A stretch of 64,000 nt of DNA, taken from the NCBI GenBank assembly GCA_963738405.1, contig CAVTWJ010000012.1, positions 94,609 to 158,608 of the forward strand. The letters run 5' to 3'. The stretch is from a candidate division FCPU426 bacterium (GTDB lineage: Bacteria > Oederibacteriota > Muellerivitia > Muellerivitales > Muellerivitaceae). The translations under genes and the position numbers were made by a program. This document shows positions 1 through 64,000 of the stretch, piece by piece (within the stretch, counting starts at the first letter, position 1; each line of letters starts with the position of its first letter). The notes beneath the pieces were generated by a model. The model was not told the DNA's origin and did not search any database. It was given only the letters and a program-made list of their open reading frames with translations.

Positions 1-1283
1 CCTGGAAAAGGAATGGTAAAGAAAAAGCAGGACCCTTTCCCCAATTCGGACTCGCACCAAATTTTTCCGCCGTGAAGTTCAACCGTCTTCAGGCAAACGG
101 CCAGGCCCAATCCCGCCCCCGGATAATCCTCGCGGTTATTGAGCCTCTGAAAAAGCCGGAAAATTTGCTGGAAATAGCGCGGTTCAATGCCGATGCCGTT
201 GTCCTTGACCCAAAAGAGCCAATCCGTTTCCCGCTTTTCGGCCCCCACCTCTACCCGTGGCGTGTTTTTTTTGGAAAACTTGAGGGCGTTTCCGATCAGG
301 TTTTGGAAAAGCTGGCCCAGCAAAAGCGGCTCGCCGTAAACTTCCGGAAGCCACAGGCATTCCACCTTGGCCCCGCTTTCGGTAATAGAAGCGTTCAATT
401 GCTGGAGGACCTGGCCCACCAGTGCGGGGCAGTCGACCTCCTGGAACTTCTTCTCTTTCAAGGTTACCTGGGAATATTCCAACAGGCCGTTGATGAGGCT
501 TCGCATGTGAGCCGAGCTTTTCACCGCGAAATCGATGTATTGTTTGGAATCCGCGTCGAGGTTGCCGCGGTTGTGGTGTTCCAGCATTTGCAGGAAACTG
601 GTCACCGTGCGCAGGGGTTCCTGGAGGTCGTGGGAGGAGGCGTAGACGAATTGCTCCAGTTCCGCGTTGGCCCGGGTCAGCTGGGCGCCCCGTTCCTCCA
701 AAGCCGCCGTGCGGTCCTGGACCCGCGCTTCTAAGGTGGCGTTGAATCCCTTTAATTCCTCCTCCGACCGGCGCAGATCCTCCTCGGTCCGTTTGCGCAT
801 CTCATTTTCATTCTTCAGTCTTAGGTTGAGGATTTCGAGTTCATGGGACCTGCGGCTCAGTTCATCGTTGAGGCCGCGGATTTGGGCGTTTTTGCGGTAC
901 AGATCCACCAGGACCGACACCTTGGAGCGAAGCACCGAGGGAACGAAGGGCTTCACCAGGTAATCGATCGCTCCCACGGCGTAGCCTTGGAACATCTCGG
1001 TTTCGGTTTTTCCCTCGGCCGTCAGGAAAATGATCGGGGTGTAGCGGGTGCGGTCCCGCTGGCGGATCAGGGCCGCGGTCTCAAAACCGTTCATCCCCGG
1101 CATGAGCACGTCCAAAAGGATGACGGCAAAATCCTCTTGATTCAGATGCCGGAGGGCTTCCACCCCCGAGTGGACCTTGACGAGGTTCTGCCCCAGACCT
1201 TCCAAAACGGCTTCCAGGGCCAAAAGGTTTTTCGGCTCATCGTCCACCAACAGAATATTGGCCCGGCTTTCTTTATCTGCCAT
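1..1283 (-). CDS. Hybrid response regulator-histidine kinase (REC-HisKA-HATPase), 3' end runs off the window
   Basis: Translated manually from ATG at 1283: MADKESRANILLVDDEPKNLLALEAVL (REC), then [19 protein letters not shown] (H-box) and GLGLAVC (G2 box). Missing from the ORF track because no stop lies in the window. Confidence 0.9.
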   Translation of the reverse strand, partial: MADKESRANILLVDDEPKNLLALEAVLEGLGQNLVKVHSGVEALRHLNQEDFAVILLDVLMPGMNGFETAALIRQRDRTRYTPIIFLTAEGKTETEMFQGYAVGAIDYLVKPFVPSVLRSKVSVLVDLYRKNAQIRGLNDELSRRSHELEILNLRLKNENEMRKRTEEDLRRSEEELKGFNATLEARVQDRTAALEERGAQLTRANAELEQFVYASSHDLQEPLRTVTSFLQMLEHHNRGNLDADSKQYIDFAVKSSAHMRSLINGLLEYSQVTLKEKKFQEVDCPALVGQVLQQLNASITESGAKVECLWLPEVYGEPLLLGQLFQNLIGNALKFSKKNTPRVEVGAEKRETDWLFWVKDNGIGIEPRYFQQIFRLFQRLNNREDYPGAGLGLAVCLKTVELHGGKIWCESELGKGSCFFFTIPFP

Positions 1284-1304
1284 AAGAATCCGCTCCCCGG
1301 ATTG

Positions 1305-4300
1305 TTAACGGCTCAGCCACATCCGCATCAAGGACAGGAGCTGTTCGGAGTCCACCGGTTTGGTGATGTAATCCGAAGCGCCCGACTCGATGCATTTTTC
1401 ACGGTCGCCTTTCATCGCCTTGGCGGTCAGGGCCACGATGGGCAGGGATTTAAAGGCTTCTCTTTTGCGAATAGCCTGCATCGTGTCATAACCGTCCATT
1501 TCGGGCATCATGATGTCCATCAACACAATATCCACGTCCGGGGTCTTATCCAAAACCTCGATGGCTTCTCGCCCGCTTTCGGCGGAGACCACTTTCATTT
1601 CCTGGTGGTCCAAAAGACTGGTCATGGCGAAAATATTCCGGTAGTCGTCGTCCACCACCATCACCTTGCGGCCTTTCAAGGCGGTGTTGCTTTGGTGCAG
1701 CTGCTCGATTTCTCTGCGTTTGGCCTCCGGCAGCTTGGCGGTCGGCAGATGAAGGAAAAGAGCCGCCTCGTCCACCACGCGTTCGGCGGATTTGACTTCC
1801 TTGAGGACGCACACCTTCGCGGCGCGCCTCAAGAGGGCCTCCTCCTCTTTGGCCAATTCGCCGGTGATATGGACGATGGCCGGCAGGTTGGAAAAATCCG
1901 GATTTGAATGAATTTCTTTTAGCGTGCGGAATCCGTCCGGGTCCGGGAGTTCCAGAACCAGGCAATCCAATTTTCCCTTCTTCAACAGGGGTAGGGCTTC
2001 CTTCGAATCGGCGAGGAACCCCACCTTGACCTCCTCGGATTCCAGTGTTTCCTTGAGTTTGTTGCGCTTGGCCTTTTGGGCGCAGGCGATCAAAACCTGC
2101 CGGAGCCGGGGTTTCAGGTACCTTTCCATATCATCGAACGCCTTCTTGAGGCCCTCTTTGTTAACGGGTTTGGCGAGAAACCCGACCGCTCCTTGTTTTA
2201 AGCCGCGGGTCCAATCCTCATCCGCCGATATGATTTCCACGGGAATATGGCGCGCGCACAGGTCGTTTTTGAAACGGGATAAAATTTTCCAGCCGTCGAT
2301 GTCCGGAAGCTGGATATCCAACGTTACCGCGCTGGGCCGAAACTCGTCCGCCAGGCGAAGCGCCGTGTCGCCCCGCAGGGCCACCAGGCTCTTGTAGCCG
2401 TTCTCGCGGGCCAGATCCACCAGGATGCGTGCGAAGTTCGCGTCGTTCTCCACAATCAATAGCACCCGGTCCCCGGGTTTGATGTTCTTGCGGTCGTCGG
2501 CCACCTTGCTGGCGGCGATGATGACCTCCTCGCTTTCCTTCTTGGAGGTTTCCCGGAAAGTTTTGGGCATCATGAGCGCCGCGTTGTCGGTGGGGCTGGG
2601 GATCAGGGCCGGTTTGACCTGGATGTAATTCTTGGGCATATAAAGAACAAAGGTGCTCCCGCTTCCAGGACGGCTCTTGGATAAGGTCAATTGCCCGCCG
2701 AGAAGCTTGGCCAGCTCGCGGCTGATCGACAGGCCCAATCCCGTTCCCCCGTATTTCCGGCTGGTGCCGCTTTCGGCTTGTTGGAACGCCTCGAAAATGA
2801 TCTTTTGTTTGTCCTCGGGAATACCAATGCCCGTGTCGGTAACGGAAAAGGCCACCACCTCGTCCGTCTTGCTGAGGATGGGATGGTCCGCGCTCCAGCC
2901 GCTTTTGGCGGGGGAAATTTTGAGGAAAACCTGCCCCTTTTCCGTGAACTTGAAGGCGTTGGAAAGCAGGTTCCTCAAGACCTGTTCCAGGCGCTTGGAA
3001 TCGGTATGGATCTCCTCGCCCAGTTTGGAATCGACCTCGACGTTGAAGCCCAAGTTTTTCCCCTCGGCCACGTGGCGGAACAACCGCTCCATGTGCTCGC
3101 GCATTTCGCTGAAGGGCACATTGTCCACATCCAGAGTCATGGTGCCCGATTCCACCTTGGCCAGGTCGAGGATGTCGTTGATCAAGAGCAGAAGATCCCC
3201 GCCGGAGGCGTGGATAGTCCTCGCGTATTCCACTTGTTTGGGCGTGAGGCTCTTGGAATCCTCGGCCAGCTGCTGAGAGAGGATCAGCATGCTGTTCAAG
3301 GGAGTGCGCAGCTCGTGGGACATGTTGGAGAGGAATTCGGATTTGTACTTGGAGGTCAGGGCGAGCTGGTCGGCCTTTTCCTCCAATTCCTGGTTGGTTT
3401 TCTGCAATTCTTCCTGCTGGCTTTGCAGGTGTTTTAAAAGGGTTTCGGTGCGCAGGGTCGCCTCAAGGGTATTGATGACGATCCCGATGCTTTCCATCAA
3501 TTGCTCCAGAAAGGCCAAATGGGTGGCGTTGAAGGTTTCGAAGGAAGCCAGTTCCAGCACGCCCTTGATTTGACCCTCGAAGAGGACCGGAAGGACGACG
3601 ATGTTGAGCGGGGAAGCCTCGCCCACCGCCGAGCCGATGCGGATGTAGTTCCCCGGCACCTTGTTCAGGAGGAGGCGTGATTTTTCCTGGGCGCATTCCC
3701 CTACCAGGCCTTCCCCGAGCGCGAATTCCTTGGGATGGTCCGGCTGGGACCGATAGGCGAACCCCGAAAGGAGTTTGAGGCGGGTTTCACCCGGTTCCTT
3801 GGAATCGGCGATATAAAAGGCGCTGTGTTGGGCCGAGACGACGTGGTTGAGCTCCGACAAAATCGCCTTGGCCACCGTCGTCAGTTCCCTTTGGCCCTGA
3901 AGCATGCGGGTAAACCGGGCTAGGTTGGTCTTGAGCCAGTCCTGCTCGGCGTTCTTTTGGGTCGTGCCGCGCAGGTTGGCGATCATCTGGTTGATGGTGT
4001 CCTTCAAGGTTTCCACTTCCCCGCTGGCGTCCACCCGGATGGAACGGGTGAGGTCCCCCTTGGTCACGGCGGTGGCCACCTCGGCGATGGCGCGCACCTG
4101 GGTGGTTAAATTGGCGGCCAGCTGATTGACGTTGTCGGTCAAGTCTTTCCAGGTTCCCGCGGCGCCCGGCACATTGGCCTGGCCTCCCAGCCGCCCTTCC
4201 ACCCCGACTTCCCGGGCCACGCTGGTTACCTGGGCCGCGAAGGTGGCCAGGGTATCGATCATGCTGTTGATGGTATCGGCCAAAGTGGCGATTTCGCCTT

Positions 4301-7300
4301 TGGCGACGACGGTGAGTTTTTGTTTCAATTCGCCCCGGGCGACCGAACTGACGACCTTGGCGATATTGCGCACCTGGTCCGTCAGGTTGGCCGCCATCAA
4401 GTTGACGTTGTCGGTCAAGTCTTTCCAAACCCCCGAGACGCCCTTGACTTGGGCCTGGCCGCCGAGCTTTCCTTCCGTGCCCACTTCGCGCGCCACGCGG
4501 GTAACTTCCCCGCCGAAGGCGTTCAACTGGTCCACCATGGTGTTGATGGTGTCTTTTAGCTCCAGGATCTCGCCCTTGACGTCCACCGTGATTTTCTTCG
4601 ATAGGTCGCCCTTCGCCACCGCGGTGGTGACATCGGCGATGTTACGCACCTGGCCGGTGAGGTTGCTGGCCATCAAGTTGACGTTTTCCGTCAGTTCCTT
4701 CCAGGTACCGCCCACGCCGTGGACATAGGCCTGGCCGCCCAGTTTTCCTTCCGTACCCACCTCGCGCGCCACGCGGGTGACTTCGGAGGCGAAGGACCGA
4801 AGCTGGTCCACCATGGTGTTGATGGTTTCCTTGAGCCTGAGAATTTCACCCCGCACGTCGACGGTGATTTTTTTCGACAAGTCGCCGTTGGCGACCGCGG
4901 TGGTGACATCCGCGATATTGCGCACCTGGTCGGTCAGGTTGCTGGCCATGGAATTGACGTTGTCGGTCAAGGCCTTCCAAGTACCGGCCGCGCCGGGCAC
5001 ATGGGCCTGGCCTCCCAGTTTGCCGTCCGTACCCACTTCACGAGCCACGCGGGTGACTTCGGAAGCGAAGGAGCTTAATTGGTCCACCATGGTGTTGATG
5101 GTTTCTTTGAGTTGAAGAATTTCACCCCTCACATCGGCGGTGATTTTTTTGGATAGGTCGCCGTTGGCCACCGCGATGGTGACTTCCGCGATATTACGCA
5201 CCTGGCCGGTCAAATTACTGGCCATCAAATTGACGTTTTCCGTCAGGTCTTTCCAGGTTCCCGCGACGCCCGGCACCTGGGCCTGGCCGCCCAGTTTCCC
5301 TTCCGTACCCACTTCGCGCGCCACGCGGGTGACTTCCCCCGCGAAGGCGTTGAGCTGGTCCACCATGGTGTTGATGGTGTTTTTCAACTCGAGGATTTCA
5401 CCCTTCACATCGACCGTGATTTTTTTAGAGAGGTCGCCGCTGGCCACGGCCGTAGTGACATCCGCGATATTGCGCACCTGGTCGGTCAGGTTGCTGGCCA
5501 TGGAATTGACGTTGTCGGTCAAGGCCTTCCAGGTACCGGCAGCGCCGGGCACATGGGCCTGGCCGCCTAATTTTCCATCGGTTCCTACTTCACGAGCCAC
5601 GCGGGTGACTTCGGAAGCGAAGGAGCTTAATTGGTCCACCATGGTGTTGATGGTTTCTTTGAGTTGGAGGATTTCACCGCGCACGTCGGCCGTGATTTTC
5701 TTGGATAGGTCACCGTTGGCCACCGCGATGGTGACTTCCGCGATATTACGCACCTGGCCTGTCAAGTTGCTGGCCATCAAGTTGACGTTTTCAGTTAAAT
5801 CTTTCCAGGTTCCGGCCACTCCCGGCACCTGGGCCTGGCCGCCCAAATTACCTTCCGTACCCACTTCGCGCGCCACGCGGGTGACTTCCCCCGCGAAGGC
5901 GTTGAGCTGATCCACCATGATATTAATGGTGTTTTTCAAGGCCAAGATTTCGCCCTTCACGTCGACCGTGATTTTTTTCGAGAGGTCGCCGTTGGCCACC
6001 GCGATGGTGACTTCCGCGATGTTACGAACCTGGCCAGTGAGGTTGCTGGCCATGAGATTGACGTTGTCGGTCAAGTCTTTCCAGGTTCCAGCCACCCCGG
6101 GCACGAGGGCCTGGCCGCCCAGTTTTCCTTCAGTACCTACCTCGCGTGCCACGCGGGTGACTTCGGAGGCGAAGGATCTGAGCTGATCCACCATGGTGTT
6201 GATGGTTTCTTTAAGTTGAAGGATTTCACCGCGCACATCGGCGGTAATTTTCTTAGACAGGTCGCCGTTGGCCACCGCGATGGTGACTTCCGCGATGTTA
6301 CGAACCTGGCCGGTCAAATTACTGGCCATCAAATTGACGTTTTCCGTCAGGTCTTTCCAGGTTCCCGCGACGCCCGGCACCTGGGCCTGGCCTCCCAATT
6401 TCCCTTCCGTACCCACCTCGCGCGCCACGCGGGTGACTTCGGAGGCGAAGGACCTGAGCTGATCCACCATGGTGTTGATGGTTTCTTTGAGTTGGAGGAT
6501 TTCACCGCGCACGTCGGCGGTGATTTTTTTCGACAAGTCCCCGCTGGCCACCGCGATGGTGACTTCCGCGATATTACGCACTTGGCCGGTCAGGTTGCTT
6601 GCCATGGAATTCACGTTATCCGTCAAGTCTTTCCAGGTTCCGGCGACTCCCGGCACGATGGCCTGGCCGCCCAATTTTCCTTCCGTACCCACTTCGCGCG
6701 CCACGCGGGTAACTTCTGAGGCGAAGGACCTGAGCTGGTCCACCATGGTGTTGATGGTTTCTTTGAGTTGGAGGATTTCACCGCGCACATCGGCGGTGAT
6801 TTTTTTCGAAAGGTCGCCGCTGGCCACCGCGATGGTGACTTCCGCGATGTTACGCACCTGTCCGGTGAGGTTGCTGGCCATGAGGTTGACGTTGTCGGTC
6901 AAGTCTTTCCAGGTGCCAGCAACTCCCGGCACAATCGCCTGGCCGCCCAAGTTTCCTTCGGTACCCACTTCGCGCGCCACCCGGGTGACTTCGGATGCGA
7001 AGGACCTGAGCTGGTCCACCATGGTGTTAATGATTTTCGCGGTCTTGAGAAATTCGCCCTCGAGGGGCCGACCGCTCACTTCCAGCTCCGCCGCCTGGGA
7101 AAGATCTCCCTTGGCGACGGCGCCGATCACGCGGGACATTTCGCTTGTGGGGCGAACCAGTTCGTCGATGAGGGTATTCACCGATTCGATCATCCGAAGC
7201 CAGGAACCGCCAAACTCGCCGGGCAGGGCCCGCTGGTTGATCTTCCCCTCTTTTGCGACCGCTTGGCGAAGGCGTTCCAATTCCCCCGCCATGCGCTCGT

Positions 7301-7478
7301 TCATTTCCACCACATTGTTGAAAGTGTCGGCGATCTTCCCGGCGGTTCCGGTCCATTCAATCGGGAGGCGGACGGAAAAATCCCCCCGCTTCAAGGCCAT
7401 CATGGTTTTTAATATTTGGTTCGCGTCGAGGGAATCGGGTTCAAAGGTTTGGTGTTCAGGGTGGAGTTGCGTCGCCAT
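1305..7478 (-). CDS. Poly-HAMP hybrid sensor histidine kinase (HAMP array-GAF-HisKA-HATPase-3xREC)
   Basis: 11 copies of the 92-aa VTRVAREVG...GGQA...GTWKDLT unit plus a divergent first unit; [15 protein letters not shown]-box; GGTGLGL; three C-terminal receiver-like domains. Confidence 0.95.
4000..7030 (-). repeat. Intragenic 276-bp tandem repeat encoding the HAMP array (approximate limits)
   Basis: Near-identical DNA blocks recur with a 276-bp period; 552-bp-offset matches at 4909/5461 and 5041/5593. Confidence 0.9.
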
Positions 7479-7876
7479 AGTCCCTCCAGTATTAAATCGT
7501 TAAAACGGCTAGGGTGCGTGAAATGCGGGCGGATGGGGAAACAAAGGAGATGATCCGCATACCCTAATGGGAACTGCCTTCAATTAAATTATAGCGCCGA
7601 GCGTTTTTACAATTTCCCTGGGGGGCTTCGGTGGAGTGGTTCCCTAACACATAATCAGCTGAATCGATTTCACATATCCCAATAGGCACGGCTTCGTAAA
7701 AAAAATAAAAAAAATGAACCAAAATTTATTCCTCAAGGTTAACTGTTTTCCTCGTTTTCGGAATCTTTAACCAGTTGAGGTTGAAATTGAATTTTGATCC
7801 TTCCCTTTCCGGCCTAAACTGCATCGGAGTGTTTTTTGCAAACCCAGTCACAAGAATATGAGAATCAGGAGAAGGC

Positions 7877-8329
7877 ATGATGACACCAACTCAAACTCTT
7901 TCCCGCCCGATTAACATCCTATTGGTTGAGGACAATCTCGGGGATGCCACCCTTACTTACGCGGCCATCAAAAAATTCAGAACCTCCATCGTCTTGACGA
8001 GAGTCCCGGACGGCGAAGAGGCGATTTCATTTTTAAAAAAGGAGGGCTGCTATTCCGGTGTCACTTCCCCCGATTTGATTCTTTTGGATTTGAACATGCC
8101 GAAAAAAACCGGTATGGAGGTGCTTCGCGAAATTAAAACCAATCCCGAATGGATGGATATTCCGGTATTGGTTCTGACCTGTTCCCAAGCCAATAGCGAT
8201 CTCCTCAAGGCCTACGATGCAAAAGCCAATTTGTACCTCGTGAAGCCGCCCGACCTTTCCGGACTTTACGAAACGATGAAATTCGTGGAGGAAGTTTGGT
8301 TTAAGGGAATCCAAACGACCCAAGCGTAA
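7877..8329 (+). CDS. Single-domain response regulator (Rcp1-like)
   Basis: ILLVEDNLGD...ILLDLNMPKKTG...IPVLVLT...YLVKP; SD-like AGGAG upstream. Confidence 0.9.
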   Translation: MMTPTQTLSRPINILLVEDNLGDATLTYAAIKKFRTSIVLTRVPDGEEAISFLKKEGCYSGVTSPDLILLDLNMPKKTGMEVLREIKTNPEWMDIPVLVLTCSQANSDLLKAYDAKANLYLVKPPDLSGLYETMKFVEEVWFKGIQTTQA

Positions 8330-8445
8330 GGTCGTCCCTAAGTCCCGCCTGTTTCTCACGCCTCCTTTTTGCGTGTTTTTCAGCCAAAAAGGCCAAAATC
8401 AAATTTCTTTTAACCCATTTCAAAATAAATTAAACTGACTTCAAT

Positions 8446-8871
8446 ATGATTCCAGATAAATTTAAAATCTTGATCGTGGAAGATAATCCCCCCGACGCCT
8501 TTTTGTTGGTGGAGGCTTTTCAGGCATTCGGTCAGGGGCAGTTTGAGCTGACCCATTCCACCGACCTTGAATTGGCCCTGAAGCGGATTCACGCCGAGAA
8601 ATTTGACGCCGTTCTTTTGGACCTTTCTCTTCCCATTTTTTTAGGGTTGGAACCCCTGGAGAGGGTTCACCGAACCCGTCCCAAACTTCCGGTCTTTGTC
8701 CTCTCCGGCTATAACGACCCCGAATTGGCTAAGGCCGCCAGGGAAAAAGGCGCCCAAGACTATATGGTCAAGGACCATTTGGACGGCCAAGTTTTAATTC
8801 AAAAGATCCGCGCGTCCATTGAAGCCTATCGAAAACTTTCCCCTCCCAAGAGCCAAGAAAAACCTTCTTAA
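8446..8871 (+). CDS. Single-domain response regulator (CheY-like)
   Basis: ILIVEDNPPD...VLLDLSLP...VFVLSG...GAQDYMVK. Confidence 0.88.
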   Translation: MIPDKFKILIVEDNPPDAFLLVEAFQAFGQGQFELTHSTDLELALKRIHAEKFDAVLLDLSLPIFLGLEPLERVHRTRPKLPVFVLSGYNDPELAKAAREKGAQDYMVKDHLDGQVLIQKIRASIEAYRKLSPPKSQEKPS

Positions 8872-8943
8872 AATATTCAACGCAAGCTTTTCCCTGAGGG
8901 GAACCCATCGTGAGGATAAATCACGCGGGTTCCCTTTATTCTT

Positions 8944-9768
8944 TTATGGAAGTTTCGGAAGCGTCAGGTGGAGCACATTTCCAGGCAAGAAAGAACTAAC
9001 ACTTCCCAAGGCGGGGCCCAACTCGGCCGTCCCATTTAAGGACAATGCCGGATTCGCTGAAAACCCGTTACCGCGAAAAGATATGATTCCCATGAACTGG
9101 GCATTCAAGTCTTCCAACCCCGGCGGCAGGGCCTCCGCCAGCCTTAAGTCCGGAGCCTCTTGTTTAATATCCTTGAGAGCGGATTTCGTGTCCTGACTGT
9201 GGAGGCTGTCCGGCTGGCCGTGATTGAATTCTATTTCATCCCCCCCGTTCAGGAAGTAGGTCTTATCTTGCGCCTTGGCATAAACAGTTCCTTCCATCAC
9301 CTTTAAGTCGACCGTCTCCTGGTTGGGTTCATATTCCACTGAAAATTGGGTGCCTCGAACGCCGCAAACCACGCCCCCGGCCTCGATTTCAAACAGCGAC
9401 GAGGCGGTTTTCAGCTTTTCCACTTTTGCCAAGACCCAGCCCGCCATCAATCTCAAGCGGATTTCCTTTTGTTGATCGGTGGGATGGTTCATGGAAGTGA
9501 TCATCAATTGGGAATTGGGATTTATTTCCACGTTCGACCCGTCGAAAAACCTCAATGCGGCCAGGGAATCCTGATCCACCCTGACCGTTTCCCCCCAATA
9601 GACCTCCGAATCCTTTGCGCCCTTTCGGATCGATCCCTGAACGTTCTTCACGCTCACTTGGCCTGACACGGAAAGGAAAGCCGCGTTTTGTGTGTAAAGC
9701 CATTGCGCCGTCGATTCTTGGGGTAAGCAAACCCATAAGAAAACCAATGTCAGAAAGATGTGTTTCAT
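8944..9768 (-). CDS. Secreted FecR-domain protein
   Basis: Signal peptide; FFDGSNVEINPNS and GVVCGVRGTQFSV match the FecR-domain pattern. Confidence 0.75.
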   Translation of the reverse strand: MKHIFLTLVFLWVCLPQESTAQWLYTQNAAFLSVSGQVSVKNVQGSIRKGAKDSEVYWGETVRVDQDSLAALRFFDGSNVEINPNSQLMITSMNHPTDQQKEIRLRLMAGWVLAKVEKLKTASSLFEIEAGGVVCGVRGTQFSVEYEPNQETVDLKVMEGTVYAKAQDKTYFLNGGDEIEFNHGQPDSLHSQDTKSALKDIKQEAPDLRLAEALPPGLEDLNAQFMGIISFRGNGFSANPALSLNGTAELGPALGSVSSFLPGNVLHLTLPKLP

Positions 9769-10139
9769 GGCGGCCTCCCGGTCTAAAGAAGGTTGAGGAA
9801 ACGAAACAGCTAAAAACCATCCCTAACTATGGATTATCACCCTTGTGGATGGATTTCCACTTGAACGCCCCCGTCGCTTAAAGTTTTACCGGAAAAACTT
9901 GCGGATCGTTTTCCTCGTTTTCTTCCCACCCCTTCGTATTCGCGTCATTCAACACAAAAACCCTTCGCATAAATTGGGCCAATCCGGAAAAGTTAAACGA
10001 GGAGAAAGGGTTTATTATTTGATGCTTTAATTTTAAATTCATCGGACCAATGATAGGACCAGGGGGAAAAGTAATTACTTCAAGCCGAATTTAAACAGGA
10101 TCGACTTTGGGCTTGCCCCTTTCAATCGAGGAGGATGTC

Positions 10140-10598
10140 ATGAGCGTTGAAACAGGCGTCGCGGGGGCGGTACGGCCGATAGAGATTCTGGTAGTGGAAG
10201 ATAATGTGGGGGACGCTTTTTTACTGTTGAAGTACCTCCATGGCGCGGAAGTCCCGAATCATACGACTCTCGTCAGGGACGGCCAGGACGCCTCCGATTT
10301 TCTGAATCAAAAAGGCCTCTTCTCAAAATCGAAACGTCCCGACTTGATTTTTCTGGATTTGAACCTGCCCCGCAAGGACGGCCGGATCATTTTAAGTGAA
10401 ATAAAAGAAAATTCGGAATTGGCGGATATTCCCGTAGTGGTATTAACCGTCTCCAGTTGGGAGCAGGATGTGATCGAGGCCAATGACTTCAAGGCCGACT
10501 TGTATCTGGTGAAGCCGCCGGGCTTGGAACCCTTCATGAATGCCATGAAATATGTGGAAGATGTTTGGATGAGGAAGATTGTTCCCAAAGGACCTTAA
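10140..10598 (+). CDS. Single-domain response regulator (Rcp1-like)
   Basis: ILVVEDNVGD...IFLDLNLPRKDG...IPVVVLT...YLVKP; start moved to ATG 10140 behind GAGGAGGA. Confidence 0.88.
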   Translation: MSVETGVAGAVRPIEILVVEDNVGDAFLLLKYLHGAEVPNHTTLVRDGQDASDFLNQKGLFSKSKRPDLIFLDLNLPRKDGRIILSEIKENSELADIPVVVLTVSSWEQDVIEANDFKADLYLVKPPGLEPFMNAMKYVEDVWMRKIVPKGP

Positions 10599-10631
10599 CA
10601 GGACTTTTCAAGCATTCCGGAAAGGCCCCGT

Positions 10632-11084
10632 CTAATCCCCCATCTCCTGGTCCTCCCCGAGCCATGTTTTCTCCACCCTTTGCAGGGCCGAGCGGAATTC
10701 GTCAAAATCGGTGGGTTTGATCAGGTAATAACTGGCCCCCGATTCATAGGCATGCCGGAAGTCCTCCTCTGATCGGGAGTGGGTTAAAACCACGACCGGG
10801 ATATCCCAGAGCTTTGGATCGGATTTGATCTCCTCGAGCACTTCAAAACCGCTTTTCCCCGGGAGGTACAGGTCCAACAGGATCAGGTCGGGCCGGTGGC
10901 TGGGCTGGAAGCCTCCCTGCCCCCGCAGGTGGTCCATCACCTCATCCCCTTTTTTCAGGGGAACGACCCAAATATGCCTCTTGGAGGCCTTGAACGCCTC
11001 AATCACCAGAGCGGCGTCCCCCGGGTTATCCTCGGCCAAAAGGACTTTTATCAAACGAGGCATCGTTTCAATTGTGGGAACCAT
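10632..11084 (-). CDS. Single-domain response regulator (Rcp1-like)
   Basis: VLLAEDNPGD...ILLDLYLPGKSG...YLIKP; start moved to ATG 11084 behind AAAGGAGGA. Confidence 0.88.
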   Translation of the reverse strand: MVPTIETMPRLIKVLLAEDNPGDAALVIEAFKASKRHIWVVPLKKGDEVMDHLRGQGGFQPSHRPDLILLDLYLPGKSGFEVLEEIKSDPKLWDIPVVVLTHSRSEEDFRHAYESGASYYLIKPTDFDEFRSALQRVEKTWLGEDQEMGD

Positions 11085-11558
11085 AGGTCCTCCTTTGAAC
11101 AACCCATGAAAGAGGAAAGGGGACGGCGGAGGCGGGATCCAGTTTAGGTTCCGGATTCGTCTCGGGGTCGAAAACGGGCCGCCAAAAGAAATGAACCCCC
11201 AAAAGGTAGGGCGGCTTTGGAACCTTTGTGAAGGAGCGGAAAAATTCCGTCTTTTTACTGATCTTATTTTACCTCCCACCGGATTCGGAAAATTCAAATT
11301 AAAATAATTTTCGGGGAAATCTTTTACCCCATCTCCAAGACAAGACGTACGAACGATTTTAGGAAAAAAGGATATTTTTGTTTCGCCTTCTCACCCGGAA
11401 CGCGAGGAGAACGAAGTCCCGCATCTTCTTAACCTATCCATTGGTTTTCCCAAACACCCTTCCTAGCATGAAATTAACAGGTTGCTTTTGGGGCTTTTGC
11501 GCGTAAACAGCGCGGCTTCGACAGCAACCTGTTAAGGAAGTTGTAAAAGGAGGAAAGA

Positions 11559-12230
11559 ATGACACTACGAATAGGGGACACCGCGCCGGATTTTAAGCAA
11601 GTCTCTACCGAGGGGCCCATCCATTTTCACTCATGGGCGAAAAATGCTTGGGTTGTGTTTTTTTCCCACCCGGCTGATTTCACGCCGGTCTGCACCACCG
11701 AGTTGGGAATGACGGCGAAGCTTTCAGGCGAGTTTAAGAAAAGGGGCGTCAAGGTATTGGGGATCTCAGTGGACCCCTTGAGCTTCCACCAGCAATGGAT
11801 CGCCGACATCAACGAGACCCAAGGGGTCAAGGTCGATTTTCCCATCCTGGCGGACAAGGAGCGCAAAGTGGCCGAGCTTTACGACATGGTGGACCCGCAC
11901 CTGCTGGTCCAGTCCACCGTCCGTTCAGTCTTCATCATCGACCCCGAAATGAAGATCCGGGCCACGATCACCTACCCGGCCAGTACAGGCCGCAATTTCG
12001 ATGAAATCCTGAGGGTGATTGACTCCCTGCAATTGACGGACAACTTCAAGGTCGCAACCCCGGTCAATTGGAAACCGGGCGAGGAGGTCGTGATCCTGCC
12101 AACCCTGCAGGACAAGGCTGAACTCAAAAGGCGCTTTCCCAACGGCTATCGAACGATCCGCCCCTATCTGCGGATGACCGCCGATCCGAAAGCGAGAATC
12201 CCCGAACCCAGCGGCCGGGGGGCGGTTTGA
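11559..12230 (+). CDS. 1-Cys peroxiredoxin (Prx6 family)
   Basis: FSHPADFTPVCTTE and YPASTGRNFDEILR motifs; strong SD AGGAGG. Confidence 0.95.
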   Translation: MTLRIGDTAPDFKQVSTEGPIHFHSWAKNAWVVFFSHPADFTPVCTTELGMTAKLSGEFKKRGVKVLGISVDPLSFHQQWIADINETQGVKVDFPILADKERKVAELYDMVDPHLLVQSTVRSVFIIDPEMKIRATITYPASTGRNFDEILRVIDSLQLTDNFKVATPVNWKPGEEVVILPTLQDKAELKRRFPNGYRTIRPYLRMTADPKARIPEPSGRGAV

Positions 12231-12330
12231 TCTTGAAGACGGGATAGAGGCTCCGGGGGACAGAGTTTTGATGCCCCTAGTTTTTTTATGGCGGAAATTA
12301 AATCAGGAACTCCATCCTCTGGAAGGAAAA

Positions 12331-13731
12331 TCAGTCCCGGGAATCTTGAAGGCCGTATTTTTTGATCTTCAAGCGGAGGGTCTTATAATCCACATCCAAT
12401 ACCTTTGCCGCCTGGCTTTTATTGCCATGGGTGGAACGCAGGGCGTTGGAGATGGCTTGTCTTTCCACCTGTTCCGTCGCGCTTTCGACGATCTTGCGAA
12501 GCGCCATTCCGGGAAGAAGGGGCACCTCCAGCGGGCCGGATGCTTCCGATCTGTCCGAAGCCCCCAATAGGGCCTTGACCTGTTCCGCATGGATGGTGGA
12601 ATCGTGGGTCAGCAGCACCGCCTGCCGCATGACATTTCGCAATTCCCGGATATTGCCGGGCCAGGAATGGGTCTTCATGAGCTCTAAGGCCTCTTCCGAA
12701 ACGGCCGTCACAGGCCTTTTAAATTCCCGGCAGGCTTCCTCGCGGAACCTTTGGGCTAGGGGCGGAATATCCTCCCGCCGGTCACGCAGGGGGGGCAGTT
12801 GAAGGGTGCATTCGGCCAGCCGGTAATAAAGGTCTTGGCGGAATTGCCCTGATTTGGCTGCCCCTTCTAACGGCGTGTTGGTGGCGGCGATGATGCGCAC
12901 GTCCACCGAGAAGGCCTTGACCGCGCCCACCGGCCTCACCTGCCGTTCCTGCAGAGTCCTCAGGAGCTTGGCTTGTAAAGAAAGGGAAAGGTTCCCAATT
13001 TCGTCCAGGAAAAGGGTCCCGCCTTCGGCCAGTTCGAACTGCCCGGGCTTGCGGGAGTCTGCCCCGCTGAAGGCCCCCTTTTCATGGCCGAAGAGTTCGG
13101 ACTCCAGGAGGTTTTCCGGGAGCGCCCCGCAATCGACGGCGACAAAGGGCCCGTCCCTGCGGGAGCTTTCTTCGTGAAGGGCCCGGGCCGCCGGTTCCTT
13201 TCCGGTTCCGGTCTCGCCCTGGATCAAGACGGTCAGGTTGGAGTCGGCCACTTTCTGGATGTGCCGCACCACCTCCATGATGGCGGGGCTTTTGCCCGTG
13301 ATAACGAAAAGGGCGGGTCCCATCCTCCCGGCCTTTCGCCGCAAGGCCGTCACTTCGCTCAAGAGCTCGCTTTGCTCCACCGCGTGGCGCAGGATCAGCA
13401 GCAGCTGGTCGTTTTCGAAAGGTTTGATGAGAAAATTGTCAGCCCCCATCTGGATGGCCTCCACGGCATTTCGAATATCGCTATAGCCGGTGAGCATGAT
13501 GACGGGGAGGTTGGGCTGGGATTTTTTGAGCTCCTTGAGCACCTCCAGACCGTTGATGTCGGGCAAGAGAAGATCCAGGATGACGGCGTCGGGAGCGAAA
13601 CGGACGGCTTGGTCAAGGGCCGCCCGGCCGCTGGTGGCCGTCAACACTTCGTACCCCCGGACATTTTCCAAGGCCAATTCGAGGAGCGTGCATTCGGCTT
13701 TGTTGTCGTCCACTGCGAGGATTTTTTTCAT
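12331..13731 (-). CDS. Sigma-54-dependent response regulator (NtrC family, REC-AAA+-HTH)
   Basis: GETGTGKE Walker A, ESELFGHEKGAFSGA, LFLDEIG, WPGNIRELRN, C-terminal Fis-type HTH; start MKKILAVDD at 13731. Confidence 0.95.
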   Translation of the reverse strand: MKKILAVDDNKAECTLLELALENVRGYEVLTATSGRAALDQAVRFAPDAVILDLLLPDINGLEVLKELKKSQPNLPVIMLTGYSDIRNAVEAIQMGADNFLIKPFENDQLLLILRHAVEQSELLSEVTALRRKAGRMGPALFVITGKSPAIMEVVRHIQKVADSNLTVLIQGETGTGKEPAARALHEESSRRDGPFVAVDCGALPENLLESELFGHEKGAFSGADSRKPGQFELAEGGTLFLDEIGNLSLSLQAKLLRTLQERQVRPVGAVKAFSVDVRIIAATNTPLEGAAKSGQFRQDLYYRLAECTLQLPPLRDRREDIPPLAQRFREEACREFKRPVTAVSEEALELMKTHSWPGNIRELRNVMRQAVLLTHDSTIHAEQVKALLGASDRSEASGPLEVPLLPGMALRKIVESATEQVERQAISNALRSTHGNKSQAAKVLDVDYKTLRLKIKKYGLQDSRD

Positions 13732-14069
13732 ATTCACCTCGTACTGAAAACAGACCGCCATGGCGCTGGAACAGTCCCAGGTCAGGGCGGGATTAGATTG
13801 ATTGTTTTATTTTTTCGTAGAACCGCCTGGGAGGAGCATTTTTTCAGGCAAAGGCCTTGCTTGAATGAATAATTATTTGACCCTCTTCGGTGGAAAATCA
13901 AACCCCTCGTGAAATAAGCGAAAGATTTTCTTCCCACCCTGTCAAAATTTAATGGGTACGTTTTCCCTATTAGCATTCAAAATTTTCATCGAAAGAACGA
14001 ATGCGGATGATTGGGTTCAATCGGGCGGGCTAAAATCATTTTTCTAAATCCGCGCCAAGCTACCAAACT

Positions 14070-14528
14070 TCAGGGCGATTCCAACCGGCTGGGCAAAACC
14101 GCCCGTTTGAACCAAAAGTCCACCAAACACCGGGTGGTTTCCTGGAAGCCCCTGAAATCCATGGGTTTCATCAAGTACCCATTAGCGTTCATCTCATAGG
14201 CTTCGCGCACATCCGATTCCAACCGGGAACTGGTCAAAATGATCACCGGGATAATCTTAAACGCCGGATCGCTTTTGATCATTCGCAGCGCCATCCGGCC
14301 GTCAATGCGGGGGGTATTCAAATCCAACAAGACCATATCGGGCGCGGGAGATTCTTTATACTTCCCTTCCCGTTTCAGGAAGTTGATGGCTTCCTCCCCG
14401 TTCGTCACGAAATTCAAATGGACCGCCGTCATGGTTTCGTGAAAGGCCTGCTGCATCAAAAGAACGTCCCCGGCGTTGTCTTCCACGATCAAAATCTCAA
14501 AGGGCCTATAGACCAACCGTCCGTTCAT
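14070..14528 (-). CDS. Single-domain response regulator (Rcp1-like)
   Basis: [10 protein letters not shown]...[12 protein letters not shown]...IPVIILTSS...[12 protein letters not shown] overlaps the stop of the upstream kinase. Confidence 0.9.
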
Positions 14529-16957
14529 AACCTGCCTCCCCTCATGGCGGGCAGGGTCCAATAAAAACAGGAGCCTTGCCCTGGCTGCGCTTCCACCCAA
14601 ATACGCCCTCCGTGCCGGGAAACCACCTTCTTGCAGATGGCCAGCCCGATCCCGTTACCCGGATACTCGCTGCGGGTGTGCAGGCGTTTAAACACGTCGA
14701 AAATCTGGTCCGAGTACTTGGGGTCCATCCCGATCCCGTTGTCACGGACGCTGAACTGCCATTCCCCCTCTTTCGCTTTGGCCTCGATTTGAATGACCGG
14801 CGGCTCTGGCCCCCGAAACTTTACCGCGTTTCCGACCAGGTTTTGAAAGAGCTGGACGATTTGGCTGAAGTTTCCTAAAACAGAAACCTTTTCCAGACCC
14901 TCTTGGGTTACCCGGGCCTCGTTTTCTTTTAGACGCTCCGACAGATTCTGCAGAGCCTGGCGGAGGGCCTCGGCGCAATCCACCGGTTCGAAAGGAGGCG
15001 AATCGCTGCCCAGCCGGGAATAGGTCAAAAGATCCAGGATCAGCCCCTGCATGCGCTGGGCCCCGTCCACCGTGAGGCGGATGTACTCGTCCGCCTCCGT
15101 GTCCAACTTGCCTTTATATTTCATGGACAACAGCTGGACGAAACTCGTGATCATTCGCAGGGGTTCCTGCAGGTCGTGGGAGGCCACATAGGCGAATTGT
15201 TCCAGTTCCCGGTTGGAGCGGGCCAGGTCCTCCATTTTCCGCCGTTCAGTGGTATCCCGGATGGCGCTGGAAACCAAAATGCCTTCCTCGGTCTCAATGG
15301 GGCTCAAGCTGATTTCCACCGAAAATTCCGAACCGTCCTTGCGCAGGGCGTACAGCTCCCGCCCGATTCCCATGGTTCGTACGCGCGGGTGGCCGTAAAA
15401 ACCCTCGCGGTGGCCGGGATGCTGGGGGCGAAACCTGTCGGGGATAAGTTTTTCCACCGCAGAACCGATCAATTCGGCCCTGGAATAGCCGAAAAGCTTC
15501 TCGGTTTGGGCGTTCACCAACACGATCTCGCCCTTGGGGTTCACAATCACCATGGCGTCCGGGGCGGATTCCAAAAGACTCTCAAATTTTTTATCGGTCA
15601 TTTTTTGGCGGCTCGTGTCGCGGCCGATGCCAGCCAATGCCTGGGGCGCTCCCGTGACGCTGTCCTTGATCAAGACAGCGGAAAAATGAAAAGGCAGGGA
15701 GGCCCCGGTTTTGAAATGGCGCAGTTGGAACTCGCCCTGCCAGTGGCCCTGGGCCATCAGGGCGGCGATGATCTCGCTTTGAAGCTTGGGAACATCGGAG
15801 GGTTGAATGAAATCCTGGTGCAATTTGGAGGTTATGTCCTCCTCCGGTTCCAAGCCCACCAGGCGCCGCCCTTCCCGGTTGACGTAAAGCATGTGCCCGT
15901 CGAGTGAGGTCAGACAGATGAAGTCGGAACTGGTTTCCACGAGGAGTGAAAGCCTGCGTCTTTCCTCGATTTCCGCCTCCAGTCTCAGGTTGATTTTTTG
16001 CAGGTCTTCGGTGCGCTCGAGAACCCTTAATTGCAGGTCTGCGTGGGACCACTGCAAAGCTTCCTCCGCTTTTTTTCGTTCCTCCACGACGGAAGCCAGG
16101 GCCAGGATGGTCACGCTGGTGATGCTCATGTAGATTTGAAGGAACAAAAGGGATTGGTTCTGGGTTTCGCCCTGAAAGGGGCCGAACCCGTGGATCGTGC
16201 CCAGGAGCGAAACAAAGGAAACAGCGAAGAGGACCAGCGAGGCGGTAAAGGGATCGAAGCTGACCGCGGCCCACATCAGCAGAGGAATTAAAAAATATTG
16301 GAGGGGGAAATGTTGAACCGAAAGCGCGGCACATCCCCCGAACAAAACCCAGCCCACCAGTAAAAAGGAAGCCCCCAGCAAAGCCCCTTCCAGGAGCCGC
16401 AAAGGCTTCACATGGTTCGGAAAAAAACGGGGCCAAAGTAAAATCGGCGGCGCGACCACCAGGGCCCCGCCCATATCGCCCAGCCACCAAGTGACCCAAA
16501 TGTCTTTGAACAGGGCCGATGGGGCCAACCCCGCCAGTATCAGCGTCCCGACGCCGATGGTCGCGCTGACCGCCGTCGCCGCCACCCCCCCTAAAAACGC
16601 GAAGCGGTACAGCGTGGAGGATTCCCTTAGCGCGTTTTTGCCCTTGGCGAAACGGTTGACCAGGTAATAGGCCGTTAGGGCTTCCAGCGTGTTGCCCGAA
16701 GCGATGCCGAGAGAAGTCCAAACCGTACCGTTCGTGAGCAGATTGGCGAAAAAAGCTCCCAGGAAAACCCCCGGCCAAAGGTCCCAGCCGCCGATCAGAA
16801 GAACCGCCAGGGCGATGCCGGTGGGAGGCCAGATCGCGGTCGCGTTGGCCTGGACAAAGGCCAAGGTCAGCCCCAGCTTGGCGGAAATAAAATAAACACC
16901 CGCCAAGGCTAGGATTTGGAAGGCTTTTTTGATTTTCTTTGGGAGAGCCAAGGTCAT
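14525..16957 (-). CDS. MASE1-PAS-PAS sensor histidine kinase
   Basis: N-terminal multi-TM region ([18 protein letters not shown]), two PAS domains, [15 protein letters not shown]-box, GIGLAICKK; start uncertain (16957 or 17017). Confidence 0.92.
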
Positions 16958-16985
16958 GCGGGTCCTTTGGACGGAGAGTTGGGGT

Positions 16986-18305
16986 TTAGAGCGAAACCGA
17001 AGGGTCGGATTTTCCATAAACTACAAAATGGGCCCCGCCTTCGGATTTGGACTGGTAAAGGGCCGAATCCGCGTCCTTAAGTAGTTTTTCGCTCTCGCCT
17101 TCCGCACGATCCGAGAAGGCTATGCCTATGCTGACGCCCGTTTGAACTTGTCCTTCCCTCAGCAGGTAAGGTACGCGGGCGGCTTCCTGGATACGTTCCG
17201 CGATCTCGACCGCTTCCTTCGGGCTATGAAGTTCCTCCAACAAGACTGTGAACTCATCCCCGCCCATGCGGCCCACCACATCGTAGGGACGCACGGCGGC
17301 TTTCAACCGCTGGGCGAATTCCACCAAAAGCCTATCCCCCGCCGGGTGACCCAGGCTGTCGTTGACGTACTTGAATCTGTCCAGATCCAGGTAGAAAAGG
17401 GCGAGCAGGCTGGAGGGAAGCCGCTGCAGACGGTCGCAGGCTTGGGAAAGCAATTTCATGAAAAGCGCCCGATTGGGAAGGCCGGTCATGTTGTCGTAAT
17501 AGGCCTGCAGGGCCAGCACCTGTTCTAGGTTTTTATGGCGGGTGATATCCGTCAGGGAGCCGGCCATGCGGGTGGGCTGACCCTTTTTGTCCTTGATGGC
17601 CAGGCCCCGGCTGAGGACCCAGCGGTACCGCCCGTCCTTGTGGCGCAGGCGGTGTTCGTTGGCGAAGTGCGGGGTTTCGCCCTGCAGGTGCCGGTCGATT
17701 TCCTTTTTGAATTTCGGAAGATCCTCGGGGTGGATGAGGCCAAACCAGTCCTCGGGACTGCCGCCGATTTCACCCTCCTCATAACCCAGCATCATTTTCC
17801 AGCGGGGCGAAAGATAAATCTGGTGGGTCAGGAAGTTCCAATCCCATAGGCCGTCGCGGGAGCCCATCGCCGCGAGGAAATAACGTTCCTCGTTCTCCTG
17901 GGCCTTCTTCAGCAGGCGGTAACGTTCGATGGAATAGCGGATGGACCGCTTCAGCAAGTCGCCGCTCAGGTGATCCTTCATCAGGAAATCCTGGGCGCCC
18001 TCATGCAGAGCCTGCACCGCCATTTCCTTTTCAGCGAGGCCGGTGAGAACCACGACGGGCACATGAGGCGAGGCTTCCAGGAATGTTTTCAATGTGGCCA
18101 GGCCGGAGGAATCGGGGAGGAACAGATCAAGCAACACCAGATCTAGATTTCCCCGGGCCAGGAGGTCCTGCCCCTCCCGGAGGCGGACGGCCCTTTCCAG
18201 CAGATACGGAAAGGCGTCTTTTTCCCGGAGCGCCTCCTGAAGAAGGAGGGCGTCACCGGGATTATCTTCAATCAGCAAAATTCGGGTTGGCGTTGCCGTT
18301 TCCAT
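16986..18305 (-). CDS. REC-PAS-GGDEF diguanylate cyclase
   Basis: Receiver domain, PAS (DGLWDWN...IHPED), intact RMGGDEF motif. Confidence 0.93.
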
Positions 18306-18335
18306 AAAAACTCGTTCCGGCCGCGATCCGCGGCC

Positions 18336-18803
18336 TTAGGCCATCTGCCCTCCCCCGTCCTCCGGGTGCGACTTGCGGAGCCAAACATCCTCCACGTAAC
18401 GCATCGCCATGAAGAGCTGGTCCAGATCGGATGGCTTCACGATGAAAAAATTAGCCTGGCATTCGTAGGCCCGCTGGAGATCCGAATCCAGCTTGGAGCT
18501 GGTCAGAATCACCACGGGAATGTCCTTAAGCCGGGAGTGGGCTTTGATTTCCTGCAGTACCTCCCACCCGTTCTTCTTGGGAATGTTCAAATCAAGCAGG
18601 ACGAGGTCGGGATGGCTGGGTTTCTTGAAATGCTCCTCGCCTTTTAGGAAGCGAAGGGCTTCTACGCCGTCTTTGGCGCGGGTGACATGGATGGGTCTTT
18701 TGGATGCCTTAAACACCTCGGTAATCAATACTACTTCCCCAATATTGTCCTCGACGAGAAGGACATTAAGCGAAGGGGTAATCTTTTCGGTTAATGAAAC
18801 CAT
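18336..18803 (-). CDS. Single-domain response regulator (Rcp1-like)
   Basis: VLLVEDNIGE...VLLDLNIPKKNG...IPVVILTSS...ANFFIVKP. Confidence 0.9.
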   Translation of the reverse strand: MVSLTEKITPSLNVLLVEDNIGEVVLITEVFKASKRPIHVTRAKDGVEALRFLKGEEHFKKPSHPDLVLLDLNIPKKNGWEVLQEIKAHSRLKDIPVVILTSSKLDSDLQRAYECQANFFIVKPSDLDQLFMAMRYVEDVWLRKSHPEDGGGQMA

Positions 18804-19046
18804 ATTGCCTCCTTTGGCTTTTAGATGTCGAAAGGGCGGCGGAAAAAGTGAAACCTCGGGCCGGGAAGTCCTGTTTCACTTCGTTAATTTCAGGGGGATT
18901 TTAAGACGGGAGAGCTTCAACTCAACCATTCATTTGTTAATTCAAATATATGCCTGAGCTGTGGAAAAAACCATAAAACCGTTTAAATTTACAGTATTGT
19001 CGATTACCCGCCGTACAGTGGCACATTTAAAAACATCAGAAATGTT

Positions 19047-19808
19047 TTAGTTTTTCAGACTGAAATTGAATGAGATAACGCCTGATTGCTCAACCTGGGG
19101 TAATTGGGGAGGCAAAGGCTCGAATTGCCATCGGATCAGGTGGTCATAAACTTCCCGGTCGAGTTCCCGGTAACCCGAAGTTTGAACCATTTCCAGGTCG
19201 TCTTTTAAAAACCCGTTCGGAAGAACCGTTATCCTAAAACGAACCACCGCTTCCACCCCATCTTTTTTGGCCCAATCGGGATAGGGCGGATTGTCCTGAT
19301 TCTTAATATTTCGAGCGGCCAATTCCCCTTCAATATTCGCGTTGCCGTTGGGGGTACCGGCAACCCCCTCTTGGCCTAACCCGGCGCTGGTTTCAATGTT
19401 GGTATCGACCTGCTTTTTGGGGACAAGGCCAATTGGGGCGGACTTTCTTAGATTTTCCAAATATTGCTCTTCGGTTTTGGCGCTGGAATGGGCTTTGGGC
19501 TTTAGAGGATGCTTGATGGCCACTTCCGGCCTGGCGCTATTGGCGACAGCGGGGTTGGCCTGGGCCTGTTGGGGCGTGGAAAAATCTCCCTCGGTCTTGG
19601 CGGTCGGCAAGGCACCCGCCGTTTGTCCCGTTTGGGCGGTCGGCGCCCCCAAACCCTGGCCTTGGGACATTTCACCGATCAAGGTAAGGTCCATCAAAAG
19701 CGGGGTGCGGGTGACGAGGAAGGATTCGTAAATCCAGATAAACAAAACCAATAGTAGGGCATGCAGGACGGCCGAATAAAGAAGCGCTTGGTTAAAACGA
19801 CGATCCAT
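19047..19808 (-). CDS. tonB: Energy transducer TonB-family protein
   Basis: N-terminal TM with SAVLHALL (SxxxH), C-terminal PPYPDWAKKDGVE...TSGYRELD...WQFEP; operon with exbB/exbD homologues. Confidence 0.85.
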   Translation of the reverse strand: MDRRFNQALLYSAVLHALLLVLFIWIYESFLVTRTPLLMDLTLIGEMSQGQGLGAPTAQTGQTAGALPTAKTEGDFSTPQQAQANPAVANSARPEVAIKHPLKPKAHSSAKTEEQYLENLRKSAPIGLVPKKQVDTNIETSAGLGQEGVAGTPNGNANIEGELAARNIKNQDNPPYPDWAKKDGVEAVVRFRITVLPNGFLKDDLEMVQTSGYRELDREVYDHLIRWQFEPLPPQLPQVEQSGVISFNFSLKN

Positions 19809-19816
19809 ATTCCCTC

Positions 19817-20074
19817 CTACTGGCCCTTGGCCGGTTTTTCACCAATTTCGACTACGTCAATGGTTCCGAAATCTTTCCAGTTTTCAAACCATACTTGAAA
19901 CAGTTTGGGATCGTTCGTTTCCATCAATTGAAAACAACGGTTCCCGTCTTTTTCCAGCCAGCTGTTCAGATAATTCAGCCCATCGGGCAACATTCGCCCC
20001 TTGGCATGAAATCTTTCGTAGATTTTGTCTTTTAACCCAGGCGTGAAATGTTCAATAACCATGTATTGCTTCAC
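19817..20074 (-). CDS. Small conserved protein (DUF3303-like)
   Basis: YMVIEHF...IYERF..KGRMLPDGL..L.SW......CFQLME pattern. Confidence 0.65.
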   Translation of the reverse strand: MKQYMVIEHFTPGLKDKIYERFHAKGRMLPDGLNYLNSWLEKDGNRCFQLMETNDPKLFQVWFENWKDFGTIDVVEIGEKPAKGQ

Positions 20075-20514
20075 GGCGTTTTGACTCCGGCGGCAGTTGA
20101 ATCGGGGTTGTCCCCAAGTTCCACTGCGATACCCAGCTTGGTCACGCCCGCCAGATAAGCTTTGGACATCACCCCTGCCACGGTGCCATGCGAAACGTTT
20201 TTATCGGCGTTGATCATGACCAGGGCATTGGGTTTTTGAAGGGTCAAAGCCCTTAATTCTCCCGAGAGACTTTCCAAGGGAGTTTCCTTGGCATCCAGAT
20301 AAATCTTGTCGCCCTGCGTGATCGTTAAGGTAATGGTTTCAGGTAGTTGGGGCGAAGGGGCGGCCACCTTGGGCAGTTTGACCTGAAAATCACCCTGAAA
20401 GAGGAATGGGGTGGTGACCATGAAGATAACCAACAACACCAGCACCACATCGGTAAAGGGCACCATGTTGATTTCGGCCATGAGTCGGGGCCGGGGCCTG
20501 AGGCGGCTATCCAT
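20071..20514 (-). CDS. exbD: ExbD/TolR biopolymer transport protein
   Basis: AEINMVPFTDVVLVLLVIFMVTTP signature. Confidence 0.92.
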   Translation of the reverse strand: MDSRLRPRPRLMAEINMVPFTDVVLVLLVIFMVTTPFLFQGDFQVKLPKVAAPSPQLPETITLTITQGDKIYLDAKETPLESLSGELRALTLQKPNALVMINADKNVSHGTVAGVMSKAYLAGVTKLGIAVELGDNPDSTAAGVKTP

Positions 20515-20516
20515 GT

Positions 20517-21131
20517 TTAGCCTCCGAGTCTTTCGGATATGTCGGAGATAAGAATTTCAGCCTCTTGGGCGGCCCGGTTGAGGCGGGCCTGGAACATGTT
20601 GTAGATAAAAACCGCGAGGATTGCCACGAAGAGGCCCGATGCGGTCGCGAAAAGGGCTTCGGCGATGCCCTGGGAAACCACCGCCGCCCCGCCAGCGTTG
20701 GCTTGGCTAAGGTCGCGGAAGGCCTGGATGATGCCCAACACAGTTCCAAAAAGGCCAATGAAGGGAGCGATGGAGCCGATGGTGGCTAGGAAGGGCAATC
20801 GCCTTTCCAGTTCCAAAAGTTGAAGCTTGGCTTCCCTTTCCATGGCTTTGGTGGGATCGGCCTTTTCCATGCGGGCCAAAATGCCTGTCCGGGCGACGCG
20901 GCTTAAGAACCCGCCAACCTTGTCGCAGTTTTCCAAGGCTTCCTTAAAGCCTGAACGGCCAAGGGATGGCGATAGAACATCCAGCAACACTTGTAGGGGT
21001 TTAAAAGCCTTTCGGTAGAAGCTAAGTCGTTCAATCAGCACCGCAACCACCAGGATTGAAAGAACCACCAAGATCCCAATGGTCCAGCCCCCTTTTGAAA
21101 GAACCTGCAACAGGTTGAAATCGTAAGCCAT
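20517..21131 (-). CDS. exbB: MotA/TolQ/ExbB proton channel protein
   Basis: LATIGSIAPFIGLFGTVLGII...GIAEALFATASGL signature. Confidence 0.93.
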   Translation of the reverse strand: MAYDFNLLQVLSKGGWTIGILVVLSILVVAVLIERLSFYRKAFKPLQVLLDVLSPSLGRSGFKEALENCDKVGGFLSRVARTGILARMEKADPTKAMEREAKLQLLELERRLPFLATIGSIAPFIGLFGTVLGIIQAFRDLSQANAGGAAVVSQGIAEALFATASGLFVAILAVFIYNMFQARLNRAAQEAEILISDISERLGG

Positions 21132-21200
21132 GCTTTCCTCCTCGTGTTTTTAAGAGCCTATCAGGCTCCCCAACAGGAACCAATCAAAGGTCATCAATTT

Positions 21201-21590
21201 TTAAAACATCCCATTTTCATTTGGAGAATCCTGCGGGATGGGCTGGCCCATATCCCAAAGTTCGACGATTTTATCGCCCGCAAAACGGAACACATGAACA
21301 AGGATTAGGCCTGGCGACACGGGATTGGGCCTCATCATGGAATGCACCACGACCAAATCCCCTTCCTCTACGGTATGTTTGACTTCGAGTGTTTTATGCG
21401 GAAATTGAAGGTGGTTTTTTTCCATTGCAACCAAAAGAGATTCTCGGTCCCCAGGGAAATGGGGATTGTGATGGATAAATTGTGTCGCCACAAAGCGGTC
21501 ATAAGCTTCCCTCACCTTGCCGCCAACCACCGAGTTTAAAAAAGATAGAGCGGCTTCCTTGCGGCTCGTCGTTGTGACTTCAATTCCCAT
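21201..21590 (-). CDS. SnoaL/NTF2-like protein
   Basis: FIHHNP...EGDLVVVHS...FRFAGDKIVELWD pattern. Confidence 0.8.
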   Translation of the reverse strand: MGIEVTTTSRKEAALSFLNSVVGGKVREAYDRFVATQFIHHNPHFPGDRESLLVAMEKNHLQFPHKTLEVKHTVEEGDLVVVHSMMRPNPVSPGLILVHVFRFAGDKIVELWDMGQPIPQDSPNENGMF

Positions 21591-21603
21591 GATCAGTCCT
21601 TTT

Positions 21604-23427
21604 TTAGAAAATCAGTTCTACCCCGCCACGTACATGGTATTGGGGCTCGAGATAGCCTGGCTGAACCTGGTAAACCTCGCCCAAAAGATTCTCACCCTGC
21701 AACCACAAGGAGAAGGTCTTGTTAAAATGGTAGGTGACCGAGAGGTTGAGGCTGTTGTAGGCGGGCAAGGTGCCGGATGTGGAAGCAAAAGCGTTGGTGG
21801 CGGAAACCATAACCCATTCCAATCGGCCTTCCCATTGATCATCGCCCCGGTAAATAGACAAGACCCCCCGGTTTTGCGGAAGGGCTGTGACGTTAAGCCC
21901 ATCGTTGCCCGTGTTGTCGGCCTGGGCGTATTCATAAAGCCCGGAAGCCTGCCAATACCGCGCGAAATCCCACTGCAAACTGGCACCGGCCTTCGTCATT
22001 TGAATTTGGTTGAGTGTGCCGTACTGTTGGATAAAAGTGGGCAAAGCGTCATTGAAATCAGTCCATTGGTGGTAACCCTGAACTTGAGCGGTGGAAGCCG
22101 AGAGTGAAAGAATAATTCTTTCGTTGAGCTTCTGGGTCAAACGGGCGCCCCATTCTGAATTTACTTGGGTAGGTGTTGCAAACCCGCCATCCGGATCGAC
22201 ATGCTCCCGGTCCATATAGGTATTGTGGAAATCATCCACGTAACGGTCGCTTCGCCAATAAATATCCAATTGGCTGGTTCCGAAAATGCGCCACATCAAA
22301 TCCGCTGCCGGGTAGACATTCAAAGGCAGGTTCAAACTCCCGCCCCCTTCTTGGGCCTGCACTTGGAGAGCTAAAGAAAGATTCTCGCCTGATTTAAGGG
22401 TGGTTTTGATATCCGCCCATTCCCAGTCGAAGGCTATTGCTCGAAAAGTTGAAAAATCGGAAGTTGCTTGGCGCCAGCCGGCTTCGGCTGAAAAACTTTC
22501 AATGGCTGGGTCGATATTCTCAATTTCCCACCTGACCTGTGTTTCCAGTTCATCTGCGTAATAATCGGTAAGGAGATATTGCCATCCGTATAATTCAGTT
22601 GTATTGAAGGTCACCTTCAATTGGAACTTGGACAATTCGGTTTGTTTCCACTGCGCTTCCCCGTTGAGATTTATCCCTTGATGGGTTTCAGCAAGGTTAT
22701 TTTGATAGGGCAGGTTAGCCTGGTTGTAGTCATAGCCGCCTTCGAGCCTGAAGCTCAATTTATCCTCCGGCAGAAAATGCAGGTCGAGATTGCCTCCTGT
22801 CTTTTGGTCCCCATCCAATCCGGGACCAAGGGCTTGGCCCGACCATGTGGAATAGAACCCGGACAGAATCGCCTGAATATCCTTAAAGTCTTCACCCACA
22901 AGCCCCCAACCGCCATAGGTGCCGGGGATGCCGCCGCCCAAATGCAGCACCACCGCCGAATTTTGCGAGGGACCCGGCTCTTCGGTGGAAAGGGCCGTCA
23001 TGGTTTTATTTAATCCCGGCAGGTCGTTGAGGCCCCGTTCGATGCCCGTTAGATCGTGGCTTCCCAGGGTGACGTCATTTTCTTTGCGATCTAACCGGCT
23101 GGCGCCGATGGTTAATTCGTTTTCACCAGTAATAAGGACTTCAGGAAGCGAAAATTCAGGCACCGAGGATGATTTGGCGGGAACCGGGGCCTTTTCCCCT
23201 TCGCCTTGGGATGGAACCTGACCGGGGCCCGGGGCTTGCGACATGGAAGCGGGTTCGTTGGAAGAGGGTTCGGGTTTGGACAGGGCAACCCCTTGCGGAG
23301 CGGGCGCTTCGGAAGTTTCGGTTGTAGCGGCATTGTCATCGGCAGGGTTGGAAGAAGGGTCATCAGCCCAAAGTCTTCCCAAACCCAAACTTAAGACCAT
23401 GCAAAGAAGTAAGGATAATTTTTTCAT
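21604..23427 (-). CDS. Outer-membrane beta-barrel protein (TonB-dependent-receptor-like C-terminus)
   Basis: Signal peptide from MKKLSLLL (23427, ATGA overlap with the TPR gene), amphipathic beta strands, ends GENLL...GGVELIF with terminal Phe. Confidence 0.75.
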   Translation of the reverse strand: MKKLSLLLCMVLSLGLGRLWADDPSSNPADDNAATTETSEAPAPQGVALSKPEPSSNEPASMSQAPGPGQVPSQGEGEKAPVPAKSSSVPEFSLPEVLITGENELTIGASRLDRKENDVTLGSHDLTGIERGLNDLPGLNKTMTALSTEEPGPSQNSAVVLHLGGGIPGTYGGWGLVGEDFKDIQAILSGFYSTWSGQALGPGLDGDQKTGGNLDLHFLPEDKLSFRLEGGYDYNQANLPYQNNLAETHQGINLNGEAQWKQTELSKFQLKVTFNTTELYGWQYLLTDYYADELETQVRWEIENIDPAIESFSAEAGWRQATSDFSTFRAIAFDWEWADIKTTLKSGENLSLALQVQAQEGGGSLNLPLNVYPAADLMWRIFGTSQLDIYWRSDRYVDDFHNTYMDREHVDPDGGFATPTQVNSEWGARLTQKLNERIILSLSASTAQVQGYHQWTDFNDALPTFIQQYGTLNQIQMTKAGASLQWDFARYWQASGLYEYAQADNTGNDGLNVTALPQNRGVLSIYRGDDQWEGRLEWVMVSATNAFASTSGTLPAYNSLNLSVTYHFNKTFSLWLQGENLLGEVYQVQPGYLEPQYHVRGGVELIF

Positions 23428-26378
23428 GGGGTCACCGCCGGAGTGGGCTTGGGCTGGACGGCCGAAGAAGCCTTCTTCTTTTTGTGGGACGCCATGAGCG
23501 TTTTTAAAACCCTCATTCGCTTGAGGGCCGCGTTGCGGTATTGCTTGACCTTTGTGAAATCCAAAAGCCTTTGGTAGGTCGCCATGGCGTCGCTGTATTT
23601 TTTCTGATTTTCGTAACATTCCGCCGCGCGGGCAAAAGCCGTTACAGCCCACTGGTCTTGCTCGGGATACTTGTCGATCAAGACGTTGAATTCGGTGATA
23701 GCTTCCGGATATTTGCCCATGCTTTTCAAAAGATCGGCGTGATAAAAGGAGGCCTCCGCAGCCAGTTTGGGGTCCGACGATTTCATGCTTTCGGCGTAGG
23801 CTGAAAGCGCCTCATCGGGTTTTTCCGCTTTTTCCAGCAAGATCCCCGCGTTAATGGCCGCTTCTTTCGAGAGCGGGTCATCGGGATATTCTTTCATCAA
23901 TTTCCTGAAATCTTCCAGGGCAATATCCGGGTGTTTGAGTTGTTTCTCGCAAACCGCGCTGTTGAAAAGGCAATGGGGCGCCAGGCGGTGGGTGGGGTAG
24001 GTTTGGTAGATTTGGGTGTAGGCTTCCAGCGCCTTTTTAAAATTCTGCGACTCGAAATAAAGCGAACCCAGGCTAAACTGACCCTCCAGGGCCAAGGGGT
24101 CATTGGGATATTTTTCCAGCAATTGTTTAAAGACGCCCATCGCGTCTTTAGATTGGTCCTGTTTGACCATGGCCGTTCCCATCCAAAAGAGGGCACGCGG
24201 GGCCACCGCGGAGTCGGGGTATTTCGCAACCAAGTCTTGGAACGAATCGACCGCTTCCTTGAATTTGCCGTCATGGAACAGGTTTTCAGCCAACCGGTAT
24301 TGGATGTCCGGGGCAAACTTGCTGTTGGGATATTGGGCCAGGAAATTCTGCGAAACCTGGTTTGCCTCCTCCTTTTGGCCCATCTTTTCCGCCGACCACT
24401 GGAGGCCGTAAAGGGCGTCCGGAAGCAGGGGATGGTCAGGGTAGAGGCCAAGGAAAGACTTGTAAGCATCCTTGGCGTCGGGGTAGCGCTGGAGGTTGAA
24501 ATAACAGTCGGCCTCGCGCAAATGGGCCTCGGGGGCCAGGGCGTCTTTCGGAAATTGCGTCTCGACGGATTTGAACTCCCCGGCGGCCTTCTCAAAATTC
24601 TTTTGGCGGAAATAGGCCCAGGCAGTCCAATATAAAAGCCGGGAGTCCCGATCCGAGGCGGATGGGTTTTGAATCAGGACATCCCAATCGGTGACGGCCT
24701 CAGCGAATTTTTCGCGTCTGTAATCGCACCAGCCGATCTGTTCCTGTGCATCCAAAGCCGTTTCGGTTCCGGCGGAGACGCCTAAGGCTTTTCGGTAGGT
24801 ATCCTCGGCCTGGTCGTAATGGTGTAGGTTGTAAAAACAATCCCCCGCCCGGAGCCAGGATTCGCCCGCAAGGGGCGTTTTAGGAGAAAGATTCGCGGCC
24901 TTGATGAATTGGGCCGAAGCCTCGTCGAAATTTTCCTCTTCAAATTCGCACCATCCCAGTCCTGACAAGTCCTGCTGGGAGAGCTGGGTGTCCGGGGTTT
25001 CATCCAGGGATTGCTGGTAATAGCGAGCGGCTTCTTTGTAATTTTGCGCCTGGTAGTCCGATTCCCCGGCCGCCCAGAGAGTCTTGGCCTTGAGCTGGCC
25101 GGAGGACTTTTCCCCCAGATCTTTGAACTTCAATAGGGCCTCGGGATATTTGCCCAGGGCATATTGGCACCAACCCTGCCAATAGAGAGCGTTGAGGGAA
25201 ATATCCTCCGGCGAGTTGGCGGCCAGAAGGTAATTCTGATAGGCCTCTTCGTAGTTCCCCTGCAGGTAATACCCGCCCGCCTTAAGATAAACCGCGTCCC
25301 ACTTCAGGTCGCTTCCTGGGATGAAATGGTAAACCGAATCAAATTCGCCTCCCGCCTCGTCGTATTTTTTCTCCGCGAAATTGATGGTTCCCAAACCAAA
25401 TTCCAGCAGGTCGGCGGGAGGGGAGGTCCCTGCCAATTGAAGGCCCTTCTGATAATCTTGCCGGGCCTCATCCGGCAAATTCAAATCGGTCTTGGCCACG
25501 CCGGCCCGAACCGCCGCCCAAGGCGCCAGCGGATGGCCCGAATCCTCTGAGAGGATCAGTTCAAACGCCTTCGCGGCGCCCGCCTCATTCCCCTGCTTTT
25601 GGAGCGACCATCCCAAACCGTAACGGGCCCCCGCTTCCAGATAATCTTTCGGGTAAAGGTCGAGGAACTTTTGGTATGCCGCCTGGGCTTCGGCGAATTT
25701 TCCGTTTCGAAAAAGAGTCTCGGCCATTTGGAACCGGCAAAGCTTTTGAAGCGACGGATCCTTGGCTTGGCCCAGGGCGTCGGTGAATCCGGAGAAGGCT
25801 TTTTCATACTGTTTTTGCTGAAAAAGGCACCAAGCCTGGAGGTAATGCACCAGTGGAACGAAGGGGTAATTTTCGTTGCGGTCCAAAATAGCGGAGTATT
25901 TCTCGCCCGCCTCTTGGTACTTTTCCATCTGGAAATAACATTCCCCTTCCCAGAAATAGAGGTCGGGCAGGAAATCCGTTTCTTTGAACCGGCTCTCCAG
26001 CCCCTGGAACTTGGTGAGGGCGGTTGGGTAATCCTTCAAGTAAACCAAAGAGACTGCCGATTTGAATTCATAGCCCAGGGCCCCCGGGGCCAAGGGATAA
26101 AGGCGCAGGGACTGCTGGTAGGCTTGGTAGGCGGCGGAAAAGTCCTTCTCGCGAAACTGGGTTTCGCCGATCAGCCGAAGGGCCAGGGCCCTTTCCAATG
26201 GATTTTCGCTTTTTTCCTCCACCAACAGAAACCGTTCCATAGCCAGCCGGTAGGCCCGGGCCTTAAGGAGGACACGGCCTTCATCCGTGGGGGAGGGGGG
26301 AGCGATGCCGGCGGGAATAGCAGGAGCCGTGAGAAATAACAGCAGAAAAAGAATTGAACACCATTGAAACAAAATCAA
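23424..26378 (-). CDS. Large periplasmic TPR-repeat protein (BamD/CpoB-like repeats)
   Basis: Signal peptide followed by many TPR units, e.g. AQAAYQKFLDLYPK and ALYGLQWSAEKMG. Confidence 0.88.
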   Translation of the reverse strand: MILFQWCSILFLLLFLTAPAIPAGIAPPSPTDEGRVLLKARAYRLAMERFLLVEEKSENPLERALALRLIGETQFREKDFSAAYQAYQQSLRLYPLAPGALGYEFKSAVSLVYLKDYPTALTKFQGLESRFKETDFLPDLYFWEGECYFQMEKYQEAGEKYSAILDRNENYPFVPLVHYLQAWCLFQQKQYEKAFSGFTDALGQAKDPSLQKLCRFQMAETLFRNGKFAEAQAAYQKFLDLYPKDYLEAGARYGLGWSLQKQGNEAGAAKAFELILSEDSGHPLAPWAAVRAGVAKTDLNLPDEARQDYQKGLQLAGTSPPADLLEFGLGTINFAEKKYDEAGGEFDSVYHFIPGSDLKWDAVYLKAGGYYLQGNYEEAYQNYLLAANSPEDISLNALYWQGWCQYALGKYPEALLKFKDLGEKSSGQLKAKTLWAAGESDYQAQNYKEAARYYQQSLDETPDTQLSQQDLSGLGWCEFEEENFDEASAQFIKAANLSPKTPLAGESWLRAGDCFYNLHHYDQAEDTYRKALGVSAGTETALDAQEQIGWCDYRREKFAEAVTDWDVLIQNPSASDRDSRLLYWTAWAYFRQKNFEKAAGEFKSVETQFPKDALAPEAHLREADCYFNLQRYPDAKDAYKSFLGLYPDHPLLPDALYGLQWSAEKMGQKEEANQVSQNFLAQYPNSKFAPDIQYRLAENLFHDGKFKEAVDSFQDLVAKYPDSAVAPRALFWMGTAMVKQDQSKDAMGVFKQLLEKYPNDPLALEGQFSLGSLYFESQNFKKALEAYTQIYQTYPTHRLAPHCLFNSAVCEKQLKHPDIALEDFRKLMKEYPDDPLSKEAAINAGILLEKAEKPDEALSAYAESMKSSDPKLAAEASFYHADLLKSMGKYPEAITEFNVLIDKYPEQDQWAVTAFARAAECYENQKKYSDAMATYQRLLDFTKVKQYRNAALKRMRVLKTLMASHKKKKASSAVQPKPTPAVTP

Positions 26379-26706
26379 CCACCTTGGATAAATTTAAAAA
26401 AAGTGTATACGGTTCCACGCCTGAAATCAGCGCCCAAAATTTGATTTCCACCTGGCGGACGGAAAAACCAATCGAACGGACAAGTTTTCTTAATAGTATT
26501 GCCCTCTCCAATACTGTCAGATGTTAGCCTAAAAGGCGCCCCAAAACCGTAATGAAAATCGGTCACCGTTACCCACAGCTACTGAACCCACTGAGCTTCT
26601 TCCTGGTTTTTCGCGTCGGCATTCAAATCGCCTGTGAAGAGATTACCAGTTAGATAAAGGATTAATAGGTAGGGGATAAATATTCGTTATTCATACCCTC
26701 TAAGCC

Positions 26707-27210
26707 CTAAGAAAGAATGGCCTTTATTAGCGCCTGGTCCATTTTCTTTCTTTTCCTTACTTTGGGTGGCGAGGAAAAAGCAAACTCCAGTTTCAATAAT
26801 AATTCGAGCCATAGGTTTTGTTGCTCATGGGTTAGGGCTTCATTCAAGACGCTGATGAACTCATCGAACACTTTGTTGATTTCTAATGTGGCCCGGCGTC
26901 CCTTCTCGGTGAGAAAAACCTGCCAACAGCGTTTATCTTTGGCTTCCCCACCCCTCTGAACGATTCCTTTTTTCATCAATTGATAAAAGGTCCGGTTGAT
27001 CATAGCGGGATCCGAAACCGTTAATCTCGACAGATCGGCCAAACTGCATTTTTCGTGGGTTTCGATTTGCCTTAATATCAAGGCTTGGCTGGTGTTCCAT
27101 CCTGAGGCCTTCAGACGCCGGCTTAAAGCCCGGTTAATTCTTCGCTGGACGTTTTCCAAAAGTTCAAATGAATCGGACATTTTCAATCTCCTTTTTTTCG
27201 TTTGATCCAA
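26707..27210 (-). CDS. MarR-family transcriptional regulator
   Basis: SQALILRQI...SLADLSR...LMKKGIVQR...DKR...VFLTEKG winged-helix pattern; start may be ATG 27180. Confidence 0.85.
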   Translation of the reverse strand: MDQTKKRRLKMSDSFELLENVQRRINRALSRRLKASGWNTSQALILRQIETHEKCSLADLSRLTVSDPAMINRTFYQLMKKGIVQRGGEAKDKRCWQVFLTEKGRRATLEINKVFDEFISVLNEALTHEQQNLWLELLLKLEFAFSSPPKVRKRKKMDQALIKAILS

Positions 27211-27256
27211 ATCACTGAAAAATCTAATTCTTAAGGTTATTACTCATGAATCCGCG

Positions 27257-27763
27257 TTAATTCATGTTGATTTCAAATTCAACCCTTCGATTTTTAGCCC
27301 GGTTTACCGGAGTGTCGTTAGTTGAAACAGGGTCAGCGTCGCCTTCCCCTGTCGCGCTGACGTAATCAACCGGGACCGATTGTTTGACCATTTCATTCTT
27401 AATGGCTTGGGCCCGCCGCTCGGACAGAACCAAGTTCTTAGTGGATGAACCGCCGTTATCGGTATAGTCCAGAATGGTAACCAAGTCCGAAGGGTGGTTC
27501 GCCAACACTTTTGAGATTCCGTCGATGATTTGAATTCCATTTTGGCTCAACTTGCTCCGGCCAAGTTTGAAAAGCGAGTCACCTTCCACAACGATCTTGA
27601 GCCCTTTGGCGGTTTGTGTGACATCGCCCCAGGGGGAAAATTCCGCGGTTTGGGTATCGACAGGCCTTGGAGTCACGGCTTTTTTGACCTGTTGTTCAGT
27701 GGTGCTGCATCCATTTAAGGCTGCGACAATGGCGAAAATCAGAATGAATTGATAAATTTTCAT
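27257..27763 (-). CDS. OmpA-domain lipoprotein
   Basis: Lipobox LNGC; YTDNGG...NLVLSERRAQ...NRAKNRRVEF. Confidence 0.92.
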   Translation of the reverse strand: MKIYQFILIFAIVAALNGCSTTEQQVKKAVTPRPVDTQTAEFSPWGDVTQTAKGLKIVVEGDSLFKLGRSKLSQNGIQIIDGISKVLANHPSDLVTILDYTDNGGSSTKNLVLSERRAQAIKNEMVKQSVPVDYVSATGEGDADPVSTNDTPVNRAKNRRVEFEINMN

Positions 27764-27899
27764 GGGAAAAACCTCCTTTGTTTTCTTTTACATGCAAATA
27801 AATCTCAGGGCAGGATCAGGTTCGTCCCTAGAACCCGTCCGGGGAAGGCTGGCGCCGGTCCCCCGACGGGTTCCCCGGAAAAACCGGGACCCGAAAAAC

Positions 27900-28085
27900 T
27901 TATTTTTTTACCATTGGCGTGGTACTTGGCTTCACGGTTTTGCTCATCTTTTTCTTATGAGTTCTCTTATGTTTCATCGTTTTGGCTGCAGGTGTCTTGG
28001 ATGGGGTGGGTTCGGCTGCGAACGCAGAACCTGCAACCACCGCCAAGAACATTACCGCCAACAATGTTGCCAATACCTTTTTCAT
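27900..28085 (-). CDS. Small secreted Lys/His-rich protein
   Basis: SD AAGGAG, classic signal peptide ending AFA, basic low-complexity mature part. Confidence 0.7.
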   Translation of the reverse strand: MKKVLATLLAVMFLAVVAGSAFAAEPTPSKTPAAKTMKHKRTHKKKMSKTVKPSTTPMVKK

Positions 28086-28261
28086 AACTTTCTCCTTAAG
28101 TTTTTATGTACAGCCGGGAGACATTCTTTTTTCGGAATGTTTTCCCTTACCACCAAACAAACAACTCCAAAATTCCCCAGAAAACTGGGGCTGGATAAAA
28201 CGCCTGGCCGGAGGAAGGCCGGGCGAGGATCCGGGATGCCGCCGGACCCTAAACCGGGAGG

Positions 28262-28693
28262 TTAGAAATAATCCACCGGCAATGTCTCCCTCGGCTGGGT
28301 GTGAGGCACAAACTTGGGCGTGGCGGAAGCCACCTGTTTCGCATGGTTGATCTCTTCCATGGCGAAGCCTTTCTGGACCTTTAAAACCTGATGGGAATAA
28401 ATCAAATCAGGGTCTTTAATTTCATCCCGATTGGTTTTGAAAAGCAGAGGCCACTCGAAAGAGTCCCCGTAAACATTGGGCTTTCCGGCTATTTGCCACA
28501 GGCAGTCGTGCCTGCGGACGGTATATTGGGCCAGGGTTTCCCTTACCGGTTTACCAGCCGGACTTTCACCGCTTGAAAGCGTCTTGGCAGGATTTTGGCC
28601 GCTCATGTTTTGTTTATTTGTTCCGCACCCCGTTAAAACACCGCCCAAGAACAAAACCGTAGTGACATAAACGGCTCTTTTGAAATTTTTCAT
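28262..28693 (-). CDS. LysM-domain lipoprotein
   Basis: Lipobox LTGC; YTVRRHDCLWQIAG...VYGD...WPLLFKTNRDEIKDPDLIY. Confidence 0.9.
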   Translation of the reverse strand: MKNFKRAVYVTTVLFLGGVLTGCGTNKQNMSGQNPAKTLSSGESPAGKPVRETLAQYTVRRHDCLWQIAGKPNVYGDSFEWPLLFKTNRDEIKDPDLIYSHQVLKVQKGFAMEEINHAKQVASATPKFVPHTQPRETLPVDYF

Positions 28694-29122
28694 GACTTTT
28701 CTCCTTTCATGGGTGAATTGAATAACGGATTAACTCGCCTGTTCATTTCCTTATTTCTTATCAACCTTCCATTAGGTTTCTGGAAAGAGGCTCGAATCCT
28801 GTTTGAGTTTGAAGAGACCGTTGGGAGATTCGAGCTGAATAGGGAACCCTGCCTTGGCTTTACAAGGGCGTTGAGCGGGGGATGAGCGGCCTGGAATAAA
28901 CCTCGTACCAGCTGCGAAACCGGTTTATCCCAGGGGATGTTGCCTAATTTCTTGAGAAACGGTCTTGAAAAACCGGCCAGGATAATCAGGGCGTAAACAC
29001 AAACACCGAGTAATAATTCTTCGCGTTTCATGGAGTCTCCTTTCGTGGGGATTTCGAGCGCAACAGTGCGCACGAATATGCGCCAGGCAGCAAAAGCCCG
29101 GACACTTAAACGAAAGGAAGAA

Positions 29123-29446
29123 TCAGATTCTTAAAATGGGTGAGATCTTGTGAGAGGAAAGCTCTTCGGCAGGCGCAAGGCAAAAAATCCCTTTGGGAAT
29201 GGAAGGGGCTTTTTCCCTAGAAACAGCGGGAACCAGAGCAACGATTTCTGGCGCTTCCCTGTCAATGCTGCGGAGCGCGGTTTGAGGGGTGGTTAAGTCT
29301 TGGTTGTTCGTTGGGAAAAACTTCGATTCATGCAGGGACCCCGAATAGGAACCGTTGTGAAGGGAAACTACCACTGGCCGCAGTATAAACGCTGGCAACA
29401 GAGCTAAAACGAAAAATCGAATGAGAAGATCAATCTTTTTCCGCAT
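29123..29446 (-). CDS. Hypothetical protein
   Basis: ORF with N-terminal hydrophobic segment and SD-like AAAGGA; no recognised family. Confidence 0.4.
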   Translation of the reverse strand: MRKKIDLLIRFFVLALLPAFILRPVVVSLHNGSYSGSLHESKFFPTNNQDLTTPQTALRSIDREAPEIVALVPAVSREKAPSIPKGIFCLAPAEELSSHKISPILRI

Positions 29447-29517
29447 GTTGCATCCTTTTAGTCTTCACTTATAGGACGCTTTAAGTTTGGAAAAAGTTTC
29501 AAAGAAAAAGAGCTAAA

Positions 29518-31248
29518 TTAATAATCCTCGTCTTCTTCCTCTTCCGTCTTTGACTTCTTAATGAATTTCTTGAGCATCTTTTGGAAGGCGCTGGTCTTGC
29601 GGTGAACGCTGTGTTCCTCTGACGCTTCCTCGACGCTATCGGTTTTTTCTGACTTCTCGGATTTTTTGTCGTTAAGTGCCTTAATCGAGAGGCCGATCCG
29701 GCGCTTGCCGGTATCCACCGAAATAACCTTAACGGTCACTTCATCGCCTACCTTCAGAGCCGCTTCCACTGTTTTGGGGATGGGGTTGGCGATTTCGGTT
29801 TTGTGGATCAAGCCTTCGACATTTTTCTCAAGTTCCACGAAGGCGCCAAACTCGGCCAATCGCGCCACCTTGCCGGTCAAGGTCATGCCGGGGTGATATT
29901 TTTCCTCGATCTTGTCCCAGGGATCCCCGTCCACCTGCTTGAGCCCCAATGAAATTCTTTTTTTCTCGTTGTCGATGCCGAGCAGCTTCACGGTGATAGT
30001 CTGCCCCACTTTGAATTCTTTCTGGGGGCTTTTCACGCGCTTGTCCCAGCTGATATCCGATTGGTGCAGGAGCCCTTCCAGCCCTTCCTCCAGTTCCACG
30101 AACACGCCGAATTCAGTCACGTTTGTGATGGTGCCCTGCAGGTTTGAGCCGATGGAATAACGGTGCTGGACATCTTCCCAGGGACTCTTTTCCATGCGCT
30201 TGAAGCTCAGGTTGATTTTCCGCTTCTCGAAATCGATCTCGATGATGCGGGCCATTTTTTTCTCGCCCGCTTTGAAAATATCGGAAGGTTTGCGCATTTT
30301 CTTGGACCAGGTCAGCTCGGTCAGGTGGCAAAAACCCTCCAGTTTGTCGGGCGTACGGACAAAGACCCCGTAATCGACAAAATGAGTCACTTCCACTTCG
30401 AGGGCTTGGTCTACGCGGTATTTTTTATCGGCCTCGACCCAGGGATCGGGCGTCATTTGTTTCAAACCCAGTGAGATCTTGCCTTTTTCTTTGTCGACCT
30501 GGAGCACCATAACCTTCACCGGGCTGTCAACCTTGATATAGTCCTCGACCTTACTAACCCTGCCCCAATCGATATCGGCGATATGCAAAAGCCCGTCGAT
30601 GCCGTTCAAATCCACGAAGGCCCCGTAGCTGACGATGCTTTTCACCCTTCCGTCGATCACGTCGCCGGGATTAAGTTCCGAAATTCTTTTAGTTCGCCCC
30701 TCTTCCCTTTCCATTTCCAAAACGGGGCGGCGGGAAAGAACCACATTCGAACGGCCCCGGTCCAATTTGATGATCTTGAAGTCGTAGATTTTTTCCAGGT
30801 GCTCTTCCGTCTCGGGATTCCGCTGAAGGGAAATTTGACTCGCCGGTAAAAAGGCCTCGACTTGCCCGATATCCACCCGATAGCCGCCGTTCACCTTTTT
30901 AATGACACGGCCCTTGATGAGGGCGCCCGCCTGCTGGGTTTCTTCCAGGGTTTGCCAGACTCGGGACCGATCCACATTGCGCTTGGAAAGCTTAAGCCGC
31001 CCGTTCGAATCGGACATTCTTTCAATGGTCACCTCGACCTCGTCGCCTTCCTTGACGGTCAATTGGCCGGTGATATCCAAAAATTCAGTGCGGAAAATAA
31101 CGCCTTCGGTTTTATAGCCAACGTCAATGACTAGTTCTTCCTGGCCGATTTTCACAATTCGGCCTTTAACAACCTGGCCACGGGAGACTCTTTTTTCCTC
31201 GTTTAAGAGTTCTTCCATTGTCATTTCTTGGATGGGGGTGTCATTCAT
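29518..31248 (-). CDS. rpsA: 30S ribosomal protein S1
   Basis: Six S1 repeats (YGAFVDLNGIDGLLHI; FGVFVELEEGLEGLLH; FGAFVELEKNVEGLIH); cmk nearby. Confidence 0.97.
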   Translation of the reverse strand: MNDTPIQEMTMEELLNEEKRVSRGQVVKGRIVKIGQEELVIDVGYKTEGVIFRTEFLDITGQLTVKEGDEVEVTIERMSDSNGRLKLSKRNVDRSRVWQTLEETQQAGALIKGRVIKKVNGGYRVDIGQVEAFLPASQISLQRNPETEEHLEKIYDFKIIKLDRGRSNVVLSRRPVLEMEREEGRTKRISELNPGDVIDGRVKSIVSYGAFVDLNGIDGLLHIADIDWGRVSKVEDYIKVDSPVKVMVLQVDKEKGKISLGLKQMTPDPWVEADKKYRVDQALEVEVTHFVDYGVFVRTPDKLEGFCHLTELTWSKKMRKPSDIFKAGEKKMARIIEIDFEKRKINLSFKRMEKSPWEDVQHRYSIGSNLQGTITNVTEFGVFVELEEGLEGLLHQSDISWDKRVKSPQKEFKVGQTITVKLLGIDNEKKRISLGLKQVDGDPWDKIEEKYHPGMTLTGKVARLAEFGAFVELEKNVEGLIHKTEIANPIPKTVEAALKVGDEVTVKVISVDTGKRRIGLSIKALNDKKSEKSEKTDSVEEASEEHSVHRKTSAFQKMLKKFIKKSKTEEEEDEDY

Positions 31249-31428
31249 GGTTTATTCCTCAGGTTCTTGCTCCGCTTGGGGGAGAAAATTTGTGGTTTTC
31301 ATTCTACAACAGGGGAGAGGTGGTGCAAACCCTTACGGGCAACTTTCAAGGCGGATAGGGTTCAAAAAGGGTTAGAAAGAAGCGGTAAATGGAAGCCCGA
31401 AATCACCAAAACCATCAAGGAGGATGGT

Positions 31429-32064
31429 TTAACCTTTGACGGGCTTCAGCGCTGCGATGTAGGTCATGATCCTCTCGGCGATGAGCCGGTAGGTAGCCTT
31501 TTCAGCGGGCAAAAGATAAAGGTCGTCCAAGGGAATCGCAGGCCCATAGGCGACCGTCACTTTCCCTGGCTTGGGAAAGAGTTTTCCCTTGGGCAAAGAT
31601 TGAAAGGTACCATCGATATAGGCGGGTATGGCAGGTACCTTAGCGTTGTAAAGGAGCATCCCCACGCCTTTTTTGGCTGGTTGAAGCTCGCCATCAAGGG
31701 TTCGGGTGCCTTCGGGATAGAGACAGAGGGGTTTACCAGAATCAAGGAAATCGTGGAATCTTTGGATGGCGAGAGCATCTTGGGCCCCGCGTTTGACCGG
31801 AAAGGCCCCGCATCGACTGATGATCCAGCCGAAGAATGGGTTTCGGAAGAGTTCTTCCTTGGCCATGAATCCCACCTGCCGAATCTGGCTGGTATAGCCA
31901 ATCATGTAGGGGTCCAAAAAGCTGGCATGGTTAGCCAAAACCACGAAGGGCCCCCTTTCAGGGATGTTTTCAGCGCCCTTGGATTGAACACCAAAATATC
32001 TCGAAGTGAACCAGGCCGTGGTTAGACGAATTTTGGGAAAGGATTTCAAGGCTACCGATTCCAA
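31429..32064 (-). CDS. plsC: 1-acyl-sn-glycerol-3-phosphate acyltransferase
   Basis: NHASFLD and YPEGTRT motifs. Confidence 0.92.
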   Translation of the reverse strand: MESVALKSFPKIRLTTAWFTSRYFGVQSKGAENIPERGPFVVLANHASFLDPYMIGYTSQIRQVGFMAKEELFRNPFFGWIISRCGAFPVKRGAQDALAIQRFHDFLDSGKPLCLYPEGTRTLDGELQPAKKGVGMLLYNAKVPAIPAYIDGTFQSLPKGKLFPKPGKVTVAYGPAIPLDDLYLLPAEKATYRLIAERIMTYIAALKPVKG

Positions 32065-33164
32065 AGTTTTTTAAGCCTCTGGTGGGCCGAAAGGATCATT
32101 TCTTCGGTCATCACCCAGTTGATACAGGCGTCGGTGATGGAAACACCGTATTTTAACTTGGAGCGGTCTTTGACAAGGGGTTGGTTCCCCTCGTGAAGAT
32201 TGCTCTCCACCATGAATCCCGTCACCGAATCGTTGCCCCTCTCCACCTGGCGCAATACGTTTTCAAACGCCACCGGCTGAAGACGGTAATCCTTGTTGGA
32301 GTTGCCATGGCTGCAATCCACCACGATATTGGCGGGAAGACTTTCTTCCATCAATGCCTTCTCGCATTTTTTAAGCGAGGCGGGATCATAATTGGGTTTG
32401 AGGCCGCCTCGAAGCACGATATGGGCATAGGGGTTGCCTGTGGTTCGGAACACGGCGGTTTGACCGTTCTGGTCGATCCCCAGGAAATGGTGGGAGGAGC
32501 GGGCCGCCTTGATGCCGTTCAAGGCCACCTGGATGCTGCCGTCGGTGGCGTTTTTGAACCCCACCGCCATGGAGAGGCCGCTCGCCAATTCCCGATGGGT
32601 TTGGGATTCGGTGGTACGGGCCCCGATGGCCGACCAGCTGATCAAATCGGAAATGTATTGGGGAATGATCGGGTCCAGGGCCTCGGTGGCGCAAGGCAGG
32701 CCCATTTCGTTGAATTTTAAAAGAAGCCGACGGGCCAAGAGGATGCCCTTTTCAATGTTGAAGGAATCGTCCATACCCGGATCATTGATCAATCCCTTCC
32801 ATCCAATGGTGGTTCGGGGCTTCTCAAAATAAACCCGCATGATCAAAAGCAATGTGGATTGAACCATGGAAGAAAGTTTCTTGAGTTTGGTGGCGTATTC
32901 GTAAGCCGCCTGCGGATCGTGAATGGAACAGGGGCCCACTACCACAAATAAACGCTTGTCACGATGTTCCAAGATAGCTTCCACTTCCCGGCGCCCTTTG
33001 AGAACCGTTTCATAAGCCTTTCGGTTGCCCGGCAAAAGGGTCTTAACCTTTTTGGGCGCAATCAGGATTTCCGAACCGGCCACATGGGTATCCTGGGCCT
33101 TGGCCCTTAAATTCACCTTGCCGATATGGGAATATTTGTGTTTGGAGATTTTATTGGAGCTCAT
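32052..33164 (-). CDS. DAHP synthase, class I-alpha (AroF/G/H type)
   Basis: GPCSIHD, RVYFEKPRTTIGWKGLINDP, IGARTTESQTHRE, DCSHGNS, SITDACI. Confidence 0.97.
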   Translation of the reverse strand: MSSNKISKHKYSHIGKVNLRAKAQDTHVAGSEILIAPKKVKTLLPGNRKAYETVLKGRREVEAILEHRDKRLFVVVGPCSIHDPQAAYEYATKLKKLSSMVQSTLLLIMRVYFEKPRTTIGWKGLINDPGMDDSFNIEKGILLARRLLLKFNEMGLPCATEALDPIIPQYISDLISWSAIGARTTESQTHRELASGLSMAVGFKNATDGSIQVALNGIKAARSSHHFLGIDQNGQTAVFRTTGNPYAHIVLRGGLKPNYDPASLKKCEKALMEESLPANIVVDCSHGNSNKDYRLQPVAFENVLRQVERGNDSVTGFMVESNLHEGNQPLVKDRSKLKYGVSITDACINWVMTEEMILSAHQRLKKLWNR

Positions 33165-33711
33165 GAGTCCCTTTCCGGGTTTTGGGGGCGGATTATAGCA
33201 GGCCCCCCTTTTCGCTAAATTGAAATCTTGCTTAGCGATGAAACATTAGGTTTGGATGACGTTTATTTAAAGGCCAAGCGCCTAAGTCTATATTTTTCAG
33301 TTCAAAAATTCTCACCAACCATCGCTATTCATCTTCACTTTAAATCTTCACTGCGAAAAGAACCGTGATTCAAAAAAATTCTCAAAGAGTGCCAATTTTG
33401 CATTTAAACGCATTTATTTTGCGAGATAAAAGTGCCGGAGCATTTGGAAGCACAAGACTCAAAAACCATTTTGCGGCCCATTTTCGAAATGGAATCGGGA
33501 TGTTATTTACCTTTCGCTCAATCTTCCGCATGGTTTTTAACGCCTCAAGACGAAACTTTCATGAATTTTAGGGCGCCTTTCCCTCGATCGAAAAACTTCT
33601 CAAGGTAAATGCCCGTGATTTCATGGTTTTAGAGGGCAGTTAAAGTAAACCTTTAAAGCCTCAAGAACCCAAAACATCTTGGGAAATTTTGTTTTCGGAC
33701 GATTAAAAGAG

Positions 33712-34401
33712 CTAACGAGTGTTTTTAAGCATGTACTGATAAAGCTCTTCGGCCGATTCCTCAACGCTTAAATGGCTATGGTCCATCACGATAGATTCGG
33801 GGGTCTTTCGCAGTCCCCCGACGGACCGGTTAATATCCCTCCCGTCCCTGGCCCTCACTTCTTCCAGCACCTTTTCAAGGCTGGCGGCCACACCCGCTTT
33901 TTGAAGATCCTTCCAACGCCTTTGAGCCCTGGTTTCCACCGAGGCGTCCAAATAAAACTTGTACTGGGCGTCGGGAAAAACGTCCGTTCCGATATCCCGT
34001 CCCTCCAAAACCGCGCCACCGTAGGGAGCGCTGTCCTCTCGGCCCATGCGCTGCTGGCGCGCGACCAAAATTTTACGCACCGGGACCGAATTGGCGATAA
34101 AAGCGGAGGCCTGGGTCACTTCAGGAGTTCTAATTTCCTTCGTCACTTCCCCGCCGTCCATAAGAACTTTGTTTTCGGGTTCGGCGGGTTTTAACTCGAT
34201 AAGACACCCCGTCGCGATCTTTTCTAGTTCGGAATCGCTCTTGAGATCCGCCTTCAAACGAAGGGCCTTCAGGGTGACGGCGCGGTACATGGCGCCGGTA
34301 TCGATGTGAAGATAACCCAGTTTTTTTGCCAGGGTTTTGGCCACCGTGCTCTTTCCCGCGCCAGCGGGGCCGTCGATAGCGACAATGATAGGGGCTTTCA
34401 T
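33712..34401 (-). CDS. cmk: Cytidylate kinase
   Basis: AIDGPAGAGKST, DTGAMYRA, EGRDIGT. Confidence 0.97.
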   Translation of the reverse strand: MKAPIIVAIDGPAGAGKSTVAKTLAKKLGYLHIDTGAMYRAVTLKALRLKADLKSDSELEKIATGCLIELKPAEPENKVLMDGGEVTKEIRTPEVTQASAFIANSVPVRKILVARQQRMGREDSAPYGGAVLEGRDIGTDVFPDAQYKFYLDASVETRAQRRWKDLQKAGVAASLEKVLEEVRARDGRDINRSVGGLRKTPESIVMDHSHLSVEESAEELYQYMLKNTR

Positions 34402-34414
34402 GAGGTACCTTTCT

Positions 34415-35710
34415 TTAAAACCGGGTCACTTTGTGAAGGGATTCCTCGAACCCCGGAAAGGAAGTATTAATATTTTCCGTGTCGAGGATAGTGGTAGAGC
34501 CTTGGGCGGCTAACCCCGCCACCGCCAAGGCCATGGCGATGCGGTGGTCTCCGCCAGAGGAAAGTTTTGTTCCGGTGAGGTGGGTGGGACCGTTAATGAC
34601 CCATCCGTCTTGGGTGGCCTCAATCCTTGCCCCCATTTTACGCAGGGTCACGGCCATCATCAGAATGCGGTCCGATTCCTTGACCTTCAGGTCTTCGGCA
34701 TTCTTCACCACAGTTGTTCCAAAGGCTTGGGAGGCGGCCACGGCAAAAACGGGGAATTCATCCACCATCCGGGGCACCAGACTGCCACCGGCCTGAACCG
34801 CCTTAAGGCGGGAATATTGCACAAAAAGATCGGCCAAAGGCTCCTCGCCTCTTTTGATCTTGTGAGGATGGACCTTTATGTTCGCCCCCATTTTCTTTAA
34901 CACGTCAATGAGCCCGGTGCGGGTGGGATTCATGCCGACGTTTTTGAGCCGAAGCTTGGCTCCGGGGACAATCAACCCGGCCACGATAAAAAATGCTGCT
35001 GAGGAAATATCCCCAGGGACCTGGAGGGTTCTTCCATAAAATGGGTGAATGGGCCCTTTGATAGATATGGATTTGCGCCTTCTTTTGTGGGGGATTCCAA
35101 AGGCCTTAAACATCCGTTCGGTGTGGTCCCGGGTCGCGACCGGCTCCTCCACGGTGGTTTTGCCCTCGGCGAACATTCCAGCCATGAGCAAACAGGACTT
35201 GACCTGGGCGCTGGCGACCGGAAGCTCGTAAGTGATTCCCTTAAGCTTGGTTCCATCGATCTTCACCGGCAGAAAATTACCGCCTCCCGATCCGGTGATC
35301 TTGGCTCCCATCTGCGCTAAGGGGGCCAGGACCCTTTTCATAGGCCGACGCTGAAGGTATTTGTCCCCGGTCATCCGTGAGGAAAATGGCTGGGCGGCTA
35401 AGAGGCCCATGAGGATGCGGCTGGTGGTGCCTGAATTCCCGGCGTTGAGGACGCTCTTGGGCGCGACGAGGGAATTCAATCCTTTTCCCCGGATGATCAC
35501 TCGATCTCCTTTTTGCTCAATCTGAACCCCCATCGCCTTGAAGATAGCGATGGTGGAAAGGCAGTCGGAGGAGGAGAGGAAATGGTCAATGCGCGTTGTT
35601 CCATAGGCCAAAGAACCCAGCATGACCGCCCGGTGGGAGATGGACTTATCCCCGGGGATCGACAGGGTTCCGGCGAGCGATTGGGCTTGATGAACGACCA
35701 ACTGTTTCAA
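34415..35710 (-). CDS. aroA: EPSP synthase
   Basis: PGDKSISHRA, GNSGTT, ASAQVKS, RDHTERM, KESDR, DHRIAM. Confidence 0.97.
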   Translation of the reverse strand: MKQLVVHQAQSLAGTLSIPGDKSISHRAVMLGSLAYGTTRIDHFLSSSDCLSTIAIFKAMGVQIEQKGDRVIIRGKGLNSLVAPKSVLNAGNSGTTSRILMGLLAAQPFSSRMTGDKYLQRRPMKRVLAPLAQMGAKITGSGGGNFLPVKIDGTKLKGITYELPVASAQVKSCLLMAGMFAEGKTTVEEPVATRDHTERMFKAFGIPHKRRRKSISIKGPIHPFYGRTLQVPGDISSAAFFIVAGLIVPGAKLRLKNVGMNPTRTGLIDVLKKMGANIKVHPHKIKRGEEPLADLFVQYSRLKAVQAGGSLVPRMVDEFPVFAVAASQAFGTTVVKNAEDLKVKESDRILMMAVTLRKMGARIEATQDGWVINGPTHLTGTKLSSGGDHRIAMALAVAGLAAQGSTTILDTENINTSFPGFEESLHKVTRF

Positions 35711-36549
35711 AGCTTTTCCCTTATCGAACGCGCCTTTTCAAAGAAACGCGTCCATTCATTTTTTTGACCCTTCATCAAACGCTTTTCCAAGAGGGCCAAT
35801 TCCATGCGGAACCTGCGCAGTGAACTCAAAATCGCTTTACGGTTGTAGAGAAGGATATCCGCCCACATCGCCGGGTTTCCGGCGGCGATGCGGGTACTGT
35901 CCCTGAAACCAGAGCCTACACCTAAGCGGGTTTTTGGTTTTTGGTGTGCCCTATGGTCGTATTGGTGGATGAGGAGCGAGGCCAAAAGATGGGGGAGATG
36001 ACTGGTCAGGGCCACAATTTCATCATGCTCCCGAGCCCCCAAAAGAACCGGTTTTCCCCCAACCTGCCTCCAAAATGCGCAGGCCGATTGGACAAGCCCA
36101 GCCGGACTTTTGCTCAAGGGCGTAATGAAAATGATTCGATTTCGATAAAGACCCTTTTCCGCGGCCATGACGCCGGATTTTTCCTTTCCCGCCATCGGGT
36201 GGCATGGAACGAAATGGTTCGAGGCTCCGGGAATCTTTTCAGCCGATTCCACGAGGGCGCCCTTGACGCTGGAAACATCCATGATCAAGGTTGCGGCATG
36301 GTCTTTTCGCAATAAACCGGGGAGAGCCTCCAAGACGGCTCCCGAATGGGAACAAAGGACGATGATATCCGCCCCTTCCACTGCGCTCTCAAAGCTGGGG
36401 GCCACCTTCATCAGTTTGGCCGCTTTACGCCGGGAGATTGCCCGGTGGTTCCATCCCACCAAGTCATATCCTTCCCTACTTTTCAAATCCATGGCCAGGG
36501 AGCCGCCCAAGAGGCCCACTCCAATAATGGTGACTTTCTTTTTTTTCAA
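35707..36549 (-). CDS. tyrA: Prephenate/arogenate dehydrogenase
   Basis: GVGLLGGS, DVSSVK, HPMAGKEKSG, SHLPHL, GFRDSTRIA. Confidence 0.93.
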   Translation of the reverse strand: MKKKKVTIIGVGLLGGSLAMDLKSREGYDLVGWNHRAISRRKAAKLMKVAPSFESAVEGADIIVLCSHSGAVLEALPGLLRKDHAATLIMDVSSVKGALVESAEKIPGASNHFVPCHPMAGKEKSGVMAAEKGLYRNRIIFITPLSKSPAGLVQSACAFWRQVGGKPVLLGAREHDEIVALTSHLPHLLASLLIHQYDHRAHQKPKTRLGVGSGFRDSTRIAAGNPAMWADILLYNRKAILSSLRRFRMELALLEKRLMKGQKNEWTRFFEKARSIREKL

Positions 36550-37637
36550 CTTTTGCCCCCGCCCGTCATCTTTTGAAAAACTTTTAAGAATCGATCGGTT
36601 TCTTCCTCGGTCCCGGTCGTCACCCGAAGGGCCTTTTCTCCCATGGGCCGCACGATGATTCCCTCCCGCAACAATCGGTCATAAAGAGATTCGGCTTCGT
36701 TGATTTCAAAATAAATGAAATTAGCCTGACTCTGGACGGGCTGAAGCCCCATTCCCCGAAGCCCTTCCATTAAACGATGCCTGGTACGCCGGTTCAAATC
36801 AACGGCTTTTCTCATATACGGCAAATCCTCCAGCGCGGCCAGGGCAGCGGTTTGCGCGAGCTGGTTGACGTTAAAGGGCTGTCGGGTTTTCTGAAAAAGG
36901 GCAGCCAATTCCGGATGGACTACACCGTACCCCATCCTTAAACCCGCCAATCCGAAAGCCTTTGAAAAGGTGCGCAGAACCGCCAAGTTAGGATAACGAT
37001 CCCTCAAGCTCAGCGATTCAAAATAGGCGGCATCTTCCACATATTCATAATAGGCTTCGTCTAAAACCACCAGCACCTCAGGCGGGCAGACTTTTAAAAA
37101 GGCCTCGACCTCGGCCATCGAAAGGATGGTGCCCGTGGGATTATTGGGGTTGCAAATAAAAACCATGCGGGTCCGGGGCGTGAGGACCTTGGCGAAGGCC
37201 TGTAAATCATGGGTGTGATTCTTCAACGGCACCACTTGCGCTTTGGCTTGGTTTATTTGGCCGACCAGTTGGTAAACCACAAAGCTTGGAGAGGCATAAA
37301 TAATTTCGTCCCCAGGATTGAGGATCATTTCACCAAGGAGGACGAGTATTTCATTGGAACCGTTTCCCAGAACAATGGATTCAGGCTTCACCCCCAGATA
37401 GACGGCGAGCTTTTTTGTCAGTTCATGGGCGCCGCCATCGGGATACCTGCCCCACTGGGAGAAACTTTTTTCCACAGCTTCCAAGCATCGGGGCGAAGGC
37501 CCGAGGGGGTTTTCGTTGGAGGCGATCTTGGCGGCGTTTTTGATCCCCAGTTCCCTTTCCAATTCCTCAAGGGGCTTTCCGGGAACATAGGGCTTGATGG
37601 TTTGGAGGTGGGAGCGCAAAGGGACCGAAAAAAACAT
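36546..37637 (-). CDS. hisC: Histidinol-phosphate/aromatic aminotransferase
   Basis: ASNENPLGPS, CNPNNPTG, DEAY, RTFSKAFGLAGLRMGY. Confidence 0.95.
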   Translation of the reverse strand: MFFSVPLRSHLQTIKPYVPGKPLEELERELGIKNAAKIASNENPLGPSPRCLEAVEKSFSQWGRYPDGGAHELTKKLAVYLGVKPESIVLGNGSNEILVLLGEMILNPGDEIIYASPSFVVYQLVGQINQAKAQVVPLKNHTHDLQAFAKVLTPRTRMVFICNPNNPTGTILSMAEVEAFLKVCPPEVLVVLDEAYYEYVEDAAYFESLSLRDRYPNLAVLRTFSKAFGLAGLRMGYGVVHPELAALFQKTRQPFNVNQLAQTAALAALEDLPYMRKAVDLNRRTRHRLMEGLRGMGLQPVQSQANFIYFEINEAESLYDRLLREGIIVRPMGEKALRVTTGTEEETDRFLKVFQKMTGGGKS

Positions 37638-37640
37638 TTT

Positions 37641-38723
37641 TTAGCTTTCGCTCCGGGGATAGGAACCTAAAACCTTCACCGTCAGGGCCGCCTTTTCCAC
37701 CGCCCCGATGGCCGCCTGAATTTTTTTATCCTGGATATGACCTAGAAAATCGATGAAGAAATAATAATCCCAGGCTTTCTTGCGGGAAGGGCGGGATTCG
37801 ATGCTCGTCATGTTCAATCCCTGTTTCCGGAAGGGCAAAAGAAGATCATAAAGGGCTCCAACCTTGTCCTTAATGGAAACCATCAAGGCTGTCTTGTCAT
37901 CTCCCGTTTTTTCGGCGATGGCTTTGCCGATGACCAGAAACCGGGTGTAATTATCCTGCATATCCTCGATCCGTCGGGCGATAGCCCGTAAATGGTAAAG
38001 CCGGGCGGCTAATTCGGGAGCGATGGCCGCAGCCGTGGGGTCGGAGGTGGCGATTTGGGCCGCCTTGGCGGTACTCGCGCTTTCGATGATTTTCACTCCC
38101 GGCAAGCTGGCTTCCAGCCAGAGACGGCATTGGGCCAGGGCTTGTGGATGGCTGTAGACTTTCTTGACCTGTTCCATCCGTCCAGAGCGGGACATGAGGG
38201 TATAGGTGATGGGAATGTAGATTTCGGAGCAAATTTTTAATTCCGACTCCACGAAAAGGTCGAGCGTATGATTAATCGTGCCTTCGGTTGAATTTTCAAT
38301 CGGCACGACCCCGTAATGGGCCCTGTTTCGCTCTACCTCTAAAAAGACATCCCGAAGGGAAGCCCCCGCCACGTAATGGGCCGAGGAGCCGAATTTTTCA
38401 AGCGCTGCAATGTGCGTGTTGGTCCCCAATTGCCCGAAATAAGCGATTTTGAGGGGCGATTCCAGGGCCAGCGCCCCCGACATAATCTCGCGATAGACCG
38501 CATGGAGGGCTTCCGGCGGAAAAGGGCCCTTGTTTTTTTGAGCAATACGGCGGTAAACCTCAACTTCCCGGTGGGGCGCGTAGAAATGCAATGAATCCTT
38601 CGCCTTAATGGCTCCTACCTTAAGCACCTGGAGCGCCCTTTCATTGAGCAATTGAACAATTTTCCCGTCCAAAGCGTCTATTGAGGATCGAATCGCCGCT
38701 AAGGAATTCTTCTTTTTCACCAT
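37641..38723 (-). CDS. pheA: Chorismate mutase-prephenate dehydratase (P-protein)
   Basis: N-terminal chorismate mutase domain, VPIENSTEG, SHPQALAQC, NYTRF, IESRPS ACT domain. Confidence 0.96.
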   Translation of the reverse strand: MVKKKNSLAAIRSSIDALDGKIVQLLNERALQVLKVGAIKAKDSLHFYAPHREVEVYRRIAQKNKGPFPPEALHAVYREIMSGALALESPLKIAYFGQLGTNTHIAALEKFGSSAHYVAGASLRDVFLEVERNRAHYGVVPIENSTEGTINHTLDLFVESELKICSEIYIPITYTLMSRSGRMEQVKKVYSHPQALAQCRLWLEASLPGVKIIESASTAKAAQIATSDPTAAAIAPELAARLYHLRAIARRIEDMQDNYTRFLVIGKAIAEKTGDDKTALMVSIKDKVGALYDLLLPFRKQGLNMTSIESRPSRKKAWDYYFFIDFLGHIQDKKIQAAIGAVEKAALTVKVLGSYPRSES

Positions 38724-38882
38724 AAGTTCTCTCTTCTATCGATTTTGAACAAAGGTTAGACCCGTTAGATTTTTCAAATAAATGCTGGATTTCTAAGGTA
38801 TGGGTTATTCAACAAACTTTTTGTCGAAAGCGCGAACTTTTTGAAACCTCTTTTAAAACATTGGAATTATATTATATTTCAA

Positions 38883-39761
38883 ATGGCACCCGTAAACTTT
38901 CTCCCAAAACCCTTTTCCAGGCCCGTTCTTTTTGTCGGCATAGCCTTCATCCTGCTTTTCGCGGGGGGCTATGGGTTGGCCTACAGCCTTTCTTACGATA
39001 GAGCCGCTTCCGAAGCCCAACTTTCCATCGATCATTTATCCTATATTCTCGAGGTCAAAGATGACATGGGGCTCATCGATTGGTCCAAATCCATCGAAAA
39101 ATTGGATGACCTCCTGGCATATGATGTTCTAATCAATGGAGTTTCCAAGATTTCAGGGGGAAATAAAACACTTGTACCTCAAAACTTGGCCGAAGGTCTT
39201 TCATTTCACTTCCCCGCTCAATGGAATTTCCTATGGAACCCGGCCAATAAAACTTATGAAACGGTGTTCGTATTTGAGTCAACTCCCTCTCCCTGGATTG
39301 GGGGCTTAGGTTTAAGTCTTTTTGGCTTGGCGGGTTGGTTTGGATGTTTCATTTATCTTCGAGGAACCTTGCAAAAAACCGAACAGCCTTTATCCCCTTT
39401 ACCTAACAATAAACATGTTGCCACTGAGGGCCCAGACTTGACATCCAAGACCCAACCCCCACCCTCAAAGGCCCGTTCCACCCTTCCCTATCTGGTCGTA
39501 AATAATAACTTTAACATTACAGAATTTTCCCCTTCGCTTACCGACGTTTTTACCTTCTTTAACCCGGCGACCCATAATTTTTTTCTCGATCTTGAGCCCA
39601 CCGAGGAGCTTTTAAATCGAATGGAAATAAGGGAAGAGGGGCACGTCCCCAACGCCTTCAAATCCCTCAAGGGAAGGGGCGCAACCCTCAAAACCTTGGA
39701 GGAAGATTTGCTCTTGATTTTGGAGCCATCGTTTGAGGCCTCCACCCCCCAAAAACATTGA
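38883..39761 (+). CDS. Hypothetical membrane protein (two TM segments)
   Basis: Long ORF divergent from pheA with two hydrophobic segments; start uncertain. Confidence 0.6.
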   Translation: MAPVNFLPKPFSRPVLFVGIAFILLFAGGYGLAYSLSYDRAASEAQLSIDHLSYILEVKDDMGLIDWSKSIEKLDDLLAYDVLINGVSKISGGNKTLVPQNLAEGLSFHFPAQWNFLWNPANKTYETVFVFESTPSPWIGGLGLSLFGLAGWFGCFIYLRGTLQKTEQPLSPLPNNKHVATEGPDLTSKTQPPPSKARSTLPYLVVNNNFNITEFSPSLTDVFTFFNPATHNFFLDLEPTEELLNRMEIREEGHVPNAFKSLKGRGATLKTLEEDLLLILEPSFEASTPQKH

Positions 39762-39842
39762 ATTTGTTGACTTTAGTGGGGTGAAACCATAAACTGCCAA
39801 CTGAATTTTTAATTTCCAATTTTCACGAAAAGGGACTCTGGA

Positions 39843-41147
39843 TTGCGCGAAACCCTGAAAAGCCTGTCCATTTTCTCCGCGATGTTGCTTGTTCTTCTGA
39901 TGATCTCCACCGGTTGTGACGTCAATATTCCCGGTTGCGGTAAGCGTTCCCTTCCTTTTTTTAAGAAAATTATTCCTCCCGCCCCAACCTCCACCCCTGT
40001 TCCTGTCGTGGTTCCATCCGCTAATCAGGTATCTAATCCTTTGCCGACCCCCATTGCGGCCGCTTCCGCCAACCCAAATCAAAAAAACACAAATAAATCT
40101 ATTGCGGTTGATGAGGAAATGTCGATTTCAAAACCCTCCCCTACCGCCACACTCCCACCCACTGCCACGGCCACACCCATCAATATCGAAAAGATCGCTT
40201 TTACAACCTGGGAAGATAAAGTCTCGTCCCTTTGGACCATGAACACCGATGGAACCGCTCAAACCCGGGTCACACCCAAGGGCGTCGATGGCTGGTTCCC
40301 CAGCTGGTCGCCCAACGGCAAATTGCTGGCCTTTCTGGCCCGAACCAACGGAAAAATTAACTTATTTGTTCAGAAAAAGGGCGACACGGATTACCAACAA
40401 TTGACCCAATTTGACGACTGGGTTCTTGACTCAACCGACAATTTAAAATCAATGTTGACCTGGTCGCCCTTAAGCGAAGAGATCGCCTTTGTCTATCATC
40501 GTCAAATCTGGAAGGTGATTATCAAATCACAGGCAATTGTGACCCTTTTTACCTCGGACCCTAATTTCAATATCGCGCAAGAGGAATGGGCCCCCCATAG
40601 GGATAACAAATACATCGCTTTTCTTTATCCCCAAGGCATCAATTACTCCAGCCTTTATCTGGTGAATCCGCGTCAAAAGGATTCGCTTGATTTATTTGAT
40701 TCCGACCATGCCCTACTTGACCTTTCCTGGTCGCCCGATGCCCTCCGGGTCGCCTTTTCAGTCAAGCCGGATAGCATCTATACCGCCTCCGCCAACACCT
40801 CCCACCCTGTTCCCCTTATTCTTGGCGCCAGCCCCGAATTAGGCCCTCTTTTGCGTTATTCACCTTCCGAATCAGGGAAACCCATGGTAATGCTGCTGGC
40901 AAAAGAAGACATAACGGATAATGGTTATCGGGTCGCCCTCATTGATCGGCCATCCAAAGACGCCACGGATACCGGTTCTTTGAAGTTTCTAACCGAACCC
41001 GGGGTTAGCAACGCCATTTGGTCGCCGGATGGGTCCAAAATCGCCTATATCGTCAACGGCGACTTATGGATTATGGACAATACCGGAAATAACAAAAATC
41101 TTATCTCCCTCAACGGAATCATGCACCCCGACTGGTCAACCAAATGA
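39843..41147 (+). CDS. TolB-like (PD40) beta-propeller lipoprotein
   Basis: Putative lipobox STGC, Pro/Thr-rich linker, repeated PSWSPNGK/WSPDG motifs. Confidence 0.85.
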   Translation: MRETLKSLSIFSAMLLVLLMISTGCDVNIPGCGKRSLPFFKKIIPPAPTSTPVPVVVPSANQVSNPLPTPIAAASANPNQKNTNKSIAVDEEMSISKPSPTATLPPTATATPINIEKIAFTTWEDKVSSLWTMNTDGTAQTRVTPKGVDGWFPSWSPNGKLLAFLARTNGKINLFVQKKGDTDYQQLTQFDDWVLDSTDNLKSMLTWSPLSEEIAFVYHRQIWKVIIKSQAIVTLFTSDPNFNIAQEEWAPHRDNKYIAFLYPQGINYSSLYLVNPRQKDSLDLFDSDHALLDLSWSPDALRVAFSVKPDSIYTASANTSHPVPLILGASPELGPLLRYSPSESGKPMVMLLAKEDITDNGYRVALIDRPSKDATDTGSLKFLTEPGVSNAIWSPDGSKIAYIVNGDLWIMDNTGNNKNLISLNGIMHPDWSTK

Positions 41148-42112
41148 GGCTCCATTTGAATACCAAGAACCTATCCTTTTTGTGCCTATTGATCCTGGGG
41201 CTCTTCTTTACCAGTCTTGTAGGCTGCAAACACCAAGCACCCCCGCCTCCCCCGCCTGTCCCCACCCCCATGCCTCCTCCGCCGGCCGGAAGCGTGGTCT
41301 TCGTGGAAAGAGGCCACCTCGTCCGCCTTGACCTGGCAACCAACCAAATGGTTCCCCTCACCAGCGGCAAAAGTACCGAATGGTTCCCCTCCTGTTCACC
41401 AGATGGATCCCAAGTGGCCTATTGGTCCAACGCCGGGGACGGTATTTACAATCTCTGGAAAAGAAATCTGGACGGCCAAAATCCGGTTCAATTGACCTTC
41501 AATGAAACCAGTTCCATCGGAAGCACCGAACAAAACCTTCTGGTCAATGACGGTCCCTCCTGGTCCAGCGACGGTAAGAAAATTCTCTATTCGTTAGATG
41601 GTGATATTTGGGCGGTGGATGCCGATGGCTATAACCCCGACACCCTGCTCTCAGGCCAATCGGCCCTGTCGCCTGTCATGTTCCCGGATGGTAAATCGTT
41701 GCTTTACCTTTCCAACAATGGTGCCTCGGTTTACAACCTGTGGACAGAGAATCTTCTCGAAAAAAGCACGAAACAGCTGACCCAATACACCGATTGGAAC
41801 GTTGGGTCGCCATCCATTTCATCGGATGGACACAAAATTCTTATCAATCTTTATCGGGACAACACGACCCAAATCTATACCTTGGACGCGGATGGAACCA
41901 ACCCGGTGAACTTGACCAGTTCCACCCATAATCTTTGCCCACGATTTGCCATGGGAGATAAAGAGGTAGTCTACTGCGGTTGGGTGAGTTCGGTGGACGA
42001 TGGCTTAAACCTTTTCATCATCAATGCCAACGGCACGGAAAACAAAACCATCACGGATGACTACGGGGATTCCCCCAGCTGGGCGCCTGCCCGAGTTATC
42101 ACCAACCCGTAA
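41144..42112 (+). CDS. TolB-like (PD40) beta-propeller lipoprotein
   Basis: Lipobox LVGC, poly-Pro linker, PSCSPDG/PSWSSDG repeats; ATGA overlap with the previous gene. Confidence 0.85.
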   Translation: MRLHLNTKNLSFLCLLILGLFFTSLVGCKHQAPPPPPPVPTPMPPPPAGSVVFVERGHLVRLDLATNQMVPLTSGKSTEWFPSCSPDGSQVAYWSNAGDGIYNLWKRNLDGQNPVQLTFNETSSIGSTEQNLLVNDGPSWSSDGKKILYSLDGDIWAVDADGYNPDTLLSGQSALSPVMFPDGKSLLYLSNNGASVYNLWTENLLEKSTKQLTQYTDWNVGSPSISSDGHKILINLYRDNTTQIYTLDADGTNPVNLTSSTHNLCPRFAMGDKEVVYCGWVSSVDDGLNLFIINANGTENKTITDDYGDSPSWAPARVITNP

Positions 42113-42135
42113 TTTCTAAAAAACTTTTCCCGTAT

Positions 42136-42173
42136 AAAAAAAGGACCCGCGCAAAGCGCGGGTCCTTTTTTTT
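42136..42173. terminator. Bidirectional intrinsic terminator
   Basis: A7-GGACCCGCGC-AAA-GCGCGGGTCC-T8 perfect stem between convergent genes. Confidence 0.93.
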
Positions 42174-42194
42174 CTCTAACCCCAATTTGACCGC

Positions 42195-43505
42195 TTAAAG
42201 CCCCTTCAACAACTCGGGATAAAGCGGGAATTTCTTAGTTAATTCCCCGATTTCACCCTTCACCTTATTACGCACTCTTTCGTCCTCCGGGGCCGAAACT
42301 ACGTCATTGATCCACTTGGCGACCTGCTTGAATTCGGCCTCTTTGAAACCCCGAGTCGTCAAGGCCGGGCTTCCCAACCTTAGACCGCTGGTCAGCAAAG
42401 GCGATTCGGTGTCATAGGGCACAGAGTTCTTATTCGTCGTGATATTGGCCTCATCCAGGGCCAATTGGGCCTGCTTTCCGTTGACCTTCTTGTTGCGAAG
42501 ATCAATGAGCATCAAGTGGTTGTCGGTTCCGCCTGAAACGACCTGAAAACCGAAGCCGATCAACGCCTCGCAAAGGGCTTTGGCGTTGGCCTTAATCTGC
42601 TGGGCGTAGCCCTTAAACGAGGGCTGGAGGGCTTCCTGAAAGGCCACCGCCTTGGCGCCCACCACATGCATCAAGGGCCCGCCCTGGATGCCTGGGATAA
42701 TCTGGCTGTCCAAAAGCTCGCTCATTTTGCGCACCCGTCCACTCTTGGGAGCCGTGATTCCGAAGGGGTTATCGAAATCTTTTCCCATCAAGATCATGCC
42801 GCCCCGGGGCCCCCGCAGGGTCTTGTGGGTGGTGGTCGTGACCACATGGCAGTGGGCCATGGGATTGTTCAATTCACCGGCGGCGATCAGGCCCGCCGTA
42901 TGGGCGATATCGGCCCAAAGGAAAGCCCCCACCTCGTCGGCGATTTTACGGAATTCAGCGTAATCCCAATCCCTAGAATAAGCCGAGGCGCCGATGCTAA
43001 TCATTTTGGGATGGTGCTGGCGGGCCAATTCCTTCACTTGTTCCAAGTCGACCCGTCCGTCTTCTTTTCGGGTTTGGTAGCCGTGGAAGTTGTACATTTT
43101 GCCTGAAAAATTCACCTTGCTTCCGTGGGTCAGGTGGCCCCCGTGGGAAAGATCGAGCCCCAGGATAGTGTCCCCTGGCTTCACAAAAGTAAAATAGACG
43201 GCCATGTTGGCCTGGCTTCCCGAGTGGGGCTGAACGTTCACGTATTCGGCGTTAGAAAAAAGCTTGGCGGCCCTTTCCCGCGCCAGGTTCTCCACTAGGT
43301 CCACATACTCACAGCCGCCGTAATAGCGGTTGCCCGGATAGCCCTCGGCGTACTTGTTGGTCATCACCCCGCCCTGGGCGGCCATCACCGCCAGGCTGGT
43401 GAAATTTTCTGACGCGATCATTTCCAGCTTTTCGTTCTGGCGTTTCAACTCCAAAACGTTAGCTTCATAAACTTGGGGATCGGATTTTAAAAAGTCTTGG
43501 AACAT
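42195..43505 (-). CDS. glyA: Serine hydroxymethyltransferase
   Basis: [44 protein letters not shown]. Confidence 0.98.
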
Positions 43506-43556
43506 ATCGGCTCCTTGGGTGGAATGGGGGTCATTATAAGGGGCGGATTGGCCTTG

Positions 43557-43898
43557 CTAAGAAACAAAATATTTTTCCAAAAGGGTTCTCTTTTTCCATC
43601 CTCTTTTTTCAGCCTCGCCAGCCGGGGCTTCCAGGCACCCAAAGGTACCCGGGGGCCCAAACCAGAAGCGCCAAGCGGGGACTTGGGAATGGATCGCCAG
43701 AACCCGGTAGTCCTTATCCAAAAAAATCAAATCGGGTTTGAGAAAAGTAAAAAAGGAATGGACTGAAGCGCATTGGGGAAACCAAAGGGCGTCATAGGAT
43801 CTCGGCCATTGGGTTTTCATCATCAGGCCCCAAAAACGAATACCGTACGAAGAAGCGGTATTCACCCTCAAGGTCCATTTACCCTTGGAAACCTTCAT
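43557..43898 (-). CDS. DUF192-family protein
   Basis: RFWGLM...ALWFPQCASVHSFF...DLIFLDK...CLEAPAG; this family is often next to tad genes. Confidence 0.75.
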   Translation of the reverse strand: MKVSKGKWTLRVNTASSYGIRFWGLMMKTQWPRSYDALWFPQCASVHSFFTFLKPDLIFLDKDYRVLAIHSQVPAWRFWFGPPGTFGCLEAPAGEAEKRGWKKRTLLEKYFVS

Positions 43899-44767
43899 TT
43901 GCCCAGGAACTGTAAAAACACTGGCCCGAAAATAATCAGAAAGGTCACAGGCATGATGAAAAACACCAATGGAAGTAACATTTTTACCGGAAGCTCCTGC
44001 ACGGCTTTTTCCGCCATCTGGGTTTGCTTATCCCGCAAAGTCAGGGATAACTGCCTTAGGGTCTTTGCGACGCCGGTTCCAAACCTCTCAGCGTGGATGA
44101 GGCTGGTGGTGAAAAGAGAGAAATCAGTCAGTTGAAGCCGGGAAGCGGCGGTTTCCAGGGCGGCCTTGCGGCTCGACCCGGACCTTGTCTGTTCCAAAAG
44201 GGCAGAAAACTCAAAACCAAGGGGATTGGGTCTGGCGTTTTTGAGGTATTGGTCTATTCCCTGTTCCACCGTTAATCCTGCCTCACAGCAAAGCGAAACC
44301 ACCTCCAGGGCATTTGGAAGCTCCCTCAAAATGCGTCTTTCCCGCTTCAAAGCTATATCCCTCAGCCAAATCACCGGCAAGGCCGCGCCCAATGCCAGCC
44401 CCACGCAAGCCAATGAGAATGTGTCTAAAAGTAGGTACAAGATTAGGAATGAACCTGCCCCCGCCAGAATTTGATAGCCCAATATTTGTTGGGGTTGAAA
44501 TTCATCCCTGCGGGAACGATTCAATAGCCCGCCCACCCATTCGTAATAGATTTTCGCGATGGGCAGGCGGTCTTGTAAACCACTTAGAAAATTTTCACCA
44601 AGAGCCAAAACCGATTGCAGGGGCAGTGCTTTTTTTCGCTGGGAGAGCGCGGTTTTGATGCGTTGGGTTTGATGGTGTTTTTCCACCCGGTCCCATAATC
44701 CTTCCACGATCAACCCGAAACCCCATCCCAGACAGGCTGAGGAAGCTAAAAGAAGAATGAGTATCAT
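43895..44767 (-). CDS. tadC: Tad pilus inner-membrane platform protein TadC (T2SSF domain)
   Basis: ELPNALEVVSLCCEAGL...AERFGTGVAKTLR...AEKAVQELPVKMLLPLVFFIMP. Confidence 0.88.
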   Translation of the reverse strand: MILILLLASSACLGWGFGLIVEGLWDRVEKHHQTQRIKTALSQRKKALPLQSVLALGENFLSGLQDRLPIAKIYYEWVGGLLNRSRRDEFQPQQILGYQILAGAGSFLILYLLLDTFSLACVGLALGAALPVIWLRDIALKRERRILRELPNALEVVSLCCEAGLTVEQGIDQYLKNARPNPLGFEFSALLEQTRSGSSRKAALETAASRLQLTDFSLFTTSLIHAERFGTGVAKTLRQLSLTLRDKQTQMAEKAVQELPVKMLLPLVFFIMPVTFLIIFGPVFLQFLGK

Positions 44768-44770
44768 GGT

Positions 44771-45646
44771 TTAAAACTCCATGGCTAAAAGCTGGCGAAT
44801 CCAGAGAAACCCTATGGATTCAAGCAATAGGGCCGTAAAAAGAATGGCCCAGCCTTGGGGTGTAATAAATAAAGGCACCATAAGCGATGGGTCCATCACG
44901 AAGAAAACGAGACCCAGCAAAAAGGGCAGGCAACCCATGAGAATGCCCGAAAGCCGGGCCTGGGCGGTCATGGCGTCTCTTTTGCGCAAAAGGCGGTCCT
45001 TTTCTTGAAGGTTTTCCAGAAGCACCTCCAACAGGCGGGTCAAATTGGCCCCGGTAATGCGTGAAATGCGGTAGGCCTCGATGAATTGTCTGAAATCGTC
45101 AAAGCCGGGATAGCGGTCCGCCATAAATTCCAGGGCCTTGTCGGCGGCAGCCCCCAGGGCCATGTCTCCGCACACTTGGCGGTATTCGCCCTTTAAAGGT
45201 TCGGGGCATTCTTGAGATAGGTATTCCAAAACCTGCTGCATGGTCTGGCCCGACCTGAGGGCCTGAATCATCATTCCAAGGGATTGAGGAAAAACATCCT
45301 GTATGAACTTAAGTTTTTTCGCTGTTTTTTGCTTTTCGATAAATTTTGGTCCTAAGCGCAATCCTAAACCCAGAAAACCAACCACCATTAAGAGAAATAG
45401 GCCGGTACCAGCTTCGCCGTAGATAACGACTCCCAAAGAAAGGATGGCACCCAGAAGAATCCATCGGGTGTTCTTATCGATCGTTATTTTTCCGGAAACG
45501 CTAGGTGAAGTTTTAAGGGTTGGCTTCGGTTGGGGTTGGACTTGGTTCTTGGGGAGAAACTGAAGGAGAAAAGAGACCAACCCATATCCCGCCAAGCCCA
45601 CGCCCAGGGCCCCGATTCCCGAAACGATCCAGGGAAAGGCGCTCAT
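44771..45646 (-). CDS. tadB: Tad pilus inner-membrane platform protein TadB
   Basis: FPQSLGMMIQALRSG...TGANLTRLL...AMTAQARLSG. Confidence 0.88.
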   Translation of the reverse strand: MSAFPWIVSGIGALGVGLAGYGLVSFLLQFLPKNQVQPQPKPTLKTSPSVSGKITIDKNTRWILLGAILSLGVVIYGEAGTGLFLLMVVGFLGLGLRLGPKFIEKQKTAKKLKFIQDVFPQSLGMMIQALRSGQTMQQVLEYLSQECPEPLKGEYRQVCGDMALGAAADKALEFMADRYPGFDDFRQFIEAYRISRITGANLTRLLEVLLENLQEKDRLLRKRDAMTAQARLSGILMGCLPFLLGLVFFVMDPSLMVPLFITPQGWAILFTALLLESIGFLWIRQLLAMEF

Positions 45647-45648
45647 GG

Positions 45649-46398
45649 TTATTCCTCCACCCCGACGCCTTTTCGGAAGGGCTCTTTCTCTTCCAATTGG
45701 CGAAGGGCATTTTGGGCTGAATGGATAAGGGTAGGGTTCTTGGAGATGGAAACGAACTTTTGAAGTTCGGTCTTGGCCAAACTGCGGTCTTGAAGTTTTA
45801 AATAGGTGTTGGCCACCATCAGTTGGGCCGATTGGGCCAGGGGCGAAGCCGGAAACTTTTCAACTAAAGATCGGTAACTGGTCAAGGCGTCCCCCACCTT
45901 GTCCTTCAGCAAAAGGCAATTGGCTTCCTGGTATAAGGCGTAGGGGGCAACATCATTTCCCGCCCCTTCCAGCTTGGTGTATTCCTTCAGCGCCCGGTCG
46001 TAGTTCCCTTCCCAGAAATGGCAATCCCCAATCCATTTTGCGCCCTCTACGGCATGGGGGCTTTGGGGAAAAAAATCGAGAAGCTGTTTTAAGGCCAGCC
46101 TGGCTTCCGGATAAGCCTTTTCACCGAAAATCAGGGCATAACTCTCGAGGTAAAGAGCCTCTGGAACGGCGGGTGAGGGAGGAACTTGGCTCACGATCAC
46201 CTTGGCCTGGTTAATCGCCGTTTCGTAATGTGCCTTAGCGATCAGCCCCTTTAGGTTTTCTACTTGGGGGTTCGAAGACTCTGCCGCCACAACCGGCTTG
46301 AATTTAGAGCATGCGACGGAGGAAAGAATAGTGAGTGAAAAAAATAGAGATGTTAATAACCGGTACAAGATTTCCCTCGGTAAATAGGATAAGTTCAA
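45649..46398 (-). CDS. TPR lipoprotein (BamD-like repeats)
   Basis: Lipobox VAC; TPR units such as YRSLVEKFPASPLAQSAQL. Confidence 0.8.
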   Translation of the reverse strand: MNLSYLPREILYRLLTSLFFSLTILSSVACSKFKPVVAAESSNPQVENLKGLIAKAHYETAINQAKVIVSQVPPSPAVPEALYLESYALIFGEKAYPEARLALKQLLDFFPQSPHAVEGAKWIGDCHFWEGNYDRALKEYTKLEGAGNDVAPYALYQEANCLLLKDKVGDALTSYRSLVEKFPASPLAQSAQLMVANTYLKLQDRSLAKTELQKFVSISKNPTLIHSAQNALRQLEEKEPFRKGVGVEE

Positions 46399-46452
46399 CT
46401 CCGCGATATTTTAGTTTTATTTTGAAATAGAGCGAAGAAAAATAAGAAAAAT

Positions 46453-47478
46453 AAGGGGTCAGGCCTCCATTTTCCATTCTTCAATCTTTTTGGCTAATCC
46501 CTTATCCTTCAACAGCCTCACCTTCATCTTCACCCAACGGTTCCCCACCGCCGTTAGCCCAACCCCCATCCTTTTCCCTATTTCCTTTAAACTCAATCCC
46601 GATTCCCGTTTCAGCAAGTAGATCGCGACGTCCCGCGCCTCCGACCCCCGTTTCCCTGCCCTTAACAGTTCTTCCGGTTTTTCCCCGTAAGCTGTCGCCA
46701 CTTTTCTTATCAGTCTGTCCGGATCCTGTTTAACCACATGCTTTTGGTATTTCGGCACATCCAAATGTTTATGCTTTTGCCCCGCCTCATGAACCCTGTC
46801 CAAAAACTCCTCTTTCCCCAAATACAGCCTGGAACGCAATTCATCCCACGGGGATTCTTTTCTTCCCATCCCCTCCGTCACAAATGCCCGATAGGCCTTT
46901 CGGGCTTGTTGAAGGGTTCTCCCGAATTGTCCCAATAACCAATCGGTTTCCAGCCATTTTTCCGGTTGCTCCAACCCAGCAGTGGCCTTGTAGCTGCTCC
47001 ATTTCCACTCACCGGGGCTTTTGACCATCCGGGCCCTGACGGGATTCAATACCACATACCGGCATAATTCCTTCAAATAACTGTCTTTCTCCACCACAAT
47101 CGCCTTATACCTTCCTTGGAATAGATGCCCCACCCTATGGTGCTTTTTATTGAATTTCTGGGTGTAAATGCCGTTAAAGTGTTTCATCGCCAAGGAAAGA
47201 TTTGCTGCTGGAGTTTCCAGAAGCAAATGGTAATGGTTATCCATCAAAACCCATGCATGGCAGGTGACGTCGTGATGATCGACCATCTCAGCCAAAAGGC
47301 GGACAAACATTCCCCGGTCGGCATCGTCGAGGACAATCTTCCGCCGCTCGTTTCCCCGGGAAGTGACGTGATAAACGGCGCCCTCATAATGAATCCGCTT
47401 GGGTCTTGGCATACCAGCATTTTAATCGGCACCTTCTATTTGTAAAATGGAATATGGAGGCCTGACCCCTTTTTTTTA
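46453..47478 (-). mobile_element. Y1/RAYT-like element copy 1, bounded by 26-bp inverted repeats
   Basis: 46453-46478 AAGGGGTCAGGCCTCCATTTTCCATT matches the reverse complement of 47446-47471 at 25/26 positions; right-end sequence is shared with copy 2 up to T8A. Confidence 0.75.
46459..47412 (-). CDS. HUH Y1 tyrosine transposase (IS200/RAYT-like) with C-terminal DnaA_C-like HTH
   Basis: YHVTSRGN, HUH motif NHYHLL, GHLFQGRY, RYVVLNPVRA, WSSY; C-terminal ARDVAIYLL...SLKEIG. Confidence 0.9.
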   Translation of the reverse strand: MPRPKRIHYEGAVYHVTSRGNERRKIVLDDADRGMFVRLLAEMVDHHDVTCHAWVLMDNHYHLLLETPAANLSLAMKHFNGIYTQKFNKKHHRVGHLFQGRYKAIVVEKDSYLKELCRYVVLNPVRARMVKSPGEWKWSSYKATAGLEQPEKWLETDWLLGQFGRTLQQARKAYRAFVTEGMGRKESPWDELRSRLYLGKEEFLDRVHEAGQKHKHLDVPKYQKHVVKQDPDRLIRKVATAYGEKPEELLRAGKRGSEARDVAIYLLKRESGLSLKEIGKRMGVGLTAVGNRWVKMKVRLLKDKGLAKKIEEWKMEA

Positions 47479-47502
47479 AAACAAACACGAACGGCGAACT
47501 GG

Positions 47503-47552
47503 GATCGCCACGTCGCCAACCGCCCCGATTGGGGCGGCTCCTCGCGATGACA
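47503..47552 (-). repeat. Palindromic REP-like element (single copy in window)
   Basis: Reverse strand TGTCATCGCGAGGAGC...GCGACGTGGCGATC with inner hairpin CCGCCCC-GATT-GGGGCGG; resembles the widespread GTCATTGCGAG...GCAATC intergenic repeats. Confidence 0.5.
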
Positions 47553-47605
47553 GCCTGAGCCCAAACTATAATGCTCAAACTGATACACTACCGAGGCCTG
47601 AAATT

Positions 47606-49315
47606 TCACGGCCCTTTGAGGGAATGAATGGAAAATAGGCTGAAGTCCGGGCATCTAAACTCAAGCAAGGCATAGATGGATTGGTGATAGTTTTCTTTCA
47701 TGTACTGGTTGAAATGATTTCCCTCCTCGGTGGAACAATTAAAAAAAACATGGGGATTATCCACCGCGTCCCTCAAGGGGTCATGGACCCCGAAACGATC
47801 CAAACCTTTTAAGCTATTGGGGCTCGTTTCCGAAAATGAAGTGACGAATAAATGAAAGGGCCTTAAGCATTCCAGGTCGTCCAAAACCCCGAATTTCTCC
47901 AGGGAAATAGTCCAAAACTCATAGAGCTGATGGTCTTGCGGATTCACCAGCTTTAAAAAACCGTGCAATCGCTCCTGCGACACCCGATTGTTCAGGTTCT
48001 GCCTGTAGTAATCCAAGAATGAGGGCAGGCCGCAAAAAAACGCGGCCAAAAGAACCAGCGCTTTCACTTTGCCGTCCCAGCCCTTCCGGGCTATTCCCCA
48101 TGGAGCTTCCGAGTTGAGCATGGTTAGCATGGCCAAATAGGCGAGGATGGGTAAAGTGACTCGGTCGGGTGCCCTGAAAAAATAAATGAGACACAAAAAC
48201 ACGAACAGCACCCATAAAAATTGGATTCCAAAATATTTCTGAAAATCCTTGGGGCAAAAAGGAAGGAAGATAAGAAAGCACAGGATGATACGGGCGTCCC
48301 AGGGCGAAACCAGAAGTTCCAGAAGGCCGTCATAAGTCGCTATCTTTCCCTCGGTGCCGAAACGGGAAAAATGGGCCCCCAGTTTTTGAAAGTGTTCGGT
48401 GTTGAATTTTCGGAAATCTGTGTAAAACCAGTTTTTAAACAGCCAATAATCATTCTCGCTCCATCCCACCGAATCGAAATAGGGTTTAGTTTGGGGGGAA
48501 TAGCTTGTAATCCGATAATCCTGCAACTCGACCCGGGCCTGGTCAAAATGGAGATACTCGCTCCATGCTTTGTCGCCATGAAACCAAGCGAAGTTGATCC
48601 CAGCCAGAACCATAATCCCCACCGCGATCATCGCCAGAAACCAGGCCCGACCCCGAACATAACCTCTGAAGCCCTTGTCCCTGAATCGCGTTGCTAGTAA
48701 GGGAACGGCAACAAGCCAGGCCAAAAAAAATGAATCCATTCGAATAAGGGCTGAGAGAAGGAGTAGCAAACCGGAAGCCGCTAAAATCGAGCTCCGGCGT
48801 CCGCTTCCAAAACTTTCGTGGTTTAAAACCAAAACCAGAATCCCGACGAAAGCGGCTAAAAGGGCTGTCATGGTGAATTGCATATAGGTGAAAAACAAAA
48901 AAAAGATGCAAGCCCAGGTCCCGATAAAGAGGCCGAGATGAAACCATCGCCTGGGTTTTTCGATTAAAAGCCAAAGGAAAACCCAAAAGGTGAAAAACTG
49001 GGTCCAGCATAAAAACCATCCATACCAGGGGATGGCCGGGACCCAGGCGAACAACTTGACCATTAGATAACCCAGCAGGATGCTGGAATAACCCACGAAG
49101 GGGGAAGGCGTCGAATCGGCCCCGAAACCCTTGACGGCCAATATTTTATAGATGTCGTCGTTGGCCATATAAAAAGGCCTTATCAAATATAACTGGATCG
49201 TGAACAGAAGGAGGGTCGCCGCGAACGAGAAAAGCGCCGGATTTTTCCAAATGCCCTCCGAAGGCCGAAGAAAGGGCTCGTAGGTTCCGGGCGCTGTGGA
49301 CGGGGAATTTAGCAT
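47606..49315 (-). CDS. Polytopic membrane protein (possible GT-C glycosyltransferase-like)
   Basis: About 11-12 hydrophobic segments, NDD in the first loop, LIRMDS motif. Confidence 0.65.
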   Translation of the reverse strand: MLNSPSTAPGTYEPFLRPSEGIWKNPALFSFAATLLLFTIQLYLIRPFYMANDDIYKILAVKGFGADSTPSPFVGYSSILLGYLMVKLFAWVPAIPWYGWFLCWTQFFTFWVFLWLLIEKPRRWFHLGLFIGTWACIFFLFFTYMQFTMTALLAAFVGILVLVLNHESFGSGRRSSILAASGLLLLLSALIRMDSFFLAWLVAVPLLATRFRDKGFRGYVRGRAWFLAMIAVGIMVLAGINFAWFHGDKAWSEYLHFDQARVELQDYRITSYSPQTKPYFDSVGWSENDYWLFKNWFYTDFRKFNTEHFQKLGAHFSRFGTEGKIATYDGLLELLVSPWDARIILCFLIFLPFCPKDFQKYFGIQFLWVLFVFLCLIYFFRAPDRVTLPILAYLAMLTMLNSEAPWGIARKGWDGKVKALVLLAAFFCGLPSFLDYYRQNLNNRVSQERLHGFLKLVNPQDHQLYEFWTISLEKFGVLDDLECLRPFHLFVTSFSETSPNSLKGLDRFGVHDPLRDAVDNPHVFFNCSTEEGNHFNQYMKENYHQSIYALLEFRCPDFSLFSIHSLKGP

Positions 49316-49340
49316 CGGTTCGATTTTATCATGCAGGCTA

Positions 49341-49780
49341 TTAAAGCGCTCCGGTCCATGCCGAAGAAGGTTGTTGATCCAACCTGGCCTGGAGTGCGCT
49401 TCCGTTTTTCACGAAAATCGCGAAGGTTTGATCCGCCGGATAAAAAGTTAAAAAACGGTATTGTTTGGAGAAATAGGGCAAAAACCCTTTTCCGGAGGAA
49501 TTCAAGACGATGACATCCGGCGGGGCCTGGTGTAATTGCGTCATCAACCGGTCCGTCCACTTTTGCCGCATCGGAGTGTCGATCAGGGCCCAGACGTAAA
49601 AGATCCATGCGGGGGGGCTTCGGCGGGATGCGAAATAGAGGCCGGTTTCGTTGCCGAACTCGTAAAAAGTTTCCTGGGGTTTCAAAAGCCGATCGAGGTT
49701 TCCAGCCAATCGATAGGAATCGACGAAAACCGGCCCGTACTTTTCTCGGGACCATTGTTCGGGACTCAGGGCGTAATTGG
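49341..49780 (-). pseudogene. C-terminal gene fragment cut at repeat 1 (resembles the soluble tail of an ArnT-like membrane glycosyltransferase)
   Basis: PNYALSPEQWSREKYG...FYEFGNETGLYFASRR...PPDVIVL begins directly at the repeat edge with no native start. Confidence 0.65.
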
Positions 49781-49817
49781 GTTGCACACCATCCTTTTTG
49801 CGAGGGCCATGTGCAGG
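49781..49817 (+). repeat. 37-bp repeat R1
   Basis: GTTGCACACCATCCTTTTTGCGAGGGCCATGTGCAGG, exact. Confidence 0.99.
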
Positions 49818-49847
49818 CCTCCTTGGACAAAATCTTTTTTGGTTAAC

Positions 49848-49884
49848 GTTGCACACCATCCTTTTTGGGAGGGCCATGTGCAGG
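49848..49884 (+). repeat. 37-bp repeat R2 (C>G at position 21)
   Basis: One mismatch at 49868, in the predicted loop. Confidence 0.99.
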
Positions 49885-50069
49885 CTCGTGTAGTAAGGAA
49901 GGAAGCCAAAAACAATCTTGTTTACACCAACTACCGGCGTCACGATCGGATAGGGGCTCTGGGCATAAACGATTTGGGAAGAGAACGTTAAAAACCAAAC
50001 GGCAATGAAGATTAAGAACCCACTTTTCAAGTAACTTCTTGTCAGATAAGAATTTTTACAAATGAACAT
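49885..50069 (-). pseudogene. N-terminal fragment of a secreted protein cut at repeat 2 (possibly GH18-like)
   Basis: Signal peptide (...SQIVYAQ) then KIVFGFLPYYTS running straight into the repeat. Confidence 0.6.
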
Positions 50070-50105
50070 TTTTTATAATTCCAGATAAAAAAATCTAGCA
50101 ACTGC

Positions 50106-50816
50106 TCATCTTTGGGATATGTCAGAGGCGACAGGAATAACTTTATTTATTACTTTGTCGCTTTTCGCACCACCTTCGCCTAAAGCGACAATCGCAAAAT
50201 AGTAATTCTTACCATTAGTTAAATTACCAATTTTAATTTGGGTTTCTTTTATGTCCCCATCGAGCCTCTTTTTAAAATTTCTTCCGTCTTCCGAAATGTA
50301 AATTAAATAGCCCATCCCCCCCAAAGGTTTACCATCCGGACTTTTATCCCAATTGCTTGGAACTTCATCCCAAGACAAATAAGCGGAGCCATCACCGGGT
50401 TTGATTTTAAAATTTGTCGGAGTTAAGGGTTTGGGAATTCTTCGAACCGTACCGGGAATACCGAAAGATTTTAATTTTCCTTCTTTCTTCAATTCTTCAT
50501 ATTTTTTTGATTGCGCTTCATGAGCCTCTTTCATAGAACCTGGTTCTCGTTCACCATTAGGATCAAAAACAACTTTCTTCTTCTTTGGTTTTATTGACCC
50601 AACAACATTGGTTGGCGTTCCTATGGGCACAGGTTGAGATATTTGAGCGGGGGTAGTTGAAGGATCTAATAAATTTGAACCATTGGGTGATGGTGTCTGC
50701 CCTAGCACTGATTTGCTAAATAAAAAGACGATTAAAAAAAAGGGAATGGTAAAAGCAAAAAGTGTCATGCCTGAAAAAAGAATATTGGATTTGACTCTGG
50801 GACTTGGCTTTTTCAT
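50106..50816 (-). CDS. Secreted/membrane-anchored protein with C-terminal fibronectin type III domain
   Basis: N-terminal hydrophobic segment; PTNFKIKPGDGSAYLSW...GYLIY...NLTNGKNYYFAIVA. Confidence 0.8.
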   Translation of the reverse strand: MKKPSPRVKSNILFSGMTLFAFTIPFFLIVFLFSKSVLGQTPSPNGSNLLDPSTTPAQISQPVPIGTPTNVVGSIKPKKKKVVFDPNGEREPGSMKEAHEAQSKKYEELKKEGKLKSFGIPGTVRRIPKPLTPTNFKIKPGDGSAYLSWDEVPSNWDKSPDGKPLGGMGYLIYISEDGRNFKKRLDGDIKETQIKIGNLTNGKNYYFAIVALGEGGAKSDKVINKVIPVASDISQR

Positions 50817-50961
50817 CTATATACCCCCTCACAGAAATTTAATTGTTAGTGCCGAAGAGTCCTTGAGGTTTGTGCTGGATACGCCCCCGTTTGGGGAGCC
50901 ATTTGCGCCTGAATATTGTCACACCATAACCTTTTCAACCTGAGCATGCGCTATGACCTTA

Positions 50962-50998
50962 GTTGCACACCATCCTTTTTGCGAGGGCCATGTGCAGG
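50962..50998 (+). repeat. 37-bp repeat R3
   Basis: Exact copy. Confidence 0.99.
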
Positions 50999-51036
50999 TC
51001 AAAGTACATGTCAGTACAGGACTTGCACAACTTGCC

Positions 51037-51073
51037 GTTGCACACCATCCTTTTTGCGAGGGCCATGTGCAGG
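51037..51073 (+). repeat. 37-bp repeat R4
   Basis: Exact copy, 38 nt after R3. Confidence 0.99.
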
Positions 51074-51097
51074 AGCCTGTGAACAAAGGGGCCAGGC

Positions 51098-52359
51098 TGG
51101 ACTTCCCCCGAAAAAATGGACACCTGAGATGAGTGTAGAATACAGCTTACGGGGGTGTCTGTCATGGCGCATCGAATCAATAGGAAATATAGCCTTGAGT
51201 TTAAGCTGGAAGCGGTTCGACTCTCGAATGAGTCGGGTAAGCCAGTTACTCAAGTGGCCCGCGATCTGAATATCAATCCCGCTTTTCTTTACCGTTGGCG
51301 TGATGAAATCCATAAAGAAGGTTCCAAAGCTTTTCCGGGAAAGCCTGGCCGGAGTGTCAAAAGCCCCGAAAATGCTGAGATCATCCGTCTGCGCAAGGAA
51401 GTCAAACGGCTCACGGATGAGCGCGACATACTAAAAAAAACTCTAGTCTTCTTCGCGGCCGAAGAAGCCAAAAATTCGAATGCATCCGAGAACAACAAAC
51501 CCAATACTCCATAACGATGTTGTGTCGTGTTCTTGGGGTCTCTCGTAGTGGCTATTACGCATGGTTGAATCGAGAACCGTCGAAGAGAGACAAAGAAAAC
51601 ATATTGGTTTTACAGGAAATTCGAGAAGTCTATTTGATATCGAGAAAGGCGTATGGATCCCCGAGAATTCACGCGGGGCTGAAGAAAGAAGGTTTTGGTT
51701 GGGGGCGCAATCGAATCGCTAGATTGATGAAAATGGCTGGAATTCGGGCCTTGAGGCAGTACTACTACCGACGTTGCACGTTGACGAATCATGGGAGGAT
51801 AAGAACCAAGAACCTGGTGAAACAAAAGTTCGATATTAAGAAGCCCAATAGAATCTGGGCATCTGATATTACCCAGTTTCGTACAGGGGCTGGTTGGTTG
51901 TACCTGGCGGTCGTGATGGATCTTTTTTCTCGGCGAATCATTGGTTGGTCAATGCAACCCCATCTGCGGGAGGAATTGGCCATCGATGCCTTGAAGATGG
52001 CGATTCAAGAAAGAGGTGATCAAACGCCGAAGATTCATCATTCGGATCAAGGCAGTCAGTATTCTTCGAGAGCTTTTATTAATGAACTGAAAGAGCATCG
52101 GATCCAAAGCTCGATGAACCAAAGGGGAAGTTGCTACGACAACGCGGTGGTCGAAAGCTTCTTCAAAACCTTGAAAGCAGAGTTGGTGAGAACCGTGCGG
52201 TTCAACACGAAGGAAGAGGCGAAAGCTAAGTTGTTTGAATATATAGAGATTTTTTACAACCGGAAGAGATTGCATTCCACCTTGGGCTACAAAAGTCCGG
52301 TGGAGTTTGAGGGAACAACTACACTAAACTAGATTGTCCACTAAATCGGGGGAAGTCCA
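51098..52359 (+). mobile_element. IS3-family insertion sequence (1262 bp)
   Basis: TG...CA ends; IRL TGGACTTCCCCCGAAAAAATGGACA versus IRR (reverse complement) TGGACTTCCCCCGATTTAGTGGACA; 3-bp target duplication GGC at 51095-51097 and 52360-52362. Confidence 0.96.
51164..52332 (+). CDS. IS3 transposase OrfAB (-1 programmed frameshift)
   Basis: OrfA HTH (RKYSLEFKLEAV...ERDILKK); A8 run at 51433-51440 whose -1 frame is open into OrfB (WASDIT, HHSDQGSQY, DNAVVESFF). Confidence 0.93.
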
Positions 52360-52362
52360 GGC

Positions 52363-53310
52363 CTACATTTTACACTTTAGAAGCCTCTTGGCGAACGCCC
52401 GGTCTTTAGCCATCTTCGTCTTGATCCTCGCCCATTGGTTCCCCACCGCCGAAAAACCTACCCCCATTCTTTTCCCGATCTCTTTTAAACTCAATCCCGA
52501 CTCTTTTTTCAGCCAATAAATCGCCACTTCCCGCGCTTCCCGCCTTCTCCGGACTGATTTCAGTATCTCGTCCGGCTTTTCCCCGTACACTACCCCGATC
52601 TTCTCCAGTACCATTGCCGGTTCCTTTTTAACCACATGTTTCTGGTACTTGGGCACATCCAGGTGGCGGTGTCTTCGCCCCACCTCGTGCACCCTGTCCA
52701 AGAATTCTTCTTTTCCCAGGTAAACCTGGGAATAAAGCTCTTCCCAAGGCGACTCTTTCTTGCCCATTCCATCCGCCACAAACTGCTTATAACTTTCTTG
52801 GGCCTGTTTTGCCGTTTTTCCGAACTGACCCAAGATCCAGTCTGTTTCCAGCCATTTTTGCGGTTGCTCCAACCCAGCAGTGGCCTTGTAGCTGCTCCAT
52901 TTCCACTCACCGGGGCTTTTGACCATCCGGGCCCTGACGGGATTCAATACCACATACCGGCATAATTCTTTCAAATAACTGTCTTTCTCCACCACAATCG
53001 CCTTATACCTTCCTTGGAATAGATGCCCCACCCTATGGTGCTTTTTATTGAATTTCTGGGTGTAAATGCCGTTAAAGTGTTTCATCGCCAAGGAAAGATT
53101 TGCCGCGGGAGTTTCCAGAAGCAAATGGTAATGGTTATCCATCAAAACCCATGCATGGCAGGTGACGTCGTGATGCTCGACCATCTCAGCCAAAAGGCGG
53201 ACAAACATTCCCCGGTCGGCATCGTCGAGGACAATCTTCCGCCGCTCGTTTCCCCGGGAAGTGACGTGATAAACGGCGCCCTCATAATGAATCCGCTTGG
53301 GTCTTGGCAT
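52363..53310 (-). CDS. HUH Y1 tyrosine transposase (IS200/RAYT-like), copy 2
   Basis: Same motifs as 46459-47412; N-terminal half almost identical, C-terminal half diverged. Confidence 0.9.
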   Translation of the reverse strand: MPRPKRIHYEGAVYHVTSRGNERRKIVLDDADRGMFVRLLAEMVEHHDVTCHAWVLMDNHYHLLLETPAANLSLAMKHFNGIYTQKFNKKHHRVGHLFQGRYKAIVVEKDSYLKELCRYVVLNPVRARMVKSPGEWKWSSYKATAGLEQPQKWLETDWILGQFGKTAKQAQESYKQFVADGMGKKESPWEELYSQVYLGKEEFLDRVHEVGRRHRHLDVPKYQKHVVKKEPAMVLEKIGVVYGEKPDEILKSVRRRREAREVAIYWLKKESGLSLKEIGKRMGVGFSAVGNQWARIKTKMAKDRAFAKRLLKCKM

Positions 53311-53402
53311 ACCAGCATTTTAATCGGCACCTTCTATTTGTAAAATGGAATATGGAGGCCTGACCCCTTTTTTTTATAGATGATTAATTCCCTGCTTATA
53401 TA

Positions 53403-53439
53403 GTTGCACACCATCCTTTTTGCGAGGGCCATGTGCAGG
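53403..53439 (+). repeat. 37-bp repeat R5
   Basis: Exact copy. Confidence 0.99.
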
Positions 53440-54010
53440 CCATTGGGAGGCCCTGGTTGGAACCGATTTTTTCACTTGGGAGGTCTGGGAACCTTGGGGC
53501 TTGACCACTTATTACGTACTTTTCCTTATCCACCAAGCGAGCCGAAAAGTCCACATAGCCGGTATCACGACCAACCCTGATGGGGATTGGATGAAGCAAA
53601 TAGCCAAAAACCTAACCATGCCGGACTGGGGTTTCCTCAAACAAGGGATGATTTTATTGCACGATCGGGGCGGTCAATTCTGCCCGACTTTCCGGCGAAT
53701 CTTGCAAAACGAGGGAATCCAAACCCTGATGCTTCCCTTCCAAAGCCCAAATCTCAATGCCTATGCGGAACGTTGGGTAAGGTCCGTAAAGGAAGAATGC
53801 TTATCCAAGATGATTATTTTGGGAGAACCGATGTTACGAAACTCTTTGAAGGAATATCTCGCTCATTTCCATGGGGAGCGTCCCCACCAAGGACTTGGCC
53901 GTATTCCCTTTCCTGCCCGAGAACTAACCAGAGGAAGCCCAAAGGGCAAGATCGTCTGTCGTCAAAGGCTCGGCGGAATCCTTAACTTCTACTTCCGGGA
54001 GGCGGCGTGA
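53440..54010 (+). pseudogene. 5'-truncated integrase-core (DDE) transposase
   Basis: HWEALVGTDFFTWE...LLHDRGGQF...PNLNAYAERWVRSVKEEC...RPHQGLG; closely matches 63466-64000 but lacks everything upstream, which is replaced by R5. Confidence 0.9.
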
Positions 54011-54039
54011 ATAAGTGAACCCTACGCCCTTTACCTCGG

Positions 54040-54585
54040 CTACTTTAGCAATAGAGTAAATCGGAAGAGATTCATGAGAAAAACCAAAACCAAAAACGGA
54101 ATCCCAAACAATAGGGCCAAATCGAAAACCAGTCTTTTAAACGTCGGCTGTAATGATTTTCCTAATTTGTAAAAAAAAGTGATGTACAAAAAAGCTATCA
54201 GGAGCGGAACAAAAAAACACAGCCACGACCGCACGCCCCCATTCCACCCCGAAATAAACAAGCCAAACACGATCACATAAAGGAAAATCAAAAACCCCAA
54301 AAGAGTCTCGAACCATTTCAAATGCGGCTTCTCGCGATCCCACGAGCCCCTAGCCTTTTGGACGGCGATATGCGCCACAACTGTCGTCCCCAAAAACAGC
54401 GGAAACAAGAAAAGACACCCATACCCCAAAGTGTTAGAAATTTGATCTTCTTGAAAAATAGAACGCTCATTGACGAGTTTTTCCCAAAAGCCTTCAAGAA
54501 CAATCAAAAAAAACAAAACGGCGGCTACCCACACTCCGAGTTTTTCATAGTTCACCGCCGTCCCCTTATGCGTTCTCATGGGCAA
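54040..54585 (-). CDS. Membrane protein, putative immunity protein
   Basis: About five TM segments; overlaps the stop of the upstream toxin-like ORF. Confidence 0.6.
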   Translation of the reverse strand: MPMRTHKGTAVNYEKLGVWVAAVLFFLIVLEGFWEKLVNERSIFQEDQISNTLGYGCLFLFPLFLGTTVVAHIAVQKARGSWDREKPHLKWFETLLGFLIFLYVIVFGLFISGWNGGVRSWLCFFVPLLIAFLYITFFYKLGKSLQPTFKRLVFDLALLFGIPFLVLVFLMNLFRFTLLLK

Positions 54586-54950
54586 CCGCCAGGATTAATG
54601 TTTGGTTGTTTAAAGAGTTGGAAGCCCGCCGATATGTCAGCCGCCGCCCGTTGACTATTCCCAAGGGGTGTCTTGGGTACTCCAGGCCCAATAGGATTGC
54701 TCCACGGTAACTTTCGGACAAGCGCCGCTATCTCTTGTGCCTGCTCTTCTGTATAACCCGCCGCCGCCATATAGACTCCGTAATTCACATTTCCCAAATC
54801 ATGCAGTTGTACCTTCGTGTAAAAGTCAGGGTTGTTGTAGTCATAGCCGTAAGGGTTGTTGGGGTTATAGTTGGAATTTACAAAAGGCAAAACGTGCGTG
54901 CCCCAGTCATCGGGCCCGCCCTGGCCCAATAGTTGGTTTATTGAAAATTT
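54576..54950 (-). pseudogene. Orphan polymorphic toxin C-terminus (Ntox44-like RNase)
   Basis: NQLLGQGGPDDW...HDLGNVNYGVYMAAAGY resembles the GNxNYG motif of Ntox44; no convincing native start; 5' limit approximate. Confidence 0.6.
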
Positions 54951-54977
54951 TTGAAATTTTATTCACTGTTTCCGGCC

Positions 54978-55231
54978 TCATTTTATTGCAAACGTCGAAT
55001 CTGGAATTCCCTTATCCACTTCATCCGTCACCACATCCATATCCGCACTCACGTCGAAATTATTCGTATGGCTTTCAGTGTGTGTATGCAAAGGATGGTA
55101 AGTGCTCCCAATTTTTTGGTAGGTCGCGTCCATGTTTAAGACCGTCTTCCCATTTTTGTCCTTCCCTTCCATGTGGGTAACTGTGTTGGTATCCGGATCA
55201 ACCTTGATGGTTGCATGATCCACGTTCTTTG
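54978..55231 (-). pseudogene. C-terminal fragment cut at repeat 6 (LolA-like lipoprotein-sorting protein tail)
   Basis: ATIKVDPDT...KDKNGKTV...EVDKGIPDSTF; the only start codon is a GTG inside the repeat. Confidence 0.55.
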
Positions 55232-55268
55232 GTTGCACACCATCCTTTTTGCGAGGGCCATGTGCAGG
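55232..55268 (+). repeat. 37-bp repeat R6
   Basis: Exact copy. Confidence 0.99.
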
Positions 55269-55271
55269 TCA

Positions 55272-55976
55272 TCATTTCCAATAAATATTAAAAACAAGAA
55301 TTAAATAATTGATCACTCCGTGGCATACAAGAGAGGTTATCAAAACATTTGTCTTTTCATACAAAAGTCCTAAAACAAGCCCACTTAGTAAATAATATAA
55401 AAAATCATAACCTCCTCTTGATGAAGTAAAAGTAATATGCATAGTAGCGAAAACAAAACCTTGAAGAATTAATGCCCACCATAAATTCATATGGTTTTTA
55501 AAAAAATTAAAGACAATTCCTCGGAAAAAAAATTCTTCACTTATGGGTCCTAATATAATTGTTTGAAATCCTAAAATAGTAACGGGAAAAGTTAAGACAC
55601 TTATCCATCCTATTTCATTTTTAGGGGCTGTATGTATAAGTGACAAATTCCAATAAGGGGTAAGACGAACAAAAATAATCAGGGCAAAACCAACCAAAAT
55701 ACCAATTATCCAATTCCGATCTAAATAACTACTCTTATTTAATAAAATGATTTGTTTAAAGAAATTCTTATTTTTGAACTTTGCATAATAAAAAGGGACA
55801 ACAATGTTAATAATCAATGCAAAATACCCAAACAGAAATTCTGCGATCAAATTATTATTGAGGAAATATTGGGCAAAAAGAAAACCAATAAATTTTAAAA
55901 TAAATATAAAAATTACAAGTAAAGAAAAGTCAATTAATGTTAAATCAAATTTATTCTTAAGGTGGTACGCTGCCAT
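55272..55976 (-). CDS. CPBP/Abi (CAAX protease-like) intramembrane protein, putative immunity
   Basis: PISEEFFFRG, FATMH and CHGVIN motifs; overlaps the end of the Rhs ORF; stop codon 3 nt from R6. Confidence 0.9.
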   Translation of the reverse strand: MAAYHLKNKFDLTLIDFSLLVIFIFILKFIGFLFAQYFLNNNLIAEFLFGYFALIINIVVPFYYAKFKNKNFFKQIILLNKSSYLDRNWIIGILVGFALIIFVRLTPYWNLSLIHTAPKNEIGWISVLTFPVTILGFQTIILGPISEEFFFRGIVFNFFKNHMNLWWALILQGFVFATMHITFTSSRGGYDFLYYLLSGLVLGLLYEKTNVLITSLVCHGVINYLILVFNIYWK

Positions 55977-56910
55977 TACAAATGGCCTCCCAAAACGCTT
56001 TCCAATTAAAAAAGCTATCCCAATTATCCATTAATTCGCCGGGAAATTGATGACCAGAATATGATTTTGCCGTGTCAACATCATCAAGCCAATCGACAAC
56101 ATCATTATTAAGTAATGGGCTTATTACAGCAGGAACTATTTCTAAATTTCCAGGGCCATAAATGTTGGGGAACGGAAGGTATTGTGTGTTATAAGGCCAA
56201 ACATTAGGCGTCTTAACTACACCATTATTCGCATTGTTTTTCCCATTACCATTTCCTACCCCACAAATACTACAACCGCCACCACCGTTACTAGATGGAG
56301 TTGATGTTGGCGTTGGGTTTTGGACAGGTGTTGGTGGTGAACAAAGTAAACCAGATAGATCAATAAATCTAAATGGGTTGTTTAATACCATCGAATATAA
56401 GTTTTGTCCGGCTCTTTCATTCAAAGGGTCTCGGTTCAACCATCTTCCCTTATTTGCGTCGTAGGCTCTGAATAAAGTTAAGTCTAATCCTGTTGCATTT
56501 TCTTGGTAGAAACCTGTGTAACCAAAGTCGGAATCCAGATCACCGGATAGCTTTGTCTTTCTCCCATACGTATCGTAATCATAATTTGCATGAATAGTTC
56601 CACCACCGTCCGTCATTTCTCTTATGTTTTCGAGATGATCTCTTGTATAAAAATACTGTGTTGTACCGATAATCTCTCCCATAACAAAGAACTGTTTGGC
56701 TACCGTGTGCCCGGTCGCGTCCCTTTGTTGACATAACTGTCCCCAGCACCAAACAAGTGTTTTATTCGTTAAAACTATTGCCCCATGACTTTCAGTTATG
56801 CCTATCCTTCTTCCCCAACCGTCATAGCTCATCGTTACCGTATCCGCCACTCCTGGCGGCTGGGGGTTCAGGAAGGTGACGCTGATCAACCTGTTTTCCG
56901 CATTCCTGTT
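55957..56910 (-). pseudogene. Orphan Rhs core fragment with variable C-terminus
   Basis: AENRLISV, YDGWGRR, YTRDHLENIRE, FGYTG, FRAYDANKGRWLNRDP, NNPFRFIDLSGL; 5' limit approximate. Confidence 0.9.
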
Positions 56911-56930
56911 TAAGAAAAGCAAAATCAATT

Positions 56931-57428
56931 CTAGGTTTTATTTGAATACTTTCTTTGAAAAGCTTCAATGTCAGGACCCAATTCTAAATTTGGTATTTTC
57001 GATTTGATAATTTCAATAAGTTGGCACAAATCACTTCCGTTAAACAAAACGGCTAAATGCATAGAAAATGTTTTACTCGCATTTAAAGAAGCGTTTGGGT
57101 TCATACAGAAAATTGTGAGCGAGGGAAAAACCCCAATAACAGAATTTATTTTTTTTATTTCTTCCCATCTAACCATTTGGCCTTTAGATAAAACACCACT
57201 CTCCTTAATCCCTTCTTCGTAGACTATTAATTTAATTGTCAATATAAACGGTACTATTGGGCCAAGCAGACCATAAAAGATAAAATTTAACGTGATATAA
57301 AGGGTGGGCAAGTGGCCGATGAAATTTACCCATGCTGGAATAACAAACACTAAAAGGAAAAAAATCACAAAAACCCACCAGATTTTAGAAATTCTAAAAA
57401 CCTTAAAAGATTTTTTCATTTCGCCCAA
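56931..57428 (-). CDS. Two-TM protein, putative immunity protein
   Basis: SD GGAGGG; two TM segments plus a soluble tail (VRWEEIKKI); directly downstream of a toxin-like tip. Confidence 0.6.
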   Translation of the reverse strand: MGEMKKSFKVFRISKIWWVFVIFFLLVFVIPAWVNFIGHLPTLYITLNFIFYGLLGPIVPFILTIKLIVYEEGIKESGVLSKGQMVRWEEIKKINSVIGVFPSLTIFCMNPNASLNASKTFSMHLAVLFNGSDLCQLIEIIKSKIPNLELGPDIEAFQRKYSNKT

Positions 57429-57475
57429 GGTTTTCCCTCCTCCCTGTTGAATTTAAATCAACTCAATGAAAAACC

Positions 57476-57719
57476 TTACCCATTGCATCCAGGATTAATG
57501 TTAACTATTGGACTGTGTAATAAACTAGAAAGTCCACATAACAAACCTTCCGCAGTAAGCTCTAATACTTCCATAACGCTGTAACCAATATCTCCCATAC
57601 CGAGTGCCAGTTGCCCACCAGGCCCCGCCGTTTTACACGCCATATAATCTAAAAGATTTAAATTGGGTGCGCGTTTATCAGCAAGTCCGAACCCAATTTC
57701 CAAAAGGCCTGATCCTAAA
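57476..57719 (-). pseudogene. C-terminal fragment cut at repeat 7 (probable Rhs toxin tip)
   Basis: Gly/Leu-rich frame LGSGLLEIGFG...NINPGCNG is open from the repeat edge. Confidence 0.55.
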
Positions 57720-57756
57720 GTTGCACACCATCCTTTTTGCGAGGGCCATGTGCAGG
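57720..57756 (+). repeat. 37-bp repeat R7
   Basis: Exact copy. Confidence 0.99.
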
Positions 57757-57931
57757 CACGGTCGTATTAATGACTTCAGTATTCTTGGGCGGCGTTGGAA
57801 TGAGCCTGGCCCAAACTCCGGTTCCGTCTGGAGCTCCGAGAAAGATTGTCAAACATGTTAAGCATGCGAAGGTCGTTAAGGTTTGGAAGGCGGCGAAACC
57901 CTATTCTTCCAAAACACCAACGGTTAAATAA
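57757..57931 (+). pseudogene. Small secreted Lys-rich protein with its signal peptide cut by repeat 7
   Basis: TVVLMTSVFLGGVGMSLA-QTPVPS...KHVKHAK... lacks the basic n-region and native start. Confidence 0.55.
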
Positions 57932-57981
57932 TTAATAATTGGTGTTTGTTTATTCAACGAATAACTTTGGATGCCCTTGCG

Positions 57982-58635
57982 TTAAGATGTTAACTTTTCG
58001 TAAATAATAACATTAGAATTTTTTAATACTTTAAGATTATACGTCATTCCCTCGGATAAATAATTTCTTGAAAAGTATAGTGTATAAAAAGAATTATTTT
58101 CCCCTTTTAAAAGAATATTTTGTATTAAAAACCATGTCTGCGGCATGGGTCCGGGGGTATCAGCATCTATAATTGACGTTTTGGAAACCATAATTTGTTC
58201 ACCTGTAATAAGACCGGAAATATCTTTAACTAAAGGTATATTGATATAAATTCCCACAAAAAAGACAAATACGGAGAATATTTTTGTAACCAGGTGCCAG
58301 GTTTTAAATGTAATATTCCGATATTTTTGGCTATCAAGTGTTCCTGATTTTTCTTGAGTCAGAAACCTTGGATTTAAAAAAATATAAACTGCAAGAATCG
58401 GTATTTCGCCCTTAACAATTATTGCCCCAATTAAGTGAACTACTACTTCTGGCAACAGCAACATAAACAACAAAAACAAACCTAAAGAAAACAACCAGAT
58501 AGACGAATAAATAATTATTTTTTTGTTTCTGGAAGAACTTTGTAATTTGTGGCCTTTGATCTCATTCAGCAGGTTTCGTTTTTGCATCCTCTTTTTGGTT
58601 ATCTCCGCCCGTAATATGGTTAATGCCATTTTCAA
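57982..58635 (-). CDS. Membrane protein, putative Rhs immunity protein
   Basis: AT-rich, about three TM segments, overlaps the 3' end of the Rhs gene; start uncertain. Confidence 0.6.
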   Translation of the reverse strand: MKMALTILRAEITKKRMQKRNLLNEIKGHKLQSSSRNKKIIIYSSIWLFSLGLFLLFMLLLPEVVVHLIGAIIVKGEIPILAVYIFLNPRFLTQEKSGTLDSQKYRNITFKTWHLVTKIFSVFVFFVGIYINIPLVKDISGLITGEQIMVSKTSIIDADTPGPMPQTWFLIQNILLKGENNSFYTLYFSRNYLSEGMTYNLKVLKNSNVIIYEKLTS

Positions 58636-61178
58636 CGGTTTTGTTTACTTTATCTTCAGCGCCAGTCCCTTTATAAATACTTTCTTCTTCATTAGAAGCT
58701 ACACTAGATAAAGTTCTGGCACCAAATAATTTAACTCCGGTCTTTACGGAAATATCACTTATTTCCTTTTTCGCTCCATTTAATGCATTTTCCACACCTT
58801 CTCCGAATTTTGTTTTTATCTGTTTCTCTAACGCGGTTATGCTTCCTTTGCCCGTAATATCATTAAGTTTTAGAGTTTTTGCTACTTTGTCAAAAAGTTT
58901 GCTTGTTACAAGACTGGTTCCTATTTCTGTAACATATGATGCAGCATTAAATTTTGATGATTTCCCTTCGATGACATCATGTATCTGCCCAAGAAGATTC
59001 GAAGTCGTTGCGGAAGCAACAGCCCCAGCAGCAGGCGATCCATATAAAGTAGCTTCTCCTCCGACACCGCCAGCTATTGCAGCTTGAAAGTAACCAAATC
59101 CATCCGTTTTGCCCGAAATTTTTTGTGCAATAGCTTCAGTTACTATTCCCCCAACAACCCCAGCTGATATTGCAGCCACATCGTCCCATCCAGCCCACCT
59201 TCCATCGGTATCCCGGAGTTTCACCGGATTATTTTGTGCATATGAATAAAGACCAAGATTCCCAGGGTTATAAATACCGTTGTGGGGCTTTCCGTTCAAA
59301 TAAGTATCCAAAATGGGGTCGGGACTTTGCCAAACACTCGTCCTCGGATCGTAATACCGTACTCCGAAATAATACAGCCCAGTCTCTGAATCCCATTCTT
59401 TATCAGTGAAAGAGTAGTTCGGGAAAAGTTGAAGGCTCGCTTCCTGGTCGATCCAAAATTCGCCAAATGGAATGTATTCAATATGTTCGGACAAGACTCC
59501 AGATCCATCGGACATGTAGCCAGTGCTTCCCAAATGATCGGGATGGTAGAAGAATACAAAGTAGTTCTGGGGTATCACGCTGGAACTAGGCCACACACCC
59601 TGACAGGAAGAGGGAGTACCAACGGTTGCCGCTGCCGACTGAACATAAGCTGTCTGACCGTTGTAATAGACTTCGTAAAAACCCGTATATTGGTTCAACG
59701 TCTGCAGGGTCAATGTCTGACAACTGTTGATTGTTCCTAAAACGGTCCCTTCCACCGAATCAGATGCATATAGCGGCGTGCCATCACTCAAAACGGTCAC
59801 ATATTGAATCTGTTGACTTGACCCATTGTTATTGCCTTGGGAATCAACTTGCTGACTGTACTGGCTCCAATTGGCATTCCGGCCCCAACTCATATTGGCT
59901 GAACTCACAAGAGTATATCCACTGCTGTTTCCACAAGAAGGACAGGGAGTGCAATTGGGGCAAGGGAAAGTCGCCTGATCAATCGCCAAGGTCTGATCAT
60001 CCTTCGCATTCACAATCTGGCTGGCAATCCTATTTGAACCTATAAAAATGTGCTTGCTAGCCACAAAACCGTTACAACTTTGAGGCTTCTCAAGTGTGTA
60101 AAACTGATTAATGTAGGCGTTGATATTACCACCTTGGAGCTTGTAAACGCGGCTTCCCTTATCGTCATAAACAAAATGAACATCACTAGTATTAGTCGCT
60201 TGAACTCCAGGATCACCGTCGCCTACTGCTACAAGACGATTTTCCTCATCCCATACCATGTTGCGGTTTGTGCTGTAATCGCAGTCACCAGGCAAAACGT
60301 CAAAACCTAATTGGTTTCCATTGCTGTCGTAGAAGAAGTCCCGTAGGCCGATCTGCGTAGGGGCATGTGGATGGGTACTGTTGTAAGAATACTTCCAATC
60401 GTAGGTCAGACGGGTATCGGGTCCAATCGTTGTCAGCCCCGTCGGCTCATTCACTTGGGTAAAGGTTGCCGCCTGATTCTTTTCTTGGATGTTGTTAATG
60501 TTGTCATAAGTCATCGCAAGGTTATAAGTACTGTCGTAGGTCGATCCACAAGAAGGATCGAAAATCGAATGGATTGTTCCCGTGGCATTCGTCAGCCGAT
60601 AAAGGTCGTCGTAACCAAAGGTCTGGGTTACTCCCCCACCTAACAAATGTCCAGGCATAGGTGCTATCGCGTTGGCAAAGGTCGTAACATTGCCAACTGC
60701 GTCATAACTATAGTTTAGATTTTGGAAAGTTACAGGCCCAGTCAGGCTTTGCAGATTGCTTAACCGTCGAGTTGTTGGTACATATGAGTAACTTGTCTGG
60801 GTTCCATTTCCATGTTGTAAGAATACCCTTTGCTCAAACTTATCGTACTCAAGCCGTAACACATAAGGAAATATCTCATTTTTAACCGTGCCTGTCGCCA
60901 TCCTAGGTAATCCACCCGAGTCGTATTCATAAGTCAGAACTTCACCATCGGGATATGTCATTGCTTCCAGGCGGCCCCAGGTATCAAAGGTGTATTGGGT
61001 CACGTAAGTTAGCGGCATGGCACCTGCGGCGTAAAGACTGCCACTCGGTGCTCCCCAACCCGTGAACGAACCAGAAGAGCCAGAAGTAGTATTGGATGTT
61101 CCAGAACGACCCCATCCGGAAGAACTCCCGCTTCCTGAACCTTCCCATACCCCGAATCCTCCGCAGGTGGGGCATTGG
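58562..61178 (-). pseudogene. 5'-truncated large Rhs/YD-repeat toxin
   Basis: YTFDTWGRL, YSYDAVGNV, FGYDDLYRL, WDEENRL, YHPDHLGST, FTDKEWDSETGLYYFGVRYYDP, NNPVKLRDTDG; the frame is open from 61177 (QCPTCGG...) at the R8 edge. Confidence 0.92.
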
Positions 61179-61215
61179 GTTGCACACCATCCTTTTTGCG
61201 AGGGCCATGTGCAGG
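61179..61215 (+). repeat. 37-bp repeat R8
   Basis: Exact copy. Confidence 0.99.
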
Positions 61216-61827
61216 TTCAGGGATTGCCCGGTCTTTGGGGGAGGTAATCCCGGTGATGTGGAAGGCGGAACCCTTCAGGGTGAGGCTTTGCACCTCCATT
61301 GCCGAATTGTCCGCCCTGTCTTTATTGCGCGGATCAAGAAAAAAGGCCATCCAACCGCGCCATTAAATTATGTCATCTATACCAATGATTTTATGAAACA
61401 TCTCACCACCTTTTCCTATTCGGGGGAGGTCGTGACACCGGACCAGGCTCCTGTTTCCTATCAATGGGTGACTTTTGGTATTGACCCGGTAAATCCGTCC
61501 AAACCCTTTGAGGCTCAATGCACCTATCTCGGTTTCCAAACTGATTCAGGTCACCCGGTTAAAGAGGACCCAGGTTGCGATGATTGTTATTTGGTGTCGG
61601 AGGTGGGAAATTCAGGGGATTTGGCAAATTCGGCCGAGATGTCATTTGACGGGGGTGCCCATCTTTCAAGGGCGGCCTATTCAACCGACGGGGGTAAAAC
61701 CTGGCTGGATAAATTCGAATGGGACGCCAATATCGTCATCTTAGGGCCCGACTGTATTGAACCTCAAAAGCTTGAGGGTATTTCCATACCGACACCCCAA
61801 CCCCTCCCTAAGGAATTGAACCAATGA
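61216..61827 (+). pseudogene. Probably 5'-truncated hypothetical protein beginning at repeat 8
   Basis: Open frame FRDCPVFGGG...AAYSTDGGKTW...; coupled (ATGA) to the next gene; an in-frame ATG lies inside the repeat. Confidence 0.55.
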
Positions 61828-62957
61828 AAAGAGGCTTTTCTTTAGTTGGCTATTCCCTTCTGTTTCTGATGGTTTGCGGAAGCCTATTCTCCCAACAATA
61901 TGTGGATAGTTTTCTCGAGGCTCGGCAATCGGCTAATGAAGCCTTCAATAAAGGGGATTTAAACACTGCTTTAAAGGAAGAAAAGCGGGCCTTGGGTTTG
62001 GCTCAGGGAAAATACGGCCAGTTTCATCCTTCACTCGTACCTGTATTGAACGACCTCGCCACGCTGGAAAGGTATTTGGGCCAATACCAGGATGCGGAGA
62101 AATATTACAAATTAGGCCTTACGATCCGGGAACAAATCCTGGGGATGGATGACCCTCTGGTGGCCGAATCCCTCGATAACTTGGCCGTCCTGTATGACGA
62201 TCTGGAAAGGGATGAAGAAGCTCAAATTTTAGAAAAACGGGCATTAGCCTTACGTGAGGGACAAAAAGGGTTTGTCGTAAATGATTCCTATCTGCGCGAA
62301 CTTCTCCAATTAGGAAAAACCCATACTCGTTTAAAAAATTACGAAGATGCCGGAAAAACCCTTGGTAAAGCCATGGCATTGGCCAACAAGACATTACCTT
62401 CAGGTAGTCCTTTTAATAGTGAAGTTATCGAAGCATTGTCCGATGCGGAATTAGGGGGCGGTCACCCGGATTTGGCGGAAGCTGATTTATTGAAATCCCT
62501 GGAACTTAAGAAGGCAAGGTTGACGGAAAACAATTACGAGGTTGGAAATCTTTATAAAAAGCTGGGGGATTTTTACAGGGATTTAGGGAAAAAAGATGAA
62601 GGCCAGGGGTATTACCAAAAAGCCCTTAAAGTTCATCTCCGTTATATCAGTGGCTCCTGTGATTATATGAACGTTGATCGATTTGATGAGGCTTCGAATG
62701 ATTACCTGGCCTTGGGGGACCACGCGGAATCGTTGAAGCTTAAGAAACAGGTTCTGAAAACCTTGGTCGAGATGTGGGGGAAGGATAATCCCCTTTCGGC
62801 GATTTGTCAGGCGGTAATGGCTGAGAACGAAGCGGCTTTGGGGGAAAAAGATGAAGCCCTGTCGGATCTTCAACAGGCTTTGGGGATATTAAAGGACGAA
62901 TTAGGCCCGGATCACACTTTGACGAGAGGGGTTATTAAAATTTTAACAGAACCATAG
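61824..62957 (+). CDS. Secreted TPR protein (kinesin-light-chain-type repeats)
   Basis: Signal peptide; LNDLATL...LTIREQILGMDDPLVAESLDNLAVLY. Confidence 0.88.
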   Translation: MKRGFSLVGYSLLFLMVCGSLFSQQYVDSFLEARQSANEAFNKGDLNTALKEEKRALGLAQGKYGQFHPSLVPVLNDLATLERYLGQYQDAEKYYKLGLTIREQILGMDDPLVAESLDNLAVLYDDLERDEEAQILEKRALALREGQKGFVVNDSYLRELLQLGKTHTRLKNYEDAGKTLGKAMALANKTLPSGSPFNSEVIEALSDAELGGGHPDLAEADLLKSLELKKARLTENNYEVGNLYKKLGDFYRDLGKKDEGQGYYQKALKVHLRYISGSCDYMNVDRFDEASNDYLALGDHAESLKLKKQVLKTLVEMWGKDNPLSAICQAVMAENEAALGEKDEALSDLQQALGILKDELGPDHTLTRGVIKILTEP

Positions 62958-62966
62958 GACACGGAT

Positions 62967-64000
62967 ATGAACTACCAAATCTTTTTCACGCTTCTAGCCG
63001 CCCTTTTGAATCCCGAAAAACGCTCCCTCATGGACTTCTACGAATCCCAAATCAGGTTTCTCCTGGCCCACCTTCCCAAACGACCCGTTCCTACCTTGGG
63101 ACAGAAAATGGACATGTCAAAGGCAGCGGCCAAATTAGGAAGAAAAGGCCTTAAAGAAATTCTCACTCTTTTTAACCCCTGACACTCTCCTGCGTTGGCA
63201 AAGGGAAGCTGTCCGGGAAAAGTGGGATTATTCCAAAAATCGGGGCCCCGGAAGGCCGTCTCTGGCCAAGAATATTGAAAAGCTGGTGGTCCAATTCGCC
63301 CAGAACAATCCCTCTTGGGGATACAAACATATCCGGGACAGCCTGAAAACCTTGGGATTCATTGTCGGCAAAACCACAATCCGCAACATCCTTAAAAGGC
63401 ATGACTTAAACCCAGCCCCGGAAAGAATAAAGAATGGCCCTACCTGGGCCGAGTTCACAAAGTCACACTGGGAAGCACTCGTTGGAACCGACTTTTTTAC
63501 CTGGGAGATTTGGGAGCCTTGGGGTCTTACTACCTACTATGTTCTATTCCTCATCCATCAAGCCACAAGGAAAGTCCATATTGCCGGTATCACGACCAAT
63601 CCTGATGGGAATTGGATGAAGCAAATAGCCAAAAACCTAACCATGCCGGACTGGGGTTTCCTCAAACAAGGGATGATTTTATTGCACGATCGGGGCGGTC
63701 AATTCTGCCCGGCTTTCAGGAGAATCCTGCAAAACGAGGGAATCCAAACCTTGATGCTTCCCTTCCAAAGCCCAAATCTCAATGCCTATGCGGAGCGGTG
63801 GGTAAGGTCCGTAAAGGAAGAATGCTTATCCAAGATGATTATCTTGGGAGAACCGATGTTACGAAACACTTTGAAGGAATATCTCGCTCATTTCCATGGG
63901 GAGCGTCCCCATCAAGGACTTGGCCATATTCCCTTTCCTGCCCGAGAACTAACCAGAGGTAGCCCAAAAGGCAAGATCGTCCGCCGTCAAAGGCTCGGCG
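62967..64000 (+). pseudogene. Integrase-core (DDE) transposase, frameshifted near 63170-63180, runs off the window
   Basis: ORF 62967-63182 stops at LTLFNP*, while the next frame continues PDTLLRW...GPGRP...NPSWGY...TDFFT...NAYAERWVRSVKEEC. Confidence 0.85.

Follow-up and report, generated by a model that had tools for sequence, protein, structure and literature searches.

A 37-nt repeat found beside cas1-cas2 in relatives borders broken DNA pieces of up to 3.4 kb, suggesting that the machinery can capture gene-sized DNA

Eight copies of a 37-nt repeat, all on the plus strand between positions 49781 and 61215, divide part of the window (the whole 64,000-nt stretch analyzed, from a candidate division FCPU426 bacterium) into broken pieces of up to 3.4 kb. 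Together with the position of the same repeat beside cas1-cas2 in relatives, these pieces suggest that the machinery can capture gene-sized DNA. From comparison of sequences, we think that the window probably holds what is left of a capture array derived from CRISPR, a relic because its own genome has lost the matching cas1-cas2. We consider the repeats, their exact breakpoints, the link to cas1-cas2, and a sequence signature at the cassette ends to be established.

Repeats in the window

A preliminary description of this DNA held that the repeats join cut genes, and the repeats are indeed real and sharply bounded: at every copy, the flanking sequence is unique right up to the 37-nt unit. Shuffling the sequence 100 times gave an expectation of 0 matches, against the 8 observed. 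The copies lie at 49781 to 49817 (R1, no mismatches), 49848 to 49884 (R2), 50962 to 50998 (R3), 51037 to 51073 (R4), 53403 to 53439 (R5), 55232 to 55268 (R6), 57720 to 57756 (R7), and 61179 to 61215 (R8), separated by gaps of 30, 1077, 38, 2329, 1792, 2451, and 3422 nt (S1 to S7). Seven are identical, and R2 carries a single base change (C20G), a form also present on contigs C4 and C23 of the same genome. R4 is the ancestral cas-proximal (terminal) repeat; it is directly followed by AGCCTGT, the 7 nt with which the conserved flank on the cas2 side begins in relatives.

CRISPR arrays are made of near-identical direct repeats of 23 to 55 nt with sharp borders, separated by spacers of ∼26 to 72 nt. 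The window has such repeats (eight of 37 nt, sharply bordered) but lacks short spacers of similar length, its gaps running from 30 to 3422 nt. Thus, the window repeats are not a regular CRISPR array.

Cassettes and cut genes

Left of R1, the C-terminal 145 amino acids of a ∼500-aa membrane protein stand headless at 49344 to 49780 (minus strand), cut at the repeat border as the preliminary description had proposed. A PMT_2 domain is present in one of the two relatives found for the protein encoded at 49344 to 49778 (minus strand). The alignment begins at residue 2 of the fragment with one relative (its residue 372 of 527) and at residue 7 with the other (its residue 368 of 503). S2 (49885 to 50961, minus strand) combines a 61-aa signal-peptide-like N-terminal fragment (49887 to 50069, minus strand), which runs into R2 and for which a search of the same genome returned no homologue, with a whole 236-aa secreted Fn3-like gene (50106 to 50816, minus strand), whose paralogue on C19 spans residues 6 to 232 of 236.

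The two shortest gaps share a likeness. S1 (49818 to 49847, 30 nt) resembles the inner part of a 761-nt cassette in a relative (G005:C20, genome and contig), and the last 16 nt of S3 (50999 to 51036, 38 nt) resemble the end of that same cassette, which counts against simple one-step capture. S4 (51074 to 53402) is not the broken piece it had been taken for. It is a spacer of ordinary size (∼37 to 40 nt), present as ∼14 nt and ∼26 nt around a RAYT element (left end, 51086 to 51096; body, 52361 to 53376; gene, 52363 to 53310 on the minus strand) that is itself split by an IS3-family element (51097 to 52360) with the target duplication GGC.

S5 (53440 to 55231) begins with an rve-type insertion sequence of which the 3′ 589 nt remain (53440 to 54028, plus strand), the right border of R5 falling within the transposase gene; the break at 53440 is exact relative to full copies, in line with the headless transposase proposed earlier. 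The flanks of R5, a RAYT element to its left and insertion-sequence interior to its right, do not rejoin, as the preliminary description had stated. The remainder of S5 (54029 to 55231, minus strand) carries an ORF (54040 to 54585) and an 83-aa C-terminal fragment cut at the left border of R6 (54981 to 55231, minus strand), likewise anticipated, which corresponds from its residue 1 to the last 83 residues of a 248-aa ORF in G025.

S6 (55269 to 57719, minus strand) is a piece of an Rhs orphan locus, with a CPBP/Rce1-like gene (55272 to 55976, minus strand) whose stop lies 3 nt from R6, an Rhs tip (55957 to 56928, minus strand), a membrane ORF (56931 to 57428, minus strand), and an open frame (57479 to 57719, minus strand) that continues into R7 and for which a search found no homologue. 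S7 (57757 to 61178, minus strand) contains an ORF (57982 to 58635) and a headless Rhs fragment (58565 to 61178, minus strand), its frame open into R8 as far as 61216. This fragment aligns with the C-terminal parts of proteins of 1100 to 4100 aa, which bears out its earlier reading as a headless Rhs gene; homology begins near residue 50 in most matches and at residue 4 in one. Right of R8, the suspected headless ORF proved to be the C-terminal half of a secreted protein (61216 to 61827, plus strand), with 61216 to 61824 corresponding from residue 3 to residues ∼209 to 403 of a ∼402-aa signal-peptide paralogue. The genes on either side of R8 lie on opposite strands, so these flanks do not rejoin either. 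From 61577 onward, the DNA duplicates C13:11475-9053 at 96%.

Headless Rhs C-terminal fragments also occur at the start of C23, and in all three places (S6, S7, and C23) small membrane or CPBP-type genes follow them. These segments resemble the modules of Rhs orphan toxin-immunity arrays. Such modules have no bounding 37-nt repeat, and here they are merely the cargo of two cassettes.

In total, homologues (of a gene or of an insertion sequence) verified five of the eight edges at which the preliminary description had named a cut gene. Across cassettes, 32 of 70 edges (46%) adjoin a stop-free run of 240 nt or longer, compared with 556 of 700 interior positions (79%) drawn from the same cassettes. 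Gene cutting by itself is therefore within chance expectation; what goes beyond chance is homology that stops exactly at the repeat borders. The lower frequency of cut ORFs at edges than in cassette interiors means that either breakage or retention of the breaks is not random. The proposal of random breakage thus does not hold fully, as the cassette ends are also AT-rich at positions 2 to 6.

Exact junctions and cassette ends

Eight junctions at repeat borders could be placed to the nucleotide. A 7247-nt cassette (G005:C72, 952 to 8198) is 99.96% identical to G004:C3:402692-409939; it has repeat borders at both ends, and the sister genome G004 is contiguous through both. On G004:C8, one cassette ends against a repeat at 18633, where G010 has contiguous DNA (98.6%), and another at 4519 (position in locus L063), compared with G005:C183. 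A foreign copy of dnaX, which shares 74% identity with the resident genes, begins at codon 7 exactly past a repeat. A single insertion sequence is cut at two sites 93 nt apart, at R5 in the window and on C23, and in G024:C3 a repeat border interrupts cas1 itself near codon 106. Nucleotide-exact pairs of donor and cassette show the cassettes to be subfragments of longer DNA, which supports the earlier view of them as unrelated broken pieces.

The PAM-like motif suggested for the DNA outside the breakpoints was absent from all eight exact junctions. Cassette ends are AT-rich at positions −6 to −3 (72% versus 57%; P = 2e-8; n = 86) and +2 to +5 (74% versus 56%; P = 9e-10; n = 69), a signal that is local and mirror-symmetric.

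These junctions bear on a simpler account, in which an orphaned ordinary CRISPR array decayed as transposable elements entered its spacers, followed by deletions and IS-mediated rearrangements. S1, S3, and S4 (without its RAYT and IS3 insertions) are of normal spacer size, insertion sequences are abundant in the region, and the genome has no matching cas genes, all as expected from decay. Rearrangements need not stop at repeat borders, however, and all eight exact junctions do. Decay would also leave the symmetric signature at cassette ends and the cassette of 7247 nt bounded by repeats on both sides unexplained, and no array of three or more regular units occurs among the repeat copies found in seven genomes. 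We judge decay of an ordinary array to be unlikely.

Far less probable is an artifact of assembly or binning, in which assemblers joined unrelated contigs through a common short repeat. Every genome here is a metagenome-assembled genome (MAG), and a contig end is never more than 15 kb from any of the 13 repeat copies in the window's own genome, or more than 4 kb from those on C4 and C23. One Logan contig links 49779 to 55231 through the repeat, and segments of 99.9 to 100% identity occur in MAGs of different genera; such near-identical DNA may reflect binning error rather than biology. Against an artifact, a unit of repeat, 3572 nt, and repeat was assembled with 100% identity in two JGI metagenome assemblies and one MAG, and the pattern recurs in seven genomes with a consistent cas1-cas2 anchor. 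Moreover, a false join needs the repeat at the exact place in each partner; thus, junctions of gene and repeat must exist in real molecules.

Association with cas1-cas2 in relatives

The repeat was found in 7 of 31 genomes of the family. Among the loci examined, 50 same-strand gaps between repeats range from 30 to 14,100 nt, with only 6 below 150 nt. Of 50 neighboring pairs of the repeat, 49 lie on the same strand, and one, in G005:C170, is inverted. In all six intact modules on sufficiently long contigs (G004:C1, G007:C5, G024:C15, G024:C16, G024:C3, and G010:C1), the order is cas1, cas2, 22 nt, and repeat; in a seventh (G005:C80), the contig ends within the repeat. This arrangement supports the earlier likening of the junctions to spacer acquisition. 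The module consists of cas1-cas2 alone (∼1.44 kb), with up to three full copies per genome. Among 70 ORFs around the seven modules, there were no cas matches other than Cas1 and Cas2 and no effector or interference genes. In the three G024 modules, whose cas1 dS is near 0, the DNA beyond the repeat differs, at most an indirect hint that inserts enter at the leader-proximal repeat. Twelve examined repeats have no partner within ∼5 kb, and three of these retain 180 to 244 nt of cas2.

The Cas1 of relatives is intact and under purifying selection: it is full length (TIGR00287, 241 to 251 bits), its alignment with the solved Cas1 4n06 spans the entire protein and includes the conserved acidic and histidine catalytic motifs (E, H, D/E), and cas1 dN/dS is 0.03 to 0.09. 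PADLOC assigned the neighboring 111-aa ORF to Cas2b in five of five copies (E values of 1e-8 to 2e-7). The Pfam match of this ORF is weak (E = 0.006), hhalign against true Cas2 gave an E value of 7e-4, and its structure model (pLDDT 45) was too poor for use.

No cas genes occur in the window, and its genome lacks a Cas1 of the repeat-linked kind. The sole Cas1 there shares 27% identity with that kind and belongs to a regular array whose repeat is different. A repeat on C23 retains ∼70 nt of the cas2-side flank. From these remnants, the matching cas1-cas2 has evidently been lost from the window's genome.

RAYT elements offer another candidate enzyme. The repeat could be the site of a different recombinase, possibly RAYT (REP-associated tyrosine transposase; HUH, Y1), acting in a manner like integron or rolling-circle capture. 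A RAYT gene (NF047646, 92.7 bits) occurs both inside S4 and 2.3 kb left of R1, the latter in an element at 46460 to 47478 (minus strand) with 16-nt terminal inverted repeats. Further copies adjoin arrays in G004:C1, G004:C27, G007:C6, and G005:C113, and this recurrence beside arrays in five loci counts against the Cas1-Cas2 reading. The order of RAYT end, 24 to 35 nt, and repeat is common to the window and G004:C27, although this may be one inherited cassette (72% identity). The repeat is partly palindromic with a 6-bp terminal stem, but its fold is no better than that of shuffled sequence (z = −1.2). The RAYT elements terminate in 16-nt inverted repeats of their own and have different flanks, none of the 50 neighboring repeat pairs brackets a RAYT gene, and most arrays have no adjoining RAYT, whereas every intact cas1-cas2 examined has the repeat at 22 nt. 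We therefore consider another recombinase improbable, marginally more so than decay of an ordinary array.

Comparison with known systems

The nearest profiles are Cas1b and Cas2b (type I-B-like), and as in a CRISPR adaptation module, Cas1 and Cas2 lie by the terminal repeat. As in CRISPR adaptation, inserts lie between duplicated repeats, the smallest (30 and 38 nt) being spacer sized. Unlike in CRISPR, inserts reach 14 kb with no preferred length, and the modules of relatives have no effector, Cas4, or Cas6 gene nearby. Array-adjoining cas genes are absent in the window and limited to cas1-cas2 in relatives; the window's genome keeps repeats without genes, whereas relatives have up to three modules per genome. 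Because the distance from cas2 to repeat is just 22 nt, these modules have no AT-rich leader.

Casposons (transposons with a Cas1-solo “casposase”) likewise use a Cas1-family integrase, move kilobase DNA, and duplicate the target, and casposases integrate kilobase DNA in vitro. PDB entry 6opm, which we take to be a casposase, is among the structural matches of Cas1 from relatives. In contrast to casposons, the inserts here have no terminal inverted repeats, there is no polymerase B, Cas2 is present, and the inserts are arbitrary fragments rather than one defined element.

Integrons (IntI, attI, attC) also accumulate foreign genes in a cassette array with enzyme genes at one end. Their cassettes are whole, mostly promoterless ORFs, and attC sites are variable (57 to 141 nt), whereas the site here is an invariant 37-mer and many cassettes begin or end inside genes. 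This agrees with the earlier opinion that these are not integron cassettes, and no IntI-type tyrosine recombinase was present among the Pfam-scanned proteins. REP/RAYT systems (REPIN) similarly combine a RAYT gene with a nearby short repeat that can form a hairpin. REPs, however, are found between genes, as inverted pairs and in high copy number, and they do not delimit foreign fragments, and the RAYT ends here are a different 16-nt inverted repeat.

Proposed mechanism of capture

We favor, with some confidence, the explanation that Cas1-Cas2 links repeat borders to the ends of DNA of nearly any length; our literature search found no paper on such activity. Points against it are the absence of such a Cas1 from the window's genome, the twelve repeats without a nearby partner, the likeness of S1 and S3 to one cassette, and the nonrandom occurrence of cut ORFs at edges. 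In relatives, a stand-alone Cas1b-like and Cas2b-like integrase, 22 nt from the terminal repeat and with no effector genes, would join free 3′ DNA ends to both borders of one repeat. Joining would duplicate the repeat, as in spacer acquisition, with no upper length limit, so that pieces of 30 nt to several kilobases would become “spacers.” These would derive from insertion sequences, from Rhs toxin/immunity loci, from the chromosomes of other bacteria, and from cas1 of the module itself. At a break in adjoining DNA, such chemistry would trim a cassette back as far as the edge of a repeat. Deletion of the matching cas1-cas2 from the window's genome has left eight repeats and cut genes that would be fossils of capture events, with the RAYT element and IS3 as later invaders of the array. 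That Cas1-Cas2 made the junctions, and that the host gains from them in any way, we infer from comparative evidence.

Implications

CRISPR adaptation is held to be tightly length limited by a Cas1-Cas2 “ruler.” We give roughly even credence to the broader proposition that an effector-less Cas1-Cas2 lineage that has lost such a spacer-length ruler archives any free-ended DNA, from 30 nt to >10 kb, between repeats as a CRISPR-derived gene-capture device. If true, this would supply a functional link now missing between casposons and CRISPR, as well as a candidate tool for placing long DNA at a specific site with no need for homology. The family is unusually clean test material, with near-identical donor and captured copies and both breakpoints known; the 1.44-kb module can be synthesized, and the sequence preference at cassette ends can be measured. 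Here the proposed device would belong to a soil bacterium with a large genome, and its stored cargo would include methyltransferase genes, Rhs immunity genes, and chromosomal pieces from other bacteria. Natural insertion of kilobase DNA by Cas1-Cas2 at a defined 37-bp site would constitute a new route of horizontal gene gain, and a gene-capture device of this kind would be comparable in effect to the integron. For its host, the device may supply ready-made defense and immunity genes.

A 37-nt repeat with sharp borders and irregular spacing

A 37-nt repeat (GTTGCACACCATCCTTTTTGCGAGGGCCATGTGCAGG) occurs eight times on the plus strand between positions 49781 and 61215 (R1 to R8), with seven identical copies and a single change in R2; no such occurrence was obtained in 100 shuffles. 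The borders of the unit are sharp, the neighboring DNA being unique up to the edge at every copy. The seven intervening cassettes (S1 to S7) measure 30, 1077, 38, 2329, 1792, 2451, and 3422 nt. Five further copies are found close to the beginnings of contigs C4 and C23 of the same genome, a metagenome-assembled genome (MAG) of 3.18 Mb in 23 contigs (completeness, 90.7%) in which the window is the final 64 kb of contig C12. Allowing up to three mismatches, the repeat was retrieved from 7/31 genomes of the family, representing 5/17 genera. Viral contigs searched with the repeat gave no match, and an Rfam scan of 46000-64000 matched no family, the repeat included. The repeat folds into no more than a 6-bp terminal stem (z of -0.5 to -2.4), which makes no strong structural case. 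Separately, five head-to-tail units of ∼70 nt containing a palindrome occur at the start of contig C5 (249-581).

Among the loci fetched from this genome and its relatives, gaps between same-strand neighbors (n = 50) spanned 30 to 14,100 nt with no favored length, and six were shorter than 150 nt. The regular array of this genome has a different repeat and lies on C23 beside Cas6, Cas1, Cas2, and a reverse transcriptase. Taken together, the repeat locus is not a regular CRISPR array, yet it is tied to Cas1-Cas2. An ordinary array that subsequently decayed is an unlikely origin.

Genes interrupted at repeat borders

The preliminary description held that genes are cut at the repeat edges and that the repeats join unrelated, randomly broken pieces of DNA. 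Homologues bear out the first part at 5/8 of the edges named. Left of R1 (start, 49781), the fragment is the C-terminal 145 amino acids (aa) of a membrane protein of ∼500 aa, with homology beginning at fragment residue 2 or 7; one of its two relatives has a PMT_2 domain. Right of R5 (53403), an rve-type insertion sequence starts within its transposase gene, and alignment to complete copies, located on C13 and at the end of the window, places the break at the first base after the repeat. In a second, 100% identical copy on C23, the cut lies 93 nt beyond this point and coincides with the opposite border of a different repeat. The 83 aa left of R6 (55232) form the C terminus of a 248-aa open reading frame (ORF) in the relative G025, matching from residue 1. 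Left of R8 (61179), an Rhs frame remains open to the repeat and aligns with the C-terminal parts of proteins of 1100 to 4100 aa, in most matches only from about residue 50. The 203 aa right of R8 correspond, from residue 3, to residues ∼209-403 of a C10 paralogue with a signal peptide. A duplicate of this DNA on C13 starts only at 61577 rather than at R8 because an insertion sequence sits there in C13. A 1267-nt element, 100% identical at C13 (11476-12742) and C23 (41800-43066), disrupts, on C13, the copy of the gene that is represented by the headless half right of R8. No homologues were found for the fragment left of R7 (57720).

One cassette is not a broken piece: S4, between R4 (51037) and R5, consists of ∼14 nt plus ∼26 nt of spacer enclosing a RAYT element of 1019 nt with 16-nt inverted ends, itself struck by an IS3 element with a GGC target duplication. 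A 242-aa chimeric ORF (49341-50069, minus strand) runs from a signal-peptide-like start through R2 (49848), S1, and R1 into a glycosyltransferase-like fragment; fusions across the repeat stay open because it lacks a stop codon in all three minus-strand frames.

RAYT elements were repeatedly found beside arrays (five loci), as would be expected if another recombinase, such as RAYT, had built them; we regard this origin as quite unlikely. Immediately after the first RAYT copy of the window (46460-47478, minus strand) lies a short, hairpin-containing element (47475-47592), which has copies of 77 to 97% identity on at least eight other contigs and probably represents this genome's REP family. In G009, which does not carry the 37-nt repeat, three RAYT copies are interleaved with relatives of the S5 ORF and the S6 Rhs tip (C64, 236394-245312); there may be a link between RAYT elements and Rhs orphan loci. 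A 569-aa ORF at 47606-49315 was weighed as a candidate small effector of the Cas12 type but rejected as hydrophobic, of membrane type, and without a family match.

Inserts as portions of longer DNA

Comparison among relatives establishes that the inserted DNA consists of portions of longer sequences. An insert of 7247 nt in G005 (C72) is 99.96% identical to G004:C3:402692-409939; both of its ends fall at repeat borders (≤1 nt ambiguity), and G004 is unbroken through both points. Similarly, G004:C8 stops at a repeat where the DNA of G010 runs on (98.6% identity), and a second G004:C8 edge likewise stops at a repeat relative to G005:C183. Homology does not run exactly to a repeat in every case, two G004:C8 matches stopping ∼155 nt away. 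An insert in G004 (C1) starts at codon 7 of a dnaX that shares only 74% identity with the resident dnaX genes of this genome, G004, and G005; the insert is therefore a piece of another organism's chromosome. In G024 (C3), a repeat border interrupts cas1 itself near codon 106, so that the order reads repeat, truncated cas1, cas2, 22 nt, repeat. For S2, S6, and S7, no donor above 63 to 75% nucleotide identity was found in the 31 family genomes.

A unit of 3572 nt flanked by two repeats is 100% identical in two JGI metagenome assemblies and one MAG, and we consider an assembly artifact highly improbable as the source of the arrays. In a soil sequencing run, 0.12 of the words were present, as short Logan contigs. 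One of these links 49779 to 55231 via the repeat; since the contigs were built from words (k = 31) shorter than the 37-nt repeat, we draw nothing from this join. Two MAGs from different genera share an 11.7-kb stretch at 99.9% identity (G004:C3:398763-410499 and G007:C14:82567-94304). The stretch ends 376 nt ahead of the repeat that opens the G004 array and reflects recent transfer or, alternatively, a binning error.

Cassette ends carry a local signature

The proposal of random breakage does not fully hold. Stop-free runs of ≥240 nt occurred at 32/70 cassette edges versus 556/700 positions in the interior of those cassettes (Fisher P = 7e-9), showing that edges cut coding runs less often; random genome positions were discarded as a control because cassette length and composition confounded that comparison. 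With near-duplicate flanks taken out, the ends were AT rich at -6 to -3 (246/344 positions; 72% versus 57% background, P = 2e-8) and at +2 to +5 (204/276; 74% versus 56%, P = 9e-10), with composition returning to background beyond ∼8 nt. Being local and mirror symmetric, the signature is in keeping with an enzyme that treats both DNA ends alike, and it may account for the avoidance of coding sequence. The suggested PAM-like motif outside the breakpoints was not observed at the eight exact donor junctions, and no base-specific PAM emerged; microhomology at the junctions was 0 to 1 nt, except at C23 (4/6 positions).

A stand-alone cas1-cas2 module in relatives

The order cas1, cas2, 22 nt, repeat recurs at G004:C1, G007:C5, G010:C1, and G024:C3, C15, and C16; at the G005:C80 module, the contig stops within the repeat. 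The module Cas1 matches TIGR00287 (241 to 251 bits), its catalytic motifs align with those of solved Cas1 structures, and the gene has a dN/dS ratio of 0.03 to 0.09. It is only 27% identical to the Cas1 of the regular array on C23. Several arrays end in a common right-hand flank (AGCCTGTAATTATTGG...), which forms the 3' terminus of a 111-aa gene overlapping the end of a full-length cas1. All copies of its product examined (5/5) matched Cas2b (E values of 1e-8 to 2e-7), with weak Pfam and profile comparisons, no hit in a PDB sequence search, and a structure model set aside for its low pLDDT (45). No other cas genes were matched among 70 ORFs around seven modules.

The 1.44-kb module is 93 to 98% identical across genera, with three full copies in G024. 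It is restricted to 5/99 genomes of the phylum, every one in the family of the window, and must therefore have spread recently. In the present genome, the only remnants are, on C23, a repeat with ∼70 nt of cas2-side flank and, after R4, 7 nt of that flank; its arrays are relics. A palindromic element (GTCCACGACGGG..CCCGTCGTGGAC) forms the upstream boundary of the module in G024 (loci L044, L045, and L048) and also occurs at C23:3954-4030 of this genome (L010), where cas1-cas2 is deleted. The cassette beside one G024:C3 module (L048, 7817-9631) encodes type II methyltransferase-like and DpdB-like genes; the cargo includes defense genes.

Proposed mechanism and significance

The simplest account, which we judge rather probable from sequence comparison, would be end joining by Cas1-Cas2 at repeat borders. 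In a reaction resembling spacer integration, Cas1-Cas2 would join free 3' ends to both borders of one repeat; insert size would have a lower limit near 30 nt and no upper limit. A full-site event would add one cassette, and the identical reaction on a break in adjacent DNA would shorten a cassette as far as the border. Trimming would fit the G004 and G005 cassettes that share one end and differ at the other, as well as the cas1 cut at a repeat border in G024:C3. It would also fit, without fully explaining, the resemblance of S1 and the end of S3 to one 761-nt cassette in G005:C20.

A full-text literature search, at the level of listings and abstracts, returned no paper on kilobase-long spacers or Cas1-Cas2 cassette arrays. 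The present case contributes a large-genome soil lineage, relic arrays that lack cas genes, pairs of donor and captured copies in which the two breakpoints are known, and a sequence signature of the cassette ends.

Follow-up and report, generated by a model that had tools for sequence, protein, structure and literature searches.

Eight co-oriented copies of a 37-bp repeat, R, separate short spacers and kilobase, gene-bearing blocks at the end of a bacterial contig (C12). With a probability of about 0.5, this array is a lineage-specific, CRISPR-derived structure in which a "ruler-less" Cas1 integrase attaches DNA of any length to R, with R being duplicated in the process. Because the same repeat ends a mobile cas1/cas2-like unit in related soil bacteria, the array resembles an offshoot of CRISPR in which long DNA is stored.

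The repeat array and its contents

Scanning the window (the whole 64,000-nt stretch of DNA analysed) at up to three mismatches gave eight matches to R, all on the plus strand as scanned, and no matches in 100 shuffled sequences. Seven copies are identical and the remaining one has C>G at repeat position 21; the intervals between them are 30, 1077, 38, 2329, 1792, 2451 and 3422 nt. Flanks differ at each copy, and the borders in the window have neither target duplication nor terminal inverted repeats; the scan thereby reproduced the co-oriented repeats, intervals and sharp borders of the original prediction. R has a predicted hairpin of only moderate stability: the sequence as written folds at −12.0 kcal/mol (z −1.6) and its complement at −12.9 kcal/mol (z −2.1). 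We orient the window array along the minus strand because of the order cas1, cas2-like gene, R in relatives; in this direction, that of the relatives' cas genes, R reads CCTGCAC...GTGCAAC.

The genome that contains the window (G000) holds 13 copies of R, five of them outside the window, less than 4 kb from the starts of contigs C4 and C23. The 13 copies lie in three places and are co-oriented within each, which disposes of the possibility, raised with the original prediction, that the 37-mer is a MITE or IS end scattered genome-wide in both orientations. R copies on C4 and C23 also carry the position-21 G variant. Half or truncated copies were absent from the whole genome (3.18 Mb), as were partial copies from 367 kb of R-rich loci.

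Features of the array are as follows, R1 to R8 being identified by repeat match.
49781–49817, minus: R1, the array's last repeat in the reading direction
49818–49847, no strand: 30-nt spacer of ordinary CRISPR size, between R1 and R2
49848–49884, minus: R2, variant with G at position 21
49885–50961, no strand: 1077-nt block (block 2), 39% GC, between R2 and R3
50106–50816, minus: 236-aa ORF in the 1077-nt block, weak fn3 match
50962–50998, minus: R3
50999–51036, no strand: 38-nt spacer of ordinary CRISPR size, between R3 and R4
51037–51073, minus: R4
51074–51080, minus: AGCCTGT, the 7 nt next to R4 (by sequence comparison)
51081–53376, minus: Y1 (IS200-like) transposase and HTH element, 38-bp inverted repeats
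51097–52360, plus: IS3-family element, 42-nt inverted repeats, nested in the Y1 element
51517–52332: rve transposase in the nested IS3-family element
52363–53310, minus: Y1 transposase gene of the Y1 element
53377–53402, no strand: 26 nt between the Y1 element and R5
53403–53439, minus: R5
53440–54026, plus: IS fragment (rve_3), 5'-truncated, first base directly after R5
54027–55231, no strand: rest of block 5
54040–54585 (minus) and 54737–55180 (plus): block 5 ORFs without a firm family
55232–55268, minus: R6
55269–57719, minus: block 6, 33–41% GC
55272–55976: CAAX/Rce1-like protein in block 6, stop codon 3 nt from R6
55957–56928: orphan Rhs C-terminal fragment in block 6, with RHS repeat and DPxGL-like core end
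56931–57428: membrane-like ORF in block 6, 165 aa
57720–57756, minus: R7
57757–61178, minus: block 7, between R7 and R8
57982–58635: 217-aa ORF in block 7, after the Rhs fragment
58562–61018: Rhs-repeat protein fragment ORF in block 7, ATG at 61018
61179–61215, minus: R8, first repeat in the reading direction, with no cas2/leader flank alongside

Neither short spacer (30 or 38 nt) has an exact match in IMG/VR. The 2329-nt interval 4 was rejected as a captured block, since insertions account for its length: the Y1 element, 85% identical to a copy at 46447–47477, has its left inverted repeat interrupted by the IS3-family element, which is itself 99.5% identical to two copies on C14, and the 7 nt and 26 nt left on either side make up a 33-nt original spacer. 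As its sequence reads, interval 4 is a 33-nt spacer hit by a Y1 element with a nested IS3-family element. In the cas units of two relatives (G001 and G002), the same 7 nt, AGCCTGT, connect R with the cas2-like gene; in the window they may be a leader remnant. Alongside its long blocks, the window has three spacers of ordinary size (30, 38 and 33 nt).

The blocks themselves are unique, low-GC accessory DNA comprising Rhs toxin fragments, immunity-like genes and IS pieces. The sole relative of the 1077-nt block in G000 is a 68%-identical paralogue on C19. The IS fragment abutting R5 is 100% identical to C23:1980–1394, where the copy runs 92 nt longer and then meets another R (C23:2072). In block 7, the Rhs frame stays open for 66 codons upstream of its ATG and runs through R8; the Rhs gene has therefore been cut at the repeat border.

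R in related genomes and the unit that ends in it

The same repeat occurs in 7 of 61 related genomes searched, at 2–27 copies per genome and with irregular spacing in all of them; in G004 the pattern lies inside megabase-size contigs. Across 58 gaps (18 stretches in five genomes), R copies are 30–14,100 nt apart; the median is about 1.8 kb, and just two gaps measure 25–50 nt. None of the seven R-bearing genomes shows three or more repeats in regular succession. Some R copies stand singly, and two inverted doublets exist. Other blocks carry a methyltransferase, DndB, IS pieces and porins; the prediction of gene-bearing long intervals was borne out in several genomes. Within arrays, R variants differing at 4–5 positions are mixed, a pattern that simple duplication of R would not give. 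Block ORFs run in one direction in 137 of 174 cases, and 18 of 78 repeats lie within 40 nt after an ORF end, against 8–9% at control positions; random capture by Cas1 would predict neither bias.

Junctions fall exactly at the borders of R throughout, and genes and IS copies are often cut there. A cas1 fragment cut at an R border starts at nt 386; a multicopy element, E, is cut both as E(1–1044) followed by R and as R followed by E(732–1271), each 100% identical to full copies; and in locus L089 the homology of a gene to other genomes begins only at the base after R. No flank is common to any two R sites except the cas2/leader flank, and a search for a before/after allele pair at R found none.

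That exception leads to the cas genes. Five genomes carry a unit of about 1.5 kb, sharply bounded, whose final 37 bp are R; its order is REP-like hairpin, cas1, a gene for a 111-aa Cas2-like protein, 22 nt, R. Five full 1504-bp units (three in G027 and one each in G014 and G004) are 97–100% identical and share both borders within different flanks, and a 93%-identical form is found in G001 and G002. The gene pair directly adjoins R in G001, G004, G014 and G027; in G002 the contig ends where R should come. The unit contains just two ORFs, its ends do not form inverted repeats, its flanks are not duplicated, and the left arm of its REP-like hairpin differs between copies. No R lies upstream of any of the five full units, so repeat duplication does not explain the unit's own spread.

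The unit's cas1 matches TIGR00287 at 2e-71; the best solved-structure matches of its product are CRISPR Cas1 proteins (1.3e-33), and by HMM score it groups with these and not with the Cas1-solo group. Between genera, 47 synonymous and 15 non-synonymous codon changes indicate that this cas1 is under purifying selection. The 111-aa protein is only weakly identified as Cas2, with a Pfam Cas2 match below cut-off (E=0.0057) and language-model scores of 0.88–0.89. Among 99 genomes of the phylum, the unit's cas1 is present in five, all of which carry R; the two R-bearing genomes without it are 91% and 89% complete and have their R copies at contig ends. This presence of cas1 in R-bearing genomes only, together with the position of R 22 nt after the gene pair, upholds the earlier view of R as CRISPR-related. 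No effector gene adjoins any of the six units examined. Searches, which covered RAMP families, Cas6_C and cas3_core, found RAMP and Cas6_C in none of five genomes, and cas3_core above cut-off in three of the five (not G027 or G004), never beside the unit. In G000 we found neither the unit's cas1 in the assembly nor a cas1/cas2 pair adjoining the array within the window, and this speaks against a Cas1 origin of the array; the single Cas1 of this genome sits in a type III locus whose repeat is a different one.

On our reading, R closes a small mobile adaptation unit with which no interference genes travel, and we propose that the unit's Cas1 integrase works without the usual length ruler, as a casposase does. 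Cas1 would join the ends of DNA pieces, from 30 nt to more than 10 kb, to both borders of R, and repair would then duplicate R; repeated rounds would yield an island of unique, mostly foreign gene-bearing blocks between identical repeats, in which transposable elements land afterwards, as in interval 4. The cas unit missing from the window would have been lost or would lie beyond the contig end 2.8 kb away, surviving in the window only as short leader-like remnants. The repeats and their exact borders, the irregular spacing across several genomes, the physical and phyletic tie of R to cas1 and the presence of several unit copies are observed; we infer the role of Cas1 as maker of the junctions, the duplication of R in each event and any biological role of the island. 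Three mechanisms had been offered originally: Cas1-type integration of long fragments fits best; spacer–protospacer crossover is not supported, the window blocks having no terminal direct repeats, and neither is an integron-type recombinase, as discussed below. We know of no CRISPR Cas1–Cas2 shown to insert kilobase DNA, and found no report of one in the literature searched.

If Cas1 does make the R junctions, then in nature CRISPR-type integrases can place kilobase, gene-carrying DNA at a defined short site. With features of both casposons and CRISPR, the R system would bear on the idea that CRISPR arose from Cas1 transposons; it would also add a new route of genomic-island assembly beside integrons, and would point to an enzyme that could be of practical use in inserting long DNA site-specifically. 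We advance only tentatively the fuller proposal that Cas1 and a diverged Cas2-like partner, having lost both the ruler and the interference arm, write DNA reaching 10 kb or more into a 37-bp site that is duplicated at every event. Such a system would be a self-mobile natural gene-capture platform, a living form between casposons and CRISPR, assembling islands of toxin, immunity and defence genes in an uncultured soil phylum. Even on more cautious readings, a cas1/cas2-like unit of roughly 1.5 kb that occurs in several copies within a genome, and whose identity across four genera is 93–100%, appears to be undescribed in the literature searched.

Alternative origins of the long blocks

An ordinary short-spacer array, later broken by mobile-element insertion, recombination and deletion, would make the long blocks secondary. 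Interval 4 fits this exactly, two further window spacers are of normal size (30 and 38 nt), many cas2 remnants are truncated by IS and MITE ends, and stand-alone adaptation modules with arrays have precedent (PMC6452270). We nevertheless consider decay an unlikely origin: normal gaps number only 2 of 58, with no regular run in the seven genomes; neither element ends nor inverted repeats lie close to the borders of blocks 2, 5, 6 and 7; and truncated IS, cas1 and E fragments abut R to the base, ends that insertion into a spacer cannot give. Identical repeats and purifying selection on cas1 also fit a decaying locus poorly.

R could instead be the site of a different enzyme, either a Y1/HUH transposase acting on the hairpin, by one-ended or rolling-circle-like capture, or host recombination between R copies, making the system integron-like and the cas1/cas2-like genes a mere passenger cassette with R at its end by chance. 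Y1-transposase elements adjoin R far above chance, so another enzyme could be involved: in G001, Y1 and HTH genes lie 82–243 nt from R at four sites and 1.3 kb from it at a fifth, and such genes also adjoin the arrays in G014 and the window. The variable left arm of the REP-like hairpin that begins the cas unit, the two inverted R doublets, and the co-oriented block genes and enrichment of R after ORF ends, as with integron cassettes, point the same way. Yet Y1 relatives occur in 39 of the 61 genomes and R in 7, and R is not part of the Y1 elements: of four 99%-identical copies, two have no nearby R, and the remaining two have it beyond the element, at distances of 98 and 171 nt. Among the 20 ORFs around the window array (43.9–64 kb) there is no tyrosine or serine recombinase and, by Pfam, no integrase of IntI type, so that an integron-type recombinase is not supported; nor did we find an IntI-type integrase beside annotated arrays of relatives. 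The only cassette seen in two contexts is the cas unit. On balance we doubt that another enzyme made the array.

It is highly improbable that R itself is a tiny inserting element of REP or MITE type, with deletions between co-oriented copies truncating the flanks. Blocks 7 and 6 can be read as one continuous Rhs toxin/immunity locus with R7 in its middle, and R stands singly at some sites; but at the cut elements and genes examined (the IS at window 53440 and C23:2072, E twice, cas1 and the L089 gene) the two sides of R never continue one another, R lacks both terminal inverted repeats and a target duplication, and its copies are clustered and co-oriented, not scattered.

Wrong contig joins through the repeat of a normal array are hardly credible: G000 is a 23-contig draft with every R locus near contig ends, and in a public k=31 contig the left flank of R1 runs into the right flank of R6, so short-word assemblies do become ambiguous at R, but the irregular pattern recurs in six other genomes, inside contigs of 0.4–2.05 Mb (one of these genomes has 5 contigs), and any wrong join would still require each block truly to abut R somewhere.

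Relation to known systems

The window holds direct repeats as a regular CRISPR array does (8 of 37 bp, seven identical, where CRISPR repeats measure about 23–55 bp), but not regular short spacing: two of seven intervals are short, or three of seven with the nested elements removed from interval 4. A look-up for RNA runs that might show crRNA transcription and processing from this DNA returned none. An integron, a MITE and a single-assembly artefact were each rejected as identities of the array. CRISPR adaptation modules resemble the R system in their CRISPR-type Cas1, a small gene in the Cas2 position, a 37-bp hairpin repeat directly downstream and unique intervening sequences, including some 30–38-nt spacers. 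The R system differs in its irregular spacing (30 nt to 14 kb), in "spacers" that hold whole genes and gene fragments, in a multicopy, sharply bounded unit nearly identical across genera, and in having only 22 nt, almost no leader, and no adjoining effector seen. The likeness to type VI-B repeats noted originally found no support in the window or in the linked genes: type VI-B loci are not known to carry cas1/cas2, whereas the genes linked to R are cas1/cas2-like; there is no Rfam match at E≤1 across 44–64 kb, and no large HEPN protein among 20 window ORFs.

In casposons, a Cas1 casposase inserts kilobase-size DNA at a specific site and duplicates the target, and repeated insertion gives rows of alternating site and element. 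The proposed kilobase insertion by a Cas1-family enzyme at a specific, duplicated site is similar, as is the mobile-element-like cas unit. However, casposons have a family B DNA polymerase, terminal inverted repeats and a duplicated site of about 14–15 bp, whereas the unit lacks the polymerase, the inverted repeats and flank duplication, the inserted blocks have no common ends, and the proposed duplicated site is 37 bp.

Integrons share co-oriented gene blocks, a hairpin-forming site after each and variable accessory content. Their attC sites are conserved in structure and variable in sequence and length, whereas every R is 37 bp long and nearly invariant in sequence. The ORFs around the window array include no tyrosine recombinase, and many R blocks are gene fragments or several genes. 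As in REP/REPIN systems with RAYT (Y1), R is short and palindromic with Y1 transposase genes as frequent neighbours, and the other end of the cas unit is a true REP-like palindrome; unlike them, R is low-copy, clustered and co-oriented, forms no inverted pair around Y1 genes and is absent from most genomes with the Y1 family. The inverted repeats of the window Y1 elements differ from R in sequence.

Rhs loci carry orphan C-terminal toxin/immunity modules, and blocks 6 and 7 resemble them: low in GC throughout, they contain an Rhs gene cut at its 5' end, an orphan C-terminal Rhs piece and small genes of immunity type, membrane or CAAX-like. We know of no Rhs orphan arrays separated by an identical 37-bp repeat; here such a repeat stands between the blocks, and the cargo of the other blocks is unrelated.

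Repeats in the window and among relatives

The irregular eight-repeat array of the original prediction is real, and there is more to it than that prediction saw: in related genomes its repeat is partnered by a cas1 gene. All eight copies of the 37-bp repeat, R (R1 to R8), lie on the + strand exactly where they had been placed (49781..61215), seven identical and one with a single change, and none of 100 shuffles of the window sequence held a match; the flanks, described as different at each copy, proved unrelated at all eight. Two intervals are short spacers of 30 and 38 nt; neither spacer, nor R itself, had a match in an exact search of IMG/VR, and Rfam gave no match to the array region. The draft assembly (G000) comprises 23 contigs and 3.18 Mb, is 90.7% complete and holds 13 R copies; the window forms the terminal stretch of contig C12, and the five copies outside it are found on contigs C4 and C23, no more than 4 kb from where these start.

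At up to three mismatches, R occurs in 7 of 61 related genomes; in the organism's own family 6 of 30 genomes carry it, in other families none does. The search of relatives for the 37-mer that had been suggested found R, again irregular: copies are clustered and share local orientation, and no regular R array was seen. Across 18 stretches in five genomes, gaps between co-oriented neighbours run from 30 to 14,100 nt (median ~1.8 kb, n = 58), only the window's two short ones falling within 25–50 nt.

Copies of R per genome, by degenerate pattern search
G001: 27
G002: 19
G014: 14
G027: 27
G004: 10
G025: 2
G003: 0
G024: 0

Searched against species-representative genomes, the first 20 nt of R matched eight loci, four of which are the G027 record; Limnohabitans, Polaromonas (twice) and Leptofilum were rejected as carriers, their 20-mer matches lying within coding sequence and being due to chance. 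A metagenome scan found five distinct R loci on four contigs, spaced by kilobases once more, and an identical 3572-nt block is common to two of these contigs.

G000 also has a canonical CRISPR locus (L025, G000:C23:63064-75950) with 34 repeats of a different 37-mer, a gene for a reverse transcriptase of the group II intron type, cas2, cas1 and type III RAMP genes; its repeat and R both end GCAAC in the transcribed direction. Another repeat, of ~230–300 nt, is seen at L027:9547-9873 (G014:C5) and at many sites in the congener G024.

A cas1 unit ending in the repeat

Linked cas genes, which the original prediction had proposed seeking, were found in relatives directly before R. In G001, G014, G027 and G004, a 111-aa ORF stops 22 nt short of R and is itself preceded by cas1 (2e-71 to 1.7e-74 against TIGR00287). 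Alignment of the loci delimits a unit of 1504 bp, from a variant of a REP-like palindrome to the last base of R. The five full units, of which G027 has three and G014 and G004 have one apiece, are 97–100% identical, with different flanking DNA on both sides; a 93%-identical form occurs in G001 and G002, the G002 contig stopping just where R would come. The neighbours are housekeeping genes (glutamate synthase, ABC transporters), not effectors. A survey of 99 genomes of the phylum found R-linked cas1 in five, each of which also has R. Because the R-linked Cas1 protein is 96–100% identical across four genera, as against 70–73% DNA identity between congeners for the core genes beside the island, the comparison points to a recent horizontal spread.

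Codon changes in cas1 are 47 synonymous versus 15 non-synonymous, and in the 111-aa gene 9 versus 11. Among 5.8 billion proteins, only five clusters are relatives of the 111-aa protein. Its Pfam Cas2 match falls below cut-off (E=0.0057), a PDB sequence search gave chance-level matches only and its AlphaFold model was unusable (mean pLDDT 40); by language-model score, the three closest clusters are without exception Cas2 (0.88–0.89). We call it Cas2-like, and not Cas2.

The unit is absent from the window, which keeps a 7-nt unit junction sequence beside R4; on C23 of G000, R adjoins a 34-nt remnant consisting of the 22-nt linker and the end of the Cas2-like gene. The Cas1 of the type III locus in G000 is only 27% identical to the R-linked Cas1. 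Cas1 relatives with 57–82% identity are known from a wider protein search, several of them labelled Patescibacteria, whereas IMG/VR yielded none. Among the interference families covered (RAMP, Cas6_C and Cas3 core), RAMP and Cas6_C were found in none of the five unit-bearing genomes; a Cas3 core scores above cut-off in three of the five, at loci away from the unit. Two candidate shared components were rejected: a conserved 3.5-kb block beside cas2, where the similar-sized blocks of three genomes are unrelated, and the 569-aa and 566-aa proteins by two arrays, which are unrelated to each other.

The perfect REP-like palindrome GTCCACGACGGGGACCCGTCGTGGAC has 63 matches on both strands (~31 sites) in G000, for example at C23 ~3990-4030 and in L028, L042 and L043, and recurs several times per 16 kb in G027. 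The left arm of the variant that starts the unit differs among unit copies.

Many genomes hold stand-alone adaptation modules, according to PMC6452270. The passages of PMC5294841 on long spacers treat them solely as a reason why array calls are split. A full-text search of openly available papers, judged by listings and abstract openings, found no description of Cas1-linked repeats with kilobase gene-bearing intervals.

Joins at the repeat and a putative insertion reaction

A search of all of G000 and of 367 kb of R-rich loci in relatives revealed no partial R, the sole near-miss being a full R with a small indel; every join of other DNA to R hence falls precisely on one of its two ends. Many of the joined pieces are truncated genes or mobile elements, and the truncation can be at either border: IS fragments in G000, a G027 unit that begins at unit nt 386 directly after another R, an internal 559-nt stretch of a DDE transposase gene with R on both sides, an N-terminal kumamolisin fragment, and a gene homologous to three other genomes only from the base after R. 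The multicopy element E of G027 occurs as E(1-1044) followed by R and as R followed by E(732-1271); both cuts are recent, since each piece is 100% identical to intact copies elsewhere. Copies of E (1271 nt) are 99.8–100% identical, the cut ones lying at G027:C3:75287 and 385264 and full ones at C2:191860-193130, on C18 and at C3 ~87.5 kb. Apart from the cas2/leader flank, no R-abutting flank is common to two R sites within or between genomes, congeners G001 and G002 included. Block ends had only a weak A/T enrichment (at most 0.33 bit), and a PAM-like motif was discarded.

We propose, with a probability of about one half, that the unit's Cas1 is a putative integrase that would insert DNA at R without length control, duplicating R in the process as in spacer acquisition. 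We favour this reading because of the exact joins at both borders, the unique inserts, the coexistence of 30–38-nt spacers and R being strictly associated with a cas1 that is conserved and under selection. Casposon integration exerts no length control on the inserted DNA, and in that respect the proposed reaction may resemble it, a comparison drawn from general background and from abstracts on casposons.

In the best-assembled relative, the R-block cargo is typical island content: a Dam-type methylase, DndB, SRAP, a Y-family polymerase, a GmrSD fragment, a PD-(D/E)XK nuclease, IS elements, porins and Rhs genes. The window array lies in a strain-specific island, which takes in everything to the right of ~46.3 kb, where congener synteny ends. 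Congeners yielded no empty sites or before/after alleles, synteny stopping at the island or the relative's contig ending there. Core genes occupy positions 1–44 kb, where we note a gene for a 2057-aa hybrid histidine kinase (1305-7478, - strand) with 11–12 tandem HAMP domains, a GAF domain and three receiver domains. At the other end, a 2.4-kb stretch (61577-64000) with a TPR protein gene and an rve-type IS reaches the contig end and is 96% identical to G000:C13:11475-9053.

Features at the island border and in interval 4
43895-46398 (-): two T2SSF-family (TadB/C-like) genes and a TPR lipoprotein gene, the last congener-syntenic genes before the island
51081-53376: Y1-transposase element in interval 4, its left inverted repeat split by an IS3-family element
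51097-52360: the IS3-family element nested in that left inverted repeat

Alternative readings and features beyond simple capture

A normal CRISPR array disrupted afterwards is a possible but clearly less probable account. It fits interval 4, which had been taken for a long captured spacer and is instead a short spacer in disguise carrying nested mobile elements: 7 nt by R4 and 26 nt by R5 enclose the Y1-transposase (IS200-like) element. Such insertions do not explain the other four long intervals. Block 5 opens with an IS fragment at the base directly after R5, 100% identical to a copy on C23 that extends 92 nt further before another R. Blocks 6 and 7 have a GC content of 33–47% versus ~51% for the contig, and hold a 5'-cut Rhs gene whose frame stays open into R8, an orphan Rhs C-terminal piece, small membrane proteins and a CAAX/Rce1-like protein.

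About equally doubtful is that another enzyme acts on the R hairpin and cas1 is a passenger. The hairpin is predicted as claimed, with moderate stability (-12 to -12.9 kcal/mol, z -1.6 to -2.1, the two strands compared). The suggested recombinase is not there: among the 20 ORFs between 43.9 and 64 kb, five of them without a family, none encodes a tyrosine or serine recombinase or a Cas protein.

That R is a self-inserting mini-element, with deletions following, seems improbable. Among the cut genes and elements listed here, one side of R is never continued by the other, and the two cut pieces of E are not halves of one interrupted copy because they overlap by 313 nt. Misassembly is the least credible: the irregular pattern also lies deep within contigs of 0.42, 1.6 and 2.05 Mb and is therefore no quirk of the G000 draft. 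Among public reads, one soil run (14% of words, short k=31 contigs, ~2–4x depth) had one ambiguous join through R and no piece spanning a junction informatively; no RNA data set is listed as containing this DNA. RNA-derived (LINE-like) capture, considered because all cas-unit remnants are cut on the 5' side, was rejected: most 5' cuts are ends of Y1 elements or REPs, and truncated genes occur at either end of blocks.

Returning to insertion by Cas1, several features are not expected from simple capture. ORFs of at least 100 aa within blocks run along the cas-gene direction in 137 cases versus 37 opposite, and an ORF of at least 80 codons ends within 40 nt upstream of R at 18 of 78 non-leader repeats, versus 8–9% at control positions. 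R variants differing at several positions can coexist within one array, and the upstream side of full units lacks R. Y1-transposase elements or their ends adjoin R, and sit inside cas2 remnants, far above chance; yet comparison of four copies (99% identical) of one such element shows that R does not belong to it, and the Y1 family occurs in 39 of the 61 genomes versus 7 for R.

The window has two Y1 element copies (46447-47477 and 51081-53376), 85% identical and with 38-bp inverted repeats, whose genes encode a 315–317-aa Y1 transposase fused to a DnaA_C-type HTH; this family has up to 24 matches per genome. Beside a Y1 element, at 47475-47555, lies a multicopy element of ~75 nt; three congeneric genomes have it at over 30 places, at 85–93% identity.
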